IMG/VR virus record: IMGVR_UViG_3300028887_000103
Location: 1-64,000 of that record
Reading direction: 5' to 3' (one strand)
DNA length: 64,000 nucleotides
Source of the DNA: a virus
Lineage: Duplodnaviria > Caudoviricetes
Part shown: piece after piece, positions 1-64,000 of the stretch
Layout of the letters: each line of letters starts with the position of its first letter
Numbering within the stretch: the first letter of the stretch is position 1
Program-made: the position numbers and the translations under genes
Notes under the pieces: model-generated
Seen by the model: the letters and a program-made list of their open reading frames with translations, nothing else
What the model was told of the DNA's origin: nothing
The model's database searches: none

Positions 1-120
1 ATAAGTGGGGGTGTTAAAAAAGAATATCTCTGTATGTTGAATAGAAAATATCTAACTGTCAATAAAGACAATTACAGTCTTCAAAAATCGGATTATGAAA
101 GGAGTGATGATGTGGAATAA
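1..120 (+). CDS. 3' end of an upstream gene (truncated by window edge)
   Basis: Frame 1 is open from base 1 to TAA at 118-120 and overlaps the next start. Confidence 0.4.
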   Translation: MSGGVKKEYLCMLNRKYLTVNKDNYSLQKSDYERSDDVE

Positions 121-895
121 GTTAGCAGACAAGTGGAACGATTTTGTTGATTTTGATGGGCAAAACAAGAATACAACCTCTAAAAGCGTGAATGGCGGTA
201 AAGGTAGTGGTAATTACGGTCACAAGGGACGACCTGGAGAGGTAGGAGGTAGTGGTAAAGGAGATGGAGGGGCACCAGAAGAATCTGGGCCACTAGCCAC
301 ACTTAAAAAATTCAAAAGGATGCTTGAAAAAACAAACTTTACAAGCGAGGAAGCCCGAAAACTAAGTTTCAACTACTTTGGGTATATGGACAACTGCCAG
401 ACGATTCAGCATTATATGAAAACTGGGGAGGATAATTATCTGGACAGGTTAGATGGGGAAGTGTCCAACATAAAAGCGTCGGAATGTGCTGAACTAATGA
501 AAAAGAAAATACAAGAAACAACATTTGACGAGGATACAATTCTATACAGAGGTATGTATGTCGCAAAAAAATCTCTTGATAAACTAGAGAGAAATGGGTT
601 TACTACGAAGATATTTCAGTCCACTTCTTTAGATTCAAGGGAACCACGAGCACTAGTAGAACACTACAGGGATAAAGAGTGGAACAACCAATCGAAAGTC
701 GGGGTAATGATAAAAATCTACGCAAAGAAAGGTCAACACTATATGGCTTCCCCACTAGCCAATGAACTGGAAATTGTCCTACCACCAGGAGTAAAGTTCA
801 AGGTCAAGAGTAAAGTATTTCGTGAAAACAAACCACCAGAAAAGAACGAGAAGGCTCGTCCTTTGGTATTATATGAGGTAGAATATGAAGAATAG
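95..895 (+). CDS. ADP-ribosyltransferase (VIP2/exoenzyme-like) with N-terminal GGKGSGNYGHKGRPG tag; true start probably 107 or 110
   Basis: R-S-E triad visible: ILYRGM, FQSTSL, NELEIVLPPG; SD AAAGGAG at 98-104. Confidence 0.8.
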   Translation: MKGVMMWNKLADKWNDFVDFDGQNKNTTSKSVNGGKGSGNYGHKGRPGEVGGSGKGDGGAPEESGPLATLKKFKRMLEKTNFTSEEARKLSFNYFGYMDNCQTIQHYMKTGEDNYLDRLDGEVSNIKASECAELMKKKIQETTFDEDTILYRGMYVAKKSLDKLERNGFTTKIFQSTSLDSREPRALVEHYRDKEWNNQSKVGVMIKIYAKKGQHYMASPLANELEIVLPPGVKFKVKSKVFRENKPPEKNEKARPLVLYEVEYEE

Positions 896-2834
896 ATTCG
901 TTTTAGAAGATGAGGATATAATTATTCTTGGAAACAATGACAAAACTATTAACGGCGGGAAGGGTTCAGGTAATTTTGGACATAAAGGCAGACCTGGTGA
1001 AGTGGGCGGGTCGGCACCTCAAGGTAGCACCAGTAGTTTAAGTGACGACAATGCTGAAGTCCTAGAGGTGGAAGCTATTGAAAAATGGTCGTTTCAAGGT
1101 AAATGGACCGATTACAAGAAAAAGTTAGAAGATAAATATTCCGAAAAATATCCAGATTATGAAATTAAAATTAAAAAAGCCGAGGTAACTGCTGGTGGCA
1201 GTAGTGGTCCTGGTTTTATAGATTATATTGTCTGGGGAACAAAAAAAGATACAGAGGATGACGACTATGAATCATTACGAGCAGAAGAAGATTCTTTGGG
1301 CTACAGTCTTGAATTAGAATATGGGAGTAACATTGTTGACTATGTAAAAGAACAGCTTGGTGTCGTGAAAACTGTTGAAAAATATCTTGACAAGGTTCCA
1401 GAAGATATGCGAGAGCAAATGGTAAGAGGGCTAGAAACTACTAAAAAGGATTTAGAAAGAGTTATAGAAAGCCACAAAAAGACCCTCGGTGATGACCTCA
1501 CGGCAGAAAATTTTGAGGAAAAATACGATGCACATAAAAAATCGATGCAGACAAGACTAGATGAAGTTCGTGCAAAGATTAGTAAAATGCGAAGTGAAAA
1601 ACGGGCTATAGACCTAGTGACAGATAGTAAAACACCAGATATGGATTATATCGGGAGTGAAAAGAAACGAATTGATATTGCCAGGAAGTCCATCGGTATT
1701 TTTGAGGACGACGGGTCACTAGCAAGCGATTGGCTAAACGGTGAAATTGGAGAGGCAAAACCAGAAATTAGAAAAGCAATTGAAAAAGATAAAGAGTTGA
1801 GGCAGGCTTGTCTGTCACAAATGTATTATGACTCCAACTCAAAGACCGATTTTAAGAAATGGCTTAAAACTCCAGTTACTCTAAAAAGAGTCCAATTTTC
1901 AGATAGAATTAACAAAGATTCTGGGTTTCTTTCTTTCTCTCAATATGGTGAGTGGGAAGGGACTGGACAAGGCCATAACAAGACTTTCCCAGGTGATATT
2001 CTAGAAGTGAAAATCAAGCCACAAGATACGCTTGGGTCAATTCCTGCTAGAGAGGGGTATGCTTATGCCGAGAAAGAAGTGATGGTCCCAACCGAATTGG
2101 TTACTGATGCGATGAAAAAGAAGAATAGCACTTATAATAAAGTAGAGAACAGCGGGGAGAAAGAAGCAAAAGATGATACGAGCGATAGTCTGGATATTCA
2201 TAGTTCTGATGGTGGGGCTGATGGCAATCGGAATGATAACCAAGCCACCAAGAGCATAAATGGTGGTGCTGGTTCAGGCAACTTTGGTCACGCAGGGCGA
2301 CCCGACTTGGTAGGGGGAAGTTCCCCTCGAGAAGCAAGTGTTTTTGATAATCCGTGGGATTCTGGGGATAATTATTGGAGACCTCTGTTAGATGCAGAAC
2401 TAGAGCCGGGTCAAACATATAGCGAATACTATAGAGATGCGAAAGGTATTGCTACGAAAGTGATTGATATTGCACCAGAAGATTATCTAAGGCTAATCCA
2501 AAAAGGTGGTCATTCAGTAGACAGGGAACACGACGATTTTATCGGATATGGTGCGAGTGAAAAATATAGAGACAAAATCTTATCTGGGGAAAAACTTGCC
2601 ACACCAGATTTTACATTGGAAGCCGATGGCTCTGTTATGGCTCAAGAGGGTAGGCATAGGGCAGAAGGGGCTAGATTGGCTGGGCTAAAGAAAATCCCTG
2701 TTATGATAAGTTATAAAGTAGCGGCGAATAATGTTGACAGTTTTCTGGAAGGATTTAACTACACAGATATCACGAAGTTATATCGTAAAATGGTAACAGA
2801 CCATTACAATAAAATTAACAATAACGAAAGGTAA
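885..2834 (+). CDS. Multidomain head-associated cargo protein: two GGxGSGNFGHxGRP tags, central ART-like domain, C-terminal ParB/Srx-like domain
   Basis: Tags INGGKGSGNFGHKGRPG and INGGAGSGNFGHAGRPD; LKRV..FLSFS..EKEVMVP; QEGRHRAEGARLAGLKKIPV. Confidence 0.7.
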   Translation: MKNRFVLEDEDIIILGNNDKTINGGKGSGNFGHKGRPGEVGGSAPQGSTSSLSDDNAEVLEVEAIEKWSFQGKWTDYKKKLEDKYSEKYPDYEIKIKKAEVTAGGSSGPGFIDYIVWGTKKDTEDDDYESLRAEEDSLGYSLELEYGSNIVDYVKEQLGVVKTVEKYLDKVPEDMREQMVRGLETTKKDLERVIESHKKTLGDDLTAENFEEKYDAHKKSMQTRLDEVRAKISKMRSEKRAIDLVTDSKTPDMDYIGSEKKRIDIARKSIGIFEDDGSLASDWLNGEIGEAKPEIRKAIEKDKELRQACLSQMYYDSNSKTDFKKWLKTPVTLKRVQFSDRINKDSGFLSFSQYGEWEGTGQGHNKTFPGDILEVKIKPQDTLGSIPAREGYAYAEKEVMVPTELVTDAMKKKNSTYNKVENSGEKEAKDDTSDSLDIHSSDGGADGNRNDNQATKSINGGAGSGNFGHAGRPDLVGGSSPREASVFDNPWDSGDNYWRPLLDAELEPGQTYSEYYRDAKGIATKVIDIAPEDYLRLIQKGGHSVDREHDDFIGYGASEKYRDKILSGEKLATPDFTLEADGSVMAQEGRHRAEGARLAGLKKIPVMISYKVAANNVDSFLEGFNYTDITKLYRKMVTDHYNKINNNER

Positions 2835-2837
2835 AAG

Positions 2838-3053
2838 ATGGACCGAGAAATTAAAAGGTTATTGAAGTTGGCAAATATCCCAAACTTCAAACTCACCGAA
2901 AAAGAAGAGGCTACACTGGAAGAATGGAAGAGACGCCAAGAACCAGTAAAGGTGAAAAAACGAACTTACACTCGTAAGAAAAAAACTACGAATGAAGTCA
3001 AAGAAGAGGACAAGGAAACAGGTGTTTTAGAGGTCGCAACTTTAGAATCGTAA
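2838..3053 (+). CDS. Small basic hypothetical protein
   Basis: ORF closely packed between neighbours; Lys/Arg-rich. Confidence 0.6.
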   Translation: MDREIKRLLKLANIPNFKLTEKEEATLEEWKRRQEPVKVKKRTYTRKKKTTNEVKEEDKETGVLEVATLES

Positions 3054-3063
3054 AGGAGTATTG

Positions 3064-3276
3064 ATGGATGATGAGAGGTTAATCGCTATCAGATGTCCCG
3101 CTATGGTTTACGATAAGAAAAATGACAAACTAATAAAATGTAACAAACTCTGTCTTAAAGTATTCCCAGGTTCATCTGGTGAAGTGATGTGTCGAGGCTG
3201 TAAACGAAAATTCAGATTTTATGTTGACAGTCAGGCGAAAAGCATACTAAGCGTGAAAGCAAAGGAAATCAAATAA
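3064..3276 (+). CDS. Small zinc-finger protein (Com-like)
   Basis: IRCP...CNKLC...CRGCK cysteine pattern; SD AAAGGAG before ATG 3064. Confidence 0.55.
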   Translation: MDDERLIAIRCPAMVYDKKNDKLIKCNKLCLKVFPGSSGEVMCRGCKRKFRFYVDSQAKSILSVKAKEIK

Positions 3277-3366
3277 ACGACTTGGAAAAATATTCCAGAA
3301 AAGAAGGTGTGGGGGTGAAGTGTTATAATAGAATTAACAGAATAATCTTAGAAATGGACTTATAAA

Positions 3367-5373
3367 ATGACAATAGAAAATGCAAATAGTCATCCTTATA
3401 AGGTGGCTTTAACGAGTGAGTCTGATGGTATGTTCGCTAATTCCCACCCCTATAAGGTGTCTATCGTTGAGGGTGGAACTGAACTAGTTTCAGAATTACC
3501 CGAAGAAGGAAAGAAAGGGGCGATTTACGTTCTAGTCGACGACGCTGAAAATCCAACAAAAGTCTATGGGATGTATATCTATGACAACGGTTGGGTTCTG
3601 GCAGCACAACCTGTTGACCAAGCAGTTCAACTAGTCGAGGAACTTCCAGAAGAAGGAGAAGAGGGTGTCCTCTATTATGTCCCAAAAACAGGGCAAACAG
3701 ACACCTACGACTTGTACAGGTGGATAAATGACAGTTGGGTTAAAGTTGATACCGATATTGTTCTATATTCTCAAGAAGGTAACGGTATAGATGGTGCTAT
3801 GACTCAATCAGCTACGACTGCAATGAAAGGCAAAGCAAAGGTTCTCACTACAGCTAATTATAACTGGAACTCTGTGTCTAAGGATACGACAGCACCCTAT
3901 GATTCTGTGGCACTCTGGCTCTTAGAGGATGGCTTATATTCTGCTCTAGCAGGAGTAAAAGTAGGAATTTACAAGACTTTCTATTCTGAAAACCCATTAT
4001 GCTACCTAGTGAGCTCCGCAAGTAGCCAAACTAAGAACATTTATACTTTTGAAATGCACCATTCCTACATACAAAAATCTTATGGACCAGTAATAGACAG
4101 ATTCGAGGTTACAGTCGCTACTGGTGTACTATCGGCATCTGCGAGTTTTGCTTCCAGAGATACTGTAACATCTATGATTACAGACTATATTAAGAGTGGA
4201 AATGGTACTCCTTCAGGAGTTCCGATAGAGGGTGCTGGTGTTTTGTATGAAGACAAGACTAGCGGAGAGCTTTACCAATACGACGGAACTAACTGGAACA
4301 AATTTACTACTAAAAACTATACCGATGGTTTAGTCGGTGTGGCTAGAGTTCTTACTGCTGATGACTATAACTATCCAATTGACAATCCAAAAGGAGTAGC
4401 TCTCTGGCTTCTTCCAGCTGGAACATACACACTAGGTTCTGGCTGTGTAGCATACTCGTACGAGATGTCTATGCAAGGGGGTTCTCCAGCGGTAGCAGAC
4501 CAAGACGCGACGTATATAGTTGGAGTTAACGGTACTTATGGACTTCCGATTGTAAAGATTAAAAAAATGGTACAAAGCGTTGGCACTGGGCTTACCAGAA
4601 ACTTTGTTCTTTCTGCAGTCACAGTCACCAACTCCACTGGGTATAGCCCAAGTGGCTTTGAGACTATTGGACCAATACCGCACAACTCGTTGTCATCAGA
4701 TAGCACAGATATTCCACTAGCTGCTTATCAAGGTAAAGTGCTTAATGATAAAATCAGCAACATACAATCTCTTATCCGTAATTTGAGCAGTGCTGATTAT
4801 GATTATCCAGATAACAATCCAGCAGGTGTAGCTTTGTGGAGGCTTTCTGATGGGATTTATCATAGCCCTGAACTTGTTAAGGTTTATCCTACTTCTGCCC
4901 AAAGCTTGGCATTCACGACTTCATCATTCTTCATTAAAGTCTCTGGCGGTCCTAATGATGCAGTACAGCTCTATACAATGACCGGCGCAGGAGGACACAT
5001 ACGATATTTTTGGGTTGACCCTACTACTGGAGATTGTACAGATATTAACCAAGTTTTTCTAAAAGGTAATGATTGTGTTGACAATTTGCTAGCAACAACT
5101 ATCAACCGACCTCTTTCAGCAAATCAAGGTAAGGTGTTGAAAGAAACAATCGATAGTATTGCCATCAAAAATGCAGGAGCTCCAACCACAGCTACCGTAG
5201 GAACAGTAGGACAGATTTTAGAAGATACCACGAATGGTAAACTTTATATCTGCACAGCAGTTTCAGGAAGCACATATACTTGGGATGAGGTAGCGACCAA
5301 GGGCTACGTTGACAATATCGTTGGGAATATCGAGTCTGCCCTAAACATAATTAACAATGGAGGAGAGAGCTAA
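3367..5373 (+). CDS. Fibre/adhesin-like virion protein with repeated modules
   Basis: Three (V/L)L(T/S)xxxY(N/D)x..VALWxL modules; two PL(A/S)AxQGKVL fibre-type motifs; Thr/Ser/Gly-rich. Confidence 0.6.
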   Translation: MTIENANSHPYKVALTSESDGMFANSHPYKVSIVEGGTELVSELPEEGKKGAIYVLVDDAENPTKVYGMYIYDNGWVLAAQPVDQAVQLVEELPEEGEEGVLYYVPKTGQTDTYDLYRWINDSWVKVDTDIVLYSQEGNGIDGAMTQSATTAMKGKAKVLTTANYNWNSVSKDTTAPYDSVALWLLEDGLYSALAGVKVGIYKTFYSENPLCYLVSSASSQTKNIYTFEMHHSYIQKSYGPVIDRFEVTVATGVLSASASFASRDTVTSMITDYIKSGNGTPSGVPIEGAGVLYEDKTSGELYQYDGTNWNKFTTKNYTDGLVGVARVLTADDYNYPIDNPKGVALWLLPAGTYTLGSGCVAYSYEMSMQGGSPAVADQDATYIVGVNGTYGLPIVKIKKMVQSVGTGLTRNFVLSAVTVTNSTGYSPSGFETIGPIPHNSLSSDSTDIPLAAYQGKVLNDKISNIQSLIRNLSSADYDYPDNNPAGVALWRLSDGIYHSPELVKVYPTSAQSLAFTTSSFFIKVSGGPNDAVQLYTMTGAGGHIRYFWVDPTTGDCTDINQVFLKGNDCVDNLLATTINRPLSANQGKVLKETIDSIAIKNAGAPTTATVGTVGQILEDTTNGKLYICTAVSGSTYTWDEVATKGYVDNIVGNIESALNIINNGGES

Positions 5374-6611
5374 TGACAATAGCAAGTGAAATAGAAGATT
5401 TAGCAACAAACTTGTCGGCTGCAAAAACTGCTGTAACCACTGCTGGTGGTACCGTTGGAGATACTGGCTTAGCGGGACTAGCAGAGGAGATTGCTAGCAT
5501 CCCTACTGGGGGCGGTGGGAATGTCCCTATCGGTGATTATGGGAAAGTAGCTTACTATACAAGACTTTCTTTCGTTATCGAGGACGTTATGGCGATGGGA
5601 TGCAATGCAGAGGTGGTAGATTCTTCTAAACTTATGCCTTTTGTAGAAGGAAACGATGTTGAGTTGCGATACGAAGATGGCTCTTGGCAAGTAGGATGGG
5701 GAGGTGGCGATACCTATACAACCGCAGAAGTAGAATCCGAAATTGGTGTTCGTATTACGAACATTGTGGATATTTTTGCAGAAGTTCGTATTATGGGAAC
5801 TTCAGGTATTGACATTACTTCAGAAAGGAAAGAGTGCACGATAGACACGTTACAGGATTTTGGAAAATTCTATACAGATAGTTCCAGTAGCGTTGTTTTA
5901 CCTAACGGTGACACCATTGTCCCTGGTCAAATCGTAGGTTATATTCTTGGTAGCGAAGTTACTAGTATAGGTAATTATTTTCTGGGTGGCTGCGACAATT
6001 TTTTAAGTTTTGATGCTAGTCTTGCTACTGGATTGACTACAATCGGTGATGGCTTCTTAGCCTATATGGACAAAGCAACTGGGGAAATAAGCCTCCCGGC
6101 AGTCACATCTGTTGGTGATTATTTCTTAGCGTCTTCAAATTTTACTTCTGTCAAACTGCCAAACCTTGTAACTGCGGGCAACAGCTTCTGTAGTATTACA
6201 CGACTTCAAGCGATTCCATCATTGCCACATTGTACAACTATTGGAAGTACTTTCTGTAGTAATTGCTCATATCTTCAATCTGCAAGTTTTTCTAGCATTC
6301 CTTTGCTTGAGACGCTTGGGGGAAATGCTCTTGTGACTTGTTCTAGTTTGAAGAGTATAAGTCTTACTGGTATGCCTAATATAACATCAATAGGACAAAG
6401 GTTTGCCCATAATTGTAGTAGCCTGGCTTCCGTGTCCTTTCCAAACAACGACATTTCGACCTGTTTCCAAGCCAGTGACACGGAGTCTTTTTCCGCAGGC
6501 TCATCGTCTGCCTTATCGTACATAGCAGGTATGTCGGCTTCTGGAAACAGTACCAATATTAAAAGCAAATTCCCTAGCGTTGCATATTACCCATACAGAA
6601 AGTGGAGATAA
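5373..6611 (+). CDS. BspA-type leucine-rich-repeat (LRR_5) protein
   Basis: Repeats such as VTSIGNYFL, LTTIGDGFL, VTSVGDYFL, CTTIGSTFC, ITSIGQRFA. Confidence 0.8.
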   Translation: MTIASEIEDLATNLSAAKTAVTTAGGTVGDTGLAGLAEEIASIPTGGGGNVPIGDYGKVAYYTRLSFVIEDVMAMGCNAEVVDSSKLMPFVEGNDVELRYEDGSWQVGWGGGDTYTTAEVESEIGVRITNIVDIFAEVRIMGTSGIDITSERKECTIDTLQDFGKFYTDSSSSVVLPNGDTIVPGQIVGYILGSEVTSIGNYFLGGCDNFLSFDASLATGLTTIGDGFLAYMDKATGEISLPAVTSVGDYFLASSNFTSVKLPNLVTAGNSFCSITRLQAIPSLPHCTTIGSTFCSNCSYLQSASFSSIPLLETLGGNALVTCSSLKSISLTGMPNITSIGQRFAHNCSSLASVSFPNNDISTCFQASDTESFSAGSSSALSYIAGMSASGNSTNIKSKFPSVAYYPYRKWR

Positions 6612-6646
6612 TAAGAAAGGAAAATAGAACAGTAAGGTTTTAGAAA

Positions 6647-7144
6647 ATGACAGTTCTTGACAATGTGAAAGAAATGAAAGGGTGGATAGCAGGGGCAATC
6701 GGTTTTGATGCATCTGTTACCACCTTGCTTGTCGCTATTTTTGGAGTGGATGCTGTAAAGACTACGATTGCGACTACGGCGACTACAATAGCGGCTTTGG
6801 CAATTATTTTTCTTATCTACAAAAGCGAGGCTAGGTCAAGAACTGAACTACAAAATCATATTGAGGAGGCCAGTGGGTCGCTTAAAGAGATGAAGCGTAG
6901 ATTCGATGATATAGACAAAGTTCTGCTAGAAATTCGTAGGTCCAGTCTTCGTATAGAACTTGGAAATGAGATGAGGGCTCATCCAGAAAACCACGATACT
7001 ATTATGAAAATGGCTGAAAAATACTTTGGGAAGATAGAAAAAGGTGGGTTAGAAGGAAACTGGGTGATGGAGGATGCTTTCAAAAACTGGGTAAATTCTG
7101 AAAAAGAAAAAGGAAGACCAGTTAACACACCGAAAGAATGGTAG
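6647..7144 (+). CDS. Membrane protein, holin-like (two N-terminal TM segments plus coiled coil)
   Basis: Hydrophobic WIAGAIGFDASVTTLLVAIFG and IAALAIIFLIY stretches. Confidence 0.5.
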   Translation: MTVLDNVKEMKGWIAGAIGFDASVTTLLVAIFGVDAVKTTIATTATTIAALAIIFLIYKSEARSRTELQNHIEEASGSLKEMKRRFDDIDKVLLEIRRSSLRIELGNEMRAHPENHDTIMKMAEKYFGKIEKGGLEGNWVMEDAFKNWVNSEKEKGRPVNTPKEW

Positions 7145-7156
7145 TATAATATAGAT

Positions 7157-7654
7157 ATGGAGGTTTGGAAAAAGATTGCAGAATACGGTGGTAAATATGA
7201 GGTCAGCAATCTTGGAAATGTCAGGAGTTTTTACAGAAAGACTAACGGGGTTATTTTGAAAAAAAGGTTAGATAAGGGTGGGTATGTGCGTTATTACTTA
7301 TACGGCAGAGAAAAACCACAATTCAGATTTGCCCATAGGTTAGTGGCTGAAGCATTTATTCCAAACCCAGATAATAAACCACAAGTCAATCATAAAAATG
7401 GCATCAGAGCAGATAATCGAGTTGAAAATCTTGAGTGGTGCACTGCCTCTGAAAATATGCGACACAGAGTCTATAAACTTAACGGCTTTTCTGTCAGACC
7501 CAGGAGGAAAGTTCTTTGCATAGAGACCAATCAAACTTTTGAAAGTGTTCGTGAGGTATTCAGGTGGTTGAAATATCCCCACTCAGACATAGTGTTTCAT
7601 CTACAAGGGAAACTTTCACACTGTAGAGGGTATCATTTTAAGTATCTTGAATAG
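7157..7654 (+). CDS. NUMOD4-HNH homing endonuclease
   Basis: [17 protein letters not shown]; [35 protein letters not shown]. Confidence 0.92.
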
Positions 7655-7779
7655 CAGTATTTTCTAAAACTGTGTGCGAGTTGGGTGGGCTTATCACACG
7701 GCTTTAGCCCGTGGTAGAACATTCAAATAAAACCTACGCTATTTCGCACGTATTGCTATCTAGGAGCCGTCTTGTAGCC

Positions 7780-7812
7780 GAAGATGATATATGTATCGTC
7801 TTCTTCTTTTTT
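7780..7812 (+). terminator. Intrinsic terminator
   Basis: GAAGATGAT/ATCGTCTTC stem followed by TTCTTTTTT. Confidence 0.6.
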
Positions 7813-7830
7813 GGAAGGGAGGTGAGGAAT

Positions 7831-8241
7831 ATGTCTAAAAAAAGAAGGTTAAGACAGCGTATCAAGAAGAGTCGGAAAAAGGATGCGAGGTTACAAGGAA
7901 AAGATTGTCACCATATCTTCTTTCAGAAGAGATATTGGAAGGGGGGTTTGAAAGGGGAACTCAGGATGCATTGGTATTGCAGAGTGTATATTCCTCGTGA
8001 CACCTTACACCGAGAACTTCATTCATTGATAATGACAATCCCTGTTCCTCGATACTGTAGTATCAGAAGTGCTACGGAACAACTGAAGATGCTGGAGAAG
8101 TATGGTGCTATAAAAAACACCGACCCGATTGACAAAAGATTACGAGTCTTTATCGCTCTGTTCGAGTGTATAGAAGACCCCACAGCAGATGCTCTTAAAG
8201 CACAGTTAGAAATAGTGGATAGGTTTCAGCCCTCCAAGTGA
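7831..8241 (+). CDS. Hypothetical protein with His/Cys motifs (HNH-like remnant possible)
   Basis: SD GGAGGTG before ATG 7831; DCHHIFFQKR..LHRELH. Confidence 0.6.
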   Translation: MSKKRRLRQRIKKSRKKDARLQGKDCHHIFFQKRYWKGGLKGELRMHWYCRVYIPRDTLHRELHSLIMTIPVPRYCSIRSATEQLKMLEKYGAIKNTDPIDKRLRVFIALFECIEDPTADALKAQLEIVDRFQPSK

Positions 8242-8250
8242 GGGCTTTTT
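8228..8250 (+). terminator. Intrinsic terminator
   Basis: AGCCCTC-CAAGT-GAGGGCT then TTTT. Confidence 0.8.
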
Positions 8251-8641
8251 CTTGAAAAATGACAAAAAGATATTATAATAAAAAGTAGAGACTATTTTAG
8301 TCTTGTAGCTTATCAAATCATAATCCAGAAAGCCACCCAACAATAATAAATTAACAGATTCGTTCTGTGCTATTGTATACGTTGCATATAGTGCTCGGGG
8401 TGGTTTTTTGGGCGGAGAAAAGACCTAGATGGTGCGGTCTCTAGGTCTTATGAAAAAATCTGTAGAGGCGACAATATAAGATTCGTGGAGTCTTATGGAG
8501 AAAAGCCTCTACAATCTAATTGTATATCAAATACTAGAAGTTGTCAAGGGATATTGAAAATGCCTCTATGCTATAATTATTGATAGAGACGAAGAGCTGT
8601 TTAGCCAGTTCTCTTAAAAACTTAACATAAAGAGGTTCAAG

Positions 8642-10759
8642 GTGAATATTGTCAAGAATCAAGTTGAAGTCACTAAGAACTCCTACAATGATGAAGGTGA
8701 AGGAATTGTATCCTTCCCGAATGGACTTTGTATCTCGGACAATAATGTCCAGAGAAACGGCACTAGATATGACATTGATACTTTGGATATTTCCAAGTAT
8801 CAAGGACAACTTACTGCCGACCACGAAGACAAGCTAAAGAATATTATCGGTCGAGTGGAAGGGGTGAGTAAGAAGAATGGTCGTTTGACTGTGAATAAAA
8901 TTGTCTATGCCGTCAAACAGAATCCTTACGCTAGATTGGCGTATGACCTTCTCGTAGGAGGCTTTTCTAATGCCTTCAGCACCGAAACAGTAGGACCTTC
9001 TGCAAACGATATGGATGGAACTCTGTATAATCACGAGTTGGTCGGTCTATCTCAAGTAGTTTGCCCGAATAACTATTCAGCTGTGATAAATACAGTTCGT
9101 AACTCGCTAGAGAAATCTAGACAGGATGGACTTGATGTTACCGGAATAGCTGAAGAGTTCCTAAATGTTAAAAAGGAAGAAAACGAAATGGACGAAGAAT
9201 CCAAAAAAGTCGTAGATGAAGTTGAAATCAAAGAAGTCAACGAAGATGGCACTGTAGAAGCCGTTGTCGAAGGTGAAGAGACTACTCTTGAACCAGCCGA
9301 CGAGGAAACTAAAGAGGCTATCGAGGAAGAAGAGGAAACTGAAGCAGAAGCTGAAGAGGAAATTGAACAAATTGAGGTCGATAACGAAATCTCTGATGCA
9401 GAAGTGAAAGAACTCTTTGCTAAGATTGATAATCTTACCAGCTTAGTAGAAAAAGCTACGGCTGTAGAAGAACCCACTGTAGAGGGTGTTGAGGAAATTG
9501 TCGAAGATGACCTTAACGAAACTACAGATAAAGTAGAAAATAATATAGAGGAAACTCAAATGGACGAAGAGAAAATCCAGAATGCTGTTGCAGAGGCTCT
9601 CAAGGGTTATTTTGCAAATGCAACCCCAGCAACTGCTCCAGAATTCAAAAAAGATGAAAATAGCGTTGCTTTCGCTGATATGTCGTGGAAAGACCGCTAT
9701 AACAAGCAGGTTAACGCTGCTTGGGAAGCCTTCCGTGCTGGCTCTATTGAAGCACGCAAAACCCTCAATGAGATTAACGAGGTCAACCTCGGTGCTCTCA
9801 AGGCTGAGGGTATCGCAAAGAACTCAATGACAATTGCGTCGATGGGTAACTTTGTGATTCCACCGGAGATGTATAAAGAAATCATCGGTAAAAGAACTGA
9901 TTACACTGCTATTATCAAAGCCACCAACTGGCGTGAGACTGATAGCCTAGAGTTCGCTTGGTTGAAGAGAAACGGTGACATTGATATGAAGAATGTTGCC
10001 CTCTGCGATGATGGCGAGGATGGTAATCTCAAACCAATTTCTGAATACACTGCCGAACCACAAACCAGCAAACTAGAGGAAATGGCTGCTGTTACTGTTG
10101 TCTGTAACGCCGCTACCCGTTTCTTCGCTGTTGATTTGTTAGCTGATGTCGCTGCTGGTTATCGCAATGACTATGACCGCAAGCGTGCTCAGTTGGTAAT
10201 TGCCCGTCTTGAGCAGGCTGTTCTTGAGAGTCAACAGAGTGTTGACTATGCTCCAAGCACTGATACCGAAGCGATGGTTGCTTGGCTACAGGCAATTGCT
10301 GAGATTTCTGACGCTACCGTCAATGGAACTCTCATCTTCAACAACAAGACCTTTGCACAGCTCAAAGCTCACGCTCTTGAAGCTGGCGTAAATGGTCCTC
10401 TTTCACACATCTTTACCGATGGTGAAATCCCACAAATCTTTGGAACCCCATACATTGTCGTTCCTAACGATTTGATGCCAACAATTGAATCTTCTGATGC
10501 TATCGCCTTTACGGTTGATGGTGAGGAAGTGCCTATCACTCACGCTGTGTTCTATGCTGACCTTAGCGAGTTCGTAGGTTACACTTCTGGTGGCTTACAA
10601 TATGATGTGGCTACCGAGGCTTCTTATGAAGTCAATGGAACTGTCCGTTCTGCATACCAGAGGAATGAATTGGTGCTCCGTGGCTCCTTCTTCCGTGGTG
10701 GTGCAATCAAGGATGTGACTCGTGTATCTGGTATCAAGCAACTTGCTACCGAGTCTTAA
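8642..10759 (+). CDS. Prohead protease - acidic scaffold - HK97-fold major capsid protein fusion
   Basis: N-terminal protease-like region (LTADHEDK..IIGRV..FSTET), Glu-rich linker, capsid-like C-terminal part (GNFVIPPEM..YQRNELVLRG); directly upstream of connector genes. Confidence 0.85.
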   Translation: MNIVKNQVEVTKNSYNDEGEGIVSFPNGLCISDNNVQRNGTRYDIDTLDISKYQGQLTADHEDKLKNIIGRVEGVSKKNGRLTVNKIVYAVKQNPYARLAYDLLVGGFSNAFSTETVGPSANDMDGTLYNHELVGLSQVVCPNNYSAVINTVRNSLEKSRQDGLDVTGIAEEFLNVKKEENEMDEESKKVVDEVEIKEVNEDGTVEAVVEGEETTLEPADEETKEAIEEEEETEAEAEEEIEQIEVDNEISDAEVKELFAKIDNLTSLVEKATAVEEPTVEGVEEIVEDDLNETTDKVENNIEETQMDEEKIQNAVAEALKGYFANATPATAPEFKKDENSVAFADMSWKDRYNKQVNAAWEAFRAGSIEARKTLNEINEVNLGALKAEGIAKNSMTIASMGNFVIPPEMYKEIIGKRTDYTAIIKATNWRETDSLEFAWLKRNGDIDMKNVALCDDGEDGNLKPISEYTAEPQTSKLEEMAAVTVVCNAATRFFAVDLLADVAAGYRNDYDRKRAQLVIARLEQAVLESQQSVDYAPSTDTEAMVAWLQAIAEISDATVNGTLIFNNKTFAQLKAHALEAGVNGPLSHIFTDGEIPQIFGTPYIVVPNDLMPTIESSDAIAFTVDGEEVPITHAVFYADLSEFVGYTSGGLQYDVATEASYEVNGTVRSAYQRNELVLRGSFFRGGAIKDVTRVSGIKQLATES

Positions 10760-10787
10760 TCAGATTTAACAAACAAAGGATTTTAGC

Positions 10788-11492
10788 GTGGACTTAGAAG
10801 AATATGAAAAACTGATGGGAATAGTTATTCCCGATAGTAAAAAAGTTTACTTTGAGGCTCAGATTAAAAGAGTTCAAACCAAACTTGAGTCGTTACTAGG
10901 CTTCACGCTAAAAGCCTCGAACCTTTACACAGAATTGGGCAAAGCACAGAGGGAATGCGTTTGTCCAGATATTCCACAATCTGAAACTTTACTTCCTGCA
11001 GATGAAGTGAAGGGAATTATCAAAATCTTTCCTTACAATTCAAAAGACAAGTTCCTGCACGTTGACCCGTTCTTGGATGTCTATAATGTGAAACTTGGTA
11101 AAGTGACCGAAGATAAAAAGTTTATTACTTTCAAGACCTTTGAGTTCTATACTAAGCATTTTATGGCACAAGGTATCGGTAAATATGTTGAAAAATGCAA
11201 AACTTGTTTCTGCGATTGCGAGTGTAAAGATTGTATCCAGCTAATAGTAGATGCTGACTGGGTCGATTTCACTGATGAAGAGTCAGATATACCAGATGAC
11301 CTATTATATCTCTGGTGCGATATGATTAACTACTATGCTGACCCTACCAAAGATATTAAGAGCGAATCAGTGGATGGTCATTCTTGGTCAAAAGGTGATA
11401 TTAAACCACCTGAAGAGTTGATTGAAAATAAACTTATTCTAGAGAAATATGCCGGTCCGTATGGTTCTATAACCCGGATACCAACAATATGA
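10788..11492 (+). CDS. Head-tail connector/adaptor protein
   Basis: Position after MCP; IKSESVDGHSWS motif typical of adaptors. Confidence 0.7.
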   Translation: MDLEEYEKLMGIVIPDSKKVYFEAQIKRVQTKLESLLGFTLKASNLYTELGKAQRECVCPDIPQSETLLPADEVKGIIKIFPYNSKDKFLHVDPFLDVYNVKLGKVTEDKKFITFKTFEFYTKHFMAQGIGKYVEKCKTCFCDCECKDCIQLIVDADWVDFTDEESDIPDDLLYLWCDMINYYADPTKDIKSESVDGHSWSKGDIKPPEELIENKLILEKYAGPYGSITRIPTI

Positions 11493-11875
11493 ATCTACTA
11501 CTAGAATATAAAGACCCCGTCCTGCTGATTGAAACTGGTCAAGATGAATACGGAGATAATGCGATTATTCACGTTGAACATCTTAACGGTTTATTCAGAC
11601 TAGGTGCTTCACAAAACGAAGCAAATTATGTAGAGGCACTAGGGACCGATGCTCATATCTATCTTGATATTGAAAATCCCTTCGTAAAGGAAAATGCTTA
11701 CCGTCTAGAGGGAATGTATATCGTGGCTAACTTACACGGTGGAAAGCAGAACCAAGCGTGGTATAAGATTTCAAGTTGCGTCTTAGGGCAAAGAAAACTC
11801 TTGGACAACGATTTGAATAATATCCACTGCAGACTAACTAAATGTTCTGCTCTAGAAGATTTGGAGGAGTCATAA
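11489..11875 (+). CDS. Head closure (stopper) protein
   Basis: Synteny; ETGQDEYGD motif. Confidence 0.55.
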   Translation: MNLLLEYKDPVLLIETGQDEYGDNAIIHVEHLNGLFRLGASQNEANYVEALGTDAHIYLDIENPFVKENAYRLEGMYIVANLHGGKQNQAWYKISSCVLGQRKLLDNDLNNIHCRLTKCSALEDLEES

Positions 11876-12231
11876 TGGGAATGACAACTCACTTATATCT
11901 AGATACAGTGCCACAGCAAGTTCAAAATGCTTGTCAGATTGCTATAAGAATGATGATGGAAGATACTCATAACTTGTCTACCCAGATAACCCCTTATAAA
12001 GAAGGTGCGTTGAGGACATCAGTGACAAAACAGATGCCTTCTCCGATGCTGGGTATAATGACTTGGAATGTTCCTTATGCTCAATACCAAGAAAGAGGAA
12101 TGAGGGCAGATGGAACCCACGTTGTCCGACACTATACTACACCAGGAACTCACGCACATTTCGTTCAAGAGTCAGTTGAAAAAGTAGTAGCAAGAATACC
12201 AGAGTATCTTAGAATGGGAGGGCTAGTATGA
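11875..12231 (+). CDS. Neck/minor capsid protein (HK97 gp10-like)
   Basis: TPYKEGALRTS..VPYAQYQERG..TTPGTHAHF. Confidence 0.75.
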   Translation: MGMTTHLYLDTVPQQVQNACQIAIRMMMEDTHNLSTQITPYKEGALRTSVTKQMPSPMLGIMTWNVPYAQYQERGMRADGTHVVRHYTTPGTHAHFVQESVEKVVARIPEYLRMGGLV

Positions 12232-12638
12232 CACTACTGCAATCGTTTGTGAAGTTTATTGAAGAAAAAGGTTATGGAGTATCTGGGCAAAACATTTATC
12301 TGTATAGAGTGCCCAATTCAAAGAAAACAGAAACAGAAGTTCTGTGGCTAATTCCGACAGGTGGATATCCTGCCTCCACAAATAAAACTGGGGAAATGAT
12401 AAAAACCTATCAAATACTAATCTACTATCGAAGCAATAGTGCTAGAAAGGTAGATGAAGTGTTGAATGACCTGGAACAAACTCTGAACTGTGCACATTGT
12501 GTCAGTTTAGAAGGTTTCGAGCTGGTCGGTATAAAGGCTACACAACTGCCTGCCGACCAAGACCTCGATTCAGAAAACCGAATGACTGGAAGTATCAACT
12601 GCCAGATTGAGGTTTACAAGAGTTGTGAAAAAAGTTAA
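12228..12638 (+). CDS. Tail terminator/completion protein
   Basis: Synteny immediately before tail tube gene. Confidence 0.6.
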   Translation: MTLLQSFVKFIEEKGYGVSGQNIYLYRVPNSKKTETEVLWLIPTGGYPASTNKTGEMIKTYQILIYYRSNSARKVDEVLNDLEQTLNCAHCVSLEGFELVGIKATQLPADQDLDSENRMTGSINCQIEVYKSCEKS

Positions 12639-12664
12639 ACAACTAATAGAAGGAAATTCAAAAG

Positions 12665-13150
12665 ATGTTAGTAAAAGGACCATTTTCAATCAAATGGGGT
12701 GAAAACCCTGTTGTAGATGTTTCGGAAATCGGTTTCAACTACGATGTTGCGACCAACGACTATCAAACTGTTGATGGACGAACTTACACGGTTGATGGTG
12801 CAATCACCGCTTCTATTGACCTAACGCTTCTTGCGTCTGATGTGGAAGCCTTGTCTGCGATTCTCCCTCAGTATTATGTTGCTGAAGGCGAAACGATGTC
12901 AACTGGTGAGACTGCTCCAGAAGGCGGTGCGATTGATATTGTCGCTGCTCAGTGTGATACCACCAATACGAACTATGACCTCGATATCATTTCTTGTAAC
13001 GGGGAAGTTACTCGCTTGGTGAATGCTCGCACGAGCCTTTCAACGGTTGATATTGCTGATAACGCTCTTAGAACTGTTACGATTACCTTCCGTGGTGAGC
13101 CGGAACAGGGCGAAGGCATTATTCAGTTCTTCAAGAATGCCGAATCTTAA
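12665..13150 (+). CDS. Major tail (tube) protein
   Basis: Synteny, size, followed by strong terminator and chaperone genes. Confidence 0.7.
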   Translation: MLVKGPFSIKWGENPVVDVSEIGFNYDVATNDYQTVDGRTYTVDGAITASIDLTLLASDVEALSAILPQYYVAEGETMSTGETAPEGGAIDIVAAQCDTTNTNYDLDIISCNGEVTRLVNARTSLSTVDIADNALRTVTITFRGEPEQGEGIIQFFKNAES

Positions 13151-13164
13151 TCGTAAGATTAACG

Positions 13165-13194
13165 AAAAGACCTCTAAATATAGGGGTCTTTTTT
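13165..13194 (+). terminator. Intrinsic terminator (possibly bidirectional)
   Basis: AAAAGACCTC..GGGGTCTTTTTT. Confidence 0.8.
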
Positions 13195-13356
13195 GTGGCA
13201 TTGAAAATCTCTTCTATGCTATAATAGTGGTAGATATAAATAAAGCGTTTCTGAGGCTTTTTCTTACAACTAGTATAAAGTATCGTCTTTGATACGAGAA
13301 GGCTCTTAGAGGCGATAATAAAGCCATTTAACGGCAAATAGAAAGGACAGAACCAG

Positions 13357-13686
13357 ATGAGTTCACGAATTAACCTTAACGACAACACAAACGATAGGTT
13401 TGAGTTTTCTATCGGCGGATTGGATTATGATTTCAGATATCCGACTTTGGAAGAAATTGACCCTATCACGGACCTCTATAAAGAACGGGAAAAGGCTGAA
13501 AAAGAAGGCACCCCTGAGAGTGTAGAAAAAATTGCAGAGATTGACAAAAAACTTACTGATACTCTGTATAGTCTAGTGATTCCAGTCAATCATTCAACTC
13601 CTATTCAGGAAACATTGAAAAAACAACCTTATCCTGTGGTTCGTGCTTTTAACAAGATGATGACAGACCAACTATCGGCGGAGTAA
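13357..13686 (+). CDS. Tail assembly chaperone
   Basis: Between tail tube and tape measure; SD GAAAGGA. Confidence 0.65.
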   Translation: MSSRINLNDNTNDRFEFSIGGLDYDFRYPTLEEIDPITDLYKEREKAEKEGTPESVEKIAEIDKKLTDTLYSLVIPVNHSTPIQETLKKQPYPVVRAFNKMMTDQLSAE

Positions 13687-13691
13687 ATTAA

Positions 13692-13976
13692 ATGGCAGGG
13701 GGTGAAAAAAGGATAGTAGCCAAGTCTATCCACCCGACAAGTAGCGAGACCAATAAGAGGGAACTGTGGGCGACAGTATGTTATCACTACCCACAATACA
13801 CCTTAAAAGAGGCTTCCCAACTATCAGTTCGGGATATAAAGTTACTCTTAAGAGTAGCAGAAAAGATAGATGCTAAAAATAAATACGACTTTACACAAAT
13901 AGCGGCTGCTCCCCATACTAAGAAAGGCTCTGGTGTTAAGAAATTAACTGAACATTTTGAAAAACAAATGAAATAA
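13692..13976 (+). CDS. Second tail assembly chaperone-like protein
   Basis: Directly upstream of tape measure. Confidence 0.55.
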   Translation: MAGGEKRIVAKSIHPTSSETNKRELWATVCYHYPQYTLKEASQLSVRDIKLLLRVAEKIDAKNKYDFTQIAAAPHTKKGSGVKKLTEHFEKQMK

Positions 13977-13991
13977 CACAAGGGATTACAA

Positions 13992-16900
13992 ATGGCGATA
14001 GACGGTGGCTCTGTTGAAATACGATTTGAAGGAGATGTTGCACCTCTTAGACGGAGTGTTGAAGAGGCTGTAGAGAGTTTAGAAAGTGTCAGTGAGGCTG
14101 CTTCTGATGTAGATGCCCAACTTTCTAAATCAGGATTTGATGGATTCGGCAAGAAAGCCAGACAAGAGTTTGGCGAGTTTGCTGATTCTGCTAGAGAAGC
14201 GTTTGCAGATGCTTATGATGCTGCAGATGATTTTTCTGGCCAGTTAAAAAATATCGGAACTTTGCTAAAGAATATTGGTTTTGGTGCTTTAACTGCAGGT
14301 GCCACTGCTGCTGCAGGTTCTTTAGTTAAGATGGCTAAAGGTGCTATTGCTGATACCTCTGCTCTTGAAAATATTCAGATTCAGATGATTGGCTTGACAC
14401 ACTCTGTTGAAGCAGGTAATCAAGCGATGGCTATGGCTGTCAAGTATTTCAAGAATAACCCGTTCAACCGCTTTGAAGTAACTACTGCCACTAAAAGTCT
14501 TATTCAGTTTGGTGCCGAGTTAAAAGAAATTCCTAACTTGCTTGATAAATTGGGTAAGGTATCTTTGTCCACGGGTGCTAAAATTGATACTTTGGCTTAC
14601 TACTACCAGAGGATGATTTCTGATGGGCGTATTAACACTATGGACCTTCTGCAGTTGAATAACCAAGATGTTCCGATTATAGGTGCTTTGGCAGATAGAT
14701 TGAAAACTACCTCTGGACAAATTCGTGAGTTAGCATCAAAAGGCAAGATTTCTGTTGAAGATTTCAAAGCCGCTTTCGAGTCGCTAGCAGATTCAGATGC
14801 TATGGAGAGGTTCAATGCAACCTTGTCCCGTCAGATTGATAGGTTCAAAGGTAGAATGTCCAATATGAAGGCTGCTCTTGCTGGGTATACTACCTCAATG
14901 ACTGGAGGCTTGGAAATCGCTGAAAATGGGTTATACAGGGCTGCTACTAGATTTTTGAAAACCTTTGCCGACATAATGGATAGCGAAACTGGTCAAAGGA
15001 TTTATTCAGGCTTTGAAAAAATAGGGAATGCACTAGGTAAAGTCATTCAGCAGATTACTGATATGATGGAACCAGCGATGAATGCGTTTAGTAGGATGCT
15101 TGACTTCCTAGGTGATAACTCTGAACTTTTGATACCTATTCTCGGTGGACTGATAGTTGCTCTAGGAAGACTGGGAAGTTTCTTACCGGGAATTGGCCCT
15201 GTTATTGATAAAGTTAGCAGAAGTTTCGGAGGTTTAGGGCAAAGCATCAAAGATTTAGTTAGCACTCATCCTCTTTTGTCCGCTTTAGTTGCATTACTCG
15301 GTGTTGGGTTTATGGAAGCCATCAAGAATGATGAAGATTTCAAGAACACTATTTCCGAACTTGTGGGTGCTCTTAAAGATTTGATTTCTAATCTGATGGA
15401 GGCTGTGAGAGGTGTTTTGCCAGTCTTTGTCAATATGATAAAAGAATTGGCCAGTTCTGGTGCGATAAAGACAGTTCTGCAGGTAGTAGCGTCCACCCTG
15501 TCAATGATTGCTAAAGCGATAGCGAGCATCCCTCCAGAAGTGTTAGCAGGGCTGATGTCCTTCTTCTTGAGTTTGAAGTTGATAAACGCTAGCCCGATTA
15601 TGTTTGCTGTAACGGCTATAACGCTGTTGATTCAGTATATTAAAGAATTGGGTGGCATAAGTAAAATCTTTGAAAATCTACCTGAAAAGTTAAATACTAT
15701 CGGTCATAATATAATGACTGGGCTATTCAACGGGATAAGAGAAGGTGCGAGTAAAGTCATCAACTTTGTAAAGCAGGTAGCGTCTTCAATTCTTACTACT
15801 TTCAAGAATATGTTTGGTATCCACTCACCATCTACCGTGATGTATGATATGGGTATCAATATGGGGTTAGGTTTAGCCGAAGGTATCACTAACAGTGAGG
15901 ATGTTGTCCAAGTGGCAATGACAAACCTAGCAGAAGATATCTTAAAGTTAAGTGAAAAGATTATCGCTAACAAGGTTGACTTTGGAATCTTGGATATCAA
16001 TGCCGAGTACAAAGAGTGGAGGAAAGTATCAAAACTCTTTACGGAAGGCTCTGAGCAATATAACTATGCCATTGGTAAAATGGAAGAGGCTCGCAAGAAA
16101 GCAAATCTTAAGATTCTAGAATTACAGCAATCCTACAATAATGCACTTGACAATACTATAGATAAGATTGCGTCGATGTATGGTCTCTTTGACGAAGTGA
16201 ATCTTGGCGGTAGTAAGAATTCAAATCAAATCTTGAAAAATCTAGATAAACAAGTTGCTAAGATGCAAGAGTGGGCTGAGGCTCAAAAGAGTATTGCTAA
16301 TCTTGGTCTAGATGATGAATTGGTTAAAGAACTCCAAGCAATGGGAATAAATGCTACGGGCGAATTGAGTGCTATTGCCCAGATGACTTCTGATGAACTT
16401 AGCACTTTGAATGATATGTGGCTGAAGAAGCAATCTATTGCTAATGACGAAGGTGTCCGCCAGATGACCGACCTCAAGGAAGACACCCTAGAGCAAATCA
16501 ACCAGTTGAAAAATGGTGTAGATGGCACTACAGTAGATATTGAAGATGTCGGTGGTAGATTGGTTGAGAACATTGCCGAGGGTGTTTATGGTGCTATGCC
16601 TACGCTAGAAAGTGCGTTAGACCAACTTGGCGATTACATTGAAAAAGCCAAGAGAGAACTAGCGAAGTCTGGCGGTGTTGGCACAGACACTACAGGTGGG
16701 GGTGTTAACACCAATGGCACTGATGATTTAGTTAGTGGGATTAAAGAAGGTATCACTGCCAATCTTGAAAAAGTCAAGAGTATGCTTCCGAATATTATAC
16801 TAGGGGCTATTGGTGCTTGGGGAGTAGTGAAGTTTGGTCCGAAAGTAGTAAAGGCTCTGTTCAACAAAATTGGGCAAGGTTTGTTGAACGGTGGGCTTGG

Positions 16901-19772
16901 TGCGCAAGGAATTGCCGGTTCTCTATTCAAGTCTGCTGACCTAGGGCTCGGATTAAGAGATGGGCTACTTGAAGTGGTTGACAAAATCCCTCGTGAAGAT
17001 ACTACCGTCAGTGGAAAGATATTAAATAAGATTCAAGGATGGTTGAGTCCAAAAGAATCATCGCAAGTAGCAAAAACAGCGAAACAAGTTACCAAGACAA
17101 GCAAACCAGTTCAACAGATTGCTGAAAGTTCTACACAAATCAGCCAGAGTGTTCAAACGACAGGCCAGAGTTTCTCCAAGGCTAATGGTTGGATGAGTTC
17201 AATTCAGCAAGGGGCAAAGACAATAATCTACATTGCAGGTGCTATTGCCGCTGTCGCTGGTGCTCTATGGCTTGCTTACAATGCTTTGAAAGATGTTGAC
17301 TTTGTAAAGTTCCAAGTCTGTCTAGTGGAGATGGTAGAGGCTGTCGTAGTATTCGGTGCATTGGCAAAACTTGCCGATATGCTTAAAGTCGGGCTTGCTG
17401 GAATCTTGGTAATTGCTGGGGTTGCGGCTGATGTTGCTCTTATAGGTTTGGCTTGTAGTTCGGCTTACAATGTGATGAAAGATATTGATTTTGTCAAATA
17501 TCAACTCGTGATTGTAGAAATGATTGAAGCGTTGACAGTCTTTGGTGGATTCAGTGCTTTGCTTGGTATATTCAGTCCGATTGTCGGTCCAGGGTTATTG
17601 ATGATTGCTGGGGTGGCTGGAGACGTTGCTCTAGTAGGAATGGCTTGCAGGTCTGCTTATGATAATATGAAGGATATTGACTTTGGAAAGTTCCAGCATA
17701 TTATTCTTGAGATGATTGAGGCTCTCGGTGCAATGGGTGGATTTAGTGCTATATTCGGGCTTTTTGCACCACTTGTTGGTTTGGGTTGGTTAAGTATTAC
17801 TGCTATCTGTGATGAACTATGTAAAGTTTCAGATGCTCTATACAAAGTCTATATGACAGTTCCTGATGACTTTGATGGAGTCAATGACAAAATTGACCTG
17901 ATTATGAAAGTTCTGAATAAGATTGCTGATACTGACCTCGGAACTTTGATTGGCACGATTGTAGCGAGCTGGGAAGTCGGACCGTTGACCAGAATCATAG
18001 ATATGTATGTCTATGTCGCAGAACAGTTGAATAAATTATCCCAGATTGAACTAAATGCAGACGCTATTGAGGGTAACTTGAATTATATTAAGACTACTCT
18101 GGATACTATCAAGGCAAAAACTGATGTGATTACTGGGTGGCTAGAGGCTTCTGCGTTAGATATGGAAGCATCCACAGTCGAAAATGCCGGTAGGATTGTG
18201 ATTGTCTATGGCAATATGGTAGATGCTTTGAACAAACTGGCTAACTTCAAACCAGATGAAACGGCCATTGCCAAGAGTCTTGTTTCAATGGTAGCCGTGA
18301 TTACTCTATTGCGCAATCAGTCTTACGGTGGACGTGGTCTATTCAATATCTTTAACGATATGGGCACTGTGGCTAATGATGTTGACAAAATTAAGAGTAT
18401 CGTCAACAACTACTTAGAAATGATACCGACCATTAAGTCGTTAGGTGATAACGAGAATAAGATTTCAGACGCGCTAGAAACCACAGTAATCGAGAATGTT
18501 GATAATATTAAAGATATCGTCCTTGCGATTGGCTCTGTGAATACGGGCGGTTGGATTGACCAGAAGGAAAGCGATGTGGGTAAAATCCAGAGCATCCTTA
18601 ACAAGTTTACTGAACTTGAACCTGTAATTTGGCAGATTGCTCAGTTTAACTTGAGTTATCTAGAAGGTGACAATAGTGCGAAAAGTAAGATTGAAAAAAT
18701 CCGAAATATCGTTCTGGAAATTGGCAAGGTTGACACTGGTGGTTGGATTGACCAAAAAGAAAGTGATATGGGTAAGATTCAAAGTATCTTGAATAAGTTT
18801 ACTGAAGTTGCCAAGACCACTCAACTACTAGGTAAATATCCCGTTGCTGATAACGCAACAACTTGGGTCCAAACAGTAAGAAACCTAGTCTGGGAAATTG
18901 GGCAGATTAACAATAGCCAATCGAGTAGTCTAGACAGCAAGATAGAAGTTATTGAAAAAAGCAAAACCATAGCACAGAAGTTAGGTGAGTTTGCTTCAGT
19001 TATTCAGAATCTTCAGAGTGTTGATAATGGAAGTGTCATCGAATCATTGACGAGTGCTTTGAATCAACTATTAAATGGAGTGTCCGATAGCCTCAGCAAT
19101 AGGACGAGTGACTTTGAAAATATCGGTGCTAAACTTGGTCAATCTCTTGCGTCTGGTGTTCAGAGTCAAGGCGATGCTATGACTAATGCAGGGAATGCTC
19201 TACAAAGTGCGTTCTGGTGGGCGATTAACAATAGAATGCAAGATGAATACTACCAAGGTAGGTCATTGGGCGAGAGGTTCCGTCAAGGCTTATATGATAT
19301 AGATTATGGCAATGCAGGGTGGTGGGCTGTTCAAGGCTTCATTAACGGTGCTTGGGGTAGAGCAGGAAGTGGCGATGGTGTCTATAATGCAGGTTGGTGG
19401 ATTGCTGATAGGTTCTTACAAGGTTTGAAAGATAGAGGTGGTCAGGGTTCGCCGTGGCAAACCACTATGGAATCTGGTGTCTTTGCGGTGGAAGGTTTGG
19501 TGGAAGGTTTGAAGGCCTCCGAAGGTGCTTTGGTGGACGAAGCAAACAGTCTAGCCGACCAAGTGATTGACGCTTTGACAATAGATGACCTTGCAATGTC
19601 TCCAACACTAAATGTAGGCACAAGTGGTGGTCTTGCTCCAAGTATGGATATCGAAGGTAGTTATGCTAGGACAAATGGCAATGTTATAATAAGACAAACT
19701 AATAATAATTACACCGAATACGATGTTGAGCAAGTTCAACGAGATTTGGCTTGGGAATTGAGTAAGGTATAA
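13992..19772 (+). CDS. Tape measure protein
   Basis: 1926 aa, helical Ala/Leu-rich; tape-measure domain (PFNRFEVTTATKSLIQFG..GRINTMDLLQL); FGIHSPSTVM motif. Confidence 0.95.
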   Translation: MAIDGGSVEIRFEGDVAPLRRSVEEAVESLESVSEAASDVDAQLSKSGFDGFGKKARQEFGEFADSAREAFADAYDAADDFSGQLKNIGTLLKNIGFGALTAGATAAAGSLVKMAKGAIADTSALENIQIQMIGLTHSVEAGNQAMAMAVKYFKNNPFNRFEVTTATKSLIQFGAELKEIPNLLDKLGKVSLSTGAKIDTLAYYYQRMISDGRINTMDLLQLNNQDVPIIGALADRLKTTSGQIRELASKGKISVEDFKAAFESLADSDAMERFNATLSRQIDRFKGRMSNMKAALAGYTTSMTGGLEIAENGLYRAATRFLKTFADIMDSETGQRIYSGFEKIGNALGKVIQQITDMMEPAMNAFSRMLDFLGDNSELLIPILGGLIVALGRLGSFLPGIGPVIDKVSRSFGGLGQSIKDLVSTHPLLSALVALLGVGFMEAIKNDEDFKNTISELVGALKDLISNLMEAVRGVLPVFVNMIKELASSGAIKTVLQVVASTLSMIAKAIASIPPEVLAGLMSFFLSLKLINASPIMFAVTAITLLIQYIKELGGISKIFENLPEKLNTIGHNIMTGLFNGIREGASKVINFVKQVASSILTTFKNMFGIHSPSTVMYDMGINMGLGLAEGITNSEDVVQVAMTNLAEDILKLSEKIIANKVDFGILDINAEYKEWRKVSKLFTEGSEQYNYAIGKMEEARKKANLKILELQQSYNNALDNTIDKIASMYGLFDEVNLGGSKNSNQILKNLDKQVAKMQEWAEAQKSIANLGLDDELVKELQAMGINATGELSAIAQMTSDELSTLNDMWLKKQSIANDEGVRQMTDLKEDTLEQINQLKNGVDGTTVDIEDVGGRLVENIAEGVYGAMPTLESALDQLGDYIEKAKRELAKSGGVGTDTTGGGVNTNGTDDLVSGIKEGITANLEKVKSMLPNIILGAIGAWGVVKFGPKVVKALFNKIGQGLLNGGLGAQGIAGSLFKSADLGLGLRDGLLEVVDKIPREDTTVSGKILNKIQGWLSPKESSQVAKTAKQVTKTSKPVQQIAESSTQISQSVQTTGQSFSKANGWMSSIQQGAKTIIYIAGAIAAVAGALWLAYNALKDVDFVKFQVCLVEMVEAVVVFGALAKLADMLKVGLAGILVIAGVAADVALIGLACSSAYNVMKDIDFVKYQLVIVEMIEALTVFGGFSALLGIFSPIVGPGLLMIAGVAGDVALVGMACRSAYDNMKDIDFGKFQHIILEMIEALGAMGGFSAIFGLFAPLVGLGWLSITAICDELCKVSDALYKVYMTVPDDFDGVNDKIDLIMKVLNKIADTDLGTLIGTIVASWEVGPLTRIIDMYVYVAEQLNKLSQIELNADAIEGNLNYIKTTLDTIKAKTDVITGWLEASALDMEASTVENAGRIVIVYGNMVDALNKLANFKPDETAIAKSLVSMVAVITLLRNQSYGGRGLFNIFNDMGTVANDVDKIKSIVNNYLEMIPTIKSLGDNENKISDALETTVIENVDNIKDIVLAIGSVNTGGWIDQKESDVGKIQSILNKFTELEPVIWQIAQFNLSYLEGDNSAKSKIEKIRNIVLEIGKVDTGGWIDQKESDMGKIQSILNKFTEVAKTTQLLGKYPVADNATTWVQTVRNLVWEIGQINNSQSSSLDSKIEVIEKSKTIAQKLGEFASVIQNLQSVDNGSVIESLTSALNQLLNGVSDSLSNRTSDFENIGAKLGQSLASGVQSQGDAMTNAGNALQSAFWWAINNRMQDEYYQGRSLGERFRQGLYDIDYGNAGWWAVQGFINGAWGRAGSGDGVYNAGWWIADRFLQGLKDRGGQGSPWQTTMESGVFAVEGLVEGLKASEGALVDEANSLADQVIDALTIDDLAMSPTLNVGTSGGLAPSMDIEGSYARTNGNVIIRQTNNNYTEYDVEQVQRDLAWELSKV

Positions 19773-19773
19773 T

Positions 19774-20565
19774 ATGCAGATAAAAATAGGAAGTATCTTA
19801 TATGTCGGAGGTGATTCACCGTTTCATTTAGCACCTCCTGTTCAAGGATTGGAAAGTCCTGCTATCAGAGTGGGAGACGGCTTGTATGCTGGGCGTGATG
19901 GAGGCTTTGTTTCAGGTCATTTTTACGGACACAGAACTATCGTGATAAATGGCTTCTATATTGGTGCTGATTGTGAAGAAGCGTCTGAATTGCGAGAAAC
20001 TCTATTCGGGCTTTTGAGGATTCGTTATCTCCACCCGACTATAATTACTACTGCGACACACAATTGGTATACTGAAGGGGTAGTGACAAACGTAAAATCA
20101 GACATTGAAAACGAAGTGTCTGGAAAATATCAGGTCACTTTGCTTTGTCCTGACCCGATATTCTATAAATTAAATGACGGTTCTACTGACCCTTCAACAA
20201 TAAGGACAAGTGCCTCAATGACAATAACTTCTGGGACAGGGACAATAACTATTGATAGCGCTAGTTCAGTGGACACTTACCCGATAATTACTTGGAATGG
20301 CACAATTACTGGATTTTCTGCAACTAACGAAACGACCGGGAAGACTTTTGCTCTTGACAATAGTTTACCGGGCGGAAATACAATAATTGATTTTGGAAAA
20401 AGAACTGTAATTGTAAATGATGTCTGCTATAACTCACATAGGCTTGCCACTTCAGAGTGGTGGACGCTTATTCCTGGAGAGAATGTAATTACTTTTGCGA
20501 ACACGAGTGGAAACAATAATTCTGGCGTAATAAGATGGGTTAAAGAAGCGAGGGCGGGCATCTAA
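19774..20565 (+). CDS. Distal tail protein (Dit)
   Basis: After TMP; YQVTLLCPDPIFY and WWTLIPGENVI motifs. Confidence 0.8.
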   Translation: MQIKIGSILYVGGDSPFHLAPPVQGLESPAIRVGDGLYAGRDGGFVSGHFYGHRTIVINGFYIGADCEEASELRETLFGLLRIRYLHPTIITTATHNWYTEGVVTNVKSDIENEVSGKYQVTLLCPDPIFYKLNDGSTDPSTIRTSASMTITSGTGTITIDSASSVDTYPIITWNGTITGFSATNETTGKTFALDNSLPGGNTIIDFGKRTVIVNDVCYNSHRLATSEWWTLIPGENVITFANTSGNNNSGVIRWVKEARAGI

Positions 20566-23500
20566 TGGCAGTTTTTACCGACCAAGACCAATTATTGATG
20601 TCCAGGAGTTTCACCTCCCCGTATGGCTATACTGTTACCACTAAAGTTTACGGTCGACGAACTGCCCTTGGGGAAGGCACTTGCACAATTCACTACCGAT
20701 ATGTAGTCCAAACATCGACAAATGTATCTGGGATGAGTTGGGGAAATAATGGTGGGGTCTATTGGCGAGATACTCAACACTCACAGGTGAATAAAGGCTC
20801 TTTTGCCCTTGCATCAACTACGAGCGAACAAGAATTATTTTCAGTTGATGTATATGTGAACGACCCCAATGGGGCTACTCTTAATGCCTATACTTTTACA
20901 GTGTATAACTGGATGGGCTTGAATGAGGGTAATTCAGCAATGTCTAATGACTCATCGGCATTTACCGCTCCTGCTGGAATCGATATGAGCAATGTGCGAA
21001 GGGGGATTGATTCGTTCACAGCGAATGTGAGTTTGACAGGTTGGGGTGGCGGTGGTTCGACTGACGAGAGAAAATACCGAGAACTACAATGCTGGACTCA
21101 AGGAATGACTGAGCCAAGAAGGTATCAAGTTCAATACGGTGGGAGTTTATCTGGTGATATTACCGTGAGTAATAGTTCTAGTGGTAGTTTGACAATTCGT
21201 CCGAATACAATGTATACGCTAGGTATTTATGCTGCTACTCGTAGTTCTGCTTGGAATGATGGTTGGGCAGGTACAGGCTCAAAAAATAAAGGTGTCTATA
21301 CTACCCTTCCGCCGAAATCCACTTTATCTTTGAATACGGCTGGTTCGAATAGTCTAATGATAAATTATTCTGCACCTGCCGATGGTGGCCAATACAGTAA
21401 AACTTTGGAATATAGTGTAGATGGTGGGACAACTTGGGTTACGGGTGCTACGATAAATTCTGGAAGTGCTACAACTGGGACTTTCACTATTTCTAATCTT
21501 GACCCGAATACGCAATATACAATTCAAAGCCGAGTGACCACTTCTGCTGGAACTACAACAAATGATAATCTTACGGCCAAAACAATTGGTCCAGCAACAC
21601 CAACTTTGACAGTAGCGAATAATGGTTCTAACTATAAAATCCAGACTGCTACTTACGGGACAACATCTTTTGGTGGTGGGACTAACGGAGTAGTATCTTT
21701 ATATGCTGGGACCAGTGCCAATCCGACCACGTTGGTAGATTCTAAAACTACTACTGGCACTTCAACTTTCAATAATACTAATCTGCAGGGAAATAAACTT
21801 TACTACTATCGTGCTAGAACTCAAGCTGATTTTGATGGGACTACGGTCTATTCAGACTATGTGTCTGCCAACCAAGCTACGAGACCTCCAGTCCCTTCTA
21901 TCACTTCAGCAACAACTTTGCAATATGAAACTGCTAGCACTGTAACGGCTAGAGTTCAAATCAGCGTTCCTGCCGATGGTGGTTATTCTGCCCAGAAAAA
22001 AATTCAATATAGATATTCAACTGACGGTGGTTCAACCTTTACTGCGTGGGTAGATGGACCAGTTATTTCTACAAGTTCTGCGACCACTACTTATGTAGAT
22101 TACACAGGGCTTCCAGTTAGCACGACTTTTAGATTTTCAATTCGTCAGGTAGCAATCACGGGAGGGTTGGCTTCTAATACAACGACAAAAAATTACACTT
22201 CTCCGGGACAACATCAACCACCTACGAATTTTGATTTTGAAATCTTTGATGCGAATACAAACGTAGTAAATTGGCTTTCGACATTCTCTGGATATACTAG
22301 CCCGATTTATGTTCAAGGGCAATCTATGGTTGGAATGAGAATCCCCGAAGCGACAAAAGGAACTTGTTCTGATGGTGCGACACTAACTAAATACACTGGG
22401 AAACTGGTGGTTGATAATTTTACTATTATCGACACTACTTTTAGTTATCCAGTCGTGATTTCGTTTGGGTTTAACAAACCGATAAATAGAACCACAGATT
22501 ATCCGTCCAATCTAATTACTATTCAGGGTTTTGCTTACGACTCGTTGGCTACTTATACGCAAGTGGATAAGAGTGCTTTATCATTGTCTTGGGAAAAGCC
22601 AACTGTGGCTGTGAGTGGGGAACGACTGCCGACAATAGGCACAGCAAGAATTGACTATTCTGGGACTTATGCTAGATTACAAGACGCTAGTCTAAACAGC
22701 GGAAATGACTTAAACAGCATTACGGTTCAATACAGAGTTCTAGATACTGAAGGTAATGTTCTTAAAACTTGGACTACGGTGAGTGCGCCGAGTAGTTCAA
22801 TAGATACAAACAAGCCATTCTTGAGGGATTATTCTGGAAGAATTACTGTGAGCGATATTCCTGCGAGCAGTGATTGTAAGGTGGAAGTGAAAATTACTGA
22901 CCACTTTACGAGTGTTACTGATTCATACATTTTAACCGTCTGGGACAATGCACAAATCAACGAGCCAGTCCACTGTGATATTGAATTATGGGATTGGAAA
23001 ACTAATACTTTCGTTGCCGACCTTTCTTACTTAGTCGTAGGTGAGTTAAACATTACTTGGCAACTAAATGACGTGGAAGAAGTCAGTTTTGATATGGACC
23101 TGATGGAGTTTGAAAAAAAATGTCAAGAGATGGGGTTGGATTCAGAAGACTTATTAAAACCTTATGCCCACGATATTCGGATTCGTAGAAATGGCGAATA
23201 TATCGTAGGGTGTCAACTTGTAGATGTTGATATTCAAATTTCTAACAATCCGCCTTCAAAGATTTCAGTTAAAGGCACTGGGTTCTTAAACTTATTGAAA
23301 GACCAGTATATTCTAAACGAGGCTTGGAGTGGATATACCTATGCTCAAATTGCTAGGAAACTGGTTCAGGCCGCTCAACTACCCGATTGTCTAGTGAAAA
23401 ACCCAACTGGGGATATCGATACTTCTTACTGGCTATCTGGTCACGGGACGATTGCTTACAGTAATAGTGCACATTCTGGCGACGGCTGTATCTCTTGCGG

Positions 23501-24959
23501 TAGGTCTGGCACGGGTTGGGTGTCTGGTGGGACACAGATGGATGTTGATACTGGTCAAACTATTAAGGTTGATATGTGGGTTAAGGGCCAGAGTGGTATT
23601 GATTGTTATGTGCGAGAAAGACGCTATGTTACCGAATATAGCGCTCAAGGAACAATTGCAAGCATCACTTTGGATGGGAGTTGGCAACACATTCAAGTAA
23701 ACAGTTATACTACTGCTTTTGAAAATAGCTATATTCTAGTTGAATGTAATAGGACTGATAGCACCAATTTATTGATTGACGATTGCTATGTTTATGCAGT
23801 AAATGATAATGCTACTCTTTGTAATATGAATATCCCTCTTGGGGTTGATACTGCTTCAGTAAATCAAGAGAGCAGTCGGCAGGTAAACTATGAACTTCAG
23901 AACGTTAAAGATGCACTAATCAACTTGACTAATATGGAAGATGACAATTTTGAGTTTGAGTTCGAGCCAGACAGAACCTTCAATGTATATGAGAGAAAAG
24001 GTGCAGACAAACTAGACTTAGAAGTAGAATACCCAGGAAATGTAGATTCAATGACAATCTCTAGGAGTGCGTCTAATGTGGCGAACAAGATTATTGCGCT
24101 AGGTTCGGGCATCGGTGACGAGCGTTTACAAACAGTCGTATATAATAACACCTCCAGAAGTAGTATCGGGACAAGGGAGAGCGTCACGACAGATAGTAAT
24201 ATCAGTCTAGAAGAAACGCTTAGAAGTAAAGCGATTGGTAATCTTTACGATAGAAAAGACCCGACTAACATTCCAAAGATTGTGATACGGGATGGTTCAA
24301 TCAACCCGTCGAATGTTGAAACCGGCGATGTAGTTCTAGTGGAAGTTCACGGGGAAAACTTTATCGAGTCCACAACTGGGGAATACAGAATAGTTAAAAT
24401 TGACTATTCGTTGAGTGAAAATGTTGTCGAGAAAATGACCTTAACAGTTGAACGTCCAATCCAGCGTCCTGAAAAGAAAATGATAAGATATATCCGAGAT
24501 AGTATCGCTGGCAATAGTGTAAATGGTTATAATCACTGGGTAGAAATCGAAGCATTGATGTTGGTAGGAAATGAATATGTAGATATTGCTCGTGGGAAGA
24601 CGGTGACAATCAGTTTTACTCCAGAGTCTCCTCATAATGACCCCCAGATTGTAGTAGACGGGAATACGACCACAGAACAAAATTATCTAGGGCAAGCTGA
24701 CAGTAATGTTACTGGTGCCGTAACCGTTGATTTAGGTTCAGAATATCCAGTCGATTATATTCAAGTTTGGCACTATTGGCAAGATGGTCGAAGTTATAAG
24801 GATAATACTTTGTCTGTCGGAACTGAACTAGTGGGTGGAACGACTGGCACGGGCGCATTGTCGGATGTTTTGTGGCAATATAGTGGCACGGCTTATGTAG
24901 AATCATCACAAGGAAAGAGGTCTAAGTGGTTGCAAGAACAAAATGTAGTGGAGGGTTAG
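20565..24959 (+). CDS. Large tail-tip protein: N-terminal FN3/Ig-like repeats, Tal/ReqiPepy6 gp37-like hub, carbohydrate-binding insert, C-terminal discoidin-like domain
   Basis: LDPNTQYTIQSR and LEYSVDGGTTW (FN3); NVANKIIALGSG (hub); VTVDLGSEYPVDYIQVWHY (F5/8-like). Confidence 0.75.
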   Translation: MAVFTDQDQLLMSRSFTSPYGYTVTTKVYGRRTALGEGTCTIHYRYVVQTSTNVSGMSWGNNGGVYWRDTQHSQVNKGSFALASTTSEQELFSVDVYVNDPNGATLNAYTFTVYNWMGLNEGNSAMSNDSSAFTAPAGIDMSNVRRGIDSFTANVSLTGWGGGGSTDERKYRELQCWTQGMTEPRRYQVQYGGSLSGDITVSNSSSGSLTIRPNTMYTLGIYAATRSSAWNDGWAGTGSKNKGVYTTLPPKSTLSLNTAGSNSLMINYSAPADGGQYSKTLEYSVDGGTTWVTGATINSGSATTGTFTISNLDPNTQYTIQSRVTTSAGTTTNDNLTAKTIGPATPTLTVANNGSNYKIQTATYGTTSFGGGTNGVVSLYAGTSANPTTLVDSKTTTGTSTFNNTNLQGNKLYYYRARTQADFDGTTVYSDYVSANQATRPPVPSITSATTLQYETASTVTARVQISVPADGGYSAQKKIQYRYSTDGGSTFTAWVDGPVISTSSATTTYVDYTGLPVSTTFRFSIRQVAITGGLASNTTTKNYTSPGQHQPPTNFDFEIFDANTNVVNWLSTFSGYTSPIYVQGQSMVGMRIPEATKGTCSDGATLTKYTGKLVVDNFTIIDTTFSYPVVISFGFNKPINRTTDYPSNLITIQGFAYDSLATYTQVDKSALSLSWEKPTVAVSGERLPTIGTARIDYSGTYARLQDASLNSGNDLNSITVQYRVLDTEGNVLKTWTTVSAPSSSIDTNKPFLRDYSGRITVSDIPASSDCKVEVKITDHFTSVTDSYILTVWDNAQINEPVHCDIELWDWKTNTFVADLSYLVVGELNITWQLNDVEEVSFDMDLMEFEKKCQEMGLDSEDLLKPYAHDIRIRRNGEYIVGCQLVDVDIQISNNPPSKISVKGTGFLNLLKDQYILNEAWSGYTYAQIARKLVQAAQLPDCLVKNPTGDIDTSYWLSGHGTIAYSNSAHSGDGCISCGRSGTGWVSGGTQMDVDTGQTIKVDMWVKGQSGIDCYVRERRYVTEYSAQGTIASITLDGSWQHIQVNSYTTAFENSYILVECNRTDSTNLLIDDCYVYAVNDNATLCNMNIPLGVDTASVNQESSRQVNYELQNVKDALINLTNMEDDNFEFEFEPDRTFNVYERKGADKLDLEVEYPGNVDSMTISRSASNVANKIIALGSGIGDERLQTVVYNNTSRSSIGTRESVTTDSNISLEETLRSKAIGNLYDRKDPTNIPKIVIRDGSINPSNVETGDVVLVEVHGENFIESTTGEYRIVKIDYSLSENVVEKMTLTVERPIQRPEKKMIRYIRDSIAGNSVNGYNHWVEIEALMLVGNEYVDIARGKTVTISFTPESPHNDPQIVVDGNTTTEQNYLGQADSNVTGAVTVDLGSEYPVDYIQVWHYWQDGRSYKDNTLSVGTELVGGTTGTGALSDVLWQYSGTAYVESSQGKRSKWLQEQNVVEG

Positions 24960-25466
24960 ATGGGTCAGGTTCAGAGTTATAATGAGACACACCTAGCAAA
25001 TAAAGTGGCTAGCATAGAGCAAGATGTGATTCAGTTGAAAGCCCGTCAGATTTACGGGATGAATGATGTCCAAGTTTTTACTTCTAACGAGTTAAAAGAA
25101 GGGAGTCACACCTTTATCGAGCAATCTTATGACCATCAATATAGTTGGACTGGCTCAGCCACAGATATTCTAAAAGTCAGATTCGTGGGCAATAAACCTG
25201 CTAAAACTGTAGTCGGGATTTTAAGGTATGCGTTTGAAATTATTTCTCAAGGGGAATTCTATTACGTCCCATTCCTGAAAGCGTATAGGGGTTCTAACCC
25301 AAATGTTTTGGAGTGGCTAGTCTGTGCTTATGGCGGAAACGATGCTCTTGGGAGTAGGTATACGACCTTCAATCTAAAATTGACGGCATTGACAAATGAA
25401 GTAGGTGTGCTATCTATCGTGGATAGTTATGATATTGGCACATACTACGGATGGGTGTTAGGGTAA
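24960..25466 (+). CDS. Tail-tip accessory protein, paralogue 1
   Basis: N-terminal KVASIEQDVIQLKARQ coiled coil shared with the next two ORFs. Confidence 0.6.
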   Translation: MGQVQSYNETHLANKVASIEQDVIQLKARQIYGMNDVQVFTSNELKEGSHTFIEQSYDHQYSWTGSATDILKVRFVGNKPAKTVVGILRYAFEIISQGEFYYVPFLKAYRGSNPNVLEWLVCAYGGNDALGSRYTTFNLKLTALTNEVGVLSIVDSYDIGTYYGWVLG

Positions 25467-25467
25467 A

Positions 25468-25869
25468 ATGGACATTGAAAAGAAGATAGCTGAGTTACAG
25501 GAAGAGGTCAGAAGGTTCAAGACCTCACAGGCTATTGGGCAGTCTAACTCCACAAACTATAAAATAGTGTCTGGAGCAAAAATGACAATCGCTACTAACC
25601 AGTATAAGTATGGCGATGCCACAATCACTTTCACTTCAAGTGGTAGGGCTTTCCCACACTTTTGCTATACTGTAGATAGTTACACTGTTTCGGATGGAGG
25701 CACGGCTACCATTACGCCTTACTACTTACCTCAATACACTTGGAGTGAGCAGGCTGATTTGTATAAAGATTCGATGCTAATTCAGGTTAGAACATCAAGT
25801 GCCAGCCAAACAGTGACAATCTACTTTACAATCTATTCGGATACACCGGGAACTTATGTAGTGAGTTAG
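25468..25869 (+). CDS. Tail-tip accessory protein, paralogue 2
   Basis: KIAELQEEVRRFKTSQ. Confidence 0.6.
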   Translation: MDIEKKIAELQEEVRRFKTSQAIGQSNSTNYKIVSGAKMTIATNQYKYGDATITFTSSGRAFPHFCYTVDSYTVSDGGTATITPYYLPQYTWSEQADLYKDSMLIQVRTSSASQTVTIYFTIYSDTPGTYVVS

Positions 25870-25871
25870 AT

Positions 25872-26267
25872 ATGGATGAAAATATAGTTAACAGAGTCGT
25901 AAAACTTCAAGAAGATGTCATTAAAATAAAACAAATCCAGCGTTCTCAAAATGACAGTTTCAAATTCTATGCGTATCAGACGGATAACTTATGGAATGTC
26001 TTGCCTCATACTGCACTGGGGACGACGGTCAATTTAGAGTTTAGGCCAGTTATGAAACAGAAGGATAAAGTGGTGTGTCGATTTTACGCAGAGGATGGGA
26101 GTGCCGTTCAATACTTTCCAGAAATAGATATAGACCCAACTAACCATCTGAAAGCGACCTATCTTTTCTTTGGTTATGACCCACCGACATCACCGCCGTC
26201 GTTTGAACAGTTCTGTTATCTTGGGTGCTATACAAATTGTGAGGGTGAACTAATCTGGAGTTTATGA
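25872..26267 (+). CDS. Tail-tip accessory protein, paralogue 3
   Basis: RVVKLQEDVIKIKQIQ. Confidence 0.6.
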   Translation: MDENIVNRVVKLQEDVIKIKQIQRSQNDSFKFYAYQTDNLWNVLPHTALGTTVNLEFRPVMKQKDKVVCRFYAEDGSAVQYFPEIDIDPTNHLKATYLFFGYDPPTSPPSFEQFCYLGCYTNCEGELIWSL

Positions 26268-26728
26268 TGAGTAGTAGAGGTTATCTAGTAGATTTGATAG
26301 AAAGTATCGGGGAGAAGATTTGTCTGTCATCCCATATAGAAGAAAAGTTACGGGCTAGTGATAATGACGATGAAAAAGCCCAACTAGAACAGATGTTGGA
26401 TGCAGTTTTGAAACAGAGGCGAGAGCAGATGAGTCTTCTGCTTGAAAATGCTGAATGTCCAGACCCAACATATCACTGTATCGTGAAACACGCTATCGGA
26501 AGTTGGTGGCGAGATATAGAGGTTTGGGAAGCATCTAATGACAATCGTGATTTAGAAAAGACTATCCAGTCAGCAGATTTGCTGGCTATGTGTTTGAGTA
26601 AATATCTAGGAATGGAGTTTGAAGTCTGTTCTAGATGCTTATGGGATAGGATGCTCGTTAAACAGGTCGAAAACGAGCGTTCTGATATACTTAAAACAAA
26701 TGAAAAAGGAGACGAAGATGGCAACTAA
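26264..26728 (+). CDS. Hypothetical protein
   Basis: Overlapping start/stop with both neighbours. Confidence 0.65.
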   Translation: MMSSRGYLVDLIESIGEKICLSSHIEEKLRASDNDDEKAQLEQMLDAVLKQRREQMSLLLENAECPDPTYHCIVKHAIGSWWRDIEVWEASNDNRDLEKTIQSADLLAMCLSKYLGMEFEVCSRCLWDRMLVKQVENERSDILKTNEKGDEDGN

Positions 26729-26975
26729 AAAAGCAATGGCTACACAACCAATTGAAACGAGTATTTCTACTCAGAGAAAATTGTCGATTGCAGTGGGCCT
26801 TCTGTCGTTTGGTGCTTTCGTGATTCAAGCCCTAGGGCAAACTTGGGGGTTCTCAGAAGTAGCAACACAGATTGTTCAGACTTGCTTGGCAATTTCAGGT
26901 GGCATAAGTATTTACTTCTTAGGTTCAACAACTCAGAAGATTACCGAGGAGAAGAAGCAAAATGGAGAAAGTTAA
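26718..26975 (+). CDS. Holin-like membrane protein
   Basis: Two hydrophobic segments, charged C-terminus, immediately before endolysin; SD AAAGGAG before ATG 26718. Confidence 0.6.
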   Translation: MATKKAMATQPIETSISTQRKLSIAVGLLSFGAFVIQALGQTWGFSEVATQIVQTCLAISGGISIYFLGSTTQKITEEKKQNGES

Positions 26976-27987
26976 ACAATTTTTCTTTGATTATCTACAC
27001 TGGCTTATAGTCGGTGGAGTAGTAGTTCTCTGTGCTTTGTTCTTAGTCGTTGGTCATAAAGGTGAAGATGGGTACGTGACTTTGTCTGGAGGGGAAGTGA
27101 CAATCACAGAGTCCACTCAACAGTTTATTAAAGAGGCACAGCAAGCAATAATTGAGTATTCCGAAACGGCTATTCCTGCTGTCATAATCAATGACAATGG
27201 CGAAGAAGAAACTATTGAAGTGCCGACAGTAGAAAGTATTGACGGTGGCGAAATACTACACGATGAAGATTGCCCAGAAGGAGAATGTGGCAAGGGTGCG
27301 TATGTTTATGCTCCAACGGATACATATCAGCATTTTAAGGATTATACTATCGGGAAATGTTGGAATGTTGACGGTGCTTATGGAGCACAATGCTGGGACC
27401 TCTCATCTTTACACGCTATGAATTACACTAATGACAAAAGAGTGTTCTCTACTTGTGGGACTGGTGCTGCTAAAGGTATGTGGGCTTGTAAAGAACAGAA
27501 TGCTGGGACAGAGTATGATTTAGTCTACAACATTGGTAATCTTATAGTCGGTGATATTGCTGTGTTTGATGGTGGGACTTGGGGACACACTTGTATCATC
27601 GCAGGTCCAGTCAAGAATGGCTATGTGGCTTGTCTTGGGCAAAACCAAGGTGGGAGTGCTTGTCCTGGTGGTGGTGCTGCTACAAACATCATAAATATAT
27701 CATTGAAAAACTTCTTGGGTGCTTTCCACCCGAAGACTTATGTTGACCCAGAACCGACACCTCCAACGCCTACACCAACTGCTAAGTGTAAGAGCTGGAC
27801 ACTGTCTTGGGGCGATACTCTAGGTGCAATAATGAAAACTTGTGAGGGCAAAATAGAGTGGGGTGAAGTAATGAATGCTTACGCAAAAACTTGGACCGAC
27901 GAGGCTACTGGTATGACCGTTTGGGAAGGTTGGAACACCTATCCCGGAATTGGATTATATGCTGGGCATACAATCGTAAAGAAATAA
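26962..27987 (+). CDS. CHAP-domain endolysin with N-terminal TM segment and C-terminal LysM-like domain
   Basis: DGAYGAQCWDL (catalytic Cys), WGHTCI (His), LGQNQGG; WTLSWGDTLGAI. Confidence 0.85.
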   Translation: MEKVKQFFFDYLHWLIVGGVVVLCALFLVVGHKGEDGYVTLSGGEVTITESTQQFIKEAQQAIIEYSETAIPAVIINDNGEEETIEVPTVESIDGGEILHDEDCPEGECGKGAYVYAPTDTYQHFKDYTIGKCWNVDGAYGAQCWDLSSLHAMNYTNDKRVFSTCGTGAAKGMWACKEQNAGTEYDLVYNIGNLIVGDIAVFDGGTWGHTCIIAGPVKNGYVACLGQNQGGSACPGGGAATNIINISLKNFLGAFHPKTYVDPEPTPPTPTPTAKCKSWTLSWGDTLGAIMKTCEGKIEWGEVMNAYAKTWTDEATGMTVWEGWNTYPGIGLYAGHTIVKK

Positions 27988-28479
27988 CTATTTCCCGACT
28001 GTGAAGTTGATATTTAGGGTGAGTGAAAAACCGTTCTCAAGGGCGGTTTTTTCTACTGGAATAGTAACTTGCTGTGTCGGGGTGACTGGCTCTGCTGGCT
28101 TAACCACTGGTTCAATTGGTTTCGTTACAGGTTTGACAATTGCTGTGGATTTCTTTTTCTTAGCCGTAGGCTTTGCCACTTTGTTCTCATAAAAATGATA
28201 CTCGTATTCTGGTCGATTATTTTTGTCAAACTTAACGAGAGTCTCCGTCATATAGCCGAGTGAAATCTTACGATGGACCCACGTGTTAGCGACTGATATG
28301 CGTTCTTTTGGAATACCGACAAGTTCTGCCACTTCTGTTCTGTTTTTGGCTTGTGCTAATCTGCCGTCTTTTTCGGCTTCAATAATTTTTTTCATTCGTA
28401 ACTCACCGAGTTGCTTGCGAGTCAGAGGCTGTTCTGTTTTTTTCAGAAAGTCTTTTGTGAAGATTACTCTTCCATTCAT
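27988..28479 (-). CDS. Hypothetical basic protein, possibly DNA-binding
   Basis: Lone convergent ORF with SD AAGGA; NRTEVAELVGI helix-turn-helix-like segment. Confidence 0.65.
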   Translation of the reverse strand: MNGRVIFTKDFLKKTEQPLTRKQLGELRMKKIIEAEKDGRLAQAKNRTEVAELVGIPKERISVANTWVHRKISLGYMTETLVKFDKNNRPEYEYHFYENKVAKPTAKKKKSTAIVKPVTKPIEPVVKPAEPVTPTQQVTIPVEKTALENGFSLTLNINFTVGK

Positions 28480-28517
28480 TGCTTTATTCCTTTCTTTTAG
28501 ATTTGATATAATATAGA

Positions 28518-28680
28518 GTAGATGTGTTATTATCAGCCGTAACGAGACTGCTCTATGTGAGGTAGGTTCTTACCTCCAACCTACATTCGGCTTTGACCTG
28601 CGAGGGTTGCTTCAGTCCGTCTGAAGTGTAAAATGTTGGCTTAAAAATGCTCACCACATCTATAACACCTCCTTTCTTTG
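28518..28680 (+). ncRNA. Candidate structured small RNA
   Basis: TG-TATAAT at 28504-28512; closing stem 28519-28526/28655-28662; internal hairpins 28559-28576 and 28610-28626; terminator follows. Confidence 0.45.
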
Positions 28681-28712
28681 GAAGAAGACCCTTCGGGGTC
28701 TTTTTCTTTTTG
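28681..28712. terminator. Bidirectional intrinsic terminator
   Basis: GAAGAAGACCC-TTCG-GGGTCTTTTTCTTTT. Confidence 0.8.
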
Positions 28713-28811
28713 TTAAGCAGAAAAGGCTAGGTGAAAGACGCAAGTATGAAGCGTATGACCTAGCCTATCTGTAAAGCGAGGCTTGATTATGCCTAAATCA
28801 AACCTACCCTT

Positions 28812-28840
28812 ATTATAATGCAAAACGATGAAAATGTCAA
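28812..28840 (-). promoter_or_regulatory. Consensus sigma70/sigmaA promoter facing left
   Basis: Reverse strand TTGACA-N17-TATAAT. Confidence 0.75.
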
Positions 28841-29045
28841 GGAAATCGTTTTTGAGGGTCGTTTTGGCTTGAATAGTATAATATATCGTCTTTGGGTCTA
28901 AAACCGTTTCTAGACGGCAATACGCAAGAATTACGGCATATTTTTTGTGGTGGTCGTGGTGGGCTTGAAAATCCGAGGTTGATTTTTCTGCAATTCTGTG
29001 TTATAATAGTAGAGGGCGAATATTAACATTAAGAAAGGAAATAGT

Positions 29046-29312
29046 ATGGATTTCAAGATTAAGAAACCAGTTTACTATGTAGGTGTTCAAACGGGAGATT
29101 TTGAAAATCGTGATTACCACTTGACACTTATAACCGAAGTCGACTATGGAAAGAGGACTTGGAAGGCTGAAGTAGATAAGAAGCCCAAGAAGTTCACTAA
29201 GGAGTTGGCTGAAGAAATGGTAATCTGCTTGGCCATCAACGATGCCTTTGCTGTAGTAGTCTATTGCGATGGCGAATTGACTGGTCAACCATTCACTAAA
29301 CACGACAAGTAA
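29046..29312 (+). CDS. Hypothetical early protein
   Basis: SD AAAGGA, upstream TG-TATAAT. Confidence 0.7.
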   Translation: MDFKIKKPVYYVGVQTGDFENRDYHLTLITEVDYGKRTWKAEVDKKPKKFTKELAEEMVICLAINDAFAVVVYCDGELTGQPFTKHDK

Positions 29313-29322
29313 CTACAAAAGG

Positions 29323-29577
29323 GTGGGCACAAAGAAAGGAATGGTAATGAAAAAATCCACTAAAGAGTTTATTCAGAGACTTCTGGATAGGGAGTTGCAA
29401 GCAGAGTTCCTGCAACAGAATCCGAATCCTCTAGAGGTTGAATATGTTAGAGACCTCATAGATGCTAGTAAAGATTTTGCTAAATGCTCTGGAGACTGGA
29501 TGACCGTCTATTATACCAACGGGCTAATTGAGCAAGTCTTAACGGATAAGGATTTAGGGTATTCAGGTGGCCTCTAG
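29323..29577 (+). CDS. Hypothetical protein (start probably 29341 or 29347)
   Basis: SD GAAAGGA before the internal ATGs. Confidence 0.6.
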   Translation: MGTKKGMVMKKSTKEFIQRLLDRELQAEFLQQNPNPLEVEYVRDLIDASKDFAKCSGDWMTVYYTNGLIEQVLTDKDLGYSGGL

Positions 29578-29613
29578 GGTGTGGAAAACTCTATAAAAGA
29601 AAGTAGCCGAAAT

Positions 29614-29654
29614 GTCAAAAAAGTATTGATTTTTGGCTATTTTTTTGTTATAAT
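29614..29654 (+). repeat. 41-bp promoter cassette, copy 1 (copy 2 at 56464-56504)
   Basis: GTCAAAAAAGTATTGATTTT(TG/TT)GCTATTTTTTTGTTATAAT, one mismatch between copies. Confidence 0.85.
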
Positions 29655-29691
29655 TAAGGTAGGGTGGAATAAATTAAAGAAAGGAAAATGT

Positions 29692-29838
29692 ATGCAATTT
29701 ACAAAAGAAATTGACAAAAAGCTGAAAGAGTTATTTACTCAAAAAGCGTTTAGCGAAGACGAGTTGAAACTTTTGGCTGAAATAATAACCCTTGCCTACG
29801 AGGAAGGGAAAAAGGAAGGAGTGGGCAATGACAAATAA
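29692..29838 (+). CDS. Small hypothetical protein
   Basis: SD GAAAGGA before ATG 29692. Confidence 0.55.
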   Translation: MQFTKEIDKKLKELFTQKAFSEDELKLLAEIITLAYEEGKKEGVGNDK

Positions 29839-30028
29839 CTATTACAAACAAGTAAAGAGTGGTCAGTATAGGTATGTCACTAACCACGGGATGGGACCAG
29901 GTGCTTATCCAAAAGACTGCATTGGCGTAAGAGCCTTACCGAATTATAAAACAGAGTTGTTCTTTGACAGACCATTAACGCAAGAAGAACTTGACCAATA
30001 TGATATCAAAGCAGAATGGGAGAGTTAG
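29828..30028 (+). CDS. Small hypothetical protein
   Basis: SD AAGGAG before ATG 29828; PLTQEELDQYDIK. Confidence 0.6.
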   Translation: MTNNYYKQVKSGQYRYVTNHGMGPGAYPKDCIGVRALPNYKTELFFDRPLTQEELDQYDIKAEWES

Positions 30029-30360
30029 AAATGTTTGGTATTCCTTTAACGAAGTGGCCGATAGAAGAAATGACAGGCTACAAGCCAAAAACTACATTCT
30101 GGAATGATTTTGAAATTGCAGAAGCGTTTGGAATAGCAGAAGTGGAAGATACTTACAAAAGATGTTTCAAACATTGGAAGCACGATGTAGAGTATATTAC
30201 AGAATTGGCTATGGTAGTCAACTGGAGGCTTCACTATTGGTTTGGTAAGAATGACAAATTGGCTAGATTATACGAGAAGTTCTGGTTTGATTGCGATAAG
30301 TGGTGTATGGAAAACTTAAAAGATAAGGATTTGACCTATTATGTCCGCACTACTGATTAA
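30016..30360 (+). CDS. Hypothetical phage protein
   Basis: Coupled ORF; YKPKTTFWNDFEIAEAFG. Confidence 0.7.
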   Translation: MGELEMFGIPLTKWPIEEMTGYKPKTTFWNDFEIAEAFGIAEVEDTYKRCFKHWKHDVEYITELAMVVNWRLHYWFGKNDKLARLYEKFWFDCDKWCMENLKDKDLTYYVRTTD

Positions 30361-30538
30361 GATTTACTACATAAATCCTGCTGGAATGACAGAAAGCGTC
30401 ATCTGTCAAGGAGAAACGCAAGAGGAGTTGCAGAAAGACGCAGATTTGACAATTGATAGATTGGGGTGGAATCGTGACTACTGTTGGTCGGAAGTAGTTA
30501 GAAATAATAAAGGAAAGGAGTCTTCAAGATGTATGTAG
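30341..30538 (+). CDS. Hypothetical protein
   Basis: Coupled ORF in early cluster. Confidence 0.5.
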   Translation: MSALLIKIYYINPAGMTESVICQGETQEELQKDADLTIDRLGWNRDYCWSEVVRNNKGKESSRCM

Positions 30539-30771
30539 TCTGGTGCGAAACTACTGAAGGAAACGGATGTTACTTCGGTGGTATCTATCGTTCTCACGAT
30601 AGGGCATTAAATAGAATGAAGTGGTGTAGCAATCATTGTCTCTACGGAAATGATGCTTGGAAGATTTCGTTTGTGAAGGCACAGCCAGCGGAAGGTGGCT
30701 ATTATGCAGACGCTTTTGATAACGAAATAGAACCTGGTGACAATGTTGAATATGCAGAAAATGAACAATAA
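30529..30771 (+). CDS. Hypothetical protein
   Basis: SD AAAGGAG. Confidence 0.6.
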   Translation: MYVVWCETTEGNGCYFGGIYRSHDRALNRMKWCSNHCLYGNDAWKISFVKAQPAEGGYYADAFDNEIEPGDNVEYAENEQ

Positions 30772-31033
30772 AGAAAGGAATGAAATGCACGGAAATAAAT
30801 TTCGAGATACAGAGGGTAGGTGGATGTCAAGATGTAACCCCTACCACGATGGTCATCATTTAGGAGGAACAATCCCAGAAGGAGATTGTCCGAAGTGTCA
30901 TAAGCACTACAGAGGTCATCCTGCTTTAAGTCGGGAAGACAACAAAACTAAAATCTGTCCAGAATGTGGGCAGAGAGAAGCGTTGGAAGCGTTTCAAGGT
31001 TACTTGAAAATCAAGCACGAGAAAGGAGAATAA
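30737..31033 (+). CDS. Zinc-ribbon protein
   Basis: CPKCHK..ALSREDNKTKICPECG. Confidence 0.65.
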   Translation: MTMLNMQKMNNKERNEMHGNKFRDTEGRWMSRCNPYHDGHHLGGTIPEGDCPKCHKHYRGHPALSREDNKTKICPECGQREALEAFQGYLKIKHEKGE

Positions 31034-31035
31034 TA

Positions 31036-31371
31036 ATGGCAGACGATGCTGTTCCAGTTTCAAATCTTACCCTTAACAAGAAGGTTCTGTATAATGCGAT
31101 GCTCAAGAGTCGCAAAAAGAGTGATACAGAATTCATAAAAGATGTAGATTTGGTAATTACTTCGGCTTGGTGTGCTGGACAAATGCAGGGTGCAATGGAA
31201 ACCGCACAGTATGCTGGAATAAATGAATTGATGGAAAATCCACTAGAACTGCTTGGAGTGTTAGAATACATAACAGAAAAAGTAGAGTCTGAAATGGATG
31301 ACCCATCAGAATGGGAAAAATTCACCAGAGAATTAAACAAACAAAAAACCACCTCTGATAAGGTAGATTAA
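31036..31371 (+). CDS. Hypothetical protein
   Basis: SD AAAGGAG before ATG 31036. Confidence 0.6.
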   Translation: MADDAVPVSNLTLNKKVLYNAMLKSRKKSDTEFIKDVDLVITSAWCAGQMQGAMETAQYAGINELMENPLELLGVLEYITEKVESEMDDPSEWEKFTRELNKQKTTSDKVD

Positions 31372-31471
31372 AGTTCCACTGGTGTTTCTATGTAGGGCAA
31401 GCCGATTTTTGTTCTGCAACTTACTATGTGATACTTGTATTTTCTTGGTTTACGCATATTGTGTCCTTCTA

Positions 31472-32485
31472 TTATACCATATTACGAGGCTTTATTAACT
31501 GCCAGATTTGCTTATTGAGGGCTTCATCGCCTCTTTTTTTCAGCGTGAAAATTAACGACCTCATCTCTTTTGATAAAGAATTATCTAGGGCTATGTCCTT
31601 GTCAGACAAGTGCTTTCTAGGCTCATACTCGTTCTTTACGGCAAGGAAAATCAGCGAGTGGTTATATTGTAGTTCGTCTTCCCACACTTCCATCTGACGC
31701 ATAAATTCGTCTGGGATATCTAAATCTTGAATTCGTTGACCACTGGATAGGAGTTCCCACACCCTCTTTTTTGTGCAATCGGACAGTAGTCTGTGGTGGT
31801 TAATAAAGTATTGAGTCTTGATTTTAACTCGTTCAAAAGTCTTCAAGTCTTGTGCGACCACCCCTTCCACTTTTTGCTTTAAGTATTCTTTAGCCTCTGC
31901 CAATGATAATTCTTTAGCGATAGGAAATGGGCATTCTTCGTCTGGAATAATTTCGTTGAAGTTCTCATCTCTTATGGCCCAGCAAACTAACTTTGGCACT
32001 GGGTGTTTAGTTAGAATGATTGCTTCGTCACCTGGAAAGTTCTGCAAAAGTTCACAGAAATAAGTATAATTCGGGGTCATCTTTAGTAAGATTTCGTCTG
32101 TGAGGAACTTGTCCACAGCATCAATATACTGGTTTTTGAAACTCCCTCTAGAAGTGACAATCAGTCCCCAATCAGAGTCTAGTTTGATTGAGATATAATA
32201 ACCATCTAGTTTTTCGGAAATTCTAGCGTTCATCAAGTTGATTTCGGCGGCTAGAGGCTCTCCTTGGTTAAAAAACTTTTCAGGGCATCTAATGACAATC
32301 TTATAATTACTGTCTAATACTAAACCCCTTGTCTGTCTAGTAATCTTGTTCCAGTTGCCTTCGAACTGGGTTTTTTGGGAGTAGTTATAGATTGACAATG
32401 GTAATCTTGGGTGGTCAACCTTGCGAATATAGCCATCATCTACTAAAGAAATCAAATCGTCAATGTCTTGTTCACTTAAATTCAT
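31472..32485 (-). CDS. rnl1: T4 Rnl1-like RNA ligase
   Basis: HPRLPLSIYNYS..TRGLVLD..PEKFFN; nucleotidyltransferase motif I EKLDG; EGVV; RVKIK. Confidence 0.88.
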   Translation of the reverse strand: MNLSEQDIDDLISLVDDGYIRKVDHPRLPLSIYNYSQKTQFEGNWNKITRQTRGLVLDSNYKIVIRCPEKFFNQGEPLAAEINLMNARISEKLDGYYISIKLDSDWGLIVTSRGSFKNQYIDAVDKFLTDEILLKMTPNYTYFCELLQNFPGDEAIILTKHPVPKLVCWAIRDENFNEIIPDEECPFPIAKELSLAEAKEYLKQKVEGVVAQDLKTFERVKIKTQYFINHHRLLSDCTKKRVWELLSSGQRIQDLDIPDEFMRQMEVWEDELQYNHSLIFLAVKNEYEPRKHLSDKDIALDNSLSKEMRSLIFTLKKRGDEALNKQIWQLIKPRNMV

Positions 32486-32552
32486 AATGAAAATAGCCTC
32501 TGGGAGAAAGGGTAGATGAACTCCCAGAGACTTACCTCCTCCTAACTAAATA

Positions 32553-33326
32553 CTACCACGGAAGTTCTTTGCCGTCAAGAGAGATTTTGACAAAATTCTT
32601 GTCCTCAAGGGTAAGCAAAGAGTCGTCACCATACGGGGAATAATCAGAATAGGTAGAGAATGTGTCACAGAAATAGATTTCTTCATCGTAGTTATTATAG
32701 AAGGTTACGGTCTGGTGTGGAGTATGTCCTACAATCTGAATTACTGGAAACCAATCTGCTATGAGTTCAACTGTGTCTGCCCAGAGTGGACTAGGGTCTT
32801 GGTGTCCTCCACGAGCATAACCTACATCGCCAAGTCCGAAGAAAGCGTCTTCACAATTTTCTTGTTTACGGTGATGAAAGGCATAGTTGGTTACTTTCAT
32901 AATATCCCACGGGCTTTCAAAAGGTTTTTGAAAATACTTATTCAACCACGATTTAGTGAATCCTGCGTGAGAACAGATAAAGGAACGGTCTTTGGGAACG
33001 AAAGCGATGTCAAAAAGTTCTTCGTATTTGGTAAAGAGTGGAGATATTAACTGTGAAGTCATAAAGTTATAACCAGAACAAGCAAAAGGTTTGCCAAACC
33101 ATTCAGATAAGTCGTGGTTACCTAGCAGAAGAATAACTTTGCCTGGGTTTGATAATTTGAAATCAATCAGATTTTCTAATAACTGTTTAGAGTATTCTGG
33201 TGCTGACATCCAATCGTCAACATAATCGCCAAGGAAAATAACTTTGTCGTATCCTTCGGACAATTCTTTAACCCGTTCTAGTATCCCGTTCTTGGTGTGT
33301 AAATCCCCTACGAATAAGTATTTCAT
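32553..33326 (-). CDS. Calcineurin-like metallophosphoesterase
   Basis: GDLH, FLGDYVD, LLGNHD, SHAG, VGHT motifs. Confidence 0.9.
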   Translation of the reverse strand: MKYLFVGDLHTKNGILERVKELSEGYDKVIFLGDYVDDWMSAPEYSKQLLENLIDFKLSNPGKVILLLGNHDLSEWFGKPFACSGYNFMTSQLISPLFTKYEELFDIAFVPKDRSFICSHAGFTKSWLNKYFQKPFESPWDIMKVTNYAFHHRKQENCEDAFFGLGDVGYARGGHQDPSPLWADTVELIADWFPVIQIVGHTPHQTVTFYNNYDEEIYFCDTFSTYSDYSPYGDDSLLTLEDKNFVKISLDGKELPW

Positions 33327-33920
33327 TTAACTTTCATCCTCCAATACACTAATTATAGTAGGGTTATCTTGACAATTCAAGTCTGCACCTACACCTCTTG
33401 CGAGCAGATATTCGTTACAAATCTTGCCGATTAAGTATTCCATTAGGGTTTTACGTTCTTCCCAACCTTCGTTCTTGGCCTTTAGATTGCTTTTGAGGAT
33501 ATTGTCTATCTGTCGAATGGCAAACTTAACACCATTATCTTGAGATTTTACTGCCATCTGGATAGTTTCTTTGGACGGTGCCTTGCCATAATTCAGGAGT
33601 AGAAAATTATAAAGTTGCTCTGGAGTGACAATCTCTATTACTTCGGTGTCTGGGTCATCAGAATCACCTAACCAGATTCGACTACCTTTTTTGTTTCTGC
33701 CTCGGTCTGGAGCGTCCCACAACCACCACGAGATATAACCATCATCGTCCCCCATAGCATCCACTAGGAAATCTACTAGGATGTCTAGTAGTCCTGTCTT
33801 TGCGAAGCCAGTAAAGTCGGAAGGTGCGTATTCCCGAAGTGCTTCGTCGAATTTTTCTTGGGAATCTTCTTCCTTTAAGATGAGTTCCAGTATAGTTAAG
33901 AACTGTTTTTTTGTTAGCAT
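33327..33920 (-). CDS. Hypothetical protein
   Basis: Coupled ORF in minus-strand operon. Confidence 0.7.
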   Translation of the reverse strand: MLTKKQFLTILELILKEEDSQEKFDEALREYAPSDFTGFAKTGLLDILVDFLVDAMGDDDGYISWWLWDAPDRGRNKKGSRIWLGDSDDPDTEVIEIVTPEQLYNFLLLNYGKAPSKETIQMAVKSQDNGVKFAIRQIDNILKSNLKAKNEGWEERKTLMEYLIGKICNEYLLARGVGADLNCQDNPTIISVLEDES

Positions 33921-34135
33921 TATTCCTCCTCTTTAAATAAGTTACCTTCATCAATGACAATCATACCTTTTCGCTGGATTTCTCCATCTGCTACAGTCAA
34001 GTCTTCTTCAGATAAGATATGTTCTGGGAACAGTTCAAGAAGTTGCAAGTAATTATCGGGGTCTCCTTCGTTCTGTTTGACAAACTCCCTTAAAACTCCG
34101 AGTGGCACGGCTAAATAAAACTTTTCGTTAATCAT
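33920..34135 (-). CDS. Hypothetical protein
   Basis: Coupled ORF. Confidence 0.6.
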   Translation of the reverse strand: MINEKFYLAVPLGVLREFVKQNEGDPDNYLQLLELFPEHILSEEDLTVADGEIQRKGMIVIDEGNLFKEEE

Positions 34136-34529
34136 AGAGGTCGTCTTCCTTTCTTAAACTGTCCAAACATTCTTCTAACATTATAGCCAATTCATCGTGG
34201 GAGGTAGGACGGTTTGTCCAGAATCCTCGTCCACAATACTTATACCAAGTGATTTCTAAATCTCTCCACTTGAAGTTGATAGGTTGAGGGTTTGGGCTAC
34301 TGTCATCATAGTCCCAACCCCAATCGTATGCGTGAACCTCGAAGGCGTCGTTTTTGTAGCCTTCTACATTGCCGGTATTTCTCCACGGATTTTGGTCATC
34401 ATATTCTTTTTGATGAATATTCCACATCACTCTTAACCAATCATTTTCGATATAAGTTAAGATACAATCTAAAAAGTGATAACTGACACCGAGATTGTCG
34501 TTATTCATACTTCTCCCTTCTATATACAT
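34128..34529 (-). CDS. Hypothetical protein (start may be 34508)
   Basis: Coupled ORF; NFKWRDLEITWYKYCGRG. Confidence 0.65.
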   Translation of the reverse strand: MYIEGRSMNNDNLGVSYHFLDCILTYIENDWLRVMWNIHQKEYDDQNPWRNTGNVEGYKNDAFEVHAYDWGWDYDDSSPNPQPINFKWRDLEITWYKYCGRGFWTNRPTSHDELAIMLEECLDSLRKEDDLYD

Positions 34530-35001
34530 TAGATTGGTCTTTTTCTATCAAGTTGGCAATCTTGCGAGTGCCTACGAATAAGTTCTCATATCGGTTATAG
34601 ATAATCTGCATCTGGGAGAGTCTATACTTCCACTCTAGAAGTTGCTGTTGGGCTTTGATGTATTCCGGCTGAGTTTTGACAAAAGATTCACGGTCTTTGG
34701 CATTGGCAAGTCCGAGGTCTTCCTTGCGTTGATTGCATTTTCGCCAGAGTTCAGCAGTGATTGTGTCCACATCAAGTTTGGCGTAATCGTATGCTCGTTG
34801 AAGTTTAGCGAGGAACAAGCCTGCTTCTGCTAGCATATTCGGGTCGTGTGATAAATGAAATCTGACCTGTTCTTCGTTAAAGCCCTCCATCTCACCTACC
34901 TGAATAGTCCGAATCATTTCGTTTTGTGCCTCTTCCACCCTATCAACATATTTTTGCAATCGGGCTATTCTTTGTTCTTCTGATTGAGTGAGGCTTTTCA
35001 T
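34501..35001 (-). CDS. Helical protein, possibly recombination mediator (UvsY-like)
   Basis: All-helical pattern within recombination block; function is inference. Confidence 0.45.
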   Translation of the reverse strand: MKSLTQSEEQRIARLQKYVDRVEEAQNEMIRTIQVGEMEGFNEEQVRFHLSHDPNMLAEAGLFLAKLQRAYDYAKLDVDTITAELWRKCNQRKEDLGLANAKDRESFVKTQPEYIKAQQQLLEWKYRLSQMQIIYNRYENLFVGTRKIANLIEKDQSNVYRREKYE

Positions 35002-35032
35002 ACCACAATCATATCATAACGGAATGAAAAAA

Positions 35033-35272
35033 TCAACCTCTGAATTTCTCCCCAACCCACTTTTTCGTAAGGTGATATTTTCCACAGTAGGAACATTGGT
35101 AATAATTCAATCTGATACCATATTTCATACACTGGTGTCTAATCATTCGGTTGGCTGCTCCAGAAGTTTCGTAGGCTTTCTTTTTCTTGCACTCGGAATA
35201 CCAGCGTCGCTTATCTATGCGATAATTTTTGTTATGGATTTTACCTCGTAACTGCTTGCGAGAGTATTTCAT
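35033..35272 (-). CDS. Small basic Zn-binding protein
   Basis: CKKKKAY..YYQCSYCGKYHLT. Confidence 0.6.
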   Translation of the reverse strand: MKYSRKQLRGKIHNKNYRIDKRRWYSECKKKKAYETSGAANRMIRHQCMKYGIRLNYYQCSYCGKYHLTKKWVGEKFRG

Positions 35273-35281
35273 TGGCTCTCC

Positions 35282-35722
35282 TTAAAGAGTTTTGCCGTTG
35301 AACTTGATTGAAATACTCCTAGATTTTTTTACATCAAAACCAGCAGGAGGATTGAGACCTGCCTTTAGATAATTGCTAACTAACTTGGTGTTAGGTATTC
35401 TTTGATAAAACTTGCCATTCGGTGCTTGGAAAACATTATCCACTTGAACTGTCGTGGTGTATTCTTCTGGGACTTGTGTTTCGTCTGACACAACAACCGT
35501 GTTCCTATCTGTGATTGAAATGTCTAAAGTATTATCCCCAAGAGAAATGCTTTCTTTGACTTTGCCAGTGGTTTCTTCTTTTAACCGTTTCTTTAACTCC
35601 TCTATTTCGGCTTTGGTTTGGTTATAGAAATCAATCTGGGCTTTGACCTGTTCTGATACTTGTTGGAGTTGCGATTCCAACTTTAAGATTGACAATGCTG
35701 TTTCTTTGTTTTGCTCGTTCAT
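35282..35722 (-). CDS. Siphovirus Gp157-like protein
   Basis: Coiled coil then VVVSDETQVPEEY; adjacent to recombinase genes. Confidence 0.5.
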   Translation of the reverse strand: MNEQNKETALSILKLESQLQQVSEQVKAQIDFYNQTKAEIEELKKRLKEETTGKVKESISLGDNTLDISITDRNTVVVSDETQVPEEYTTTVQVDNVFQAPNGKFYQRIPNTKLVSNYLKAGLNPPAGFDVKKSRSISIKFNGKTL

Positions 35723-35733
35723 AACTAACCTTT

Positions 35734-36309
35734 CTAGAATGTGATTTTACTAGGGTCAAGTCCTGAAAAGATGGATTCAAACTTATCTTGAAAATCTTTC
35801 ATTGGATAAATTCGGTGAACAAACATTGCGTCCTTTAAGTTATCCACATCTGGATTGTAAAGAACCAAGTCATTCCAATCTCGTTCAGTGACCCATAACT
35901 GATATTGAATCTGGCAGATAATATGAGGGTCTAGGTTCTGGTTTACTTCATAATGCCGTTTCAAACTAAAGCACTTGACTTCAACCATTCCGTCTTTGTT
36001 GACTAGTCCGTCTGGGCTACACCCTACAAAAGGATGTTTGTCGTTGATGACAAAACCTACATCTGTGGTAGGAGAATAAATTTCAGAGTAAATCTCTTTT
36101 GCTTCTGGCTCTAGTTTATGCCCTCGTTCTGTCCAGTAGTTGCCTCTGAATGCGTTGGTCTGTGGAGCGTTCTTATGTCTTAAGATTTCTTGAACTGATG
36201 CTCCGTTGATAAGACCATAAGCGTCAGTTGCCGAGATGTATTTTGCTCTTAAGTCCAACCATTCTTGGCTTCCTTGTGGCACCTTGTCACTTGGAATAAT
36301 GGTAATCAT
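35734..36309 (-). CDS. YqaJ-like (lambda-exonuclease family) recombination exonuclease
   Basis: QGSQEWLDLR..ISAT..GCSPDGLV..VEVKC..QIQYQL. Confidence 0.92.
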   Translation of the reverse strand: MITIIPSDKVPQGSQEWLDLRAKYISATDAYGLINGASVQEILRHKNAPQTNAFRGNYWTERGHKLEPEAKEIYSEIYSPTTDVGFVINDKHPFVGCSPDGLVNKDGMVEVKCFSLKRHYEVNQNLDPHIICQIQYQLWVTERDWNDLVLYNPDVDNLKDAMFVHRIYPMKDFQDKFESIFSGLDPSKITF

Positions 36310-36908
36310 TAAGATTCACCCTTGATAGCATTAACGATTGCTTGCTTTTTGCTTTTGCTAGTTCTAATCTTTTCTGCCATTTCTGGAGATAGATAAGTAT
36401 AAACTATCTGATTATCGTCAGGTAACTTGGTATTGATAATCTGCAAAGCACTAATGTTACCGGCCTCGTCATAAGCAATCTTGGCAACTTCAAAGTTTGC
36501 GTCTGGGTAAAACTTCCCATTGCGAGAAGTATTATTATACTTGCTAGATGGCACCCAGATGAATGGGGAAGTATAAAGTTCTCTACCTATACCCCAGTTG
36601 ACACAGGCTCTTTTGAATGAGTCAGATGCGATGCCCTTTTCTTTTTCGGTGTTGGATTCTGTGCCGACATCTTCTTTTTCTATCCACTGATTTTTCATTT
36701 TGTCCCAGATAGATACAATACAGTTAGCATTGTCCCTAGAATGATGTCTTTGCCAGTTTCTACTCCCAACCGTTTCGTCCAAGATGTTCATATCACATCT
36801 AGCGTCTTTGTAGAGTAAGAGTGTGCAACCCTTTTCTTTTGATATTCCGACCCGACATTCAATTTCGTCGGCTCGTAGTTTGCGAAACTTTAACGAATCG
36901 TCTTGCAT
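36309..36908 (-). CDS. sak: Rad52/Sak-family single-strand annealing protein
   Basis: LLYKDARCDMNILDETVG..WIEKEDVG..SDSFKRACVNWGIGRELY. Confidence 0.88.
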   Translation of the reverse strand: MQDDSLKFRKLRADEIECRVGISKEKGCTLLLYKDARCDMNILDETVGSRNWQRHHSRDNANCIVSIWDKMKNQWIEKEDVGTESNTEKEKGIASDSFKRACVNWGIGRELYTSPFIWVPSSKYNNTSRNGKFYPDANFEVAKIAYDEAGNISALQIINTKLPDDNQIVYTYLSPEMAEKIRTSKSKKQAIVNAIKGES

Positions 36909-37023
36909 TTTTTGCCTCCTTTTTGTTAAATTCTATACCCTTATTATAAAACTAAAACTTCAAAAAGTCAATAGAAACTCGTGTAATTTTCTGCATTTCA
37001 TATTATAATAGGGTTATGGAAAA

Positions 37024-38094
37024 GTGGAGGTAAGCACATTTCCAAGAAAGGAGTTAAGAGTGGGGAATGAAGAACAAAAACGGAGTAAAATTTCGGTCAT
37101 CAATGAGGAAATATTGAGTGACAAAAATCTTACGCCATCGGAAAAGATGGTGTATGCTAGAATCTGCTATTTTGAATTGTTCTTTGAAAGTCCAAAAGAA
37201 ACAGCAGAGTATCTTGGCTTGAGTGAGTGGGCAGTCAAGTCGGCAAAAAGGAAACTTGAGCAATTGGGCTACATTATCTGTGTGCAAGATACAGGTCGTG
37301 GAAAGCAATATATTGCTGATGTCAATGTAGGTGTTGGAAATACCAATAGCAGATGTTTGGAAAAACAACATCAGGTGTTGGAAAAACCAATATCAGATGT
37401 TGGAAATAACAACATCAGATGTTTGGAAAACCAATACATAGGTAAGAATATAATAAAGAATATAGGTAAGAAAGAGAATAAGAAAGAAAGTGGGCGAGAG
37501 ACTTTTGCTAGCATTTTGGAAGAAAAGGTGGCAGATGAAGAATTGAGGGTTCTGTTTCAAGAGTTTATCAAGATGCGTAAGATGATTCGTGCTCCTTTAA
37601 CGAATTATGCTCTTAAGTTGGCTATCAACAAAACAGAAAAGTTGTCTGGGGGTGATATTGAAAAAGCCAAGCGAATAGTGGAACAGAGTATCGAGAGGTC
37701 GTGGAAAGGTCTGTTTGATGTTCCAGATGAGGTTAAGCAAAAGTCCAATGACAATCTTTACAAGCCAAAAGATGGAGAAGATATTTCTTATCGCAGAATG
37801 TTCGGGGTGTGGAAAAAGTTTCTAGGGTATTCAGTCAAGGAGACGAATGACAATGTTCAAGCGTGTAGAGATTTGCTAGCAGATATAGGCGAAGAGTCAC
37901 TGACACGGCTGATAGTGGCTCTGAAGATGCGAGGCGAGCACAAGTTTTTGACAAAAGAGTTGAAGTCGGTGTCAGATTTTGTCGGGTTAAAACAGAATGT
38001 TGGAGTAGTGCAGAGTTTCTATGATGAGCACTGGAAGTTCTGGAAGATGAGACAAGAGGCAGAGTCTAAAGGTAAGAAGGTTTGGGAATTGTAA
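37024..38094 (+). CDS. Replication initiator (N-terminal HTH, internal ori repeats); start possibly GTG 37060
   Basis: LTPSEKMVYARI..AEYLGLS..KLEQLGYI; FIKMRKMIRAPLT; iterons inside. Confidence 0.8.
   Translation: MEVSTFPRKELRVGNEEQKRSKISVINEEILSDKNLTPSEKMVYARICYFELFFESPKETAEYLGLSEWAVKSAKRKLEQLGYIICVQDTGRGKQYIADVNVGVGNTNSRCLEKQHQVLEKPISDVGNNNIRCLENQYIGKNIIKNIGKKENKKESGRETFASILEEKVADEELRVLFQEFIKMRKMIRAPLTNYALKLAINKTEKLSGGDIEKAKRIVEQSIERSWKGLFDVPDEVKQKSNDNLYKPKDGEDISYRRMFGVWKKFLGYSVKETNDNVQACRDLLADIGEESLTRLIVALKMRGEHKFLTKELKSVSDFVGLKQNVGVVQSFYDEHWKFWKMRQEAESKGKKVWEL
37328..37437 (+). repeat. Five ~22-bp direct repeats (replication-origin iterons)
   Basis: Units AG(G/A)TGT(T)TGGAAA..CAA(T/C)A(G/T)C followed by AT-rich stretch. 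Confidence 0.8.
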
Positions 38095-38135
38095 AATTCG
38101 GGAAAATGAATTATAATTAAGAAAAGGAGTAACAG

Positions 38136-38504
38136 ATGTCTAAAGTCGTAGGAATCTTACTTAAAAACAACAAGGTAGATAGTCTTGGAGTCAAGCAGTG
38201 GCTTTATGTCACAAAAGATAAGTTTGACAAAATGATGGAATCTCAACTTGACCCAGAAATGCGTGGCTTTAGATGGGCTGTGAAAGATGTCACTTTTACA
38301 ATGGCTGATATTGCAGAAACAAAGGAAATGGATGATGATTACGCTAGAACATTGCCAACTTGGGGAAAGTATATCGAAGAAAGAGTGCAAGAGCAGAAAC
38401 TTCTGGAAGCAAAGCAACAAGAGAGTTTGAATCCAGAAGGGTTGAAAAAGTTAGAAGAGATGAAGGCTAATTTTAGGCTTAACAAGGGGGTAAATGATAA
38501 CTAG
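38136..38504 (+). CDS. Hypothetical protein after initiator (possible helicase loader)
   Basis: SD AAAGGAG; function inferred from position only. Confidence 0.6.
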   Translation: MSKVVGILLKNNKVDSLGVKQWLYVTKDKFDKMMESQLDPEMRGFRWAVKDVTFTMADIAETKEMDDDYARTLPTWGKYIEERVQEQKLLEAKQQESLNPEGLKKLEEMKANFRLNKGVNDN

Positions 38505-38838
38505 GTATTTTGATAAGAATGGGCAGGAGTTGAAAGTGCCAATCAACCCAGCACATCTTTGGACGAATAATGCAAAAGATAACAGACCACCTGATTATGT
38601 GATAATTAAACAGAATGAAGTAGAAGAAATGTTGACCGACCCCTACGGACAATCAACAATGATAAGACACTTGAGTGAACCAGTAGAAGAAGTCTACTGT
38701 CGTTGGCAGTGGGATAGTGGAACTTGGTATCACCTGATTTGTATGGTAGTTCGAGGGAATCAAGTTATAATAGACCGAAGACCAAACGGATGGAGTTTCT
38801 ATGAAGAGTTCCAGAAACATAGACCGAGGTTTCGATGA
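38494..38838 (+). CDS. Hypothetical protein
   Basis: Coupled ORF. Confidence 0.6.
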   Translation: MITRYFDKNGQELKVPINPAHLWTNNAKDNRPPDYVIIKQNEVEEMLTDPYGQSTMIRHLSEPVEEVYCRWQWDSGTWYHLICMVVRGNQVIIDRRPNGWSFYEEFQKHRPRFR

Positions 38839-39056
38839 AACAGGAGGAATGGCCAATGACAAAATTGCCAGAATATTATAGTGTCCCGATACAATGCGTT
38901 AACTGTGGCAGTAAATTCATAGATGACGACCCAGGGTATTATTCTGACCCAGGAGTTATCGGGGAAGCAATAAATATAAAGAAAGGAATGAAAATCTGCG
39001 AAGTTGAATGTCCACTCTGCGGATGTCTAACACTAGCGAGATGGAGGGTAAGATGA
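38835..39056 (+). CDS. Zinc-ribbon protein
   Basis: CVNCG..CPLCGC. Confidence 0.55.
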   Translation: MKQEEWPMTKLPEYYSVPIQCVNCGSKFIDDDPGYYSDPGVIGEAINIKKGMKICEVECPLCGCLTLARWRVR

Positions 39057-39865
39057 GTCAAAGAGATAAAGCAAAAGTTATTCTGGAAGAATTGAAAAAC
39101 AGAGGATTCCATCCAGAGGGAGTTAAATATCAGGGTGGCTACTTCCTGTTTGATTTCGGAAAAGATATGGTCGTTCATTTTCGGCTAAAAGAGTGTAAAG
39201 GTTGGCTGTTTGCTATCTGGTGGAATGTAGATGACAAAAATCAATTCGACTTCTTTACTCAATTTGAAAAGAATATAGATAAGTTCAAGCCGACTGCTTC
39301 TAATTTTGTCCAAACCGATATATCTTATGCGAAAAAGGATGCCCGCTCTATCGTAGATTTCTATCTTCTGCCGATAATAAAGTTTATTCGGAATCATAAA
39401 TATGTGGCTTGGTGCTATGACAATTACTATTACCTCAAGAGTTGGCAGTATATGACAGGTTTCGAGGCTTGGCGTGAATATACAAAATACAGTCTGAAAT
39501 ATTACAGGTTGAAACCGTTGGTAGAAAAAAGAATGGTAAAGCGATGGAAGAAGATTATGCGAGGGATTTGCGACCAAGAACTAGAGAATTATGCCATCGT
39601 GGATGATAATGTTGGCGGGGTAATCTGCTATCCGAGATTTCATATTGTCTGCGAAAACTTTAAGGAGGAAAAAGTAGAGAAAGGTTACTGGACACTTGAG
39701 ATAGATGAACAAGATGTCAAACTAAAAAAGAAGATTGATAGGTTCAACAAAAAACTAAAAAGAATGCAGAAGAGATTCGGGCATATGTTTGATGTGGATG
39801 AAATCAGAACTCATATCGGAGTTGTCGTAAATGGAAAGAGACTTGTAAAACAGAAGAAGAAATAG
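39053..39865 (+). CDS. Hypothetical protein
   Basis: SD GGAGG before ATG 39053; 270 codons open. Confidence 0.7.
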   Translation: MSQRDKAKVILEELKNRGFHPEGVKYQGGYFLFDFGKDMVVHFRLKECKGWLFAIWWNVDDKNQFDFFTQFEKNIDKFKPTASNFVQTDISYAKKDARSIVDFYLLPIIKFIRNHKYVAWCYDNYYYLKSWQYMTGFEAWREYTKYSLKYYRLKPLVEKRMVKRWKKIMRGICDQELENYAIVDDNVGGVICYPRFHIVCENFKEEKVEKGYWTLEIDEQDVKLKKKIDRFNKKLKRMQKRFGHMFDVDEIRTHIGVVVNGKRLVKQKKK

Positions 39866-39968
39866 TATAATTAAATTGAGGACAGTGGTTCATTGGTTCT
39901 GTCCTCCAGTTTAGGTGCATTACCGGGGCTAGTCAATTCCTTTCGGCTAGTCCCGTCAAGGAGAAAAG

Positions 39969-40130
39969 ATGATTACAATAGGTATAATGATAATCGGTTT
40001 AGGAATAGGACTTATCTGCTTTGCTTTACTCCTCATCGGTGGGTTTGTCGGAATCTGTCTAATACCAGTTGCTATAGTTCTGTGTCTATTGAAGGCTCTG
40101 TGGAAAATGACTTTTGACAAAGAAAACTGA
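39969..40130 (+). CDS. 53-aa hydrophobic membrane protein (not in supplied ORF track)
   Basis: SD AAGGAG; MITIGIMIIGLGIGLICFALLLIGGFVGICLIPVAIVLCLLKALWKMTFDKEN. Confidence 0.65.
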   Translation: MITIGIMIIGLGIGLICFALLLIGGFVGICLIPVAIVLCLLKALWKMTFDKEN

Positions 40131-40142
40131 CCTTGCTATAAT
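40114..40142 (+). promoter_or_regulatory. Consensus promoter for ncRNA-A/tRNA
   Basis: TTGACA-N17-TATAAT with TG extension. Confidence 0.8.
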
Positions 40143-40149
40143 TAAAATA

Positions 40150-40446
40150 CGCATAACAAACAAGCCCATTAAAAAGTGAGTAGGTTGATAATATCGGTTT
40201 GATGATGCCGAGGTAGCCAAAAATACTGTCGTTAAGAAGATACGAGATGGGTGGATGGTGACGGCGAAGAATATCACCACGAGTCCCCAATCCAGAGGTT
40301 TAGAAGAGAGATTCGCCAAGAATATAGTTCGGTGACGCTAAACCAAACCGTGAGAACGGAGTTGCAAGGACAGTAACCTTACAAGCCGAACCAACCAATA
40401 CTAATTGCCAGCACGGGTGAAGTTATGTTTGATTGAAATGCTGGCA
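40150..40446 (+). ncRNA. Candidate structured ncRNA-A with kissing loops
   Basis: Nested stems 40194-40200/40383-40389, 40224-40230/40369-40375, 40256-40261/40274-40279, 40297-40303/40338-40344; loop-loop GGCGAA/TTCGCC. Confidence 0.6.
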
Positions 40447-40449
40447 TAT

Positions 40450-40525
40450 TGTGGGGAGATGCGGAAGTCGCATACTGGCCTCATAAACCAGTTGTTAGTA
40501 GGAGCGTTACCTGCCCCCACAACCA
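40450..40525 (+). tRNA. tRNA with CAU anticodon (elongator Met or Ile2), atypical T-loop
   Basis: 76 nt; acceptor TGTGGGG/CCCCACA plus A-CCA; D stem ATGC/GCAT; anticodon loop CTCATAA; T stem GTAGG/CCTGC. Confidence 0.8.
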
Positions 40526-40527
40526 TA

Positions 40528-40557
40528 TTGACAATGAAAATATGAATGTGCTATAAT
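40528..40557 (+). promoter_or_regulatory. Promoter for ncRNA-B
   Basis: TTGACA-N18-TATAAT with TG extension. Confidence 0.7.
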
Positions 40558-40564
40558 GTAAGCA

Positions 40565-40840
40565 GATTCGGACTCGTGCGTCGTGCACGAAGAAAAAGCA
40601 CCTTTCAGTTGTGGCAGTAGTAGCATAATAAACCCCCCAAGACGGTTAATGCTGAATGTAAATCCGAGAGGAATATATCTGGGAGGCGATAAGCCGAAGG
40701 ATGAACTGCAGAAATGTTTACATTTGAAAATCGGGCTTAAAATATATGGAAAATGCAACACGAAGCCTTGGAGCCCGTCAATGTAGAGACACTGGCGAGA
40801 GTTAGTTCCTACCTACTGTCATAACTGAAGGGTGTTTTTT
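40565..40840 (+). ncRNA. Candidate structured ncRNA-B with 28-bp closing stem and internal pseudoknot
   Basis: 40593-40620 pairs fully with 40813-40840 (four G-U pairs); crossing stems 40655-40663/40716-40724 and 40690-40697/40731-40739. Confidence 0.65.
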
Positions 40841-40858
40841 GTGTTATAATTTGGATGA

Positions 40859-40965
40859 GGGGCTGACAGGATTAGAATCTTAAAGAATGTTACGGACGAA
40901 AAAGGGTTTGAAAATAAGTCTGGAGTACTTAAGATGACGTGGTTTCGACACCACCAGCTCCACCA
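40859..40965 (+). ncRNA. Miniature tmRNA-like RNA (alanine tRNA-like domain, mRNA-like domain nearly absent)
   Basis: GGGGCTG/CAGCTCC-ACCA with G3:U70; tmRNA-type D-loop ACAGGATTAGA; P2 ATCTTAA/TTAAGAT; GAC linker; T-arm GTGGT-TTCGAC-ACCAC; TG-TATAAT at 40843-40850. Confidence 0.8.
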
Positions 40966-40978
40966 GGAGGAGAGGAAT

Positions 40979-41542
40979 ATGGGAAGACCGAAGATTAGAG
41001 AGGATTGTTCTGTTACTGGTTGTGACAAGCCCTATTTTGGTAGAGGCTACTGTGTTATGCATTATGCTCGTTGGAAGAAAAATGGAGATACTGGACCAAT
41101 AGGAAAGTATGGACAAAGGAGAAAAGTTTTTAGGACAGAAGACCACCCACTTTATGAAACTTATAGAGGTATGGTAAAAAGATGTTGTTTGAAGACGCAT
41201 ATTCACTATAAAGATTATGGCGGTAGGGGTATTAAGGTTTGCGATAGATGGTTAGGTAAAAATGGGTTTGATAATTTTATTGAAGATATGGGTGAAAAGC
41301 CAAGCGGATACAGTTTGGATAGAATAGACAATGATGGTAATTATTGCCCAGAAAATTGTCGTTGGGCTACCCATATAGAACAGGCTAGCAACAAACGTAA
41401 CAATAAAATTATTACATATAAAGGTGAAACCCATACAGCGGCAGAGTGGAGTAGGATTCTAGGTATAAGACCAGGCACATTTTCTGAACGAAGAAGGGCA
41501 TATCCTAACGACAAGGACAAATGGTTTAAGGAGTTGGTATGA
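40979..41542 (+). CDS. HNH-type endonuclease with N-terminal Zn finger
   Basis: [16 protein letters not shown]; [12 protein letters not shown]; [20 protein letters not shown]; SD GGAGG right after the tmRNA-like CCA. Confidence 0.85.
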
Positions 41543-41835
41543 GAAATCGTCTTTTTCAACAAAAAGATATTTACAATAATCGTGAGTATGTCTTAAAATC
41601 TAGGGCACGACAAGGCGATTGTTTATGGTGTTATCCGAATCATAATGAAAATCGTAGAGGACATAAGAGTAGATGGGGTAGAAAAGTGGCTTCCAGACGA
41701 CAATACACCACGGGAAAAGGCAGAAAAGAAGTAGATTGGACTAAACACCCATACTGGGATTTATGGGATGAACATTACGAAAGGAGAAACAAAGGTGTTA
41801 AACACGACCTTTATCTTGCCTGGGAATGTGCCTAG
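41539..41835 (+). CDS. Hypothetical basic protein
   Basis: ATGA overlap with upstream gene. Confidence 0.5.
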
Positions 41836-42175
41836 CAAGAAGAATTCAAGACAAGTATTCGTTAAGCACGGTAGAATTACAAACATTCCGTCAAAACGAT
41901 ACAAAGAGTGGCACGACCAAGCAATGACAATACTAGACGGGTTTGGACGATTAAACCCTCCTTATGAAATAATCTTGACTTTCTGGATGAAAGATAATCG
42001 CAGGTGTGATTTAGATAATAAGTTGGCTAGCGTTCTAGATTTATTTCAGGATGCTGGAATCATTGAAGATGACTGTTGGCAAAAACTAACTAGTATCAAA
42101 GCAAACGCAGGTGGAATAAGTAGAGATGCTCCACGGGTTAAGGTAGAAATACATTCAGGGCTTGACAAAACATAA
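41768..42175 (+). CDS. rusA: RusA-like Holliday junction resolvase
   Basis: [34 protein letters not shown]. Confidence 0.88.
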   Translation: MNITKGETKVLNTTFILPGNVPSKKNSRQVFVKHGRITNIPSKRYKEWHDQAMTILDGFGRLNPPYEIILTFWMKDNRRCDLDNKLASVLDLFQDAGIIEDDCWQKLTSIKANAGGISRDAPRVKVEIHSGLDKT

Positions 42176-42213
42176 AGAGTTTGCTATAAAGAGGGAAATA
42201 GGAGGTTGAAAAG

Positions 42214-43038
42214 TTGAAGACTGATTTTCGAAGAGATGCTAAAGTGCTGTTCTATGATTTAGAAGTAGCACCAAGACTAGGTTATTACTACGGCGCTTAT
42301 GAAGTTACACCAATCAAGGAGGTTAGACCTCCGATTTTGCTTTCTGTGGCTTGGAAATGGCTTGGGGATAAAAAGGCTCATTGTCTAACACTTTATGATA
42401 GGCCGACAGTTGACCCATACAATGACAAACTACTAGTAAACGAACTGTGGAATCTTTTGGACGAGTGTCAGATAGCGGTAGGGCATAATTCCAAACGATT
42501 TGATGATAAAATGGCTAACTACTTCTTTATTAAGCACGATATGACACCTCCAAGTCCGTTCAAGGAGTTTGACACTTTGCAGACTGCTAAAAAGTATTTC
42601 AAATTCGATTGCAACAAACTTGACTATCTGGGTAAAATGCTTGTCGGGGAAGGGAAAACAGAAGTCACTTATGGAGATGTCTGGGAGGAGTTGCTAGAAG
42701 GGAATAGAAAAGAGAGAAAGAAAGCGTCTGATTTGATGGCTGAATACAATATCAGAGATGTGGAAGTTCTTGAAAAAATATATCTTAAGATGTTGCCGTG
42801 GGCTACTAATCACCCGAATATGGCTCTTTATGCTGGGCAAGAGCACATCTGTCCAAGATGTGGAAATGATAGCGAGTTCCAAGTCAAGAGTTATCGGAGA
42901 ACAGGTGTCCAGATTAACGCTATTCAATATCAATGTAAGAAATGTGGTGGCTATGTCACTAGAGTTTTGACAAAAGAAGAACGGGAGGAACTCAAAGAAG
43001 AGGGCAAACTCAAGCCAATTTTCAGAAATGTGGTATAA
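42214..43038 (+). CDS. DnaQ/RNase H-like 3'-5' exonuclease with C-terminal Zn ribbon
   Basis: LFYDLEV, VGHNSKRFD, YNIRDV; CPRCG..CKKCG. Confidence 0.85.
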   Translation: MKTDFRRDAKVLFYDLEVAPRLGYYYGAYEVTPIKEVRPPILLSVAWKWLGDKKAHCLTLYDRPTVDPYNDKLLVNELWNLLDECQIAVGHNSKRFDDKMANYFFIKHDMTPPSPFKEFDTLQTAKKYFKFDCNKLDYLGKMLVGEGKTEVTYGDVWEELLEGNRKERKKASDLMAEYNIRDVEVLEKIYLKMLPWATNHPNMALYAGQEHICPRCGNDSEFQVKSYRRTGVQINAIQYQCKKCGGYVTRVLTKEEREELKEEGKLKPIFRNVV

Positions 43039-43162
43039 TATAAGCAAGATAAACTGGGCAAGGTATGGATAAAGAAACTAAACGAGTATTAAACCTACTA
43101 GAAGAAGAACTAAAGAATACGAACAAGAACGAAGCGTAGGTAGGTTCCAGTTTATTAAAAAG

Positions 43163-43183
43163 GAGTCAGAAGGCTCTTTTTTT
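43163..43183 (+). terminator. Intrinsic terminator
   Basis: GAGTC-AGAA-GGCTC then T7. Confidence 0.55.
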
Positions 43184-43203
43184 CTTGTGATATAATCAGG
43201 CTA

Positions 43204-43458
43204 ATGAAAAAAATAATCCGAAAAAGTAAACTCGGATGGGTCTTGACAGATGATTCAATTACAGTGTTCGACCGATTACAGGCTACAGTCTATCATACTT
43301 ACGACTTGACAAACAGGCAACCGTTTGATGTGATGAAATACAAGATATTGAAATCTAAACCAGAAGAGTATAACTCTTGGGTGGATGTTCTAGATTTAGC
43401 AGTTAAACAAGGAATACGAGGATATGGAACAAGAATGCCAGAGTTGGAAGAGTCTTGA
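43204..43458 (+). CDS. Hypothetical protein
   Basis: ORF after TG-TATAAT. Confidence 0.55.
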   Translation: MKKIIRKSKLGWVLTDDSITVFDRLQATVYHTYDLTNRQPFDVMKYKILKSKPEEYNSWVDVLDLAVKQGIRGYGTRMPELEES

Positions 43459-43870
43459 CCCTATGTATTTTTGGCCTCTGGTAATGAGGTGGAAAAATAG
43501 GGTTTGCCCAAGAATAGTGATAAAAGGTAATTCAGAAGAAGAGTTTTTGGAACAAATTTCTAAACATCCAGAAATGGATTTTGTTATCGAGGATAGCGAA
43601 AGTCTAGTTGCTCCAAGGTTCAACAACCTAGTGTATAGGTGGCGAAATAAGATGTCGTATAAGAGCTGGGTTGACGAGTGGGCTAGGGTAGATTATTTAG
43701 TCTGTGATGAAAATGACAAAGATTACTGGATGCAGGCTGGGCTTTGCGGAGTAAAGGTATTCTTTAGCTGGGAGAAGTTCGTAGAGGCTTTGAATAGAGG
43801 TGAGATTCTGGTCTTGAGTAAGATAGATAGAATTGACCAATGGGAAATGACAAAAAACCTCTTGACATAA
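43424..43870 (+). CDS. Hypothetical protein
   Basis: Coupled ORF. Confidence 0.55.
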   Translation: MEQECQSWKSLDPMYFWPLVMRWKNRVCPRIVIKGNSEEEFLEQISKHPEMDFVIEDSESLVAPRFNNLVYRWRNKMSYKSWVDEWARVDYLVCDENDKDYWMQAGLCGVKVFFSWEKFVEALNRGEILVLSKIDRIDQWEMTKNLLT

Positions 43871-43897
43871 CTAACTAGGTGTGCTACTTTAAAACTA

Positions 43898-44524
43898 ATG
43901 GTTACGATAATTACTTTAGTTAGCAATCGGAAAGGATTTGAAAATCTGAAGAGAAATCTAGTCAGTTTTGAATCTGATTGGAAACTTGGGGTGGATATTC
44001 TTTGTATTGTTTCAGACTATGACTTATATCTAGAATGTCGGAATTTCTTGCACGAAAATGTAGATAGAGGGGAATGTCTAGTTGTCTTTGACCAAGATGC
44101 TACCTTAAAGTCTGGAAAAGAATATCTGGATACCAAGAATGAATATGTGTTCTTACTTGCCGAGAATGTCAGAGTTCCGAGTGGTGGTATCACTAAACTA
44201 TACAAAAACTATCTTGAAAAACCACAGGCAGGGTTCATCACAGGGGAGTGGAACCAATTCCCGACTGTTCGCTGGGTCAAAGATATCTATGGTGCTCCGA
44301 AGTATATCTATTCAAATGAGCCGTCACCTTATGGGTTAAGAATGGATATAGATGTGGCAGAAGTCCACGGCATAATGACAAAAACTAGTCTATACAAAGA
44401 ATTGTTCTGTGCAGAGGATTTAGATGGTTACGGTAGTCATAGTTTCGGGATACGATTAAGAAGGCAAGGATACAAAAATTATATTAACACAGGGGTAGAA
44501 TACAAATATGGAGGTAACGAGTGA
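43898..44524 (+). CDS. Divergent GT-A (family 2-like) glycosyltransferase
   Basis: TIITLVSNR..LKRNL; EYVFLLAENV (DxD position degenerate); FGIRLRRQGYKNYINTGV. Confidence 0.5.
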   Translation: MVTIITLVSNRKGFENLKRNLVSFESDWKLGVDILCIVSDYDLYLECRNFLHENVDRGECLVVFDQDATLKSGKEYLDTKNEYVFLLAENVRVPSGGITKLYKNYLEKPQAGFITGEWNQFPTVRWVKDIYGAPKYIYSNEPSPYGLRMDIDVAEVHGIMTKTSLYKELFCAEDLDGYGSHSFGIRLRRQGYKNYINTGVEYKYGGNE

Positions 44525-45405
44525 AAATAATTATGTTGAAGGGGTTGCCTGCGAGTGGAAAATCTACTTGGGCTAGGGAGCGTCAAAAGGAAGGTGGCAA
44601 TTATCTAGTCATAAGCAAAGATGAAATTCGTAAGATGTTCGGCGGGTATGCCCCCAAGCGAGAGAAAGATGTCTTAAGAGTAAGAAATGAACTGATAAAA
44701 CTGGGCATTAAACTACGCAAGAATGTAATAGTGGATGATACCAACTTGAACATCAAGCACGAAAGATATATCAGACAATTGGCAAATGAACTAGGGGTGA
44801 AGTTTGAAATCAACGATGACTTTATGGAAGTTCCACCAGAAGAATGTATAAAACGAGATTTACACCGTGGAGAAAAGGCCGTCGGTGCTAGCGTGATTTG
44901 GGATATGTATTATAGATGGGTGGCACCAGACCCACAAGTCAATTTAGATGTAAACTTTGACAAACCGAGGTGTGTGATTTGTGATGTCGATGGCACATTG
45001 GCTCTGAATACAGAGGGCAGAAGTTTCTACGATTTGTCCAGAGTTAACGAGGATACGGCTGACCCGTTTGTCTCTTGCGTAGTAGATGCTCTGTATAACT
45101 ATGGCACTGAAATCAATGGGGATAAATACCCTAGCATAATTATCTTGAGTGGAAGGGAAGAAATAAGTAGAGAAGCCACGGAGGGGTGGCTTAAACAATA
45201 TGGTATTCCTTATGACCAAGTGATAATGCGAGAAACTGGGGATAAACGGAGTGATAGTATTGTGAAGCGAGAACTCTATGAAAAATATGTAGAGCCAAAC
45301 TACTGTGTCTTGGGAGTGATAGATGATAGACCTAGCGTCTGTGCTGTCTGGCGTAGTTTAGGCTTAAGAGTTGCTCAAGTTGGTAACCCATATATTGATT
45401 TCTGA
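44521..45405 (+). CDS. pseT: Polynucleotide 5'-kinase/3'-phosphatase (T4 PseT-like)
   Basis: GLPASGKST Walker A; VIVDDTNL; HAD DVDGTL; LSGRE; IDDRP. Confidence 0.92.
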   Translation: MKIIMLKGLPASGKSTWARERQKEGGNYLVISKDEIRKMFGGYAPKREKDVLRVRNELIKLGIKLRKNVIVDDTNLNIKHERYIRQLANELGVKFEINDDFMEVPPEECIKRDLHRGEKAVGASVIWDMYYRWVAPDPQVNLDVNFDKPRCVICDVDGTLALNTEGRSFYDLSRVNEDTADPFVSCVVDALYNYGTEINGDKYPSIIILSGREEISREATEGWLKQYGIPYDQVIMRETGDKRSDSIVKRELYEKYVEPNYCVLGVIDDRPSVCAVWRSLGLRVAQVGNPYIDF

Positions 45406-45443
45406 ACTAGAAGTATGTTAAACTATAAAAAAGGAGACAATAG

Positions 45444-45656
45444 ATGAAAGAAAAAGCAACAAGTGGCGGAGTAGGTTTCTTAAGTTTACTATTCTTGCTA
45501 TTTCTAGGTTTGAAACTTGGTAATGTGATTGACTGGTCGTGGTGGTGGGTGTTTGCACCACTTTGGGTTCCAGTGGCACTGTTCGTAGTCTTTATCGGGC
45601 TAGCGTTCTTGGGAGTGGTAATCTTTAACCCAAGATGGAAGAAGGGAAAGAAATGA
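45444..45656 (+). CDS. Small membrane protein
   Basis: LKLGNVIDWSWWWVFAPLW. Confidence 0.75.
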   Translation: MKEKATSGGVGFLSLLFLLFLGLKLGNVIDWSWWWVFAPLWVPVALFVVFIGLAFLGVVIFNPRWKKGKK

Positions 45657-46063
45657 TTACACCTTTTCGTCAGATTCGAAATGGATTTAGAAGAGTCAAG
45701 TGGTGGTTTATGCGAGCCAACGGGACACTTCCACCGTGCGACTGGTGGGATTATAAGTATAGTCTTGCCGACTTTATCAAGCAGGGGCTTTCTGGGTTAT
45801 TGCACGAAGGAGTGACTGACTGGGATAGCAAACATCATAAGAAGGAAAAGAAGGATTTGGAGTTTGTTCTAGACTGGGCTATTGAGTTCCCTTATTATGA
45901 ATCTGGAATAATTGCAAGCAATGAGGATGACTGCAAAAATCTAAAAAACCAGTTCGGTGATGAAGTTTTGGTAATGACAAAAGATGACTTTGAGGAGTTC
46001 CAGAAGAGGACAGAAAAAGCATTTAAACTGTTAGCGAAAAATATACATACTTTATGGGATTAA
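45653..46063 (+). CDS. Hypothetical protein
   Basis: ATGA overlap. Confidence 0.6.
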   Translation: MITPFRQIRNGFRRVKWWFMRANGTLPPCDWWDYKYSLADFIKQGLSGLLHEGVTDWDSKHHKKEKKDLEFVLDWAIEFPYYESGIIASNEDDCKNLKNQFGDEVLVMTKDDFEEFQKRTEKAFKLLAKNIHTLWD

Positions 46064-46064
46064 G

Positions 46065-46826
46065 ATGAAAACAAAAGATTTAGATATAGTTTACTGTCTC
46101 AAAGAAAAAGTAACTCACGAGGAGTTCAGGTATTCTTTGAGGTCATTGAAAAACATAGAGCACAACCGAGTATGGGTTTTTGGTGGCTGTCCAGATTGGC
46201 TTGATTTAGATAAGGTAGAATATGTCAAGACACTACAGAATAAGGGGAATAAATGGCTCAATGTGGCAAGTATGCTTTTAGAGATTGCAGAGAATGACAA
46301 TGTCACGGAAGATTTTATCTGGTTCAATGACGATTTCTTTGTGCTTCAAAAAACAGATGAGTTGAATTACTACTATGATAGGACACTTTCAGCCAGAATA
46401 TCTGATTTCTATAAACTTCATCTGTATCTGATGAATAACAACTACACTCGTAGGTTGGCGAATGCGAATAGAGCGTTGAAGTGGAAGAAACAAACCACAC
46501 TAAACTATGAATTACATTTACCGATAATCTTTAACCGTAAGAAGTTGGCAGAAGTGATAAAGGCTTATCCAAATGTCGGTGCCAAGAGAAGTCTCTACGG
46601 GAATAATTATGTAGAAGATGCCATCCAACGAAATGATGTTAAGATATATGACAATGAAAATACCCCCGACGATACTTGGGATTTTGTATCCACTAGCGAT
46701 AGTTCTTTTGTTGCAGGAAATGTTGGAAAATATATTCGTCAGAAGTTTAAGGCTAAAAGCAAATATGAAAAAGTTGACAAGAAAAAAAGCAAGCGCTATA
46801 ATAAAACTGAAAAGGAGAACGAATGA
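46065..46826 (+). CDS. Stealth-family-like phosphoglycosyl (hexose-1-P) transferase
   Basis: LDIVY, EFRYSLRSL, FIWFNDDFF motifs. Confidence 0.7.
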   Translation: MKTKDLDIVYCLKEKVTHEEFRYSLRSLKNIEHNRVWVFGGCPDWLDLDKVEYVKTLQNKGNKWLNVASMLLEIAENDNVTEDFIWFNDDFFVLQKTDELNYYYDRTLSARISDFYKLHLYLMNNNYTRRLANANRALKWKKQTTLNYELHLPIIFNRKKLAEVIKAYPNVGAKRSLYGNNYVEDAIQRNDVKIYDNENTPDDTWDFVSTSDSSFVAGNVGKYIRQKFKAKSKYEKVDKKKSKRYNKTEKENE

Positions 46827-47122
46827 ACTGCTGGGATTCGCCACTAGATAAAATAACTTACTATCCACTAACGGATACAGTTAAATATGAAACATTTTCT
46901 AATAAGGAGGCAAATATGTCACTAACTAAAAGATATGCTAACAGAAATCGTAGTGCCGATGAGCAACTGGCCATAGATGAAGGGCTTTTGCGGGAAGATG
47001 GGACTCTGACTTCAGAAGGGCGAGAGTTTCTTTGTCAGATACTTTTTGATGATGAGAGTATCAAAGAAAAGTTCTATGAGGCTTTACGAGAGTTGATTGA
47101 TGAAGAAGACGAGGAAGAATAA
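46823..47122 (+). CDS. Hypothetical protein
   Basis: ORF; internal SD AAGGAGG suggests later start near 46916. Confidence 0.5.
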   Translation: MNCWDSPLDKITYYPLTDTVKYETFSNKEANMSLTKRYANRNRSADEQLAIDEGLLREDGTLTSEGREFLCQILFDDESIKEKFYEALRELIDEEDEEE

Positions 47123-47201
47123 TGGATATTGACAATCCTAGTCCGAAAGTAGCCCTTACCGAGAATGGAATAGTAGTCAAAAATCGGGCTTATCGGAGGA
47201 A

Positions 47202-47621
47202 GTGGAAAAACAGGGCTATGTTAGAGGGGAAACAGTCCAAGAAGTTCTATACTCAAAAGAAGAAAGGGAAAAGGAAGAAAAAATGAAAGATGAAATGAAA
47301 AAAGCCAGAAATCTGGTCAATAAAATTGTGAAGAAGTTTAATCGTAACGATTTAGATTGGACAGTGCAAGTGAGTATTAACTCTACCCGTCCAGAACGAG
47401 TGAATTACTGTGCTCAAATAGAAGCACCGGCTAATGGGTTACAACCATTGACTTGGGTGAAAGAAAGTTTTGCCGAGTTAGAAGATGCATTGAAAATCGC
47501 CGAAAAGGGTTTAGACCAAGATGCTGTGGATAGGGCTTGGCACGAGGCTGAAATACAGAGGGCAGAGTCCCTTATTAAATACCACAAGGACGCTATTGCT
47601 GAACTTGATAATGAAAGTTAG
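47202..47621 (+). CDS. Hypothetical protein
   Basis: SD GGAG, GTG start. Confidence 0.6.
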   Translation: MEKQGYVRGETVQEVLYSKEEREKEEKMKDEMKKARNLVNKIVKKFNRNDLDWTVQVSINSTRPERVNYCAQIEAPANGLQPLTWVKESFAELEDALKIAEKGLDQDAVDRAWHEAEIQRAESLIKYHKDAIAELDNES

Positions 47622-47631
47622 ATGATATAAA

Positions 47632-47904
47632 ATGGGGGTTATAAAAAGAAAAGGAGAGCAGATGGAAAGTTTAAGTTCAAAAGCAAAAGAGTTCTTAAGG
47701 TTATGGACGGAGTTAAGCCCGTATGCGAAGAATTCCACATCCGTAGTCAATGACAAAGAAAATTGTAGAATATACTTTGTGATTGACGATTTCGATGGAA
47801 ATGTAGGAAGTTTTGAATATCATCTCTACCACAAGAATATGACAGGGTTTGAGACTTTAGAAGATAAGAAACCTTACAAGATTACAGATTTGATAAACTC
47901 ATAA
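47632..47904 (+). CDS. Hypothetical protein (start probably 47662)
   Basis: SD AAAGGAG. Confidence 0.55.
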   Translation: MGVIKRKGEQMESLSSKAKEFLRLWTELSPYAKNSTSVVNDKENCRIYFVIDDFDGNVGSFEYHLYHKNMTGFETLEDKKPYKITDLINS

Positions 47905-47984
47905 CCTCTTGTATTTTTCTACAAAATGACTTATAATAATAATTGGTAATGCTATAAATATCATTTAACAAAAGGAGGTATGAA

Positions 47985-48383
47985 ATGGCAATCAATTCAG
48001 TAAATCTAGTCGGAAGGCTAGTTCAAGACCCAACACTAAAATCTGTCGGGGATAATTTACAGATGTGCCAATTTACTTTAGCCGTTGACAAACGAGGCAA
48101 GGATAAAGGAACAAACTTTATTGATTGCGTGGCTTGGAATAAGACGGCAGAAACAATTGCCCAATATGTGAAAAAAGGTAATCAGTTCGGGGTGTCAGGT
48201 CGTCTAGACCACCAAGTCTGGGAAAAAGATGGACAGAAGAACAGCAAGATTTCTGTTATCGTGGACGATTTTACTTTTGTTTCTGGAGGAGAAAGAAAAA
48301 CCCCTAGCGAAGAAGTTGGCTTGTATGATAGACCACCGAAAGAAGACAAAGAAGAAATAGATTTGAGTCAGATTCCTTTCTAG
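47985..48383 (+). CDS. ssb: Single-stranded DNA-binding protein
   Basis: INSVNLVGRL..FIDCVAWNKTAE..VSGRL; acidic tail EEIDLSQIPF. Confidence 0.97.
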   Translation: MAINSVNLVGRLVQDPTLKSVGDNLQMCQFTLAVDKRGKDKGTNFIDCVAWNKTAETIAQYVKKGNQFGVSGRLDHQVWEKDGQKNSKISVIVDDFTFVSGGERKTPSEEVGLYDRPPKEDKEEIDLSQIPF

Positions 48384-48403
48384 ATTTATTGTCTGCGAAG
48401 CGC

Positions 48404-48429
48404 AAAAAATCCTCTACGGAGGGTTTTTT
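48404..48429 (+). terminator. Intrinsic terminator
   Basis: AAAAAATCCTC-TACG-GAGGGTTTTTT. Confidence 0.8.
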
Positions 48430-48549
48430 GTTGAGTATGCTATAATGATGCTAGTTTTAGTTCCCCAGAAAACTAAAACTGTAAACCGTTGGCGAGGACA
48501 TAGATGTCCTAACCAGAAATACAACAACTAAAACCGAAAGGGGAATACA

Positions 48550-49188
48550 GTGAAAAAAAATCTTAAAGATGTCAATATGGGCTGGGTTGCGACATCTGCT
48601 ATAGTGGCTTATGCAATTATAGCGATTGCGACTGATATGTTCGCAAACAAAATGCTAAGCATCGGAAGTCTAACGCTAGCAGGCGGTATTCTGATGATTC
48701 CGTTCAGTTTCACCATTCGTGACTTAATCCACAAATTGATTGGGTTTGACAATGTGAAGAAGGTGGTCTGGACTACTGCAATTGTAAATCTAGTGGTAGC
48801 GATATTACTTATCGTTCTAGATGTTATTCCGTCGGCAGTTCCGGGCCAACAAGAGGCTTGGCACGCTTTGATGGGTGCTAGTTGGCGAGTGATAATCGCT
48901 TCGTTCATAGCACAACTTGTGGCTGATTTAGGTAATACCTATGTCTACCAATGGGTGTGGAATAAACTTGGCGATAAACACGTTTGGTTGAGGACTATCA
49001 TTTCAAACTTGCCAGCGTGTTTTCTAGATTCGGCGATATTCAGTTATATTGCGTTTCTAGGGGTGCTTGACCCAAACATTATCTGGGCGAGTGTTATAAG
49101 TTCATTCGCAGTAAAGTATGTCCTGTCGATTGTAGCGACACCACTTACTTACTTGAGTGAAACAAAGGAAAAAGAAAAGAAGAAATGA
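48550..49188 (+). CDS. yhhQ: Queuosine-precursor (preQ0/preQ1) transporter, YhhQ/VUT family
   Basis: FANKML..GILMIPFSFTIRDLIH..RVIIASFIAQLV..LRTIISN..DSAIFSYIAF. Confidence 0.88.
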   Translation: MKKNLKDVNMGWVATSAIVAYAIIAIATDMFANKMLSIGSLTLAGGILMIPFSFTIRDLIHKLIGFDNVKKVVWTTAIVNLVVAILLIVLDVIPSAVPGQQEAWHALMGASWRVIIASFIAQLVADLGNTYVYQWVWNKLGDKHVWLRTIISNLPACFLDSAIFSYIAFLGVLDPNIIWASVISSFAVKYVLSIVATPLTYLSETKEKEKKK

Positions 49189-49230
49189 CAATATCCTGCT
49201 GGTCTGGGCTGGCAGGGGTAAAGGAATAGA

Positions 49231-49473
49231 ATGAGTCTAATTGAAGCAACAGGTCTAATAGCAACACTCCTAGTCTTTGTATCGTTCCTACCCAAGAATA
49301 TCGTGTTTATCCGATGGGCTAACTTGATAGGAAGTATATTCTTCGTCATCTATGGCTTTGGGATAGGTGCGTTCTGGACGGGGTTTATGAATGCTTGTTT
49401 GATACTTGTTCAGGCTTATCACTTAACTAAAATCTATATGGAAAGGAAAAAGAATGGCAGGAAAGATAAATAG
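49231..49473 (+). CDS. Small three-TM membrane protein (YgjV/PQ-loop-like)
   Basis: FIRWANLIGSIFFVIYG motif. Confidence 0.65.
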   Translation: MSLIEATGLIATLLVFVSFLPKNIVFIRWANLIGSIFFVIYGFGIGAFWTGFMNACLILVQAYHLTKIYMERKKNGRKDK

Positions 49474-49816
49474 TCTTACTGAAGAAGAGCAAGCAAAATG
49501 GCTTGACAATACTTATGGGATTGACGAGATTAAATTCGTCGAGGAAATACAGCATCATTGTCCACTAGGTGAGCAGGTCGGAGTGACAACTTATAATGTG
49601 GAAGTCGTGCCTGGAAAGCACTTGGCAGAGTTAATCCAACTGCACTGGGATATTCAGAAACTAATGGGACAAACATTCACACTTGAAAGTGGTGCTGCTG
49701 AAGTTCTAGAGATAGTGAAAAAAGCGTATGTTGACCCTGAATATGTCTGTGTGAGAGCCAAGTGTCCACCCAACCGACATATGAGCGTGGAAGTATCAGT
49801 GGAATACGAGGGTTAA
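49454..49816 (+). CDS. QueF-like tunnel-fold protein
   Basis: HHCPLG (Cys-Pro), FTLE, YVCVRAK; inside deazaguanine cluster. Confidence 0.6.
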   Translation: MAGKINSLTEEEQAKWLDNTYGIDEIKFVEEIQHHCPLGEQVGVTTYNVEVVPGKHLAELIQLHWDIQKLMGQTFTLESGAAEVLEIVKKAYVDPEYVCVRAKCPPNRHMSVEVSVEYEG

Positions 49817-50638
49817 ATGTTACTGTTCTTCGCCGCTACAGAAGCAAGACAACACAGGGACGCTGCAATCGAGGGAGGTGTTAAAAACTCCCTCCAGTCT
49901 TTTTACACACTAGGTTGCGGTAAAGGAGTTCCAGATAACAAGAAGTTTGAGAATTATCTACTTGATTCGGGTGGGTATTCTGCTAGAAAGCACGGTATAG
50001 ACATCAATGTCGAAGATTATGCTAGGTATCTCAATAACTACAAGATTAAAGTGGCGTTCAATCTAGACTTCAAGGACAATGACAAAAGTCTTCGGAATCA
50101 GAAATATCTTGAAACCCATACCGATACTTATGTGCTTCCTGTTTACCACGGGACAGAATGGATGAATCCGAAGTGGGATGGGTTGCTTGAATACTATATG
50201 GAACACTACCCATATATTGCTTTGGGTGGTATGGCAGGCAGGGAAAACTCGAAGGAAAATCTACCGAGATTTTTGAATTATGTATTCAGCAGAACTAAAA
50301 ACAAAACCCAAGTTCACGGTCTAGGAATGACTAGTGAGCCACTGCTTAAGCAATATCCGTTCTATTCTGTCGATTCCACGAGTTGGATGAGTCCAGCATT
50401 GTTCGCCAACAGCAGAATACACGGCGAGAAGTGGATGAAGGCTAACGCTAAAAGCAGACACTTCACCTATAACATCATAGATGAGATGCCGTTCTGGTTT
50501 AAACTTGAAAAAGATGTTACGAAACTCTGGGAACAAAGAGGGGTGAGGTGGGGAAAGTTTGATTATGATATATTCATATCAAAGAGGAAGAAAGAAATTC
50601 CTACTTTTGAAGAATGGAGAAATCATAATATAATATAA
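49817..50638 (+). CDS. dpdA: DpdA-like DNA-guanine transglycosylase, paralogue 1
   Basis: LLDSGGYS, AFNLD, PVYHG, IALGGMAG, VHGLGM, VDSTSW (TGT-fold motifs). Confidence 0.82.
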   Translation: MLLFFAATEARQHRDAAIEGGVKNSLQSFYTLGCGKGVPDNKKFENYLLDSGGYSARKHGIDINVEDYARYLNNYKIKVAFNLDFKDNDKSLRNQKYLETHTDTYVLPVYHGTEWMNPKWDGLLEYYMEHYPYIALGGMAGRENSKENLPRFLNYVFSRTKNKTQVHGLGMTSEPLLKQYPFYSVDSTSWMSPALFANSRIHGEKWMKANAKSRHFTYNIIDEMPFWFKLEKDVTKLWEQRGVRWGKFDYDIFISKRKKEIPTFEEWRNHNII

Positions 50639-50640
50639 CT

Positions 50641-51156
50641 ATGGCAAGTGGTGTTTATATTATAAAAGTAGGCAAAACTAAATATGTCGGAGCATCTGGC
50701 AATCTAAAGGTTAGAAAAGAAATACATTTTAATCAATTAAAAAGAGGAAAGCATTATAATCCATATTTACAAGAAGCCTACAACAAAAGTCAGGAATTTC
50801 GATTTGAAATAATAGAAGAGTGTGAAAATTCTTTTGAAAGGGAAAGGTGGTGGGTAGAGAGAATAGGAATAGAAAAATTAGCAAATGAAATTCTACCAGA
50901 CGGGGTTAGTGGGATTCCAAGCGAGAGGATGAATAAGAAGCGTTCAGATTCTCTAAAAAAGTATTATGAAACCCACGATGGTAATAAAACTTGGTTAGGG
51001 AAGACCAGGTCAGAAGAAACAAAACAAAAACTCCGAGAGCATCATAACCCTAAGAGCAATCCAAAAGGGTGTGTTCGGTCCGAGGAAACAAAGAGGAAAA
51101 TCTCAGAATCAATTAAGAAGTGGCATCAGGAGAGGAAAAATGCAGGAAAAAGCTAA
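50641..51156 (+). CDS. GIY-YIG homing endonuclease with NUMOD3 repeats
   Basis: SGVYII..YVGAS; RSEETKQKL / RSEETKRKIS. Confidence 0.88.
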   Translation: MASGVYIIKVGKTKYVGASGNLKVRKEIHFNQLKRGKHYNPYLQEAYNKSQEFRFEIIEECENSFERERWWVERIGIEKLANEILPDGVSGIPSERMNKKRSDSLKKYYETHDGNKTWLGKTRSEETKQKLREHHNPKSNPKGCVRSEETKRKISESIKKWHQERKNAGKS

Positions 51157-51796
51157 AGAAATATTTGAGTTTGACCCTAAAAAACTTTTGAAGGTTCCTA
51201 TTTCGGAGGTTCGGGAAAATAATTGGAATCCAAAAGACCCAAATAGCCCAGAATATGAAAAAGTAAAAAGGTCTATCGAAATCAATGGTTTAACTCAACC
51301 AATTTTTGTTAGAGAGAATAGTGATGGGGATACAAAATATGAAGTCTTAGACGGAGCTCATAGATTTAGAAGTTGCAAAGAATTGGGGTTCAAGGAAATT
51401 TACATCTATAACGAAGGTGTTGTCCCAGACCCTTTGGCAAAAAGTTTCACTATCTATCATCAAATTCAGGTTCCGTTCGATGAAGCAGAATTGGCACCAA
51501 TCGTGATGGAGTTAAACAACTTGCAGATGGAGTTACCTTACAACGAACTAGAGATAGATGGTTTTAGGAACTTGGCTAGTTTTGATTTTGATAAGGCTTA
51601 CGAAAGTCAAACACCGTTGAAAGAAGACAATGACAAAGATGAGGAAATCTTAACTATAAAGATGACGGCAGACCAGATAGAAAAGGTCAATAACGCTATC
51701 GAGGAAGTGAAGGCTTCTAAAAAAGTAAAAGAAGGGGAGGCATTGACAATGTTATGCGAAGGAGGGCTAGATGTTATATTTTCTGACGAATCTTAA
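51140..51796 (+). CDS. ParB-N-terminal-domain protein 1
   Basis: VRENNWNPK..GLTQPIFVR..YEVLDGAHR. Confidence 0.85.
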   Translation: MQEKAKEIFEFDPKKLLKVPISEVRENNWNPKDPNSPEYEKVKRSIEINGLTQPIFVRENSDGDTKYEVLDGAHRFRSCKELGFKEIYIYNEGVVPDPLAKSFTIYHQIQVPFDEAELAPIVMELNNLQMELPYNELEIDGFRNLASFDFDKAYESQTPLKEDNDKDEEILTIKMTADQIEKVNNAIEEVKASKKVKEGEALTMLCEGGLDVIFSDES

Positions 51797-52676
51797 GAAA
51801 CAGGCACCGTGGCAAATAGACTATGAAAATCTTTACCAGAAATACTTGACCGTGCCATATAAAGTTCTTACAGATAGAAGTCAATTGAGTGAGTTGACCG
51901 ATAAAGATATTCTTTGGATACAACACTTTTTGGATATTGATACTCCAGAAACTAGGGCTTGCAAGGCTCGTAAGATGGCTCAGGTCAATGGAACAGCAGT
52001 CAACCCGTATATTGGTGCCGTGGATAAGAAACAGGAAGAAATTGAATACAACGAGATTTTAGACATTGCTTTGGTTTTTGATAGCGTAATCTCTTCCACA
52101 ATGAAACACGCTTATCCGAAGGTAGATTTTTGGCGAGTAGGGTTCCCGATTCCAGAAATAAAACTTCCTCAAGTAGAAAAAAAGAAACAAATCTGCATTG
52201 CTGGAAGGCTGGATGCTTACAAGAATGTGAATATAAATATCTGGCTGACAGAGAATTTACGACGAGAAGGGTATAAAGTAATCTTCTGTTACCCAGATAA
52301 AGATGTCCAAGCAGAAAGAGTCCAACTTTACAAACCAGAGAAGTTTGACAATCTTGAGTTCAGACGCTGTAAGAAGGAAGAATGGCTACAGATTGCCAAC
52401 GAGAGTGAGTTCTATCTTTTGACAAGTTTCGATGATGTCTGTTCTGTGAGTATGTGGGAAGCCTACTATGCTGGGTGCTATTTACTTATTCCAGACATTC
52501 AAACCGGAATTATCAGGTATCCTGCGTATGTCAATCCACAGTTCCGTGCGTTTGACCGAGATTCTTTGGAATGTTTAGTGGAAACAAAACCAAAACAAAC
52601 CGTCAATACAATCAATATAATACCTCAAAAATGCGTAGAAAGGTTGGAGGAATACTTAAATGAAGAAAGTCTATGA
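51771..52676 (+). CDS. GT-B (family 4-like) glycosyltransferase
   Basis: IAGRLDAYKN..FYLLTSFDD..SMWEAYYAG. Confidence 0.7.
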   Translation: MLYFLTNLKKQAPWQIDYENLYQKYLTVPYKVLTDRSQLSELTDKDILWIQHFLDIDTPETRACKARKMAQVNGTAVNPYIGAVDKKQEEIEYNEILDIALVFDSVISSTMKHAYPKVDFWRVGFPIPEIKLPQVEKKKQICIAGRLDAYKNVNINIWLTENLRREGYKVIFCYPDKDVQAERVQLYKPEKFDNLEFRRCKKEEWLQIANESEFYLLTSFDDVCSVSMWEAYYAGCYLLIPDIQTGIIRYPAYVNPQFRAFDRDSLECLVETKPKQTVNTINIIPQKCVERLEEYLNEESL

Positions 52677-53691
52677 TTTAGATGGGACTATCTGTGAAAA
52701 TGGAAGTCCAGAAAACTTTGCAAATGCAATTGCTTTTAAGGAAGTGATTGCTGAAATAAACAATTCTTACGATGCTGGCGATGAAATCGTGATTCACACT
52801 GCTAGGCTAGCAAAAGACCGAGAAGTGACAAAAGAATGGCTTAAAAAGAATGGAGTAAAGTATCACGAGTTGCTAATGGGCAAACCAACGGCTGACCTCT
52901 ATATTGATGATAAAGCCCTTCCTTACATTCCAGCAAGAGGGCCACAACTCAATAGGAAGAAGTTGGCTGTCTGTATCTCTGGAGGGATGGATTCTTACAT
53001 CGCTTACTGGTATGCCATCTATGAAAAAGGATATGACCCTGAAGATATTATCTGTCTAAACTTTGATATCGGGCATCCTTACAGAAAGAAAGAACAGGAA
53101 TGTTTGAAAAAGTTAGAAATTCCTTATGAAACTATCACGGTGGATATTTTGCGACCAGAGTTTGGCAATATGCCAGACGAGGAAAATTATATTATCCCGG
53201 CAAGGAATATGATTTTTGCGTCTATAGCATCTGGATTTGCTGAACGGGTGTGGATAATGGGAATGAAATACGAAGACCATTACTTTATGCTAGACAAGAA
53301 TACAAACTTCTTTAAGGGTGCGTCTTTCATTTTAAGTCAAGCAACAGGAAACCCTACAGTAGTGGAAACCCCGTTCAAGAACTTGACAAAAACTGACATC
53401 ATTAACTGGGCAAAGAACTTCAAACTTCCTCACCTGCACGATACGACTTCTTGCTATAACCCAGACCATCAAAGATGTGGTAAATGTTCGCTATGCTTTA
53501 AGAGATATATCGCTATGAAGGCTTGTGGTCTAGACGAAGAGTTTGCTACTGACCCTACCCAATCAGAAGAGGCAAAGCGTCTAGTGGAGGCTTACAGAGA
53601 AGCAGTGAAAAATAATGATTACACCCACTACCAGAAGGATAGAATTGAAGAAACCTTCCGAGTGCTGGGTTTGGATGAAAAAGGATACTAG
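52660..53691 (+). CDS. queC: HAD phosphatase fused to QueC-like 7-cyano-7-deazaguanine synthase
   Basis: N-terminal DLDGT..HTAR..KP..YIDDK; C-terminal SGGMDS, PARNMIF, SCY..CGKCSLC. Confidence 0.85.
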   Translation: MKKVYDLDGTICENGSPENFANAIAFKEVIAEINNSYDAGDEIVIHTARLAKDREVTKEWLKKNGVKYHELLMGKPTADLYIDDKALPYIPARGPQLNRKKLAVCISGGMDSYIAYWYAIYEKGYDPEDIICLNFDIGHPYRKKEQECLKKLEIPYETITVDILRPEFGNMPDEENYIIPARNMIFASIASGFAERVWIMGMKYEDHYFMLDKNTNFFKGASFILSQATGNPTVVETPFKNLTKTDIINWAKNFKLPHLHDTTSCYNPDHQRCGKCSLCFKRYIAMKACGLDEEFATDPTQSEEAKRLVEAYREAVKNNDYTHYQKDRIEETFRVLGLDEKGY

Positions 53692-54498
53692 ATGCTAATT
53701 TTCTTTGCAGGAGCAGAAGGAGAAGACTTTAGAATAATTCTAAAGCAGGCAGGAGCCAAGAATGTGCTTCAATCGTTTTGGGCTTTAAGACCAGACAAAC
53801 CACCGAAGACAGAGGCGTTTGACAATTATTTACTAGATTCAGGTGGGTTTTCGGCAAGGCAACACGGAGTTGAAATAAGTGTCCAAGAGTATGCTAACTA
53901 CTTGAATATGTATAAAATCAAGTATGCTTTCAACTTGGATGTTCTAGACTTAAAGACGAGTTTGAAAAACCAAGACTACCTAGTCAGAAATACCAACACT
54001 TACATTATGCCAGTCTATCACGGCAATGAATGGATTGACCCTAAAACCAGAGATTTGCTTGATTATTATATCGAGTGCTTCCCATACATAGCCCTAGGAG
54101 GTATGGCAGGCAGAGAAAATAGCAAAGCCAACCTTCCGAAGTTTCTAAATTATGTATTCAAGAGAACTAGAGATAAGACAAAAGTCCACGGGCTAGGGAT
54201 GACGGGGGTGACCTTCCTTCGCAAATACCCGTTCTTCTCGGTAGATTCAACGAGTTGGATTTGCATAAACCGATATGCCCAGAGTAAAGTCTATTCCCAC
54301 GAGATGACCAGAGTTCGGCTTAACAACAGGTCGTGGAGGGAAAATCTTGTTCCAGAAGCAAAACATTGGATTGGAGTGCAAAATGAAATGACAAGGCTAT
54401 GGGATAGACGGGGTATCGTCTGGGGAAACCTCGACTATGATAAACTGATGGCAGAAAGAAAGGTTATGACCTATGAAGAATGGAAGGAAAAGAAATGA
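53692..54498 (+). CDS. dpdA: DpdA-like DNA-guanine transglycosylase, paralogue 2
   Basis: LLDSGGFS, AFNLD, PVYHG, IALGGMAG, VHGLGM, VDSTSW. Confidence 0.82.
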   Translation: MLIFFAGAEGEDFRIILKQAGAKNVLQSFWALRPDKPPKTEAFDNYLLDSGGFSARQHGVEISVQEYANYLNMYKIKYAFNLDVLDLKTSLKNQDYLVRNTNTYIMPVYHGNEWIDPKTRDLLDYYIECFPYIALGGMAGRENSKANLPKFLNYVFKRTRDKTKVHGLGMTGVTFLRKYPFFSVDSTSWICINRYAQSKVYSHEMTRVRLNNRSWRENLVPEAKHWIGVQNEMTRLWDRRGIVWGNLDYDKLMAERKVMTYEEWKEKK

Positions 54499-55076
54499 GA
54501 GATTTTAACCCAGATAACATACAGATTGTGGGTATAGATGAGGTTCGGCCTAACGGCTGGAACCCTAAACTTGAAAATACACCAGAATATCAAAAGATTG
54601 TAGAAAGTATCCAAGTCAATGGCTTCAAGTCCCCTATTATCGTGCGAGAAGTAGAAGGAGAAGACGGCTATGAAATCTGTGACGGTTGTCAGAGATGGAA
54701 TGCCGCTAAACAACTAGGCTTTGACAAAATCTACATTTACAACTTGGGTAAGATTTCAGAAAGTGAAGCGAAGTCTATCACTATCTGGATGGAAACTCAA
54801 GTCAAGTTTGATGAGTTGCAACTTGCACCACTTGTGGCAGAATTAAACGATTTGCAAATGACAATGCCATACACGGAAGATGAAGTTCAAGATTACATAA
54901 ATATGCTTCACTTCGATTTTGAGGGTGATGGCAAAATCAGTTTGAGTGTTAAATGCACTCCAGAACAGTTCGATAAGATTAAAGAATGTCTGAATGTCTA
55001 TACTTACAACAATGAAGTGGAGGAAGACAAGGCTTTGGTGGAAATGGTAAAACTAGGAGTGAAGAGGTATGAGTAG
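54495..55076 (+). CDS. ParB-N-terminal-domain protein 2
   Basis: VRPNGWNPK..GFKSPIIVR..YEICDGCQR. Confidence 0.8.
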   Translation: MRDFNPDNIQIVGIDEVRPNGWNPKLENTPEYQKIVESIQVNGFKSPIIVREVEGEDGYEICDGCQRWNAAKQLGFDKIYIYNLGKISESEAKSITIWMETQVKFDELQLAPLVAELNDLQMTMPYTEDEVQDYINMLHFDFEGDGKISLSVKCTPEQFDKIKECLNVYTYNNEVEEDKALVEMVKLGVKRYE

Positions 55077-55701
55077 TGATTTTGACCCAAAAAATCTGAA
55101 GAAGATTAAAATATCTGAAATGCTGTTTAACGACTGGAATCCGAAGGAGAATGAAAAAGACTATGAGAAGGTCAAGAAGTCGATAGTCGTCAATGGATTG
55201 GTCACTCCAATTTTTGTGCGTAAAACAGATGAGGGCTATGAGGTTGTCGATGGTAATCAGAGGGCAAGGGCTTGCAGAGAGTTAGGTTACACAGAAATCT
55301 ATGTCTATGATTTAGGTGAAATCAGTGAGGCAGAGGCAAAACAACTAGTTCTTTATCTTCAGATTCAAGTTCCGTTCGTAACTGATATGCTAGCACCAAT
55401 CGCTGTGGAATTGGAAAGTCTAGGTATGGAGTTGCCCTACAATGAAAAAGAGATGCAGAAGTTTCGTGATTTAGAAGCGTTTGATATGGACACGGCTTAT
55501 GAAGACGAAGAACCAGTGCCAGAGCCAGAAAAACCAGAAGACGAGATAAAAGAAAAACTTAAAACCTACAAGATTAAACTCCAACCAGAAGATTTCGATA
55601 TAGTGCGAGATGCTATTGATAAAGTCATAATGTCCGAGAATGTGAATGAAGGCAGGGCTTTGGAGTTGCTTTTGCTTGTGGCGATGGAATGGGAAAGTTA
55701 G
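55069..55701 (+). CDS. ParB-N-terminal-domain protein 3
   Basis: FNDWNPK..GLVTPIFVR..YEVVDGNQR. Confidence 0.8.
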   Translation: MSSDFDPKNLKKIKISEMLFNDWNPKENEKDYEKVKKSIVVNGLVTPIFVRKTDEGYEVVDGNQRARACRELGYTEIYVYDLGEISEAEAKQLVLYLQIQVPFVTDMLAPIAVELESLGMELPYNEKEMQKFRDLEAFDMDTAYEDEEPVPEPEKPEDEIKEKLKTYKIKLQPEDFDIVRDAIDKVIMSENVNEGRALELLLLVAMEWES

Positions 55702-55829
55702 AATAGGTCCTACGAGGCGTTTTAAGCCGTCTAGGAGCCGTTCTAGAACAAAAGTAGTATCCAGTATCGTTCTTGACAATAAAGAGGCTTATACTTGATT
55801 TTAGAGGCGTTTTCAGTTATAATGTAAAT

Positions 55830-56096
55830 ATGAGAACGAAATATAATCTCAAAGAAGATGAAGAAGTCATTGTCACAGTGGCACAAATCATCGACATCGT
55901 AGAAGGAATTGCTAGCATCAGCAATCTCATAGATGACGAGATTAAGAATATGCCACCAGAAAAACAGAGAAAAGCCACTATTACTATTTTGGCACTGTTT
56001 ACTGTCGTGGCTAGACTTTTCCCGTCCAAGCAAAGAAAGTTGATATTCAAGGATTTGAAAGAAGTCTGCGGGGTTGACTTGATGGATTTGCTCTAA
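55830..56096 (+). CDS. Hypothetical protein
   Basis: ATG after TATAAT; coupled to next ORF. Confidence 0.5.
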   Translation: MRTKYNLKEDEEVIVTVAQIIDIVEGIASISNLIDDEIKNMPPEKQRKATITILALFTVVARLFPSKQRKLIFKDLKEVCGVDLMDLL

Positions 56097-56437
56097 TGAG
56101 AGAAGACAACCGCTGTCCAGAGGGTTATCCAGTCTTCAGAGATGGTGGGTTTCACAAGAATCTTCTAGTAGATGAAGGCACCTACATAGTTGATAGATAC
56201 GGCAGAGTTTGCGTTACCACAACCAGCAATAAATGGGAAAAATTGCAGGGGTCTGTCCAAGAATGGAATCAAGGTTTCGTCCGTGCTAGGTATTTTAGCA
56301 ACAAGGGCGATTTTTTGACCTATTCTAATCAAATACGGCTTGCTACAGCCGAAGAAGTGGAAAAAACGAGGAAATGGGCAAAATCCGTGGAAATGCCGTA
56401 TGAAATGGATAAAAATGGGCAGTTTCGCCTCTGTTAA
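56096..56437 (+). CDS. Hypothetical protein
   Basis: Coupled ORF. Confidence 0.6.
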   Translation: MREDNRCPEGYPVFRDGGFHKNLLVDEGTYIVDRYGRVCVTTTSNKWEKLQGSVQEWNQGFVRARYFSNKGDFLTYSNQIRLATAEEVEKTRKWAKSVEMPYEMDKNGQFRLC

Positions 56438-56463
56438 ACCTGTGGAAAACTCCTCAAGAAAAA

Positions 56464-56504
56464 GTCAAAAAAGTATTGATTTTTTGCTATTTTTTTGTTA
56501 TAAT
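56464..56504 (+). repeat. 41-bp promoter cassette, copy 2
   Basis: Near-identical to 29614-29654. Confidence 0.85.
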
Positions 56505-56550
56505 ATAGGTATAGGGGGAAAGGGTAAATTAAGGAAAAGAAAGGAAAAGT

Positions 56551-56853
56551 ATGAGAATTACAATTTACCAACCAGTCAAGCCAGAATATATGTTTAGGGT
56601 TGACGAAAATAAGCACTTTTACAAAATCAGAGATTACGAGATAGTCTTTGACGAAATAGAAGATGACGGAATCTACTTAAATCAAGCAGACAAAGATATT
56701 TTGGAAGGCTTGTTTGAAAGATTCAACTGTGGGGAATATCCAGAAAGTTATCGTGGACACAGTTTGTCCGTTGGTGACATTGTGGAATTAAATGACAATC
56801 TTTACATCTGTGACAGTATCGGATGGAATAAGATTGAATGGGTAAAGGATTAA
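56551..56853 (+). CDS. YodL-like domain protein
   Basis: YRGHSLSVGDIVEL..YICDSIGW. Confidence 0.75.
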   Translation: MRITIYQPVKPEYMFRVDENKHFYKIRDYEIVFDEIEDDGIYLNQADKDILEGLFERFNCGEYPESYRGHSLSVGDIVELNDNLYICDSIGWNKIEWVKD

Positions 56854-56862
56854 GGAGGAGAT

Positions 56863-56988
56863 ATGATAATCTTAAGCAAAGAAGAAGCCAGAAGGATGGA
56901 GAAGAACATCATCGACCCAGAGACAGAAATGTCGGAGATGGACTTATTTGAATGGCAACATTGTAACGAAGACTGGAGGATAGCATAA
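56863..56988 (+). CDS. 41-aa hypothetical protein (not in ORF track)
   Basis: SD AAGGAGG; stop overlaps next ATG. Confidence 0.55.
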   Translation: MIILSKEEARRMEKNIIDPETEMSEMDLFEWQHCNEDWRIA

Positions 56989-57179
56989 TGGATGCTAGAC
57001 AAGCAAGGGAAAGGTTGGCTGAAATCAGGTATATGTATAAGACCAAACAGATTGAAGCCGATGAAGCATATAGGTTGGCAGAAGAGCCACTAAAGATTTA
57101 TAATGACAAAGCGACTGAAATTGCTAAGAAATATGGAGTCAGACCAAAAACATTACCAAACAAGATAATCTATTGGTAG
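56988..57179 (+). CDS. Hypothetical protein
   Basis: Coupled ORF. Confidence 0.6.
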   Translation: MDARQARERLAEIRYMYKTKQIEADEAYRLAEEPLKIYNDKATEIAKKYGVRPKTLPNKIIYW

Positions 57180-57191
57180 AAAGGAGTTGAA

Positions 57192-57428
57192 ATGAAAAAG
57201 ATTAAAGTAGAAATTCATATAGATTGTGACCCGATGGCGAGATATCAAGAGTATCTAGGCAAAAAGGTTTTCAAGATTTTAGGTCAAGAATATCGGAGAC
57301 CAGATTGGACACTTTTCGGGGATTGGGTGTGGGAGAATGTAGAAATGGATGAAGAAACTGAAAAGAAGGTCGGAGAGTTGCTAAAAGATGCCTATGAAAA
57401 AAATATGTGCCGATATGCACAATGGTAG
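57192..57428 (+). CDS. Hypothetical protein
   Basis: SD AAAGGAG. Confidence 0.65.
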   Translation: MKKIKVEIHIDCDPMARYQEYLGKKVFKILGQEYRRPDWTLFGDWVWENVEMDEETEKKVGELLKDAYEKNMCRYAQW

Positions 57429-57437
57429 GGAGGACAG

Positions 57438-57665
57438 ATGAGTTTTAGATTAAATCAAAATGCCAGAGATTTCTACGGAGATAAAGACTATACAATTTCG
57501 GAAGGGATATTGTCTGGAAAAGGAAAGTTGATAGTCAGACGAGATATGACTACAAACTGGAAAAACCAGTATCTTTATCGTGAAGGGTTGATAGTAATGC
57601 AGGTGGATGGACGAGAAGCAAAGAAATTTGCTAAAGATAACAATTTAACAATAGGAAAGGAATAG
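57438..57665 (+). CDS. Hypothetical protein
   Basis: SD GGGAGG. Confidence 0.65.
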   Translation: MSFRLNQNARDFYGDKDYTISEGILSGKGKLIVRRDMTTNWKNQYLYREGLIVMQVDGREAKKFAKDNNLTIGKE

Positions 57666-57667
57666 AT

Positions 57668-57958
57668 ATGAAATACAATAAGAATCTATCTTTAGGACAA
57701 AATGCTATGCGTGGAGTAGATATTACAGAACCAGATGAGATATTTACACCAGAGAATACTAGGTGGGAAGTAGAAGAGAATGAATATGGGCATCAAGAAA
57801 GTCACCTTGTCTATACAGGAGATATGGAAGAACTTGTGGAAGAAACTGGGTTAACAGAAGATGAGTTATATGACGAACTAGCAGAATATGAAGCAGAAAG
57901 TTTAGATTTGATTGAATCCCAACGAGAAATAGATGAAGCCAGAAAAGGTCAGTATTGA
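57668..57958 (+). CDS. Acidic hypothetical protein
   Basis: SD GAAAGGA; Glu/Asp-rich. Confidence 0.65.
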   Translation: MKYNKNLSLGQNAMRGVDITEPDEIFTPENTRWEVEENEYGHQESHLVYTGDMEELVEETGLTEDELYDELAEYEAESLDLIESQREIDEARKGQY

Positions 57959-57998
57959 TAAGATGAATTTTTGCTGTATAATGTAAGAAAGGAGTCTA

Positions 57999-58421
57999 AT
58001 GAAAATCATAGATTTTGAAAAGAAAGGAAATGTCGTCAAGTTCTACTTGGGCATATCCAAAGATTTTACTGGAGATGATTGGAATGATGCACCTTATGAC
58101 TGTAACGCAGAAAGAGTTTCGTCAGAGTATATTCTAGGCACTATGGAAGTGATGTTCCCATACGATTATTCGGTGAGAGAGCCGAAAGAGCCAGAATGGG
58201 AAAGACATTCTTGGACAAAAGATGATATGAAAAATAGGAAAGTCCCCTGCATAGTGGCTAAAAGATATCCAGAAGACGAAAGTGAAGATTATTTTGACAA
58301 GGTATTGGCTGATTCAGAATCTCTAAAGGTGTATTTTGGAGACGATGTAGCGGATGTTAAGAGTTTGCTTTATTCGGCAGACGATAAGATAGTGGCGAAT
58401 ATATGTTTGAAAAAGTTTTAA
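57999..58421 (+). CDS. Hypothetical protein
   Basis: SD AAAGGAG; GDDWNDAPYDCNAE. Confidence 0.7.
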   Translation: MKIIDFEKKGNVVKFYLGISKDFTGDDWNDAPYDCNAERVSSEYILGTMEVMFPYDYSVREPKEPEWERHSWTKDDMKNRKVPCIVAKRYPEDESEDYFDKVLADSESLKVYFGDDVADVKSLLYSADDKIVANICLKKF

Positions 58422-58672
58422 GCAAAGAAGAAATCGAAGAATTAAATAGAAAAGCATACGAAACTTGTGCTTGGGAAATTACTTCGGAAGCAGAAGATGA
58501 AAAAGCAATAAAAAAAATAAAGGCTTGGGAACGACTGAAAGAAAAAGGGTTCAGATTTAAGGGTTGGAGAACTGCTGACTTGGGTGCAGATAAATACTAT
58601 TTCGTAATAACAGCCGAAGCCGATGATGCCTGTAAAGATGACCTGGACATTTGTTTCGGAGGTAAAGAATGA
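58403..58672 (+). CDS. Hypothetical protein
   Basis: Coupled ORF. Confidence 0.55.
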   Translation: MFEKVLSKEEIEELNRKAYETCAWEITSEAEDEKAIKKIKAWERLKEKGFRFKGWRTADLGADKYYFVITAEADDACKDDLDICFGGKE

Positions 58673-58905
58673 AGTATAAAATTGGCAGGAAGTATGGATG
58701 GTTTGACCGTGCTAACAGAAAAATAGAAACAGTGACATTAGTAGGTGTTCATAGAGATTGCACAAAACCGTGGAATTTTGGCAAGGAACCGATGGAGTAT
58801 TATGTCCAGTTTGACAATGGAGAAATTACGATGGGTTACGAGAATAATTTGCTTACGGAATATATTGATTCAAATGGAGTTAAACATAAAGGAGGCGAAG
58901 AATGA
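58669..58905 (+). CDS. Hypothetical protein
   Basis: SD GGAGG, ATGA overlap. Confidence 0.6.
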   Translation: MKYKIGRKYGWFDRANRKIETVTLVGVHRDCTKPWNFGKEPMEYYVQFDNGEITMGYENNLLTEYIDSNGVKHKGGEE

Positions 58906-59180
58906 ATAAAGAGAAGAAGAATGGGTATTGGTTTAGCCCTTGCATAAACTGTGGGCAAATGCCTACGGTAGAAGACACAGAATTATGTGGGCCTTGCTGT
59001 TTCGGTGAAGCAGATAGTTTATGGGATTGGCTTTGGGAAGATTGGAAAGGCTGTAAAAAAGCCAGCAAGTATGCCTCGAAATTATTGAAAGAAGTAAATG
59101 GTGCGGGGTTAAGATATATACCAGATATTGAAAATCGTTTGAAAGAAATAGTGAAGGAGGGTAAAGATGGGAATGTTTGA
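58902..59180 (+). CDS. Hypothetical protein with CxxC motifs
   Basis: CINCG..CGPCC. Confidence 0.6.
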   Translation: MNKEKKNGYWFSPCINCGQMPTVEDTELCGPCCFGEADSLWDWLWEDWKGCKKASKYASKLLKEVNGAGLRYIPDIENRLKEIVKEGKDGNV

Positions 59181-59448
59181 TTGGGTGCAAAGAAAACCTG
59201 CTAAGTGTCCTGTCTGTGGAAAAGATATTGACGAGTTCCAGAGTAAGGATGGGTTCAAAAAATTGCTAAAAGTTACCCCAGAGCAACTCATAAAGGACGC
59301 ATACGAGGTATTAGGCGAAACGGAAGTCCAGTACTACGGATATTGTGATAACGGCTGTGGGGCACTTTATTATATCTACAATAGACAGAAAGGTAAATGG
59401 ACAGAAGATTTTTTGAAAAACGAGGAGTTATATGAACAAAAAGATTAA
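59167..59448 (+). CDS. Zinc-ribbon protein
   Basis: CPVCG..FQSKDG..CDNGC. Confidence 0.6.
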   Translation: MGMFDWVQRKPAKCPVCGKDIDEFQSKDGFKKLLKVTPEQLIKDAYEVLGETEVQYYGYCDNGCGALYYIYNRQKGKWTEDFLKNEELYEQKD

Positions 59449-59533
59449 AGGTTTAGAGCCAGCATTCTGGATTTTTCTAATTATCGTGGCGATAATGACA
59501 ATCATTGCTGTAAAGGTGGCTTATGGCATCTAG
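59432..59533 (+). CDS. 33-aa single-TM peptide (not in ORF track)
   Basis: SD GAGGAG; MNKKIKGLEPAFWIFLIIVAIMTIIAVKVAYGI. Confidence 0.5.
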   Translation: MNKKIKGLEPAFWIFLIIVAIMTIIAVKVAYGI

Positions 59534-59541
59534 GAGAAAGA

Positions 59542-60000
59542 ATGCTCGTATTTTGTGATATAGATGGGGTTTTAGCCGATTGTAACCACAGACTGCATTA
59601 CTTAAGCGAGAAGAATTACGACAAGTTCTATTCCGAAGAAGAAATGATGAATGACAAACCTATTGAAGAAGGTTTAGGTTTGCTTGAGATACTTTTGAAT
59701 GACCCATTCTGCAGGGTAGTTCTCTTAACGGGGAGGCCATATCGGACAGAGAAACAAACTAGGGAGTGGCTAAAAACATACAGTTACCATAAAGGCATTG
59801 AAAAAATAGATATTGTTATGCGTAAAGACCACGACTACAGACCATCAGAAGTGGTTAAAGTAGAAGCACTAAACCAGTTCAATACGGGAGACTTCAAACT
59901 TGGAGTTTTAGTTATTGATGACGACCCCAAGAATGTGGTTGCTGTGGAAAAGGGTGTGGAAAACTGTAAAGGTATTCTCTTTGGAACATCAAGATTATAG
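59542..60000 (+). CDS. Stand-alone HAD phosphatase (PNKP phosphatase-like)
   Basis: DIDGVL, LTGRP, MRKDHDYRP, IDDDP. Confidence 0.85.
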   Translation: MLVFCDIDGVLADCNHRLHYLSEKNYDKFYSEEEMMNDKPIEEGLGLLEILLNDPFCRVVLLTGRPYRTEKQTREWLKTYSYHKGIEKIDIVMRKDHDYRPSEVVKVEALNQFNTGDFKLGVLVIDDDPKNVVAVEKGVENCKGILFGTSRL

Positions 60001-60059
60001 TTGATTTCTACCTGCATCGAAATTATAATTGGGTTATAAATTAACAACCCGGAGGTAGA

Positions 60060-60383
60060 ATGATAAAAGATATAAAAGAAATAAGCCAGAGCCAAAGCAC
60101 TATGACAGAGAGTGAATTGCAGGTGGTGGTTGCTTGTAAATGGCTAAAAATCGGTATTCCAAGTATGGCAGGAGGGGAGGCATTGGCAATGTGGCTTGAG
60201 AAGCACATAGATGGGATAGAAAGCATCTTTGGTGCTGATGATAGGGTATATATCAGGACAAAAACTCCAGAGTTAAATAAGGAGTTAGCAGAGTTTCTAA
60301 TAGGAAAGGAGGTAGGTGACGAATTACAGTGGAAAAAATGTAAAGAGTCAGACCGTTGGTGGTTGATGGTTTGGTGGGATTGA
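60060..60383 (+). CDS. Hypothetical protein
   Basis: SD GGAGG. Confidence 0.65.
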   Translation: MIKDIKEISQSQSTMTESELQVVVACKWLKIGIPSMAGGEALAMWLEKHIDGIESIFGADDRVYIRTKTPELNKELAEFLIGKEVGDELQWKKCKESDRWWLMVWWD

Positions 60384-60483
60384 GGGGAATGATAATGTCT
60401 GATGACCACTGGGCTTCCGAAGGTAGAAAGTGGCAAAATCAAATTAACAAACTAATAGATACTTACAGAGAAAGGGTAAAAAA

Positions 60484-60729
60484 ATGGCAACAAAAAAATT
60501 CAAAAAGGTAACAGTTTATCTTTATTCACAAATAGAACCACTCGTGTTTGAAGATGGTTGGTTCTATGTGACCCCAAAAGATTTGAGCGACACTAGGGTA
60601 GAAGAGTTTATCCCGATGGGCCCAAACTTTGTCCGAAAAACAGATATTAGCAAGATTTTTGTAGAAGATGTCGTGAGAGAAGTAGAAGATAAGAAGGAAA
60701 AGAAAGATGAGAATGACAAAGGAAATTAA
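60484..60729 (+). CDS. Hypothetical protein
   Basis: SD AAAGGG. Confidence 0.6.
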   Translation: MATKKFKKVTVYLYSQIEPLVFEDGWFYVTPKDLSDTRVEEFIPMGPNFVRKTDISKIFVEDVVREVEDKKEKKDENDKGN

Positions 60730-60898
60730 ACTTACTTGTAACGGAGATTCTCCAGACGAGTTGCAATGTAGTTTAGAATACGATAATTGGCACTTTGACG
60801 GGACTTATGATGAAGTCAAAGAACAACTAGATAGTTTGATAAATCAAATGGATTATGAGGTAAAGAAAGGTAGAAAGTATGAAAGTCAATACAAATAA
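60707..60898 (+). CDS. Hypothetical protein
   Basis: Coupled ORF. Confidence 0.55.
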   Translation: MRMTKEIKLTCNGDSPDELQCSLEYDNWHFDGTYDEVKEQLDSLINQMDYEVKKGRKYESQYK

Positions 60899-61160
60899 GA
60901 TGCGAGATAAGATATTAGCACTAGTTAAAAAAGATGCTAGGTTTGCCAACGATGACAAATTGCTAATCGCTGCTATCTGGTGGGGTGAAGGGTGGAAAGA
61001 TAAAGAACTCTACAAACACTTGAAGGCTGTGTCCAGTGCTGAAACTATCAGAAGGACTAGAGCCAAACTAGTGGAAGAGGGGTTGATTAAGCCAAATGAA
61101 AAAGTTCAACAAGCCAGAAAAGAAGCAGAGCAGTGGGCAAGGGGTGATTTAGGCTATTAA
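60879..61160 (+). CDS. Hypothetical protein
   Basis: Coupled ORF; SAETIRRTRAKL. Confidence 0.65.
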   Translation: MKVNTNKMRDKILALVKKDARFANDDKLLIAAIWWGEGWKDKELYKHLKAVSSAETIRRTRAKLVEEGLIKPNEKVQQARKEAEQWARGDLGY

Positions 61161-61178
61161 ACAAACAAGGAGGTAAAG

Positions 61179-61454
61179 GTGCCATTTCATTTAGTTTATG
61201 AAGAAGAGGGGAAAGTCAGAAGACAACAATTTAGCAGTTACTATCAATGCGTGGTGAAGAAGGAACAACTTCGGAAAAAAGGAATAACAGCAAAATACGG
61301 GGAAAGCGGTAGTGATGTAACCCAGCACTATGAAAATAAGATATTCGGGGTAGGAGATAAAGAAGCCATCAAAAGATTTTTGAAAGTCTGCGATAATGTT
61401 GGTGACCTACACAATTCTAAAACTTATGCTAAAATGAAGGCTAAAAAGGAATAA
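61179..61454 (+). CDS. Hypothetical protein
   Basis: SD AAGGAGG, GTG start. Confidence 0.6.
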   Translation: MPFHLVYEEEGKVRRQQFSSYYQCVVKKEQLRKKGITAKYGESGSDVTQHYENKIFGVGDKEAIKRFLKVCDNVGDLHNSKTYAKMKAKKE

Positions 61455-61456
61455 GA

Positions 61457-61750
61457 ATGGACGAATTGGTAGAAAAGGTTAAAATCTGGGGAAGGGAAAA
61501 AGGCATTGACAATCCTTCCCGACAATTAAACAAGGTGACAGAGGAAGTAGGTGAGTTAGCCCACGAGGTATGCAGAGATAGACTAGATAGCGAAGAGTTC
61601 CGAGATGCAATCGGAGATGTTCTAGTGACAGTGATAATCCTAGCCGACATAACAGGAAATGACCCAAAAGAATGTCTAGAGGAAGCCTATAACGAAATAG
61701 CAAATCGGAAAGGAATTACCTCTGATGGAATGTTCATCAAAGACTTGTGA
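61457..61750 (+). CDS. MazG-like nucleotide pyrophosphohydrolase
   Basis: QLNKVTEEVGEL..DAIGDVLVT..CLEEAYNEIANRKG. Confidence 0.85.
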   Translation: MDELVEKVKIWGREKGIDNPSRQLNKVTEEVGELAHEVCRDRLDSEEFRDAIGDVLVTVIILADITGNDPKECLEEAYNEIANRKGITSDGMFIKDL

Positions 61751-61807
61751 AAATAGATGAAAGGTGTTATAATATAAGTATTAACAAATTAAGAAAGGAA
61801 GGCAAGT

Positions 61808-62587
61808 ATGAGTCATTTCGTAGTTATGGTGACTAGAACAGATGAAGATTCAGTTGAGTCACAACTAGAACCTTTTTACGAGCAAGGGAATGAAAATGAT
61901 TCCTTTATGGAAAAGGAGTATTATCTAAAGAATGACGAAAAGGAAATAGAGGAGTGGTTAGATAGCGAAATCAAAAGTTTCAATGAACATCTAAACAATC
62001 CAGATGTTTCAGTAGACAACAAAAGGTGGTGTCAAAATTGTCTGAAAGATTTAGAGAGAATTAAGAATCTTAAGACCGTCAGAGGTAAATTGAAGGCTAT
62101 CAAGAGGCACGAAGGAGGAGGGCTTGACAAAGATGGGCTATATTGGTTAAACAACCCGAATGCCCAATGGGACTGGTGGTCAATTGGTGGCAGGTGGGAT
62201 GGCTGGTTGGTGGATAAAAATGGTATTCATTGTAACATCTGCACAGTAAAAGATTTAGATTTTGATAGGATGCGAGAAGCAGAAAAGGAAAGTCGTGCTA
62301 GATATTATGACCAAGAAATGAAAAAGAAGGAAGAAAAGCCAGAGTATAAGCCACTATTCTGGGATTTCGACCATATTCCTACGAGAGAAGAATATATTAA
62401 CAAGGAACTTTCAGTAGCACCTTATGCGTTTCTACACGACGGGGAGTGGGTTGAGAGAGGCGAAATGGGTTGGTGGGGAATAAGCAATGACAAATTCTCT
62501 GCTGAAGAATGGGATAAGAAGTTTGAAGAGTTCATCAAAAGTCTAGACCCAGAAACAGAAATAACAATTGTAGATTGCCACATATAA
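61808..62587 (+). CDS. Hypothetical phage protein (WDWWxIGGRWDG motif)
   Basis: SHFVVMV..NPNAQWDWWSIGGRWDGWL..GEMGWWG..VDCHI. Confidence 0.75.
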   Translation: MSHFVVMVTRTDEDSVESQLEPFYEQGNENDSFMEKEYYLKNDEKEIEEWLDSEIKSFNEHLNNPDVSVDNKRWCQNCLKDLERIKNLKTVRGKLKAIKRHEGGGLDKDGLYWLNNPNAQWDWWSIGGRWDGWLVDKNGIHCNICTVKDLDFDRMREAEKESRARYYDQEMKKKEEKPEYKPLFWDFDHIPTREEYINKELSVAPYAFLHDGEWVERGEMGWWGISNDKFSAEEWDKKFEEFIKSLDPETEITIVDCHI

Positions 62588-62595
62588 GGAGGCGA

Positions 62596-62832
62596 ATGAC
62601 AAAAGGTAGAATAAGACTAGAGTGGGATGGCCGAGTGCTTGAAGAACAAGAAGATGGCTCAATTACTATTTCGTTAAATAGAGAAGACCTGCTAGAATGC
62701 ACTGTTCAGATATACGGAGAGTATCTTCTAAAAGGTGGCAAGAAAAGTGGCTTCGGAAAGTATATTGACGAAGAATTAAGAAAAGTGAGAGAAGAAAGGA
62801 TTAAGAGAGAATATGGAAAACAAGAAAGTTAA
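62596..62832 (+). CDS. Hypothetical protein
   Basis: SD AAGGAGG before ATG 62596. Confidence 0.6.
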   Translation: MTKGRIRLEWDGRVLEEQEDGSITISLNREDLLECTVQIYGEYLLKGGKKSGFGKYIDEELRKVREERIKREYGKQES

Positions 62833-63241
62833 ACTTGATGACCTCTATTTTGGGGTAAAGTTATATCCACTATCCTACAGTTCTAAAGATGACTCGAAGG
62901 AATTGAAAACCTACAACCTGTTTGATTTTGGAAGAGTGAAGTGGAGTGTTGCTAGATGGGTGACGATGAATGATAAAGAAAAGAAGGAAATCTGGAGTGA
63001 CCCGCTAATGTTCTGTTTCGGAGATGTCTGGAGTAGGTGTGAATATGAATTCATTGTCTGTCCGTGGGGTGGTTTAGATGAGAATGATAAAGTTATAGAT
63101 GTCGGAATTAAGATGGATACTTTTGAAATGTATGTTAAACCTAACGAAAAACTGCTGATGAATATGGTAAATAGTGTGAGTGTCAGTAGCGCTAAAAAGT
63201 ATCTATCAGAAGAAAGAAAGCGTATCAAGGGGTTGAAATAG
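62813..63241 (+). CDS. Hypothetical protein
   Basis: Coupled ORF; WSRCEYEFIV. Confidence 0.65.
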   Translation: MENKKVKLDDLYFGVKLYPLSYSSKDDSKELKTYNLFDFGRVKWSVARWVTMNDKEKKEIWSDPLMFCFGDVWSRCEYEFIVCPWGGLDENDKVIDVGIKMDTFEMYVKPNEKLLMNMVNSVSVSSAKKYLSEERKRIKGLK

Positions 63242-63275
63242 AATAGTTTTGCTATAATTCCTCATAGGAGGAATA

Positions 63276-63770
63276 ATGCAAGAGAAGAAATATACTGCTC
63301 AAGATATTGAGGAATTAAAAAAGAAAGACCCTAAAGAATTAACTGCTAAAGAAAAAGGTTTGATAAATCTACGACCAAACAAGCCAGGTGAAACTGGTGA
63401 CAAACATCTAGGAGGAAGAAAGAAGGGTACTCCAAATTGGTCAACCCATTTCAAAAGATTGATGGGCGATGAACAGTTCTTAAATACTATTATCAGTGCT
63501 CTACCTCAACAGTGGGAAGGAGTAGTTGATAAATATCCTGCCAGCGTGATAGCGGCTGGGCTGATTACTACTGCCACTCAACAGATTGCAAAAAGTGTCG
63601 TGGAGGGGAAACCAGTTGACGAACAAACACTACGAATAATAGATAGAATTTCAAAGATTGGATATGGAGATGAAAGTAGAGTAACGCTGAACACAGAAGA
63701 AGGCTTCTTTGATAAAGTGAACTTCACTTTCAATGTGGTAGAGGACAGAGAGCAACCAGAGGAATCCTAG
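63276..63770 (+). CDS. terS: Terminase small subunit (putative)
   Basis: NLRPNKPG..GGRKKGTPN basic motif; stop overlaps terL start. Confidence 0.7.
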   Translation: MQEKKYTAQDIEELKKKDPKELTAKEKGLINLRPNKPGETGDKHLGGRKKGTPNWSTHFKRLMGDEQFLNTIISALPQQWEGVVDKYPASVIAAGLITTATQQIAKSVVEGKPVDEQTLRIIDRISKIGYGDESRVTLNTEEGFFDKVNFTFNVVEDREQPEES

Positions 63771-64000
63771 TGGATATAAGTAAGAAGCAAAGACAATTTC
63801 TACAACTGCTGGAAGACCCTACCATTAACGAACTTCTGATTGGAGGAGCAGGTGGAGGTGCCAAGAGTTTCAGTCTAGGGATGGGAGCAACTCTTTTGGC
63901 TAGAAAGTATCCAGGGGTTAGAATCTTTATGGGAAGAAAAACCCTAAAAAGTCTTAAGCAATCTACTGTCAATACTCTACTTACAAAGGTGTTCCCATTT
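63770..64000 (+). CDS. terL: Terminase large subunit, N-terminal part (runs off window; not in ORF track)
   Basis: GTG 63770; MDISKKQRQFL..LLIGGAGGGAKS (Walker A)..RIFMGRKTLKSLK. Confidence 0.8.
   Translation, partial: MDISKKQRQFLQLLEDPTINELLIGGAGGGAKSFSLGMGATLLARKYPGVRIFMGRKTLKSLKQSTVNTLLTKVFPF

Follow-up and report, generated by a model that had tools for sequence, protein, structure and literature searches.

An uncultured gut phage carries an 11-gene operon that we predict to extend the known phage system of 7-deazaguanine DNA modification with three undescribed additions. In the reading that we favour, and to which we give roughly even chances, the operon exchanges guanine in the phage's own DNA after replication for a 7-deazaguanine derivative, through the supply, insertion and sugar tailoring set out below. 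The gene identities, their folds and conserved catalytic motifs, and the linkages of glycosyltransferase with HAD::QueC and of DpdA with ParB are established.

Layout of the operon and its relation to known phage systems

The operon occupies positions 48550–55701 of the window, which is the whole 64,000-nucleotide stretch of DNA analysed, from a record of 80,372 bp with a CheckV completeness of 100%. Its eleven co-directional genes run unbroken on the + strand in the order of Table 1, and most overlap their neighbours, by up to 26 nt, with gaps of no more than 2 nt elsewhere except for the 42 nt 3′ of yhhQ; no + strand terminator-like site was found inside the run. Identities were assigned mainly by Pfam, PHROG and NCBIfam profile searches, and in some cases by Foldseek on AF2 models or by atlas features. 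All eleven genes of the tightly coupled operon described in the first-pass annotation are thereby confirmed, and its gene calls prove essentially right, including a QueF-like protein and a GT4-type glycosyltransferase that match no Pfam, PHROG or NCBIfam model. The same annotation had remarked that folE, queD and queE are missing from the window, and a search of the complete 80,372-bp record finds no FolE, QueD or radical-SAM QueE anywhere in it.

Table 1 Genes of the operon in order along the window.
Feature	Coordinates	Strand	Basis
YhhQ/COG1738-type queuosine-precursor (preQ0/preQ1) transporter, 212 aa	48550..49188	+	Pfam Vut_1 1.2e-34; TIGR00697
80-aa membrane protein, half-size YgjV/SemiSWEET-clan transporter subunit by family matches	49231..49473	+	Imp-YgjV
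QueF-family T-fold protein (QueF-L-like, no NADPH motif), 120 aa	49454..49816	+	AF2 model and Foldseek
DpdA copy a (DpdA1-type DNA guanine transglycosylase), 273 aa	49817..50638	+	phrog_887 7e-37
Free-standing GIY-YIG/NUMOD3 homing endonuclease	50641..51156	+	NUMOD3 3.6e-7; GIY-YIG 3.9e-4
ParB-like protein 1, ParB/Noc-type N-terminal NTPase-like domain, acidic	51140..51796	+	ParB_N 1.3e-10; pI 4.6
GT-B (GT4-like) glycosyltransferase, 301 aa	51771..52676	+	AF2 fold; Foldseek
HAD phosphatase::QueC fusion, 343 aa	52660..53691	+	Pfam QueC 2.9e-24 over residues 104-287
DpdA copy b, 268 aa	53692..54498	+	phrog_887 1.2e-38
ParB-like protein 2	54480..55076	+	ParB_N 7.8e-11; pI 4.5
ParB-like protein 3	55069..55701	+	TIGR04285/TIGR00180 ParB, 1.8e-11 and 5.6e-9; pI 4.4

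The overall architecture is similar to that of the phage DpdA1-type systems of Enterobacteria phage 9g, CAjan and Cellulophaga phage phiSM (Hutinet 2019, PMC6884629; Cui 2023, PMC10516641). All have in common a transglycosylase of the DpdA1 family together with QueC, a QueF-family protein and, in some cases, YhhQ; they also share a position beside replication genes and a predicted post-replicative exchange of G, and in phiSM, too, dpdA is overlapped by a ParB-like gene. In contrast to those systems, the operon lacks FolE, QueD and QueE, has two DpdA and three ParB-like paralogues, fuses QueC to a HAD phosphatase where theirs is stand-alone or Gat-QueC, and embeds a GT-B glycosyltransferase.

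Predicted supply of the base and the QueF-family protein

The phage is predicted to make no CDG of its own and would rely on the host pool or on precursors imported through the YhhQ-type transporter and the half-size YgjV/SemiSWEET-like protein. YhhQ scores 91.1 bits against the TIGR00697 'queuosine precursor transporter' model (cut-off 50.95). The 80-aa membrane protein matches Pfam Imp-YgjV weakly (E 0.024), over the C-terminal half of that model, and has an atlas features score of 0.93, with Imp-YgjV in 19 of the 30 nearest clusters; each of the four related operon types (window, L001, L003 and L016) encodes a homologue. YhhQ and the QueF-family gene co-occur in the window, L003 and L016, and L001 is without either.

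The QueC domain would then convert CDG to preQ0. It scores 86 bits against Pfam QueC (22-bit cut-off) and 71.7 bits against TIGR00364 (equivalog cut-off 150.3), placing it as a divergent QueC member. Judged by family score, PP-loop (SGGxDS) and zinc site (C-x8-C-x2-C-x2-C), it belongs to QueC: the PP-loop SGGMDS and the zinc motif SCYNPDHQRCGKCSLC are present and invariant across the fusion family, with S107, G109, D111 and S112 and the zinc cysteines C265, C273, C276 and C279 unchanged in 11 fusion homologues. A phage that has no FolE, QueD or QueE still keeps a QueC whose PP-loop and Zn site are intact, and because imported preQ0 would bypass the need for it, CDG from the host is the more likely substrate.

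It is improbable, in our judgement, that the QueC-like domain is not, or not only, a preQ0 synthase but an ATP-dependent amide ligase, linking a carboxylate group, from either CDG or a uronic acid, with an amine prepared by the glycosyltransferase and HAD domain to yield an N-substituted 7-amido-deazaguanine (a sugar-amide) with no nitrile. The TIGR00364 score far under the cut-off and an identity of just 24–32% between the fusion family and plain phage QueC are consistent with such a ligase, as are the QueC homologues that make other amides in roseomycin-type clusters (10.64898/2026.04.15.718813). So is the UDP-glucose/GDP-mannose dehydrogenase encoded two genes upstream of the glycosyltransferase in L020 and L021, since UDP-glucose dehydrogenase makes a sugar carboxylate. 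Yet the PP-loop and Zn-cysteine spacing are canonical, HAD::QueC is the sole QueC beside FolE-QueD-QueE-DpdA in L001 and L016, and the co-occurring QueF-family protein has a nitrile-attacking cysteine, implying that preQ0 is made.

The AF2 model of the QueF-family protein (pLDDT 92) is closest in Foldseek to archaeosine synthase QueF-Like, 5JYX/5K0P (TM 0.77/0.88, rmsd 1.8 Å, 24% identity), followed by the unimodular QueF 4F8B; Pfam QueF gives no match. Residues C36, E59, H64, E78, C104, N107 and H109 are invariant across 31 homologues, and C36, where strand 1 ends, matches the catalytic Cys in the alignment to the validated phiSM QueF. The NADPH motif E(S/L)K(S/A)hK(L/Y)(Y/F/W), kept by all validated phage QueF, is absent: ELKSLKYY of phiSM reads ELIQLHWD here, and both motif lysines are replaced in every homologue. 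With this motif missing, the protein is not a QueF-type NADPH reductase; its T-fold, the conserved cysteine at the thioimide position and the lack of an NADPH motif agree instead with QueF-L.

In QueF and QueF-L an Asp at Cys+7 serves as general acid, and QueF-L acts with free ammonium on preQ0 already in nucleic acid. The phage protein has an invariant Gly at Cys+7 together with invariant Glu40 and Gln41 at Cys+4 and Cys+5, and without the Asp its chemistry may differ from that of either enzyme. It shares with the archaeal QueF-L of Pyrobaculum calidifontis (5JYX, PMC5485725) the unimodular T-fold of about 105–120 aa, the cysteine at the thioimide position and the missing NADPH motif, but at 24% identity it shows no sequence-level match, and it differs in being acidic, in the Gly at Cys+7 and in the invariant Glu at Cys+4. 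Whereas the archaeal enzyme modifies tRNA, the predicted substrate here is DNA or the free base. Its pI of 4.8 and net charge of −10 give no support for nucleic-acid binding; for both this protein and the glycosyltransferase, acidity points to small-molecule substrates more than to binding of DNA. The protein would convert the nitrile without reduction to an amidine (dG+) or an amide.

Paired DpdA and ParB-like proteins

Homology and conserved gene order suggest that two diverged, basic DpdA1-type transglycosylases (pI 9.1 for copy a and 9.3 for copy b) exchange G for the base. Both belong to the phage DpdA family phrog_887 and are 52% identical to each other; in the tree, copy b and the only DpdA of L003 form a group (support 0.94). 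A tblastn search returned 183 phage records, the best from phiSM and 9g/CAjan-like phages at 30–34% identity, and the NCBIfam bacterial DpdA model gives weak matches (2.8e-4 for copy a, and 1.9e-3) far under its cut-off. Neither LLD50SGG(Y/F)54 nor SVD186STSW varies between the two copies or among relatives, and the NF041059 match, of residues 131–197 to profile positions 199–266, puts D186 near position 256. In S. Montevideo DpdA, Asp95 and Asp256 are the general acid/base and the nucleophile, with a gating aromatic at Asp+4.

YhhQ, QueC and QueF-family proteins also belong to the queuosine pathway and cellular TGT-like enzymes act on tRNA, so the target might be host tRNA queuosine or precursor pools in place of phage DNA. 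We regard this as very unlikely: both transglycosylases match the DNA-acting phrog_887 and not Pfam TGT, and their closest cultured relatives belong to phages whose DNA modification has been measured (phiSM, 9g/CAjan-like).

Each DpdA is followed by acidic ParB-like proteins. The three paralogues (198–218 aa) are 36–48% identical to one another and have the D-G-x-x-R motifs DGAHR, DGCQR and DGNQR; alignment of the paralogues makes M24 (51140) the most likely start of the first, rather than the GTG at 51071. The best solved relatives of ParB-like protein 2 are Noc/ParB CTPase domains (7OL9, 1.3e-7; 6SDK), with GxxRxxA aligned, and not proteins of DndB/SspE type. A DpdA followed by an acidic ParB-like protein occurs in about eight lineages, with this order twice in the window and also in L001, L003, L016, L004, L027 and cultured Cellulophaga phage phiSM, and reversed in L023. 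Pairs of ParB-like genes are also found away from any DpdA in cultured phages. In the relatives parB directly follows dpdA, overlapping it in L001 and L003; here the homing endonuclease gene (further matches phrog_314, 1.6e-14, and TIGR01453, 2.9e-13) lies between dpdA-a and parB1.

Bacterial DpdA requires the ParB-like ATPase DpdB, and in vitro the S. Montevideo enzyme depends on ATP hydrolysis by DpdB (PMC10164549); phiSM DpdA1 by itself is inactive in E. coli (PMC10516641). Common to the Dpd system of Salmonella Montevideo and the phage operon are a TGT-like DNA transglycosylase adjoining the gene of a ParB-superfamily NTPase (putative in the phage) and the D-G-x-x-R motif. The phage proteins differ from the DndB/SspE-like DpdB in their small size, strong acidity and closest kinship to ParB/Noc CTPase domains, and the phage operon has neither DpdC nor the restriction half. 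The translationally coupled ParB/Noc-type NTPase-like proteins may be the phage counterpart of DpdB, and the second DpdA/ParB set probably widens the substrate range or sequence context.

The glycosyltransferase–HAD::QueC cassette

The AF2 model of the glycosyltransferase, of only moderate confidence (pLDDT 70), has the two-Rossmann GT-B fold, with 190 Foldseek matches in the PDB at E≤1e-3, led by TarM, SenB, GtfA, OtsA, PimA and BshA (probability 1.0, E about 4e-7). Almost all structural matches in BFVD are glycosyltransferases, among them 'DNA alpha-GT' entries. The protein itself matches no Pfam model; 8 of 29 family members match Glycos_transf_1 (best 6e-7), and the family is rare, at 48 representatives in 1.84e9 proteins. 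Its putative NDP-sugar donor-binding motifs, sought as GRxxxxK and E/D-x7-E, are conserved as R146 with K151 and D222 with E230 (Dx7E). The tRNA-queuosine mannosyltransferase QTMAN/GTDC1 was considered and rejected, with QTMAN_N found in none of the 29 family members (E≤0.1) nor in atlas neighbours.

The N-terminal 90 aa of the fusion form a HAD domain that matches phrog_1238 and TIGR01689 'capsule biosynthesis phosphatase' and, in the PDB, 1XPJ (3.9e-7) and 9IQW 'capsule biosynthesis protein'. HAD motifs I–IV (DxD, T/S, K, DD) are all present, with D6, D8, K75, D83 and D84 invariant and T47 nearly so in 11 fusion homologues. Gat-QueC of phage 9g and Crenarchaeota likewise has an N-terminal accessory domain on QueC that redirects the end product of the pathway, as is predicted here; there it is a class-II glutamine amidotransferase, whereas here it is a capless HAD phosphatase, always found with the glycosyltransferase.

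The glycosyltransferase and HAD::QueC form one cassette. In every fetched fusion locus (five IMG/VR loci, L016 and the window) the glycosyltransferase gene lies directly upstream of HAD::QueC, and its reading frame overlaps the start of the fusion in the window, L001/L014/L015, L016, L020, L021, L022 and L023. The cassette loci have QueC identities of 46–66% and come from phages of 43–154 kb; next to plain QueC the gene was found in 0 of 23 loci. L016 carries the whole pathway contiguously as YhhQ-TM80-QueE-QueD-FolE-QueF-like-GT-HAD::QueC-DpdA-ParB. This synteny strengthens the first-pass proposal that the glycosyltransferase is a pathway member; the sugar that it was proposed to add to deazaguanine in DNA is still something that we infer. 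The dehydrogenase gene upstream of the cassette in L020 and L021 also speaks for the sugar reading; against it, no DpdA1-type gene was found in these two records.

A serious alternative, though one we think doubtful, is that only a known base is made (dPreQ0, dG+ or dADG) and that the glycosyltransferase and HAD domain do not decorate it in DNA. Their substrate would instead be a deazapurine in free form, a sugar-phosphate metabolite, a host glycan or a protein, or they would simply drive the QueC reaction (for example with HAD as pyrophosphatase). The acidity of the glycosyltransferase (pI 5.3) and of the QueF-family protein would suit this, as would the capsule-biosynthesis proteins nearest to the HAD domain. 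The glycosyltransferase family also extends beyond the deazaguanine pathway, since a distant member in L013 (28% identity) has head and tail genes around it and no QueC in its vicinity. The close relative L003 lacks a glycosyltransferase although it encodes the QueF-like protein, a QueC and, as a separate gene, HAD, so HAD does not strictly need it, and most relatives with the QueF-family gene appear to lack one (81 versus 13 clusters of close homologues). Against this stands the constancy of the cassette: the glycosyltransferase gene always adjoins HAD::QueC and never plain QueC, across phages that differ widely in size and context; pathway genes flank it on both sides, and the reading frames overlap; and phages have scant room for unrelated genes held at one exact position to about 30–38% identity.

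Glycosylation of such a base has a chemical precedent in HuiG of the huimycin/dapiramicin system of Kutzneria albida, which places GlcNAc on a preQ0-derived base (PMC7439116). HuiG, encoded with FolE-QueD-QueE-QueC, is likewise a group-1/GT4-type glycosyltransferase that transfers sugar onto a preQ0-derived 7-deazapurine, as is predicted here; its product, however, is a free secondary metabolite with the sugar at N2, its system has no DpdA, and the two enzymes are likened by class and gene context. T4 alpha- and beta-glucosyltransferases and other phage DNA glycosyltransferases also have the GT-B fold and use NDP-sugars on a modified DNA base after replication. They act on 5-hydroxymethyl-pyrimidines, and the phage enzyme resembles them in fold only; its genome has no thymidylate-synthase-like hydroxymethylase gene that could supply such an acceptor.

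Returning to DNA-base decoration, the glycosyltransferase and the QueC-fused HAD phosphatase would together add a sugar-type group; we infer the acceptor and the final base. The end product would be a glycosylated 7-deazaguanine outside the eight derivatives described to our knowledge (dPreQ0, dPreQ1, dG+, dADG, dCDG, dDG, mdPreQ1 and fdPreQ1) and, if this is true, a new sugar-bearing form of 7-deazaguanine in phage DNA.

Operon structure and genomic setting

The modification operon lies within the window, the first 64 kb of an 80,372-bp IMG/VR virus record (CheckV completeness 100%) in which nearly all genes are oriented on the + strand, and is preceded by genes for a replication initiator, a DNA polymerase exonuclease subunit, a polynucleotide kinase and SSB. 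All eleven ORFs of the run reported in the first-pass annotation were found as described. Their junctions are overlaps of 8–26 nt or gaps of 0–2 nt, the exception being 42 nt 3′ of yhhQ, and no terminator-like site was found on the + strand within the operon. Library searches assign YhhQ, two DpdA proteins (DpdA-a and DpdA-b), a GIY-YIG/NUMOD3 homing endonuclease, three ParB_N proteins (ParB1–ParB3) and a QueC with an N-terminal HAD-like extension (HAD::QueC), and return no family match for the 80-aa, 120-aa and 301-aa ORFs. The 80-aa protein resembles one half of a transporter of the YgjV/SemiSWEET clan. The lack of FolE, QueD and QueE that had been noted for the window holds for the whole 80,372-bp record, in which no FolE, QueD or radical-SAM gene was found. 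With the operon as query, megablast gave zero nucleotide matches in a collection of 50,697 phage records.

Coordinates of the operon, neighboring features and related cassette regions
Feature	Record	Position	Strand	Remarks
HNH homing-type endonuclease, free-standing	window	40934-41542	+	phrog_3377, 7e-51; replication/modification region
Polynucleotide kinase/phosphatase	window	44521-45405	+	phrog_505, 1e-82
253-aa protein	window	46065-46826	+	phrog_7999 (function unknown)
Modification operon	window	48550-55701	+	eleven ORFs
Promoter-like site	window	50607-50634		10/12 matches; just 5′ of GIY-YIG gene
GIY-YIG homing-type endonuclease, free-standing	window	50641-51156	+	second such gene; within operon
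HAD and QueC ORFs	L001	10001-11096		
Cassette region	L020 (IMGVR_UViG_3300045988_088114)	3965-8074		134-138 kb phages (L020 and L021)
Cassette region	L021 (IMGVR_UViG_3300045988_085453)			134-138 kb phages (L020 and L021)

The HAD domain of the polynucleotide kinase/phosphatase shows a distant similarity to the QueC-fused HAD domain (26% identity by tblastn). The 253-aa protein, encoded 1.7 kb 5′ of the operon, may be a sugar-1-phosphate transferase, given a sub-threshold sequence match to Pfam Stealth_CR2 (4e-7; 30.6 bits against a cut-off of 39.4) and a weak likeness to the GNPTAB catalytic domain (E 0.055). The related phage locus L003 encodes a homologue, and none was found in the glycosyltransferase-bearing loci L014–L016.

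The glycosyltransferase and its coupling to HAD::QueC

The assignment of the 301-aa ORF as a glycosyltransferase (GT) is supported by its predicted fold. Its AF2 model is a GT-B glycosyltransferase (pLDDT 70, moderate confidence) that Foldseek matches to TarM, SenB, GtfA, OtsA, PimA and BshA, each with probability 1.0, and to viral glycosyltransferases in BFVD. Eight of 29 family members match Pfam Glycos_transf_1, and the GT4 donor-binding residues GR146xxxxK151 and D222x7E230 are conserved. The family is rare: a set of 5.8 billion proteins contains 13 close clusters, and one of 1.84 billion yields 48 representatives. Its sequence profile gave chance matches only against the PDB (e.g. thermosome), and searches with the single GT proteins P0001, P0018 and P0024 found no distant relatives. 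One distant homologue, L013, is located among head and tail genes. Kinship with QTMAN/GTDC1 was weighed and is unsupported; a hydroxymethyl-pyrimidine acceptor was weighed as well, but the genome has no thymidylate-synthase-like gene.

Searched with aligned HAD::QueC fusions, IMG/VR yielded 28 loci, five of which (L019–L023, from phages of 43–154 kb) carry a HAD-bearing QueC. In all five a GT-family ORF lies directly upstream of this gene and overlaps it, and all 23 loci with a plain QueC lack a GT-family ORF beside it. No member of the fusion family departs from the four HAD motifs, the PP-loop of QueC or its zinc cysteines. The same cassette recurs in other related loci. In L016 (ODIW01000168.1, 66.5 kb) SSB, an unassigned 224-aa ORF, YhhQ, TM80 (a homologue of the 80-aa membrane protein), QueE, QueD, FolE, a QueF-like protein, GT, HAD::QueC, DpdA and ParB are contiguous, and L001, L014 and L015 have the order QueE-QueD-FolE-TM80-GT-HAD|QueC-DpdA-ParB. 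L003 (85.7 kb) encodes YhhQ-TM80-QueF-like followed by a different QueC, a separate HAD, DpdA and two ParB, with no GT. Neither GT (window and L020 versions; no match) nor HAD::QueC (no record with a query coverage of 80% or more) was recovered by tblastn from the cultured-phage collection, so the cassette is absent from the cultured phages of that collection.

In the L020 and L021 phages a UDP-glucose/GDP-mannose dehydrogenase is encoded two genes 5′ of GT; the order is dehydrogenase, a 243-aa unknown, GT, HAD::QueC and unknowns of 264, 595 and 274 aa, the last methyltransferase-like. FolE and QueE lie away from the cassette among replication genes, about 65 kb off as measured in L021. No DpdA1-type gene was detected in these phages, and the two ~270-aa unknowns beside the L020 cassette gave a negative result when compared with the DpdA profile by hhalign. 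Pfam TGT (PF01702) is blind to these DpdAs, and its negatives on the L020, L021 and L023 records are uninformative. Insertion in the L020 and L021 phages may depend on another DpdA subfamily or follow a different route.

HAD and QueC form a single fused ORF in the window, L016 and L020–L022, and two ORFs in different frames with an overlap of ~20 nt in L001, L014, L015 and L023. Since three independent assemblies show it identically, the split is either real or due to programmed frameshifting, rather than to assembly error. Stand-alone homologues of the HAD domain of ~90 aa (42–45% identity) occur in Enterococcus phages of ~86 kb (MT939241.1 and OX422066.1, adjoining dUTPase) and in a Synechococcus phage (PV340853.1), variously annotated as phosphoheptose isomerase, HAD hydrolase or polynucleotide kinase.

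The QueF-family protein and the DpdA/ParB-like pairs

Homologues of the 120-aa protein fall into more than 80 clusters, many of them from contigs of ~60–108 kb. The protein gives an AF2 model of pLDDT 92 whose best structural match is the archaeosine synthase QueF-L (5JYX/5K0P, rmsd 1.8 Å), with QueF ranking behind. Its family profile matched only spurious polyubiquitin repeats in the PDB. Aligned with the experimentally validated QueF of the cultured Cellulophaga phage phiSM, it conserves the catalytic cysteine, while the NADPH motif ELKSLKYY is replaced by ELIQLHWD and the Asp at Cys+7 by Gly. The earlier description as QueF-like thus stands for fold and catalytic cysteine; with the NADPH motif missing, a reductase of the QueF type is excluded. 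The protein resembles QueF-L but lacks some QueF-L features.

The two DpdA proteins share 52% identity, and the three ParB-like proteins 36–48% among themselves. In a small tree DpdA-b joins the single DpdA of L003 (support 0.94) and DpdA-a is placed elsewhere, which points to an old duplication or to acquisition of one copy. Both carry the motifs LLDSGG(Y/F) and SVDSTSW, which by spacing and a weak NCBIfam DpdA match appear to correspond to the general acid/base Asp, gating aromatic and nucleophile Asp of S. Montevideo DpdA (PMC10164549). The DpdA profile had zero matches in the PDB. The DpdA proteins are basic (pI 9.1–9.3) and the ParB-like proteins strongly acidic (pI 4.4–4.6); the latter resemble ParB/Noc CTPase domains and retain GxxRxxA and DGxxR. 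DpdA is followed by a ParB-like gene twice in the window, in the related loci L001, L003, L004, L016 and L027, and in phiSM; the order is reversed in L023. In the relatives dpdA directly precedes parB, the two overlapping in L001 and L003, and the homing endonuclease of the window sits exactly between dpdA-a and parB1. ParB is unmentioned in PMC10516641, Hutinet 2019 (PMC6884629) and the iggy paper.

Paired ParB-like paralogues with 34–40% identity to ParB2 also occur in Rhizobium phage RHph_X66 (L017) and Pseudomonas phage phiK7B1 (L018), adjoining helicase and ABC-ATPase-like genes. No DpdA lies within 4–5 kb on each side, which indicates that paired phage ParB-like proteins have a deazaguanine-unrelated role too.

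A putative pathway and its implications

In the pathway that we propose, the phage would rely on host or imported precursors and QueC would turn CDG into preQ0. Imported preQ0 alone would spare QueC, yet both FolE-less lineages keep QueC; host CDG is the likelier substrate of QueC. The QueF-family protein would transform the nitrile without reduction, and GT together with HAD would attach a sugar-type group; since GT and the QueF-family protein are acidic, action of both on the free base is mildly favored. DpdA would insert the base aided by a ParB-like partner, by analogy with bacterial DpdA and its ParB-superfamily partner DpdB. Expressed alone, phiSM DpdA1 was inactive (PMC10516641), for which the DpdA/ParB-like pairing could account. 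Our tentative reading, to which we give somewhat less than even weight, is an undescribed 7-deazaguanine branch in which GT-HAD::QueC leads to phage DNA with a sugar-bearing (hexose or hexuronate-derived) base, DpdA needs a dedicated ParB-type NTPase, and the QueF-family protein is the first true phage nitrile converter of the QueF-L (non-reducing) type.

The core of the operon is the known phage DpdA1 system (PMC6884629, PMC10516641). Descriptions of the GT-HAD::QueC cassette, a phage member of the QueF family lacking the NADPH motif, DpdA/ParB-like coupling in phages and a doubled insertion module were absent from the literature searched, the nearest chemical precedent for a sugar on the preQ0 scaffold being HuiG of huimycin. 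The compact cassette is transferable to E. coli and directly testable, and the QueF-family protein may settle whether phages possess a real QueF-L. 7-Deazaguanine bases shield phage DNA against restriction and CRISPR nucleases. Eight such derivatives are known from DNA, none with a sugar, and the known glycosylated DNA bases are pyrimidines without exception. If true, the base would be at least the ninth deazaguanine that occurs naturally in DNA, and the first purine analogue with a sugar in any genome. A glycosylated deazaguanine would open a new class of hypermodified DNA, with which bacterial defence would meet a new obstacle or gain a new target.

Follow-up and report, generated by a model that had tools for sequence, protein, structure and literature searches.

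The locus described here lies within a window of 64,000 nucleotides, which is the stretch of DNA analysed and forms positions 1 to 64,000 of a complete 80-kb record of an uncultured phage (IMGVR_UViG_3300028887_000103). Two overlapping open reading frames on the plus strand fill positions 51771–53691. The first (51771–52676) encodes a protein of 301 amino acids and the second (52660–53691) encodes a protein of 343 amino acids, in which a HAD phosphatase domain is fused to a QueC-like domain. The ATG of the fusion is preceded by GGAGG and lies 17 nt ahead of the TGA stop of the upstream frame, as had been noted in a sequence-only reading of this DNA, which placed the start of the fusion across the end of a gene that it labelled GT4. 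The fusion is a single open frame, and proteins of the same length occur in independent metagenomes at 95, 88 and 75% identity, which rules out an assembly or frameshift artefact. The features of the locus are collected in Table 1.

Table 1. Genes and domains at the locus; coordinates refer to the window
Feature	Coordinates	Strand	Basis
Vut_1/YhhQ-family membrane transporter	48550..49188	+	Pfam Vut_1 E 1.2e-34
120-aa protein, weak QueF-II (preQ1 synthase) resemblance	49454..49816	+	TIGR03139 E 0.014, far below cut-off
DpdA-like DNA guanine transglycosylase, copy 1	49817..50638	+	phrog_887 E 7e-37
GIY-YIG/NUMOD3 homing endonuclease	50641..51156	+	Pfam NUMOD3 and GIY-YIG; phrog_314 E 1.6e-14
ParB_N protein 1, DpdB-like candidate partner of DpdA	51071..51796	+	Pfam ParB_N E 1.3e-10
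GT-B fold glycosyltransferase-like protein, 301 aa	51771..52676	+	AF2 fold, Foldseek; family without Pfam model
HAD phosphatase domain, residues 1-90 of the 343-aa fusion	52660..52929	+	phrog_1238 E 1e-20
Divergent QueC-family PP-loop ATP pyrophosphatase domain, residues 98-343	52951..53691	+	Pfam QueC E 2.9e-24
DpdA-like DNA guanine transglycosylase, copy 2	53692..54498	+	phrog_887 E 1.2e-38; weak NCBIfam DpdA match
ParB_N protein 2	54480..55076	+	Pfam ParB_N E 7.8e-11
ParB_N protein 3	55069..55701	+	Pfam ParB_N E 9.6e-10

The two DpdA copies are 52% identical to each other (BLASTP), and the second starts at the base right after the stop codon of the fusion. The nearest cultured DpdA proteins are those of the Cellulophaga phage phiSM group, with copy 2 sharing 26% identity with the phiSM DpdA region. 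ParB_N protein 1, the end of which overlaps the start of the glycosyltransferase gene, probably has its true start downstream of 51071, and its homologues come after DpdA in related loci. The Vut_1/YhhQ transporter is also present in two related loci (L002 and L003); YhhQ of E. coli, a member of the Vut_1 family, imports preQ0. The QueF-II-like protein has 60% identical homologues in the same two loci and is limited to the window phage and its closest relatives, and the homing endonuclease, an insertion that separates DpdA copy 1 from ParB_N protein 1, is missing from that position in related loci. Searches of the 80-kb phage record found no FolE, QueD or QueE, no PF01467 or PF00483 sugar-nucleotide pyrophosphorylase and no AfhE-like gene.

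A megablast search with the whole module gave no match among GenBank phages, and tblastn with the fusion against the same phages returned QueC-like genes only, at about 27% identity, with the HAD region covered by none of them. Patterns of the family found no relative among 185,579 prokaryote species genomes. The QueC-like family looks, from its distribution, to be viral or metagenomic, and it spreads over 309 clusters at E<=1e-30. A survey of 185 members and their neighbours shows that the fusion recurs, and is not peculiar to this assembly as the sequence-only reading had allowed that it might be: 55 members have the HAD domain in front of the QueC-like domain, 23 have it behind, 81 consist of the QueC-like domain alone, and in three lineages a separate HAD frame overlaps the QueC-like start. 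In two proteins (P0132 and P0160) the QueC-like domain is instead fused to a DXD glycosyltransferase, different from the GT-B protein, and FolE is encoded near P0160.

In each of the ten lineages examined, the gene immediately upstream of the HAD/QueC-like gene encodes a homologue of the GT-B protein, and one distant QueC-like relative (L018) has neither HAD nor GT-B nearby. Only one QueC-family gene is found per related virus record; FolE is present in most of these records, QueD or QueE in several, and DpdA and ParB are frequent. The triad of GT-B, HAD and QueC-like components occurs across phages of several sizes, some of which read TGA as glycine. No phrog_887 or TGT-type DpdA was found in the 135–154-kb phages of groups C and D (records searched G002 and G003), BLASTP with the window DpdA found no DpdA at the group H locus, and PHROG scans of the genes that follow the triad, run on the large phages and on L013, gave nothing useful. 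Most members of both the GT-B and the HAD/QueC-like family are acidic, a weak argument for small-molecule substrates. Taken together, the fusions, split forms, synteny and conserved residues support a functional coupling of the HAD and QueC-like domains with each other and of both with a glycosyltransferase. In this respect the earlier interpretation holds, although its plain QueC label appears too strong, and a fusion is a sign of shared use but not in itself of the consecutive, channelled steps that had been envisaged.

The 301-residue protein was identified through fold comparison alone, since a search of PDB sequences with its family profile gave nothing at E values up to 10. Its AlphaFold (AF2) model has a pLDDT of 89.9 and is predicted to adopt the two-Rossmann-domain GT-B fold. 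Foldseek aligned the model with GtfA, SenB, TarM, MshA, BshA, PimB and OtsA in the PDB (E 5e-9 to 1e-6), the best matches having E values of about 5e-9, a probability of 1.0 and TM scores of 0.6–0.68, and with viral GT1/GT4-type proteins in BFVD. Many of the best PDB matches are GT4 enzymes, so the GT4 label of the sequence-only reading has structural backing, but Pfam, including its GT4 models Glycos_transf_1, Glyco_transf_4 and Glyco_trans_1_4, PHROGs and NCBIfam gave no match even at E 10. Read by eye, the invariant G145-R146-x4-K151 of the family resembles the GRxxxxK donor-binding motif of GT4/GT5 enzymes, and D222-x7-E230 stands where their donor-binding EX7E motif would be expected. A tblastn search with the protein found no carrier among cultured phages.

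Residues 3–87 of the fusion match HAD and PNK-phosphatase PHROGs (phrog_1238, E 1e-20), and all four HAD motifs, DxDx(T/V), T/S, K and DD, are present as D6-L-D8-G-T10, T47, K75 and D83-D84. The claim that a complete HAD is joined in frame to the QueC-like domain is therefore correct. Across 82 HAD domains, taken from N-terminal, C-terminal and split forms, each of D6, D8, T/S47, K75, D83 and D84 is kept in at least 79, and R49 is also near-invariant. Such conservation suggests an intact phosphatase rather than the inactive domain that the sequence-only reading had considered as a way in which it could fail.

The domain is of the capless (C0), AfhF/EcbF-BcbF-like type. Its family profile matches 9iqw (AfhF, E 3e-10) and 1xpj (E 8e-10) in the PDB, and Foldseek aligns it with 9iqw at a probability of 1.0 and 32% identity over about 97 columns. 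The match to the capsule biosynthesis phosphatase family TIGR01689 (E 6e-8) scores 32.6 bits against a cut-off of 162, so that the domain is a relative of that subfamily but no member. In tblastn searches the HAD matches RB69 ORF051c and about 400 other phages. The nearest characterised relative is AfhF, which serves phage DNA arabinosylation as an arabinose-1,5-bisphosphate phosphatase (PMC13326640), and this relationship makes a sugar phosphate the strongest candidate for the substrate. AfhF of phage HY126 (PDB 9iqw), like gp51 of RB69, is a D-arabinofuranose-1,5-bisphosphate 5-phosphatase (PMC13326640). Both AfhF and the window HAD are small, capless and phage-encoded and have the catalytic motifs in common, and the AfhF pathway likewise involves a glycosyltransferase, which as its last enzyme acts on a modified base of the DNA. 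AfhF, however, is a stand-alone protein found beside the kinase/pyrophosphorylase AfhE and serves to decorate 5-hydroxycytosine, whereas the window HAD is fused to a QueC-like enzyme in a deazaguanine context. A PNKP-type DNA-end phosphatase was judged less likely than an AfhF-type sugar phosphatase, the match to HAD_PNKP being weak (E 0.002).

These weak PNKP matches could also be read as part of a nucleotide-level module resembling that for toyocamycin, in which a phosphoribosyltransferase would join the base to PRPP and the HAD would act as a 5'-nucleotidase or as a PNKP-like nucleic-acid-end phosphatase. Toyocamycin clusters do pair a QueC (ToyM) with a phosphoribosyltransferase and a HAD phosphatase (10.64898/2026.04.15.718813), and AfhF strips a furanose 5-phosphate, a position equal to that of the phosphate in a 5'-nucleotide. 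Pribosyltran genes lie close to the triad in L019 and L012, but these are only two of the ten lineages. Moreover, DpdA enzymes exchange free bases and not nucleotides (PMC10516641), and AfhF and 1xpj are matched far more strongly than PNKP, making a nucleotide-level module distinctly improbable.

A different role for the HAD would be that of an inorganic pyrophosphatase or general helper, with no sugar substrate, pulling forward the two ATP-consuming and PPi-releasing steps of the QueC-like enzyme. PPi is released by PP-loop enzymes, pyrophosphatases are known among HAD enzymes, and either fusion order would suit such a helper equally well. Against this, the nearest relatives of the HAD are sugar bisphosphate phosphatases, host pyrophosphatase is already abundant, and neither the constant GT-B partner nor the fusions of QueC-like domains to glycosyltransferases would be accounted for, so that this role deserves hardly any weight.

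The second domain of the fusion matches Pfam QueC (PF06508) over residues 104–287 (E 2.9e-24; 86.2 bits against a cut-off of 22), but scores only 71.7 bits against the 150.3 set for the NCBIfam equivalog TIGR00364, 26.9 against 378 for PRK11106 and 21.5 bits against 280 for the QatC model. Its PDB matches include 3bl5, 2pg3 and Cap9 (9nto), with the B. subtilis QueC as the best structural match. The domain shares with canonical QueC (B. subtilis 3BL5; E. coli) the PP-loop fold and the phosphate-binding SGGxDS loop (S107-GGMDS112), as well as a VPxRN motif (I179-PARN183), of which R182 and N183 are found in 183 of the 185 family members. The four zinc cysteines (C265-x7-C273-xx-C276-xx-C279) are conserved to the same extent (183/185), although the first spacing is 7 residues in the window protein and 8 in the canonical C(x)8CxxCxxC, and the essential tyrosine after the first of them is retained as Y266.

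It is in the substrate motifs that the domain departs from QueC. The canonical YxQxHxxE is replaced by I137-G-H-P-Y141-xx-K-E145 in the window protein and by (L/I/Y)G(Q/H)PYxxKE across the family, and YPDC by M210-L-D212-K213 and xxDK, respectively. In E. coli QueC the tyrosines of these two motifs, Y35 and Y131, are essential (PMC13329287). The Y35 position is L, I, M or F in most of the family and Y in 28 of the 185, the Y131 position is M, V, G or A, and the canonical Y or Q of the first motif survives in a quarter to a half of members. The family also adds a conserved C-terminal helix pair, an extension with the pattern D..HY...R..ET. Hence, the intact SGGxDS and zinc-cysteine motifs named by the sequence-only reading are indeed there, but with two motifs essential in E. 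coli altered and the TIGR00364 cut-off missed, QueC appears too strong a name. The domain is best described, as far as sequence comparison goes, as a divergent QueC-family member that has kept its ATP and zinc sites.

The simplest account of such a domain would be an ordinary preQ0 synthase, converting CDG to preQ0, that carries a passenger phosphatase. The phage DNA would then contain dPreQ0 or dPreQ1, with the HAD and GT-B serving an unrelated or loosely linked sugar pathway, for instance one that supplies donors for a surface glycan or for a different modification. The retained SGGxDS, PxRN, Y266 and Cys4 zinc site, B. subtilis QueC as the best structural match and the members that keep the canonical Y or Q would all be expected of such an enzyme, as would the lack of any other QueC-family gene in phages with FolE, QueD and QueE. 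However, the two tyrosines essential in the E. coli enzyme are exchanged (I/L/M at the Y35 position, M at that of Y131), the equivalog cut-off is missed, the triad is retained in a phage without CDG synthesis genes, and HAD fusions in two orders together with glycosyltransferase fusions are hard to put down to chance. An ordinary preQ0 synthase is thus considered unlikely.

The QueC-like domain might, alternatively, handle no deazaguanine at all and adenylylate the sugar 1-phosphate made by the HAD, thereby replacing the nucleotidyltransferase that follows AfhF-type phosphatases and making the triad self-sufficient in activating and transferring a sugar. PP-loop enzymes can transfer AMP to oxyanions, ATP sulfurylase CysD being an example. 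Nucleotidyltransferases (PF01467, PF02348) are the usual fusion partners of related HAD domains, a pyrophosphorylase step comes after AfhF (PMC13326640), and the complete window phage yielded no PF01467/PF00483 enzyme. Yet the domain still has the Cys4 zinc site, PxRN and the general build of QueC, and its family is associated with CDG synthesis genes where other QueC proteins are absent. Furthermore, we know of no PP-loop enzyme that makes a nucleotide sugar, and sugar activation by this domain is regarded as very unlikely.

The reading preferred here is that the 343-residue protein is a bifunctional enzyme of a phage 7-deazaguanine DNA-hypermodification module whose conserved core is the GT-B/HAD/QueC-like triad, to which we attach a probability of about 0.5. 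The triad probably makes a sugar-bearing or otherwise decorated, still undescribed 7-deazaguanine for the phage DNA. The QueC-like domain would adenylate the carboxylate of 7-carboxy-7-deazaguanine (CDG), a substrate suggested by the single QueC-family gene per record and by the presence of FolE in most and QueD or QueE in several, and would hand it to ammonia or another amine; as the substrate motifs are altered, the product may not simply be preQ0. The HAD would remove phosphate from a sugar phosphate or bisphosphate in the manner of AfhF, the GT-B enzyme would transfer the sugar, and DpdA and ParB would place in the DNA a base carrying a glycosyl or similar decoration, added before or after insertion, that would shield the DNA from host nucleases. 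Since the window phage is without FolE, QueD and QueE, it would draw its deazaguanine precursor from the host or through the YhhQ-type transporter.

Several points weigh against this hypermodification reading. To our knowledge the deazaguanine pathway beyond QueD has no phosphorylated intermediate, and with no PF01467/PF00483 enzyme in the window phage the sugar donor is left unexplained. In addition, 81 of the 185 QueC-like relatives have no fused HAD, L018 stands without HAD or GT-B, and DpdA was not found in the group C, D and H loci searched.

A more specific and more tentative version, rated somewhat below even odds, is that the product is an undescribed DNA base, a 7-deazaguanine with a sugar on the group derived from the C7 carboxyl or on the exocyclic amine, and that the nucleophile or substrate of the QueC-like domain has changed. 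The domain could act as a CDG-amine ligase whose amine substrate, an amino alcohol or amino sugar, carries a phosphate until the fused HAD unmasks it or, more radically, could adenylylate the sugar 1-phosphate product of the HAD. No paper describing the product of the triad was found in the literature.

Precedents for the separate steps come from actinomycete 7-deazapurine pathways (10.64898/2026.04.15.718813), which likewise place a glycosyltransferase, a HAD phosphatase or an amide-forming enzyme alongside the synthesis of preQ0 or CDG. In huimycin formation the GT4-type HuiG glycosylates a preQ0-derived free base, toyocamycin involves a phosphoribosyltransferase and a HAD, and in roseomycin formation an amide ligase decorates CDG. 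Because such enzymes are combined there, each proposed step of the triad has a chemical precedent. The actinomycete products, however, are secondary metabolites of bacteria and not DNA bases, and the enzymes are unfused, come without DpdA and have no demonstrable homology to the phage GT-B family. Cap9 and QatC belong to the QueC family and attach CDG to the N-termini of proteins, a process termed deazaguanylation (PMC13279940, 10.1101/2025.04.06.647259). They show that ammonia is not the only amine to which the QueC fold can pass CDG once it is adenylated; among the structural matches of the window domain, Cap9 (9nto) is one of the best. In contrast to these host defence systems, the window setting is that of a phage counter-defence module, and its neighbours are DpdA, ParB and GT-B rather than CD-NTase, Cap10, QatA, QatB or QatD.

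The phage 7-deazaguanine systems described so far consist of FolE, QueD, QueE and QueC or Gat-QueC together with DpdA, as in CAjan, 9g, phiSM and phiST (PMC6884629, PMC10516641). The window module resembles them in its DpdA-like enzymes, adjacent ParB-like proteins and QueC-family enzyme, and relatives carry FolE, QueD and QueE in the operon. It differs from them in its dedicated GT-B and HAD phosphatase, in a QueC-family member that forms a separate clade with altered substrate motifs, and in a HAD as the fusion partner where the known one is a glutamine amidotransferase. The window phage itself also differs in having two DpdA and three ParB genes and no FolE, QueD or QueE.

All characterised sugar decorations of DNA known to us are on pyrimidines, namely glucosyl-hmC, arabinosyl-5-hydroxycytosine and base J, and the 7-deazaguanine DNA bases that we know of bear small groups only. 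A conserved and repeatedly fused triad in deazaguanine operons suggests that purine hypermodification has a class not described before; if true, this would be the first case of a glycosylated purine-type base in DNA and would add a reaction to those of the QueC fold. It would broaden the catalytic range of a family recently shown to include protein deazaguanylation, and the fusion offers a direct experimental handle, as one purifiable protein with two predicted activities that can be assayed. For the phages themselves, such a hypermodification would matter for the evasion of restriction and CRISPR, and could be a cause of errors when their genomes are sequenced.

The source virus record is 80,372 bp in length and is complete by CheckV; the window covers its first 64 kb. 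Its stretch 51771–53691 holds two plus-strand open reading frames, the first encoding a GT-B glycosyltransferase-like protein of 301 amino acids and the second a 343-amino-acid fusion of a HAD domain to a QueC-like domain. The fusion starts at an ATG, with GGAGG 5' of it, that precedes the glycosyltransferase-like stop by 17 nt, in line with the overlap described by the sequence-only reading, and the following gene begins directly after the fusion stop. Both belong to a module whose genes, ordered by Pfam, PHROGs and NCBIfam, all lie on the same strand.

Coordinates of the module genes in the window and of other features discussed, in the window and in loci of related phages (L numbers)
Location	Feature	Coordinates	Strand	Remark
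Module gene 1	YhhQ/Vut_1-type transporter	48550-49188		
Module gene 2	120-aa protein	49454-49816		weak QueF-II match (E 0.014, CPLGEQ motif)
Module gene 3	DpdA copy 1	49817-50638		
Module gene 4	GIY-YIG/NUMOD3 homing endonuclease	50641-51156		
Module gene 5	ParB protein 1 (ParB_N)	51071-51796		listed GTG start
Module gene 6	301-aa GT-B protein	51771-52676	+	
Module gene 7	HAD-QueC-like fusion	52660-53691	+	
Module gene 8	DpdA copy 2	53692-54498		
Module gene 9	ParB protein 2 (ParB_N)	54480-55076		
Module gene 10	ParB protein 3 (ParB_N)	55069-55701		
Window	294-aa kinase/HAD_PNKP homologue	44521-45405		
L004	larger cluster with the GT-B, HAD and QueC-like triad	5118-16600		135-154-kb phage
L006/L007	larger cluster with the triad	6965-14500		135-154-kb phages
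L010	DpdA homologue in two ORFs	10799-11606		137 + 108 aa, ~70 nt between
L019	HAD-QueC-like gene (protein P0021)	8001-9062		ten in-frame TGA codons

The transporter and the weakly QueF-like gene head the module in a phage where Pfam models, applied to the whole genome, found no FolE, QueD, radical-SAM QueE or QueF, a sign that a deazaguanine precursor of the host may be taken up or scavenged. With two DpdA paralogues that are 52% identical and three ParB_N proteins, against one of each in relatives, the module could recognise two kinds of target sequence or yield two distinct bases. The homing endonuclease sits between DpdA copy 1 and ParB protein 1, and since the GTG listed for the latter falls within it, the true start is probably some 25–30 codons downstream, where the alignment of homologues begins. 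The phage also encodes a second, separate HAD-family phosphatase, a homologue of polynucleotide kinase-phosphatase-type proteins in related phages.

Within the fusion, HAD-type PHROGs match residues 3–87 and Pfam QueC residues 104–287 (E 2.9e-24), and all the motifs noted from the sequence alone are present. A word-indexed search returned about 25 full-length relatives at 46–95% identity together with shorter QueC-only forms at 50–66%; when 1.84 billion representatives were searched exhaustively with a profile, 309 clusters were returned at E<=1e-30. When the 185 members on hand were sorted with domain HMMs, the HAD was N-terminal to the QueC-like domain in 55 and C-terminal to it in 23, one of the latter (P0184) being interrupted by an intein; 81 had no partner, two (P0132 and P0160) were fused to a DXD-type (Gly_transf_sug) glycosyltransferase, and the rest carried other extensions. 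In three lineages (L005/L010, L009 and L011), where the QueC-like gene has no fused HAD, a separate HAD frame of 100–109 amino acids overlaps its start. The fusion is widespread and arose more than once. Across 82 HAD domains from all three arrangements, the nucleophile, acid/base, T/S, K and DD residues and Arg49 are near-invariant. As fusions recur in both domain orders and in split form, and the HAD residues are so well kept, the fusion is no peculiarity of one assembly and its HAD, judged by these residues, appears neither inactive nor dispensable.

The HAD-QueC-like genes of P0021 (L019), P0020 and P0032 contain in-frame TGA codons. Database translation of TGA as Trp places W at several conserved family Gly positions (DIDW for DxDG, FDLW for FDIG), a pattern that fits genetic code 25 (TGA = Gly), and hence putative phages of Gracilibacteria or Absconditabacteria. 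The synteny of GT-B, HAD-QueC-like, DpdA and ParB genes is also present alongside these TGA-bearing genes.

The nearest matches of the HAD part are PDB 9iqw, the AfhF protein of phage HY126 (32% identity), and 1xpj. AfhF is a D-arabinose-1,5-bisphosphate phosphatase (PMC13326640). A tblastn search with the HAD alone reached RB69 ORF051c along with about 400 phages, T-even-like and others. These proteins are described as the phosphatase whose product, arabinose 1-phosphate, feeds UDP-arabinose synthesis and the arabinosylation of DNA (PMC13326640); that the HAD of the fusion is instead a pyrophosphatase is very improbable. This HAD also has relatives that are fused to nucleotidyltransferases. 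The window phage was found to have no PF01467-type or PF00483-type nucleotide-sugar pyrophosphorylase. The QueC-like domain might itself serve as an adenylyltransferase for a sugar 1-phosphate, which is considered very improbable.

By family profile and by an AF2 model (pLDDT 89.2, pTM 0.76), the C-terminal part of the fusion is nearest to the QueC of B. subtilis and Pectobacterium, and then to Cap9 and QatC, which show that members of the QueC family can pass CDG to an amine that is not ammonia (PMC13279940). Of the signature established by experiment for E. coli QueC (PMC13329287), the domain keeps SGGxDS, PxRN and the Cys4 site with its tyrosine. Unlike E. coli QueC, the family has (L/I/Y)G(Q/H)PYxxKE in place of YxQxHxxE and xxDK in place of YPDC, and adds a conserved C-terminal extension. 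The domain scores 71.7 bits against a QueC equivalog cut-off of 150.3. A canonical QueC carrying the HAD as a passenger is therefore not the favoured reading of these proteins, and is thought unlikely.

The 301-amino-acid protein had been called a GT4 enzyme. It has no match in Pfam, PHROG or NCBIfam, permissive thresholds included, nor does its family profile match PDB sequences. An AlphaFold model built from 12 homologues (pLDDT 89.9) resembles GT-B glycosyltransferases at E 5e-9 to 1e-6 and probability 1.0, including GtfA, SenB, TarM, MshA, BshA, PimB, glycogen synthase and OtsA, with viral GT1/GT4-type proteins as further matches. Two motifs conserved across the family, G-R-x4-K and D-x7-E, resemble GT4/GT5 donor-binding motifs. 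The GT4 label is thus supported by fold and by motif resemblance, and not by family models.

In all ten lineages whose DNA was obtained, a homologue of this protein is encoded directly upstream of the HAD/QueC-like gene, and every related virus record carries a single QueC-family gene. By BLASTP, a homologue of the window DpdA occurs in six of nine lineage groups, three of the matches being weak. BLAST clustering places FolE in six lineage groups; the large phages encode it at another genomic site, and it also lies near the P0160 glycosyltransferase fusion. QueD and/or QueE occur in several groups. Neither HAD nor GT-B is found near the QueC-like gene of L018, a more distant relative, so the triad marks a sub-clade rather than the entire QueC-like clade. 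In L010, the split of the DpdA homologue could stem from a frameshift or a small insertion, or from an error in sequencing. In two large-phage records (G002 and G003), the phrog_887 and TGT models recognised no DpdA. The triad of the 135–154-kb phages lies in a larger cluster. In L004/L008 this also encodes a lysine-aminomutase-like radical SAM enzyme, a UDP-glucose dehydrogenase-like protein, an acetyltransferase, another small HAD and several further proteins without family match; L006/L007 share a gene in a similar position upstream of the triad. The modification pathway of these phages thus looks more elaborate.

The triad is most likely a decoration unit added onto a deazaguanine DNA-modification pathway. 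What is observed is which domains are present, how well their residues are conserved, and how they are fused and ordered along the genome; the substrates, the order of steps and the final product are inferred. The QueC-like domain would activate CDG with ATP, the HAD would remove phosphate from a sugar phosphate, the GT-B protein would transfer the sugar, and DpdA with ParB would place the base in DNA. To our knowledge, the deazaguanine pathway downstream of QueD has no phosphorylated intermediate; the sequence-only reading had allowed for a nucleotide form of CDG or preQ0 as well as a sugar phosphate, and such a nucleotide-level route is held to be improbable. The GT-B and QueC-like families are mostly acidic, which weakly favours small-molecule substrates over DNA. 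Each step of the proposed decoration scheme has chemical precedent in actinomycete deazapurine pathways, where the GT4-type HuiG adds a sugar to a free base derived from preQ0, CDG is a substrate of amide ligases, and toyocamycin synthesis employs a phosphoribosyltransferase and a HAD (10.64898/2026.04.15.718813). That the triad is kept in a phage with a YhhQ-type transporter and without CDG synthesis genes suggests that the role of the QueC-like domain goes beyond preQ0 synthesis.

In the literature searched, no glycosyltransferase or HAD is described as part of a phage deazaguanine system, and no HAD-QueC fusion is described; the terms HAD and phosphatase are absent from a 2026 survey of the QueC family. 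The two-way census of fusions, with the HAD before or after the QueC-like domain, the QueC-like-glycosyltransferase fusions, the kinship of the HAD with AfhF and the motif divergence of the QueC-like clade are new here, and there is a fair chance that the product is a new DNA base.
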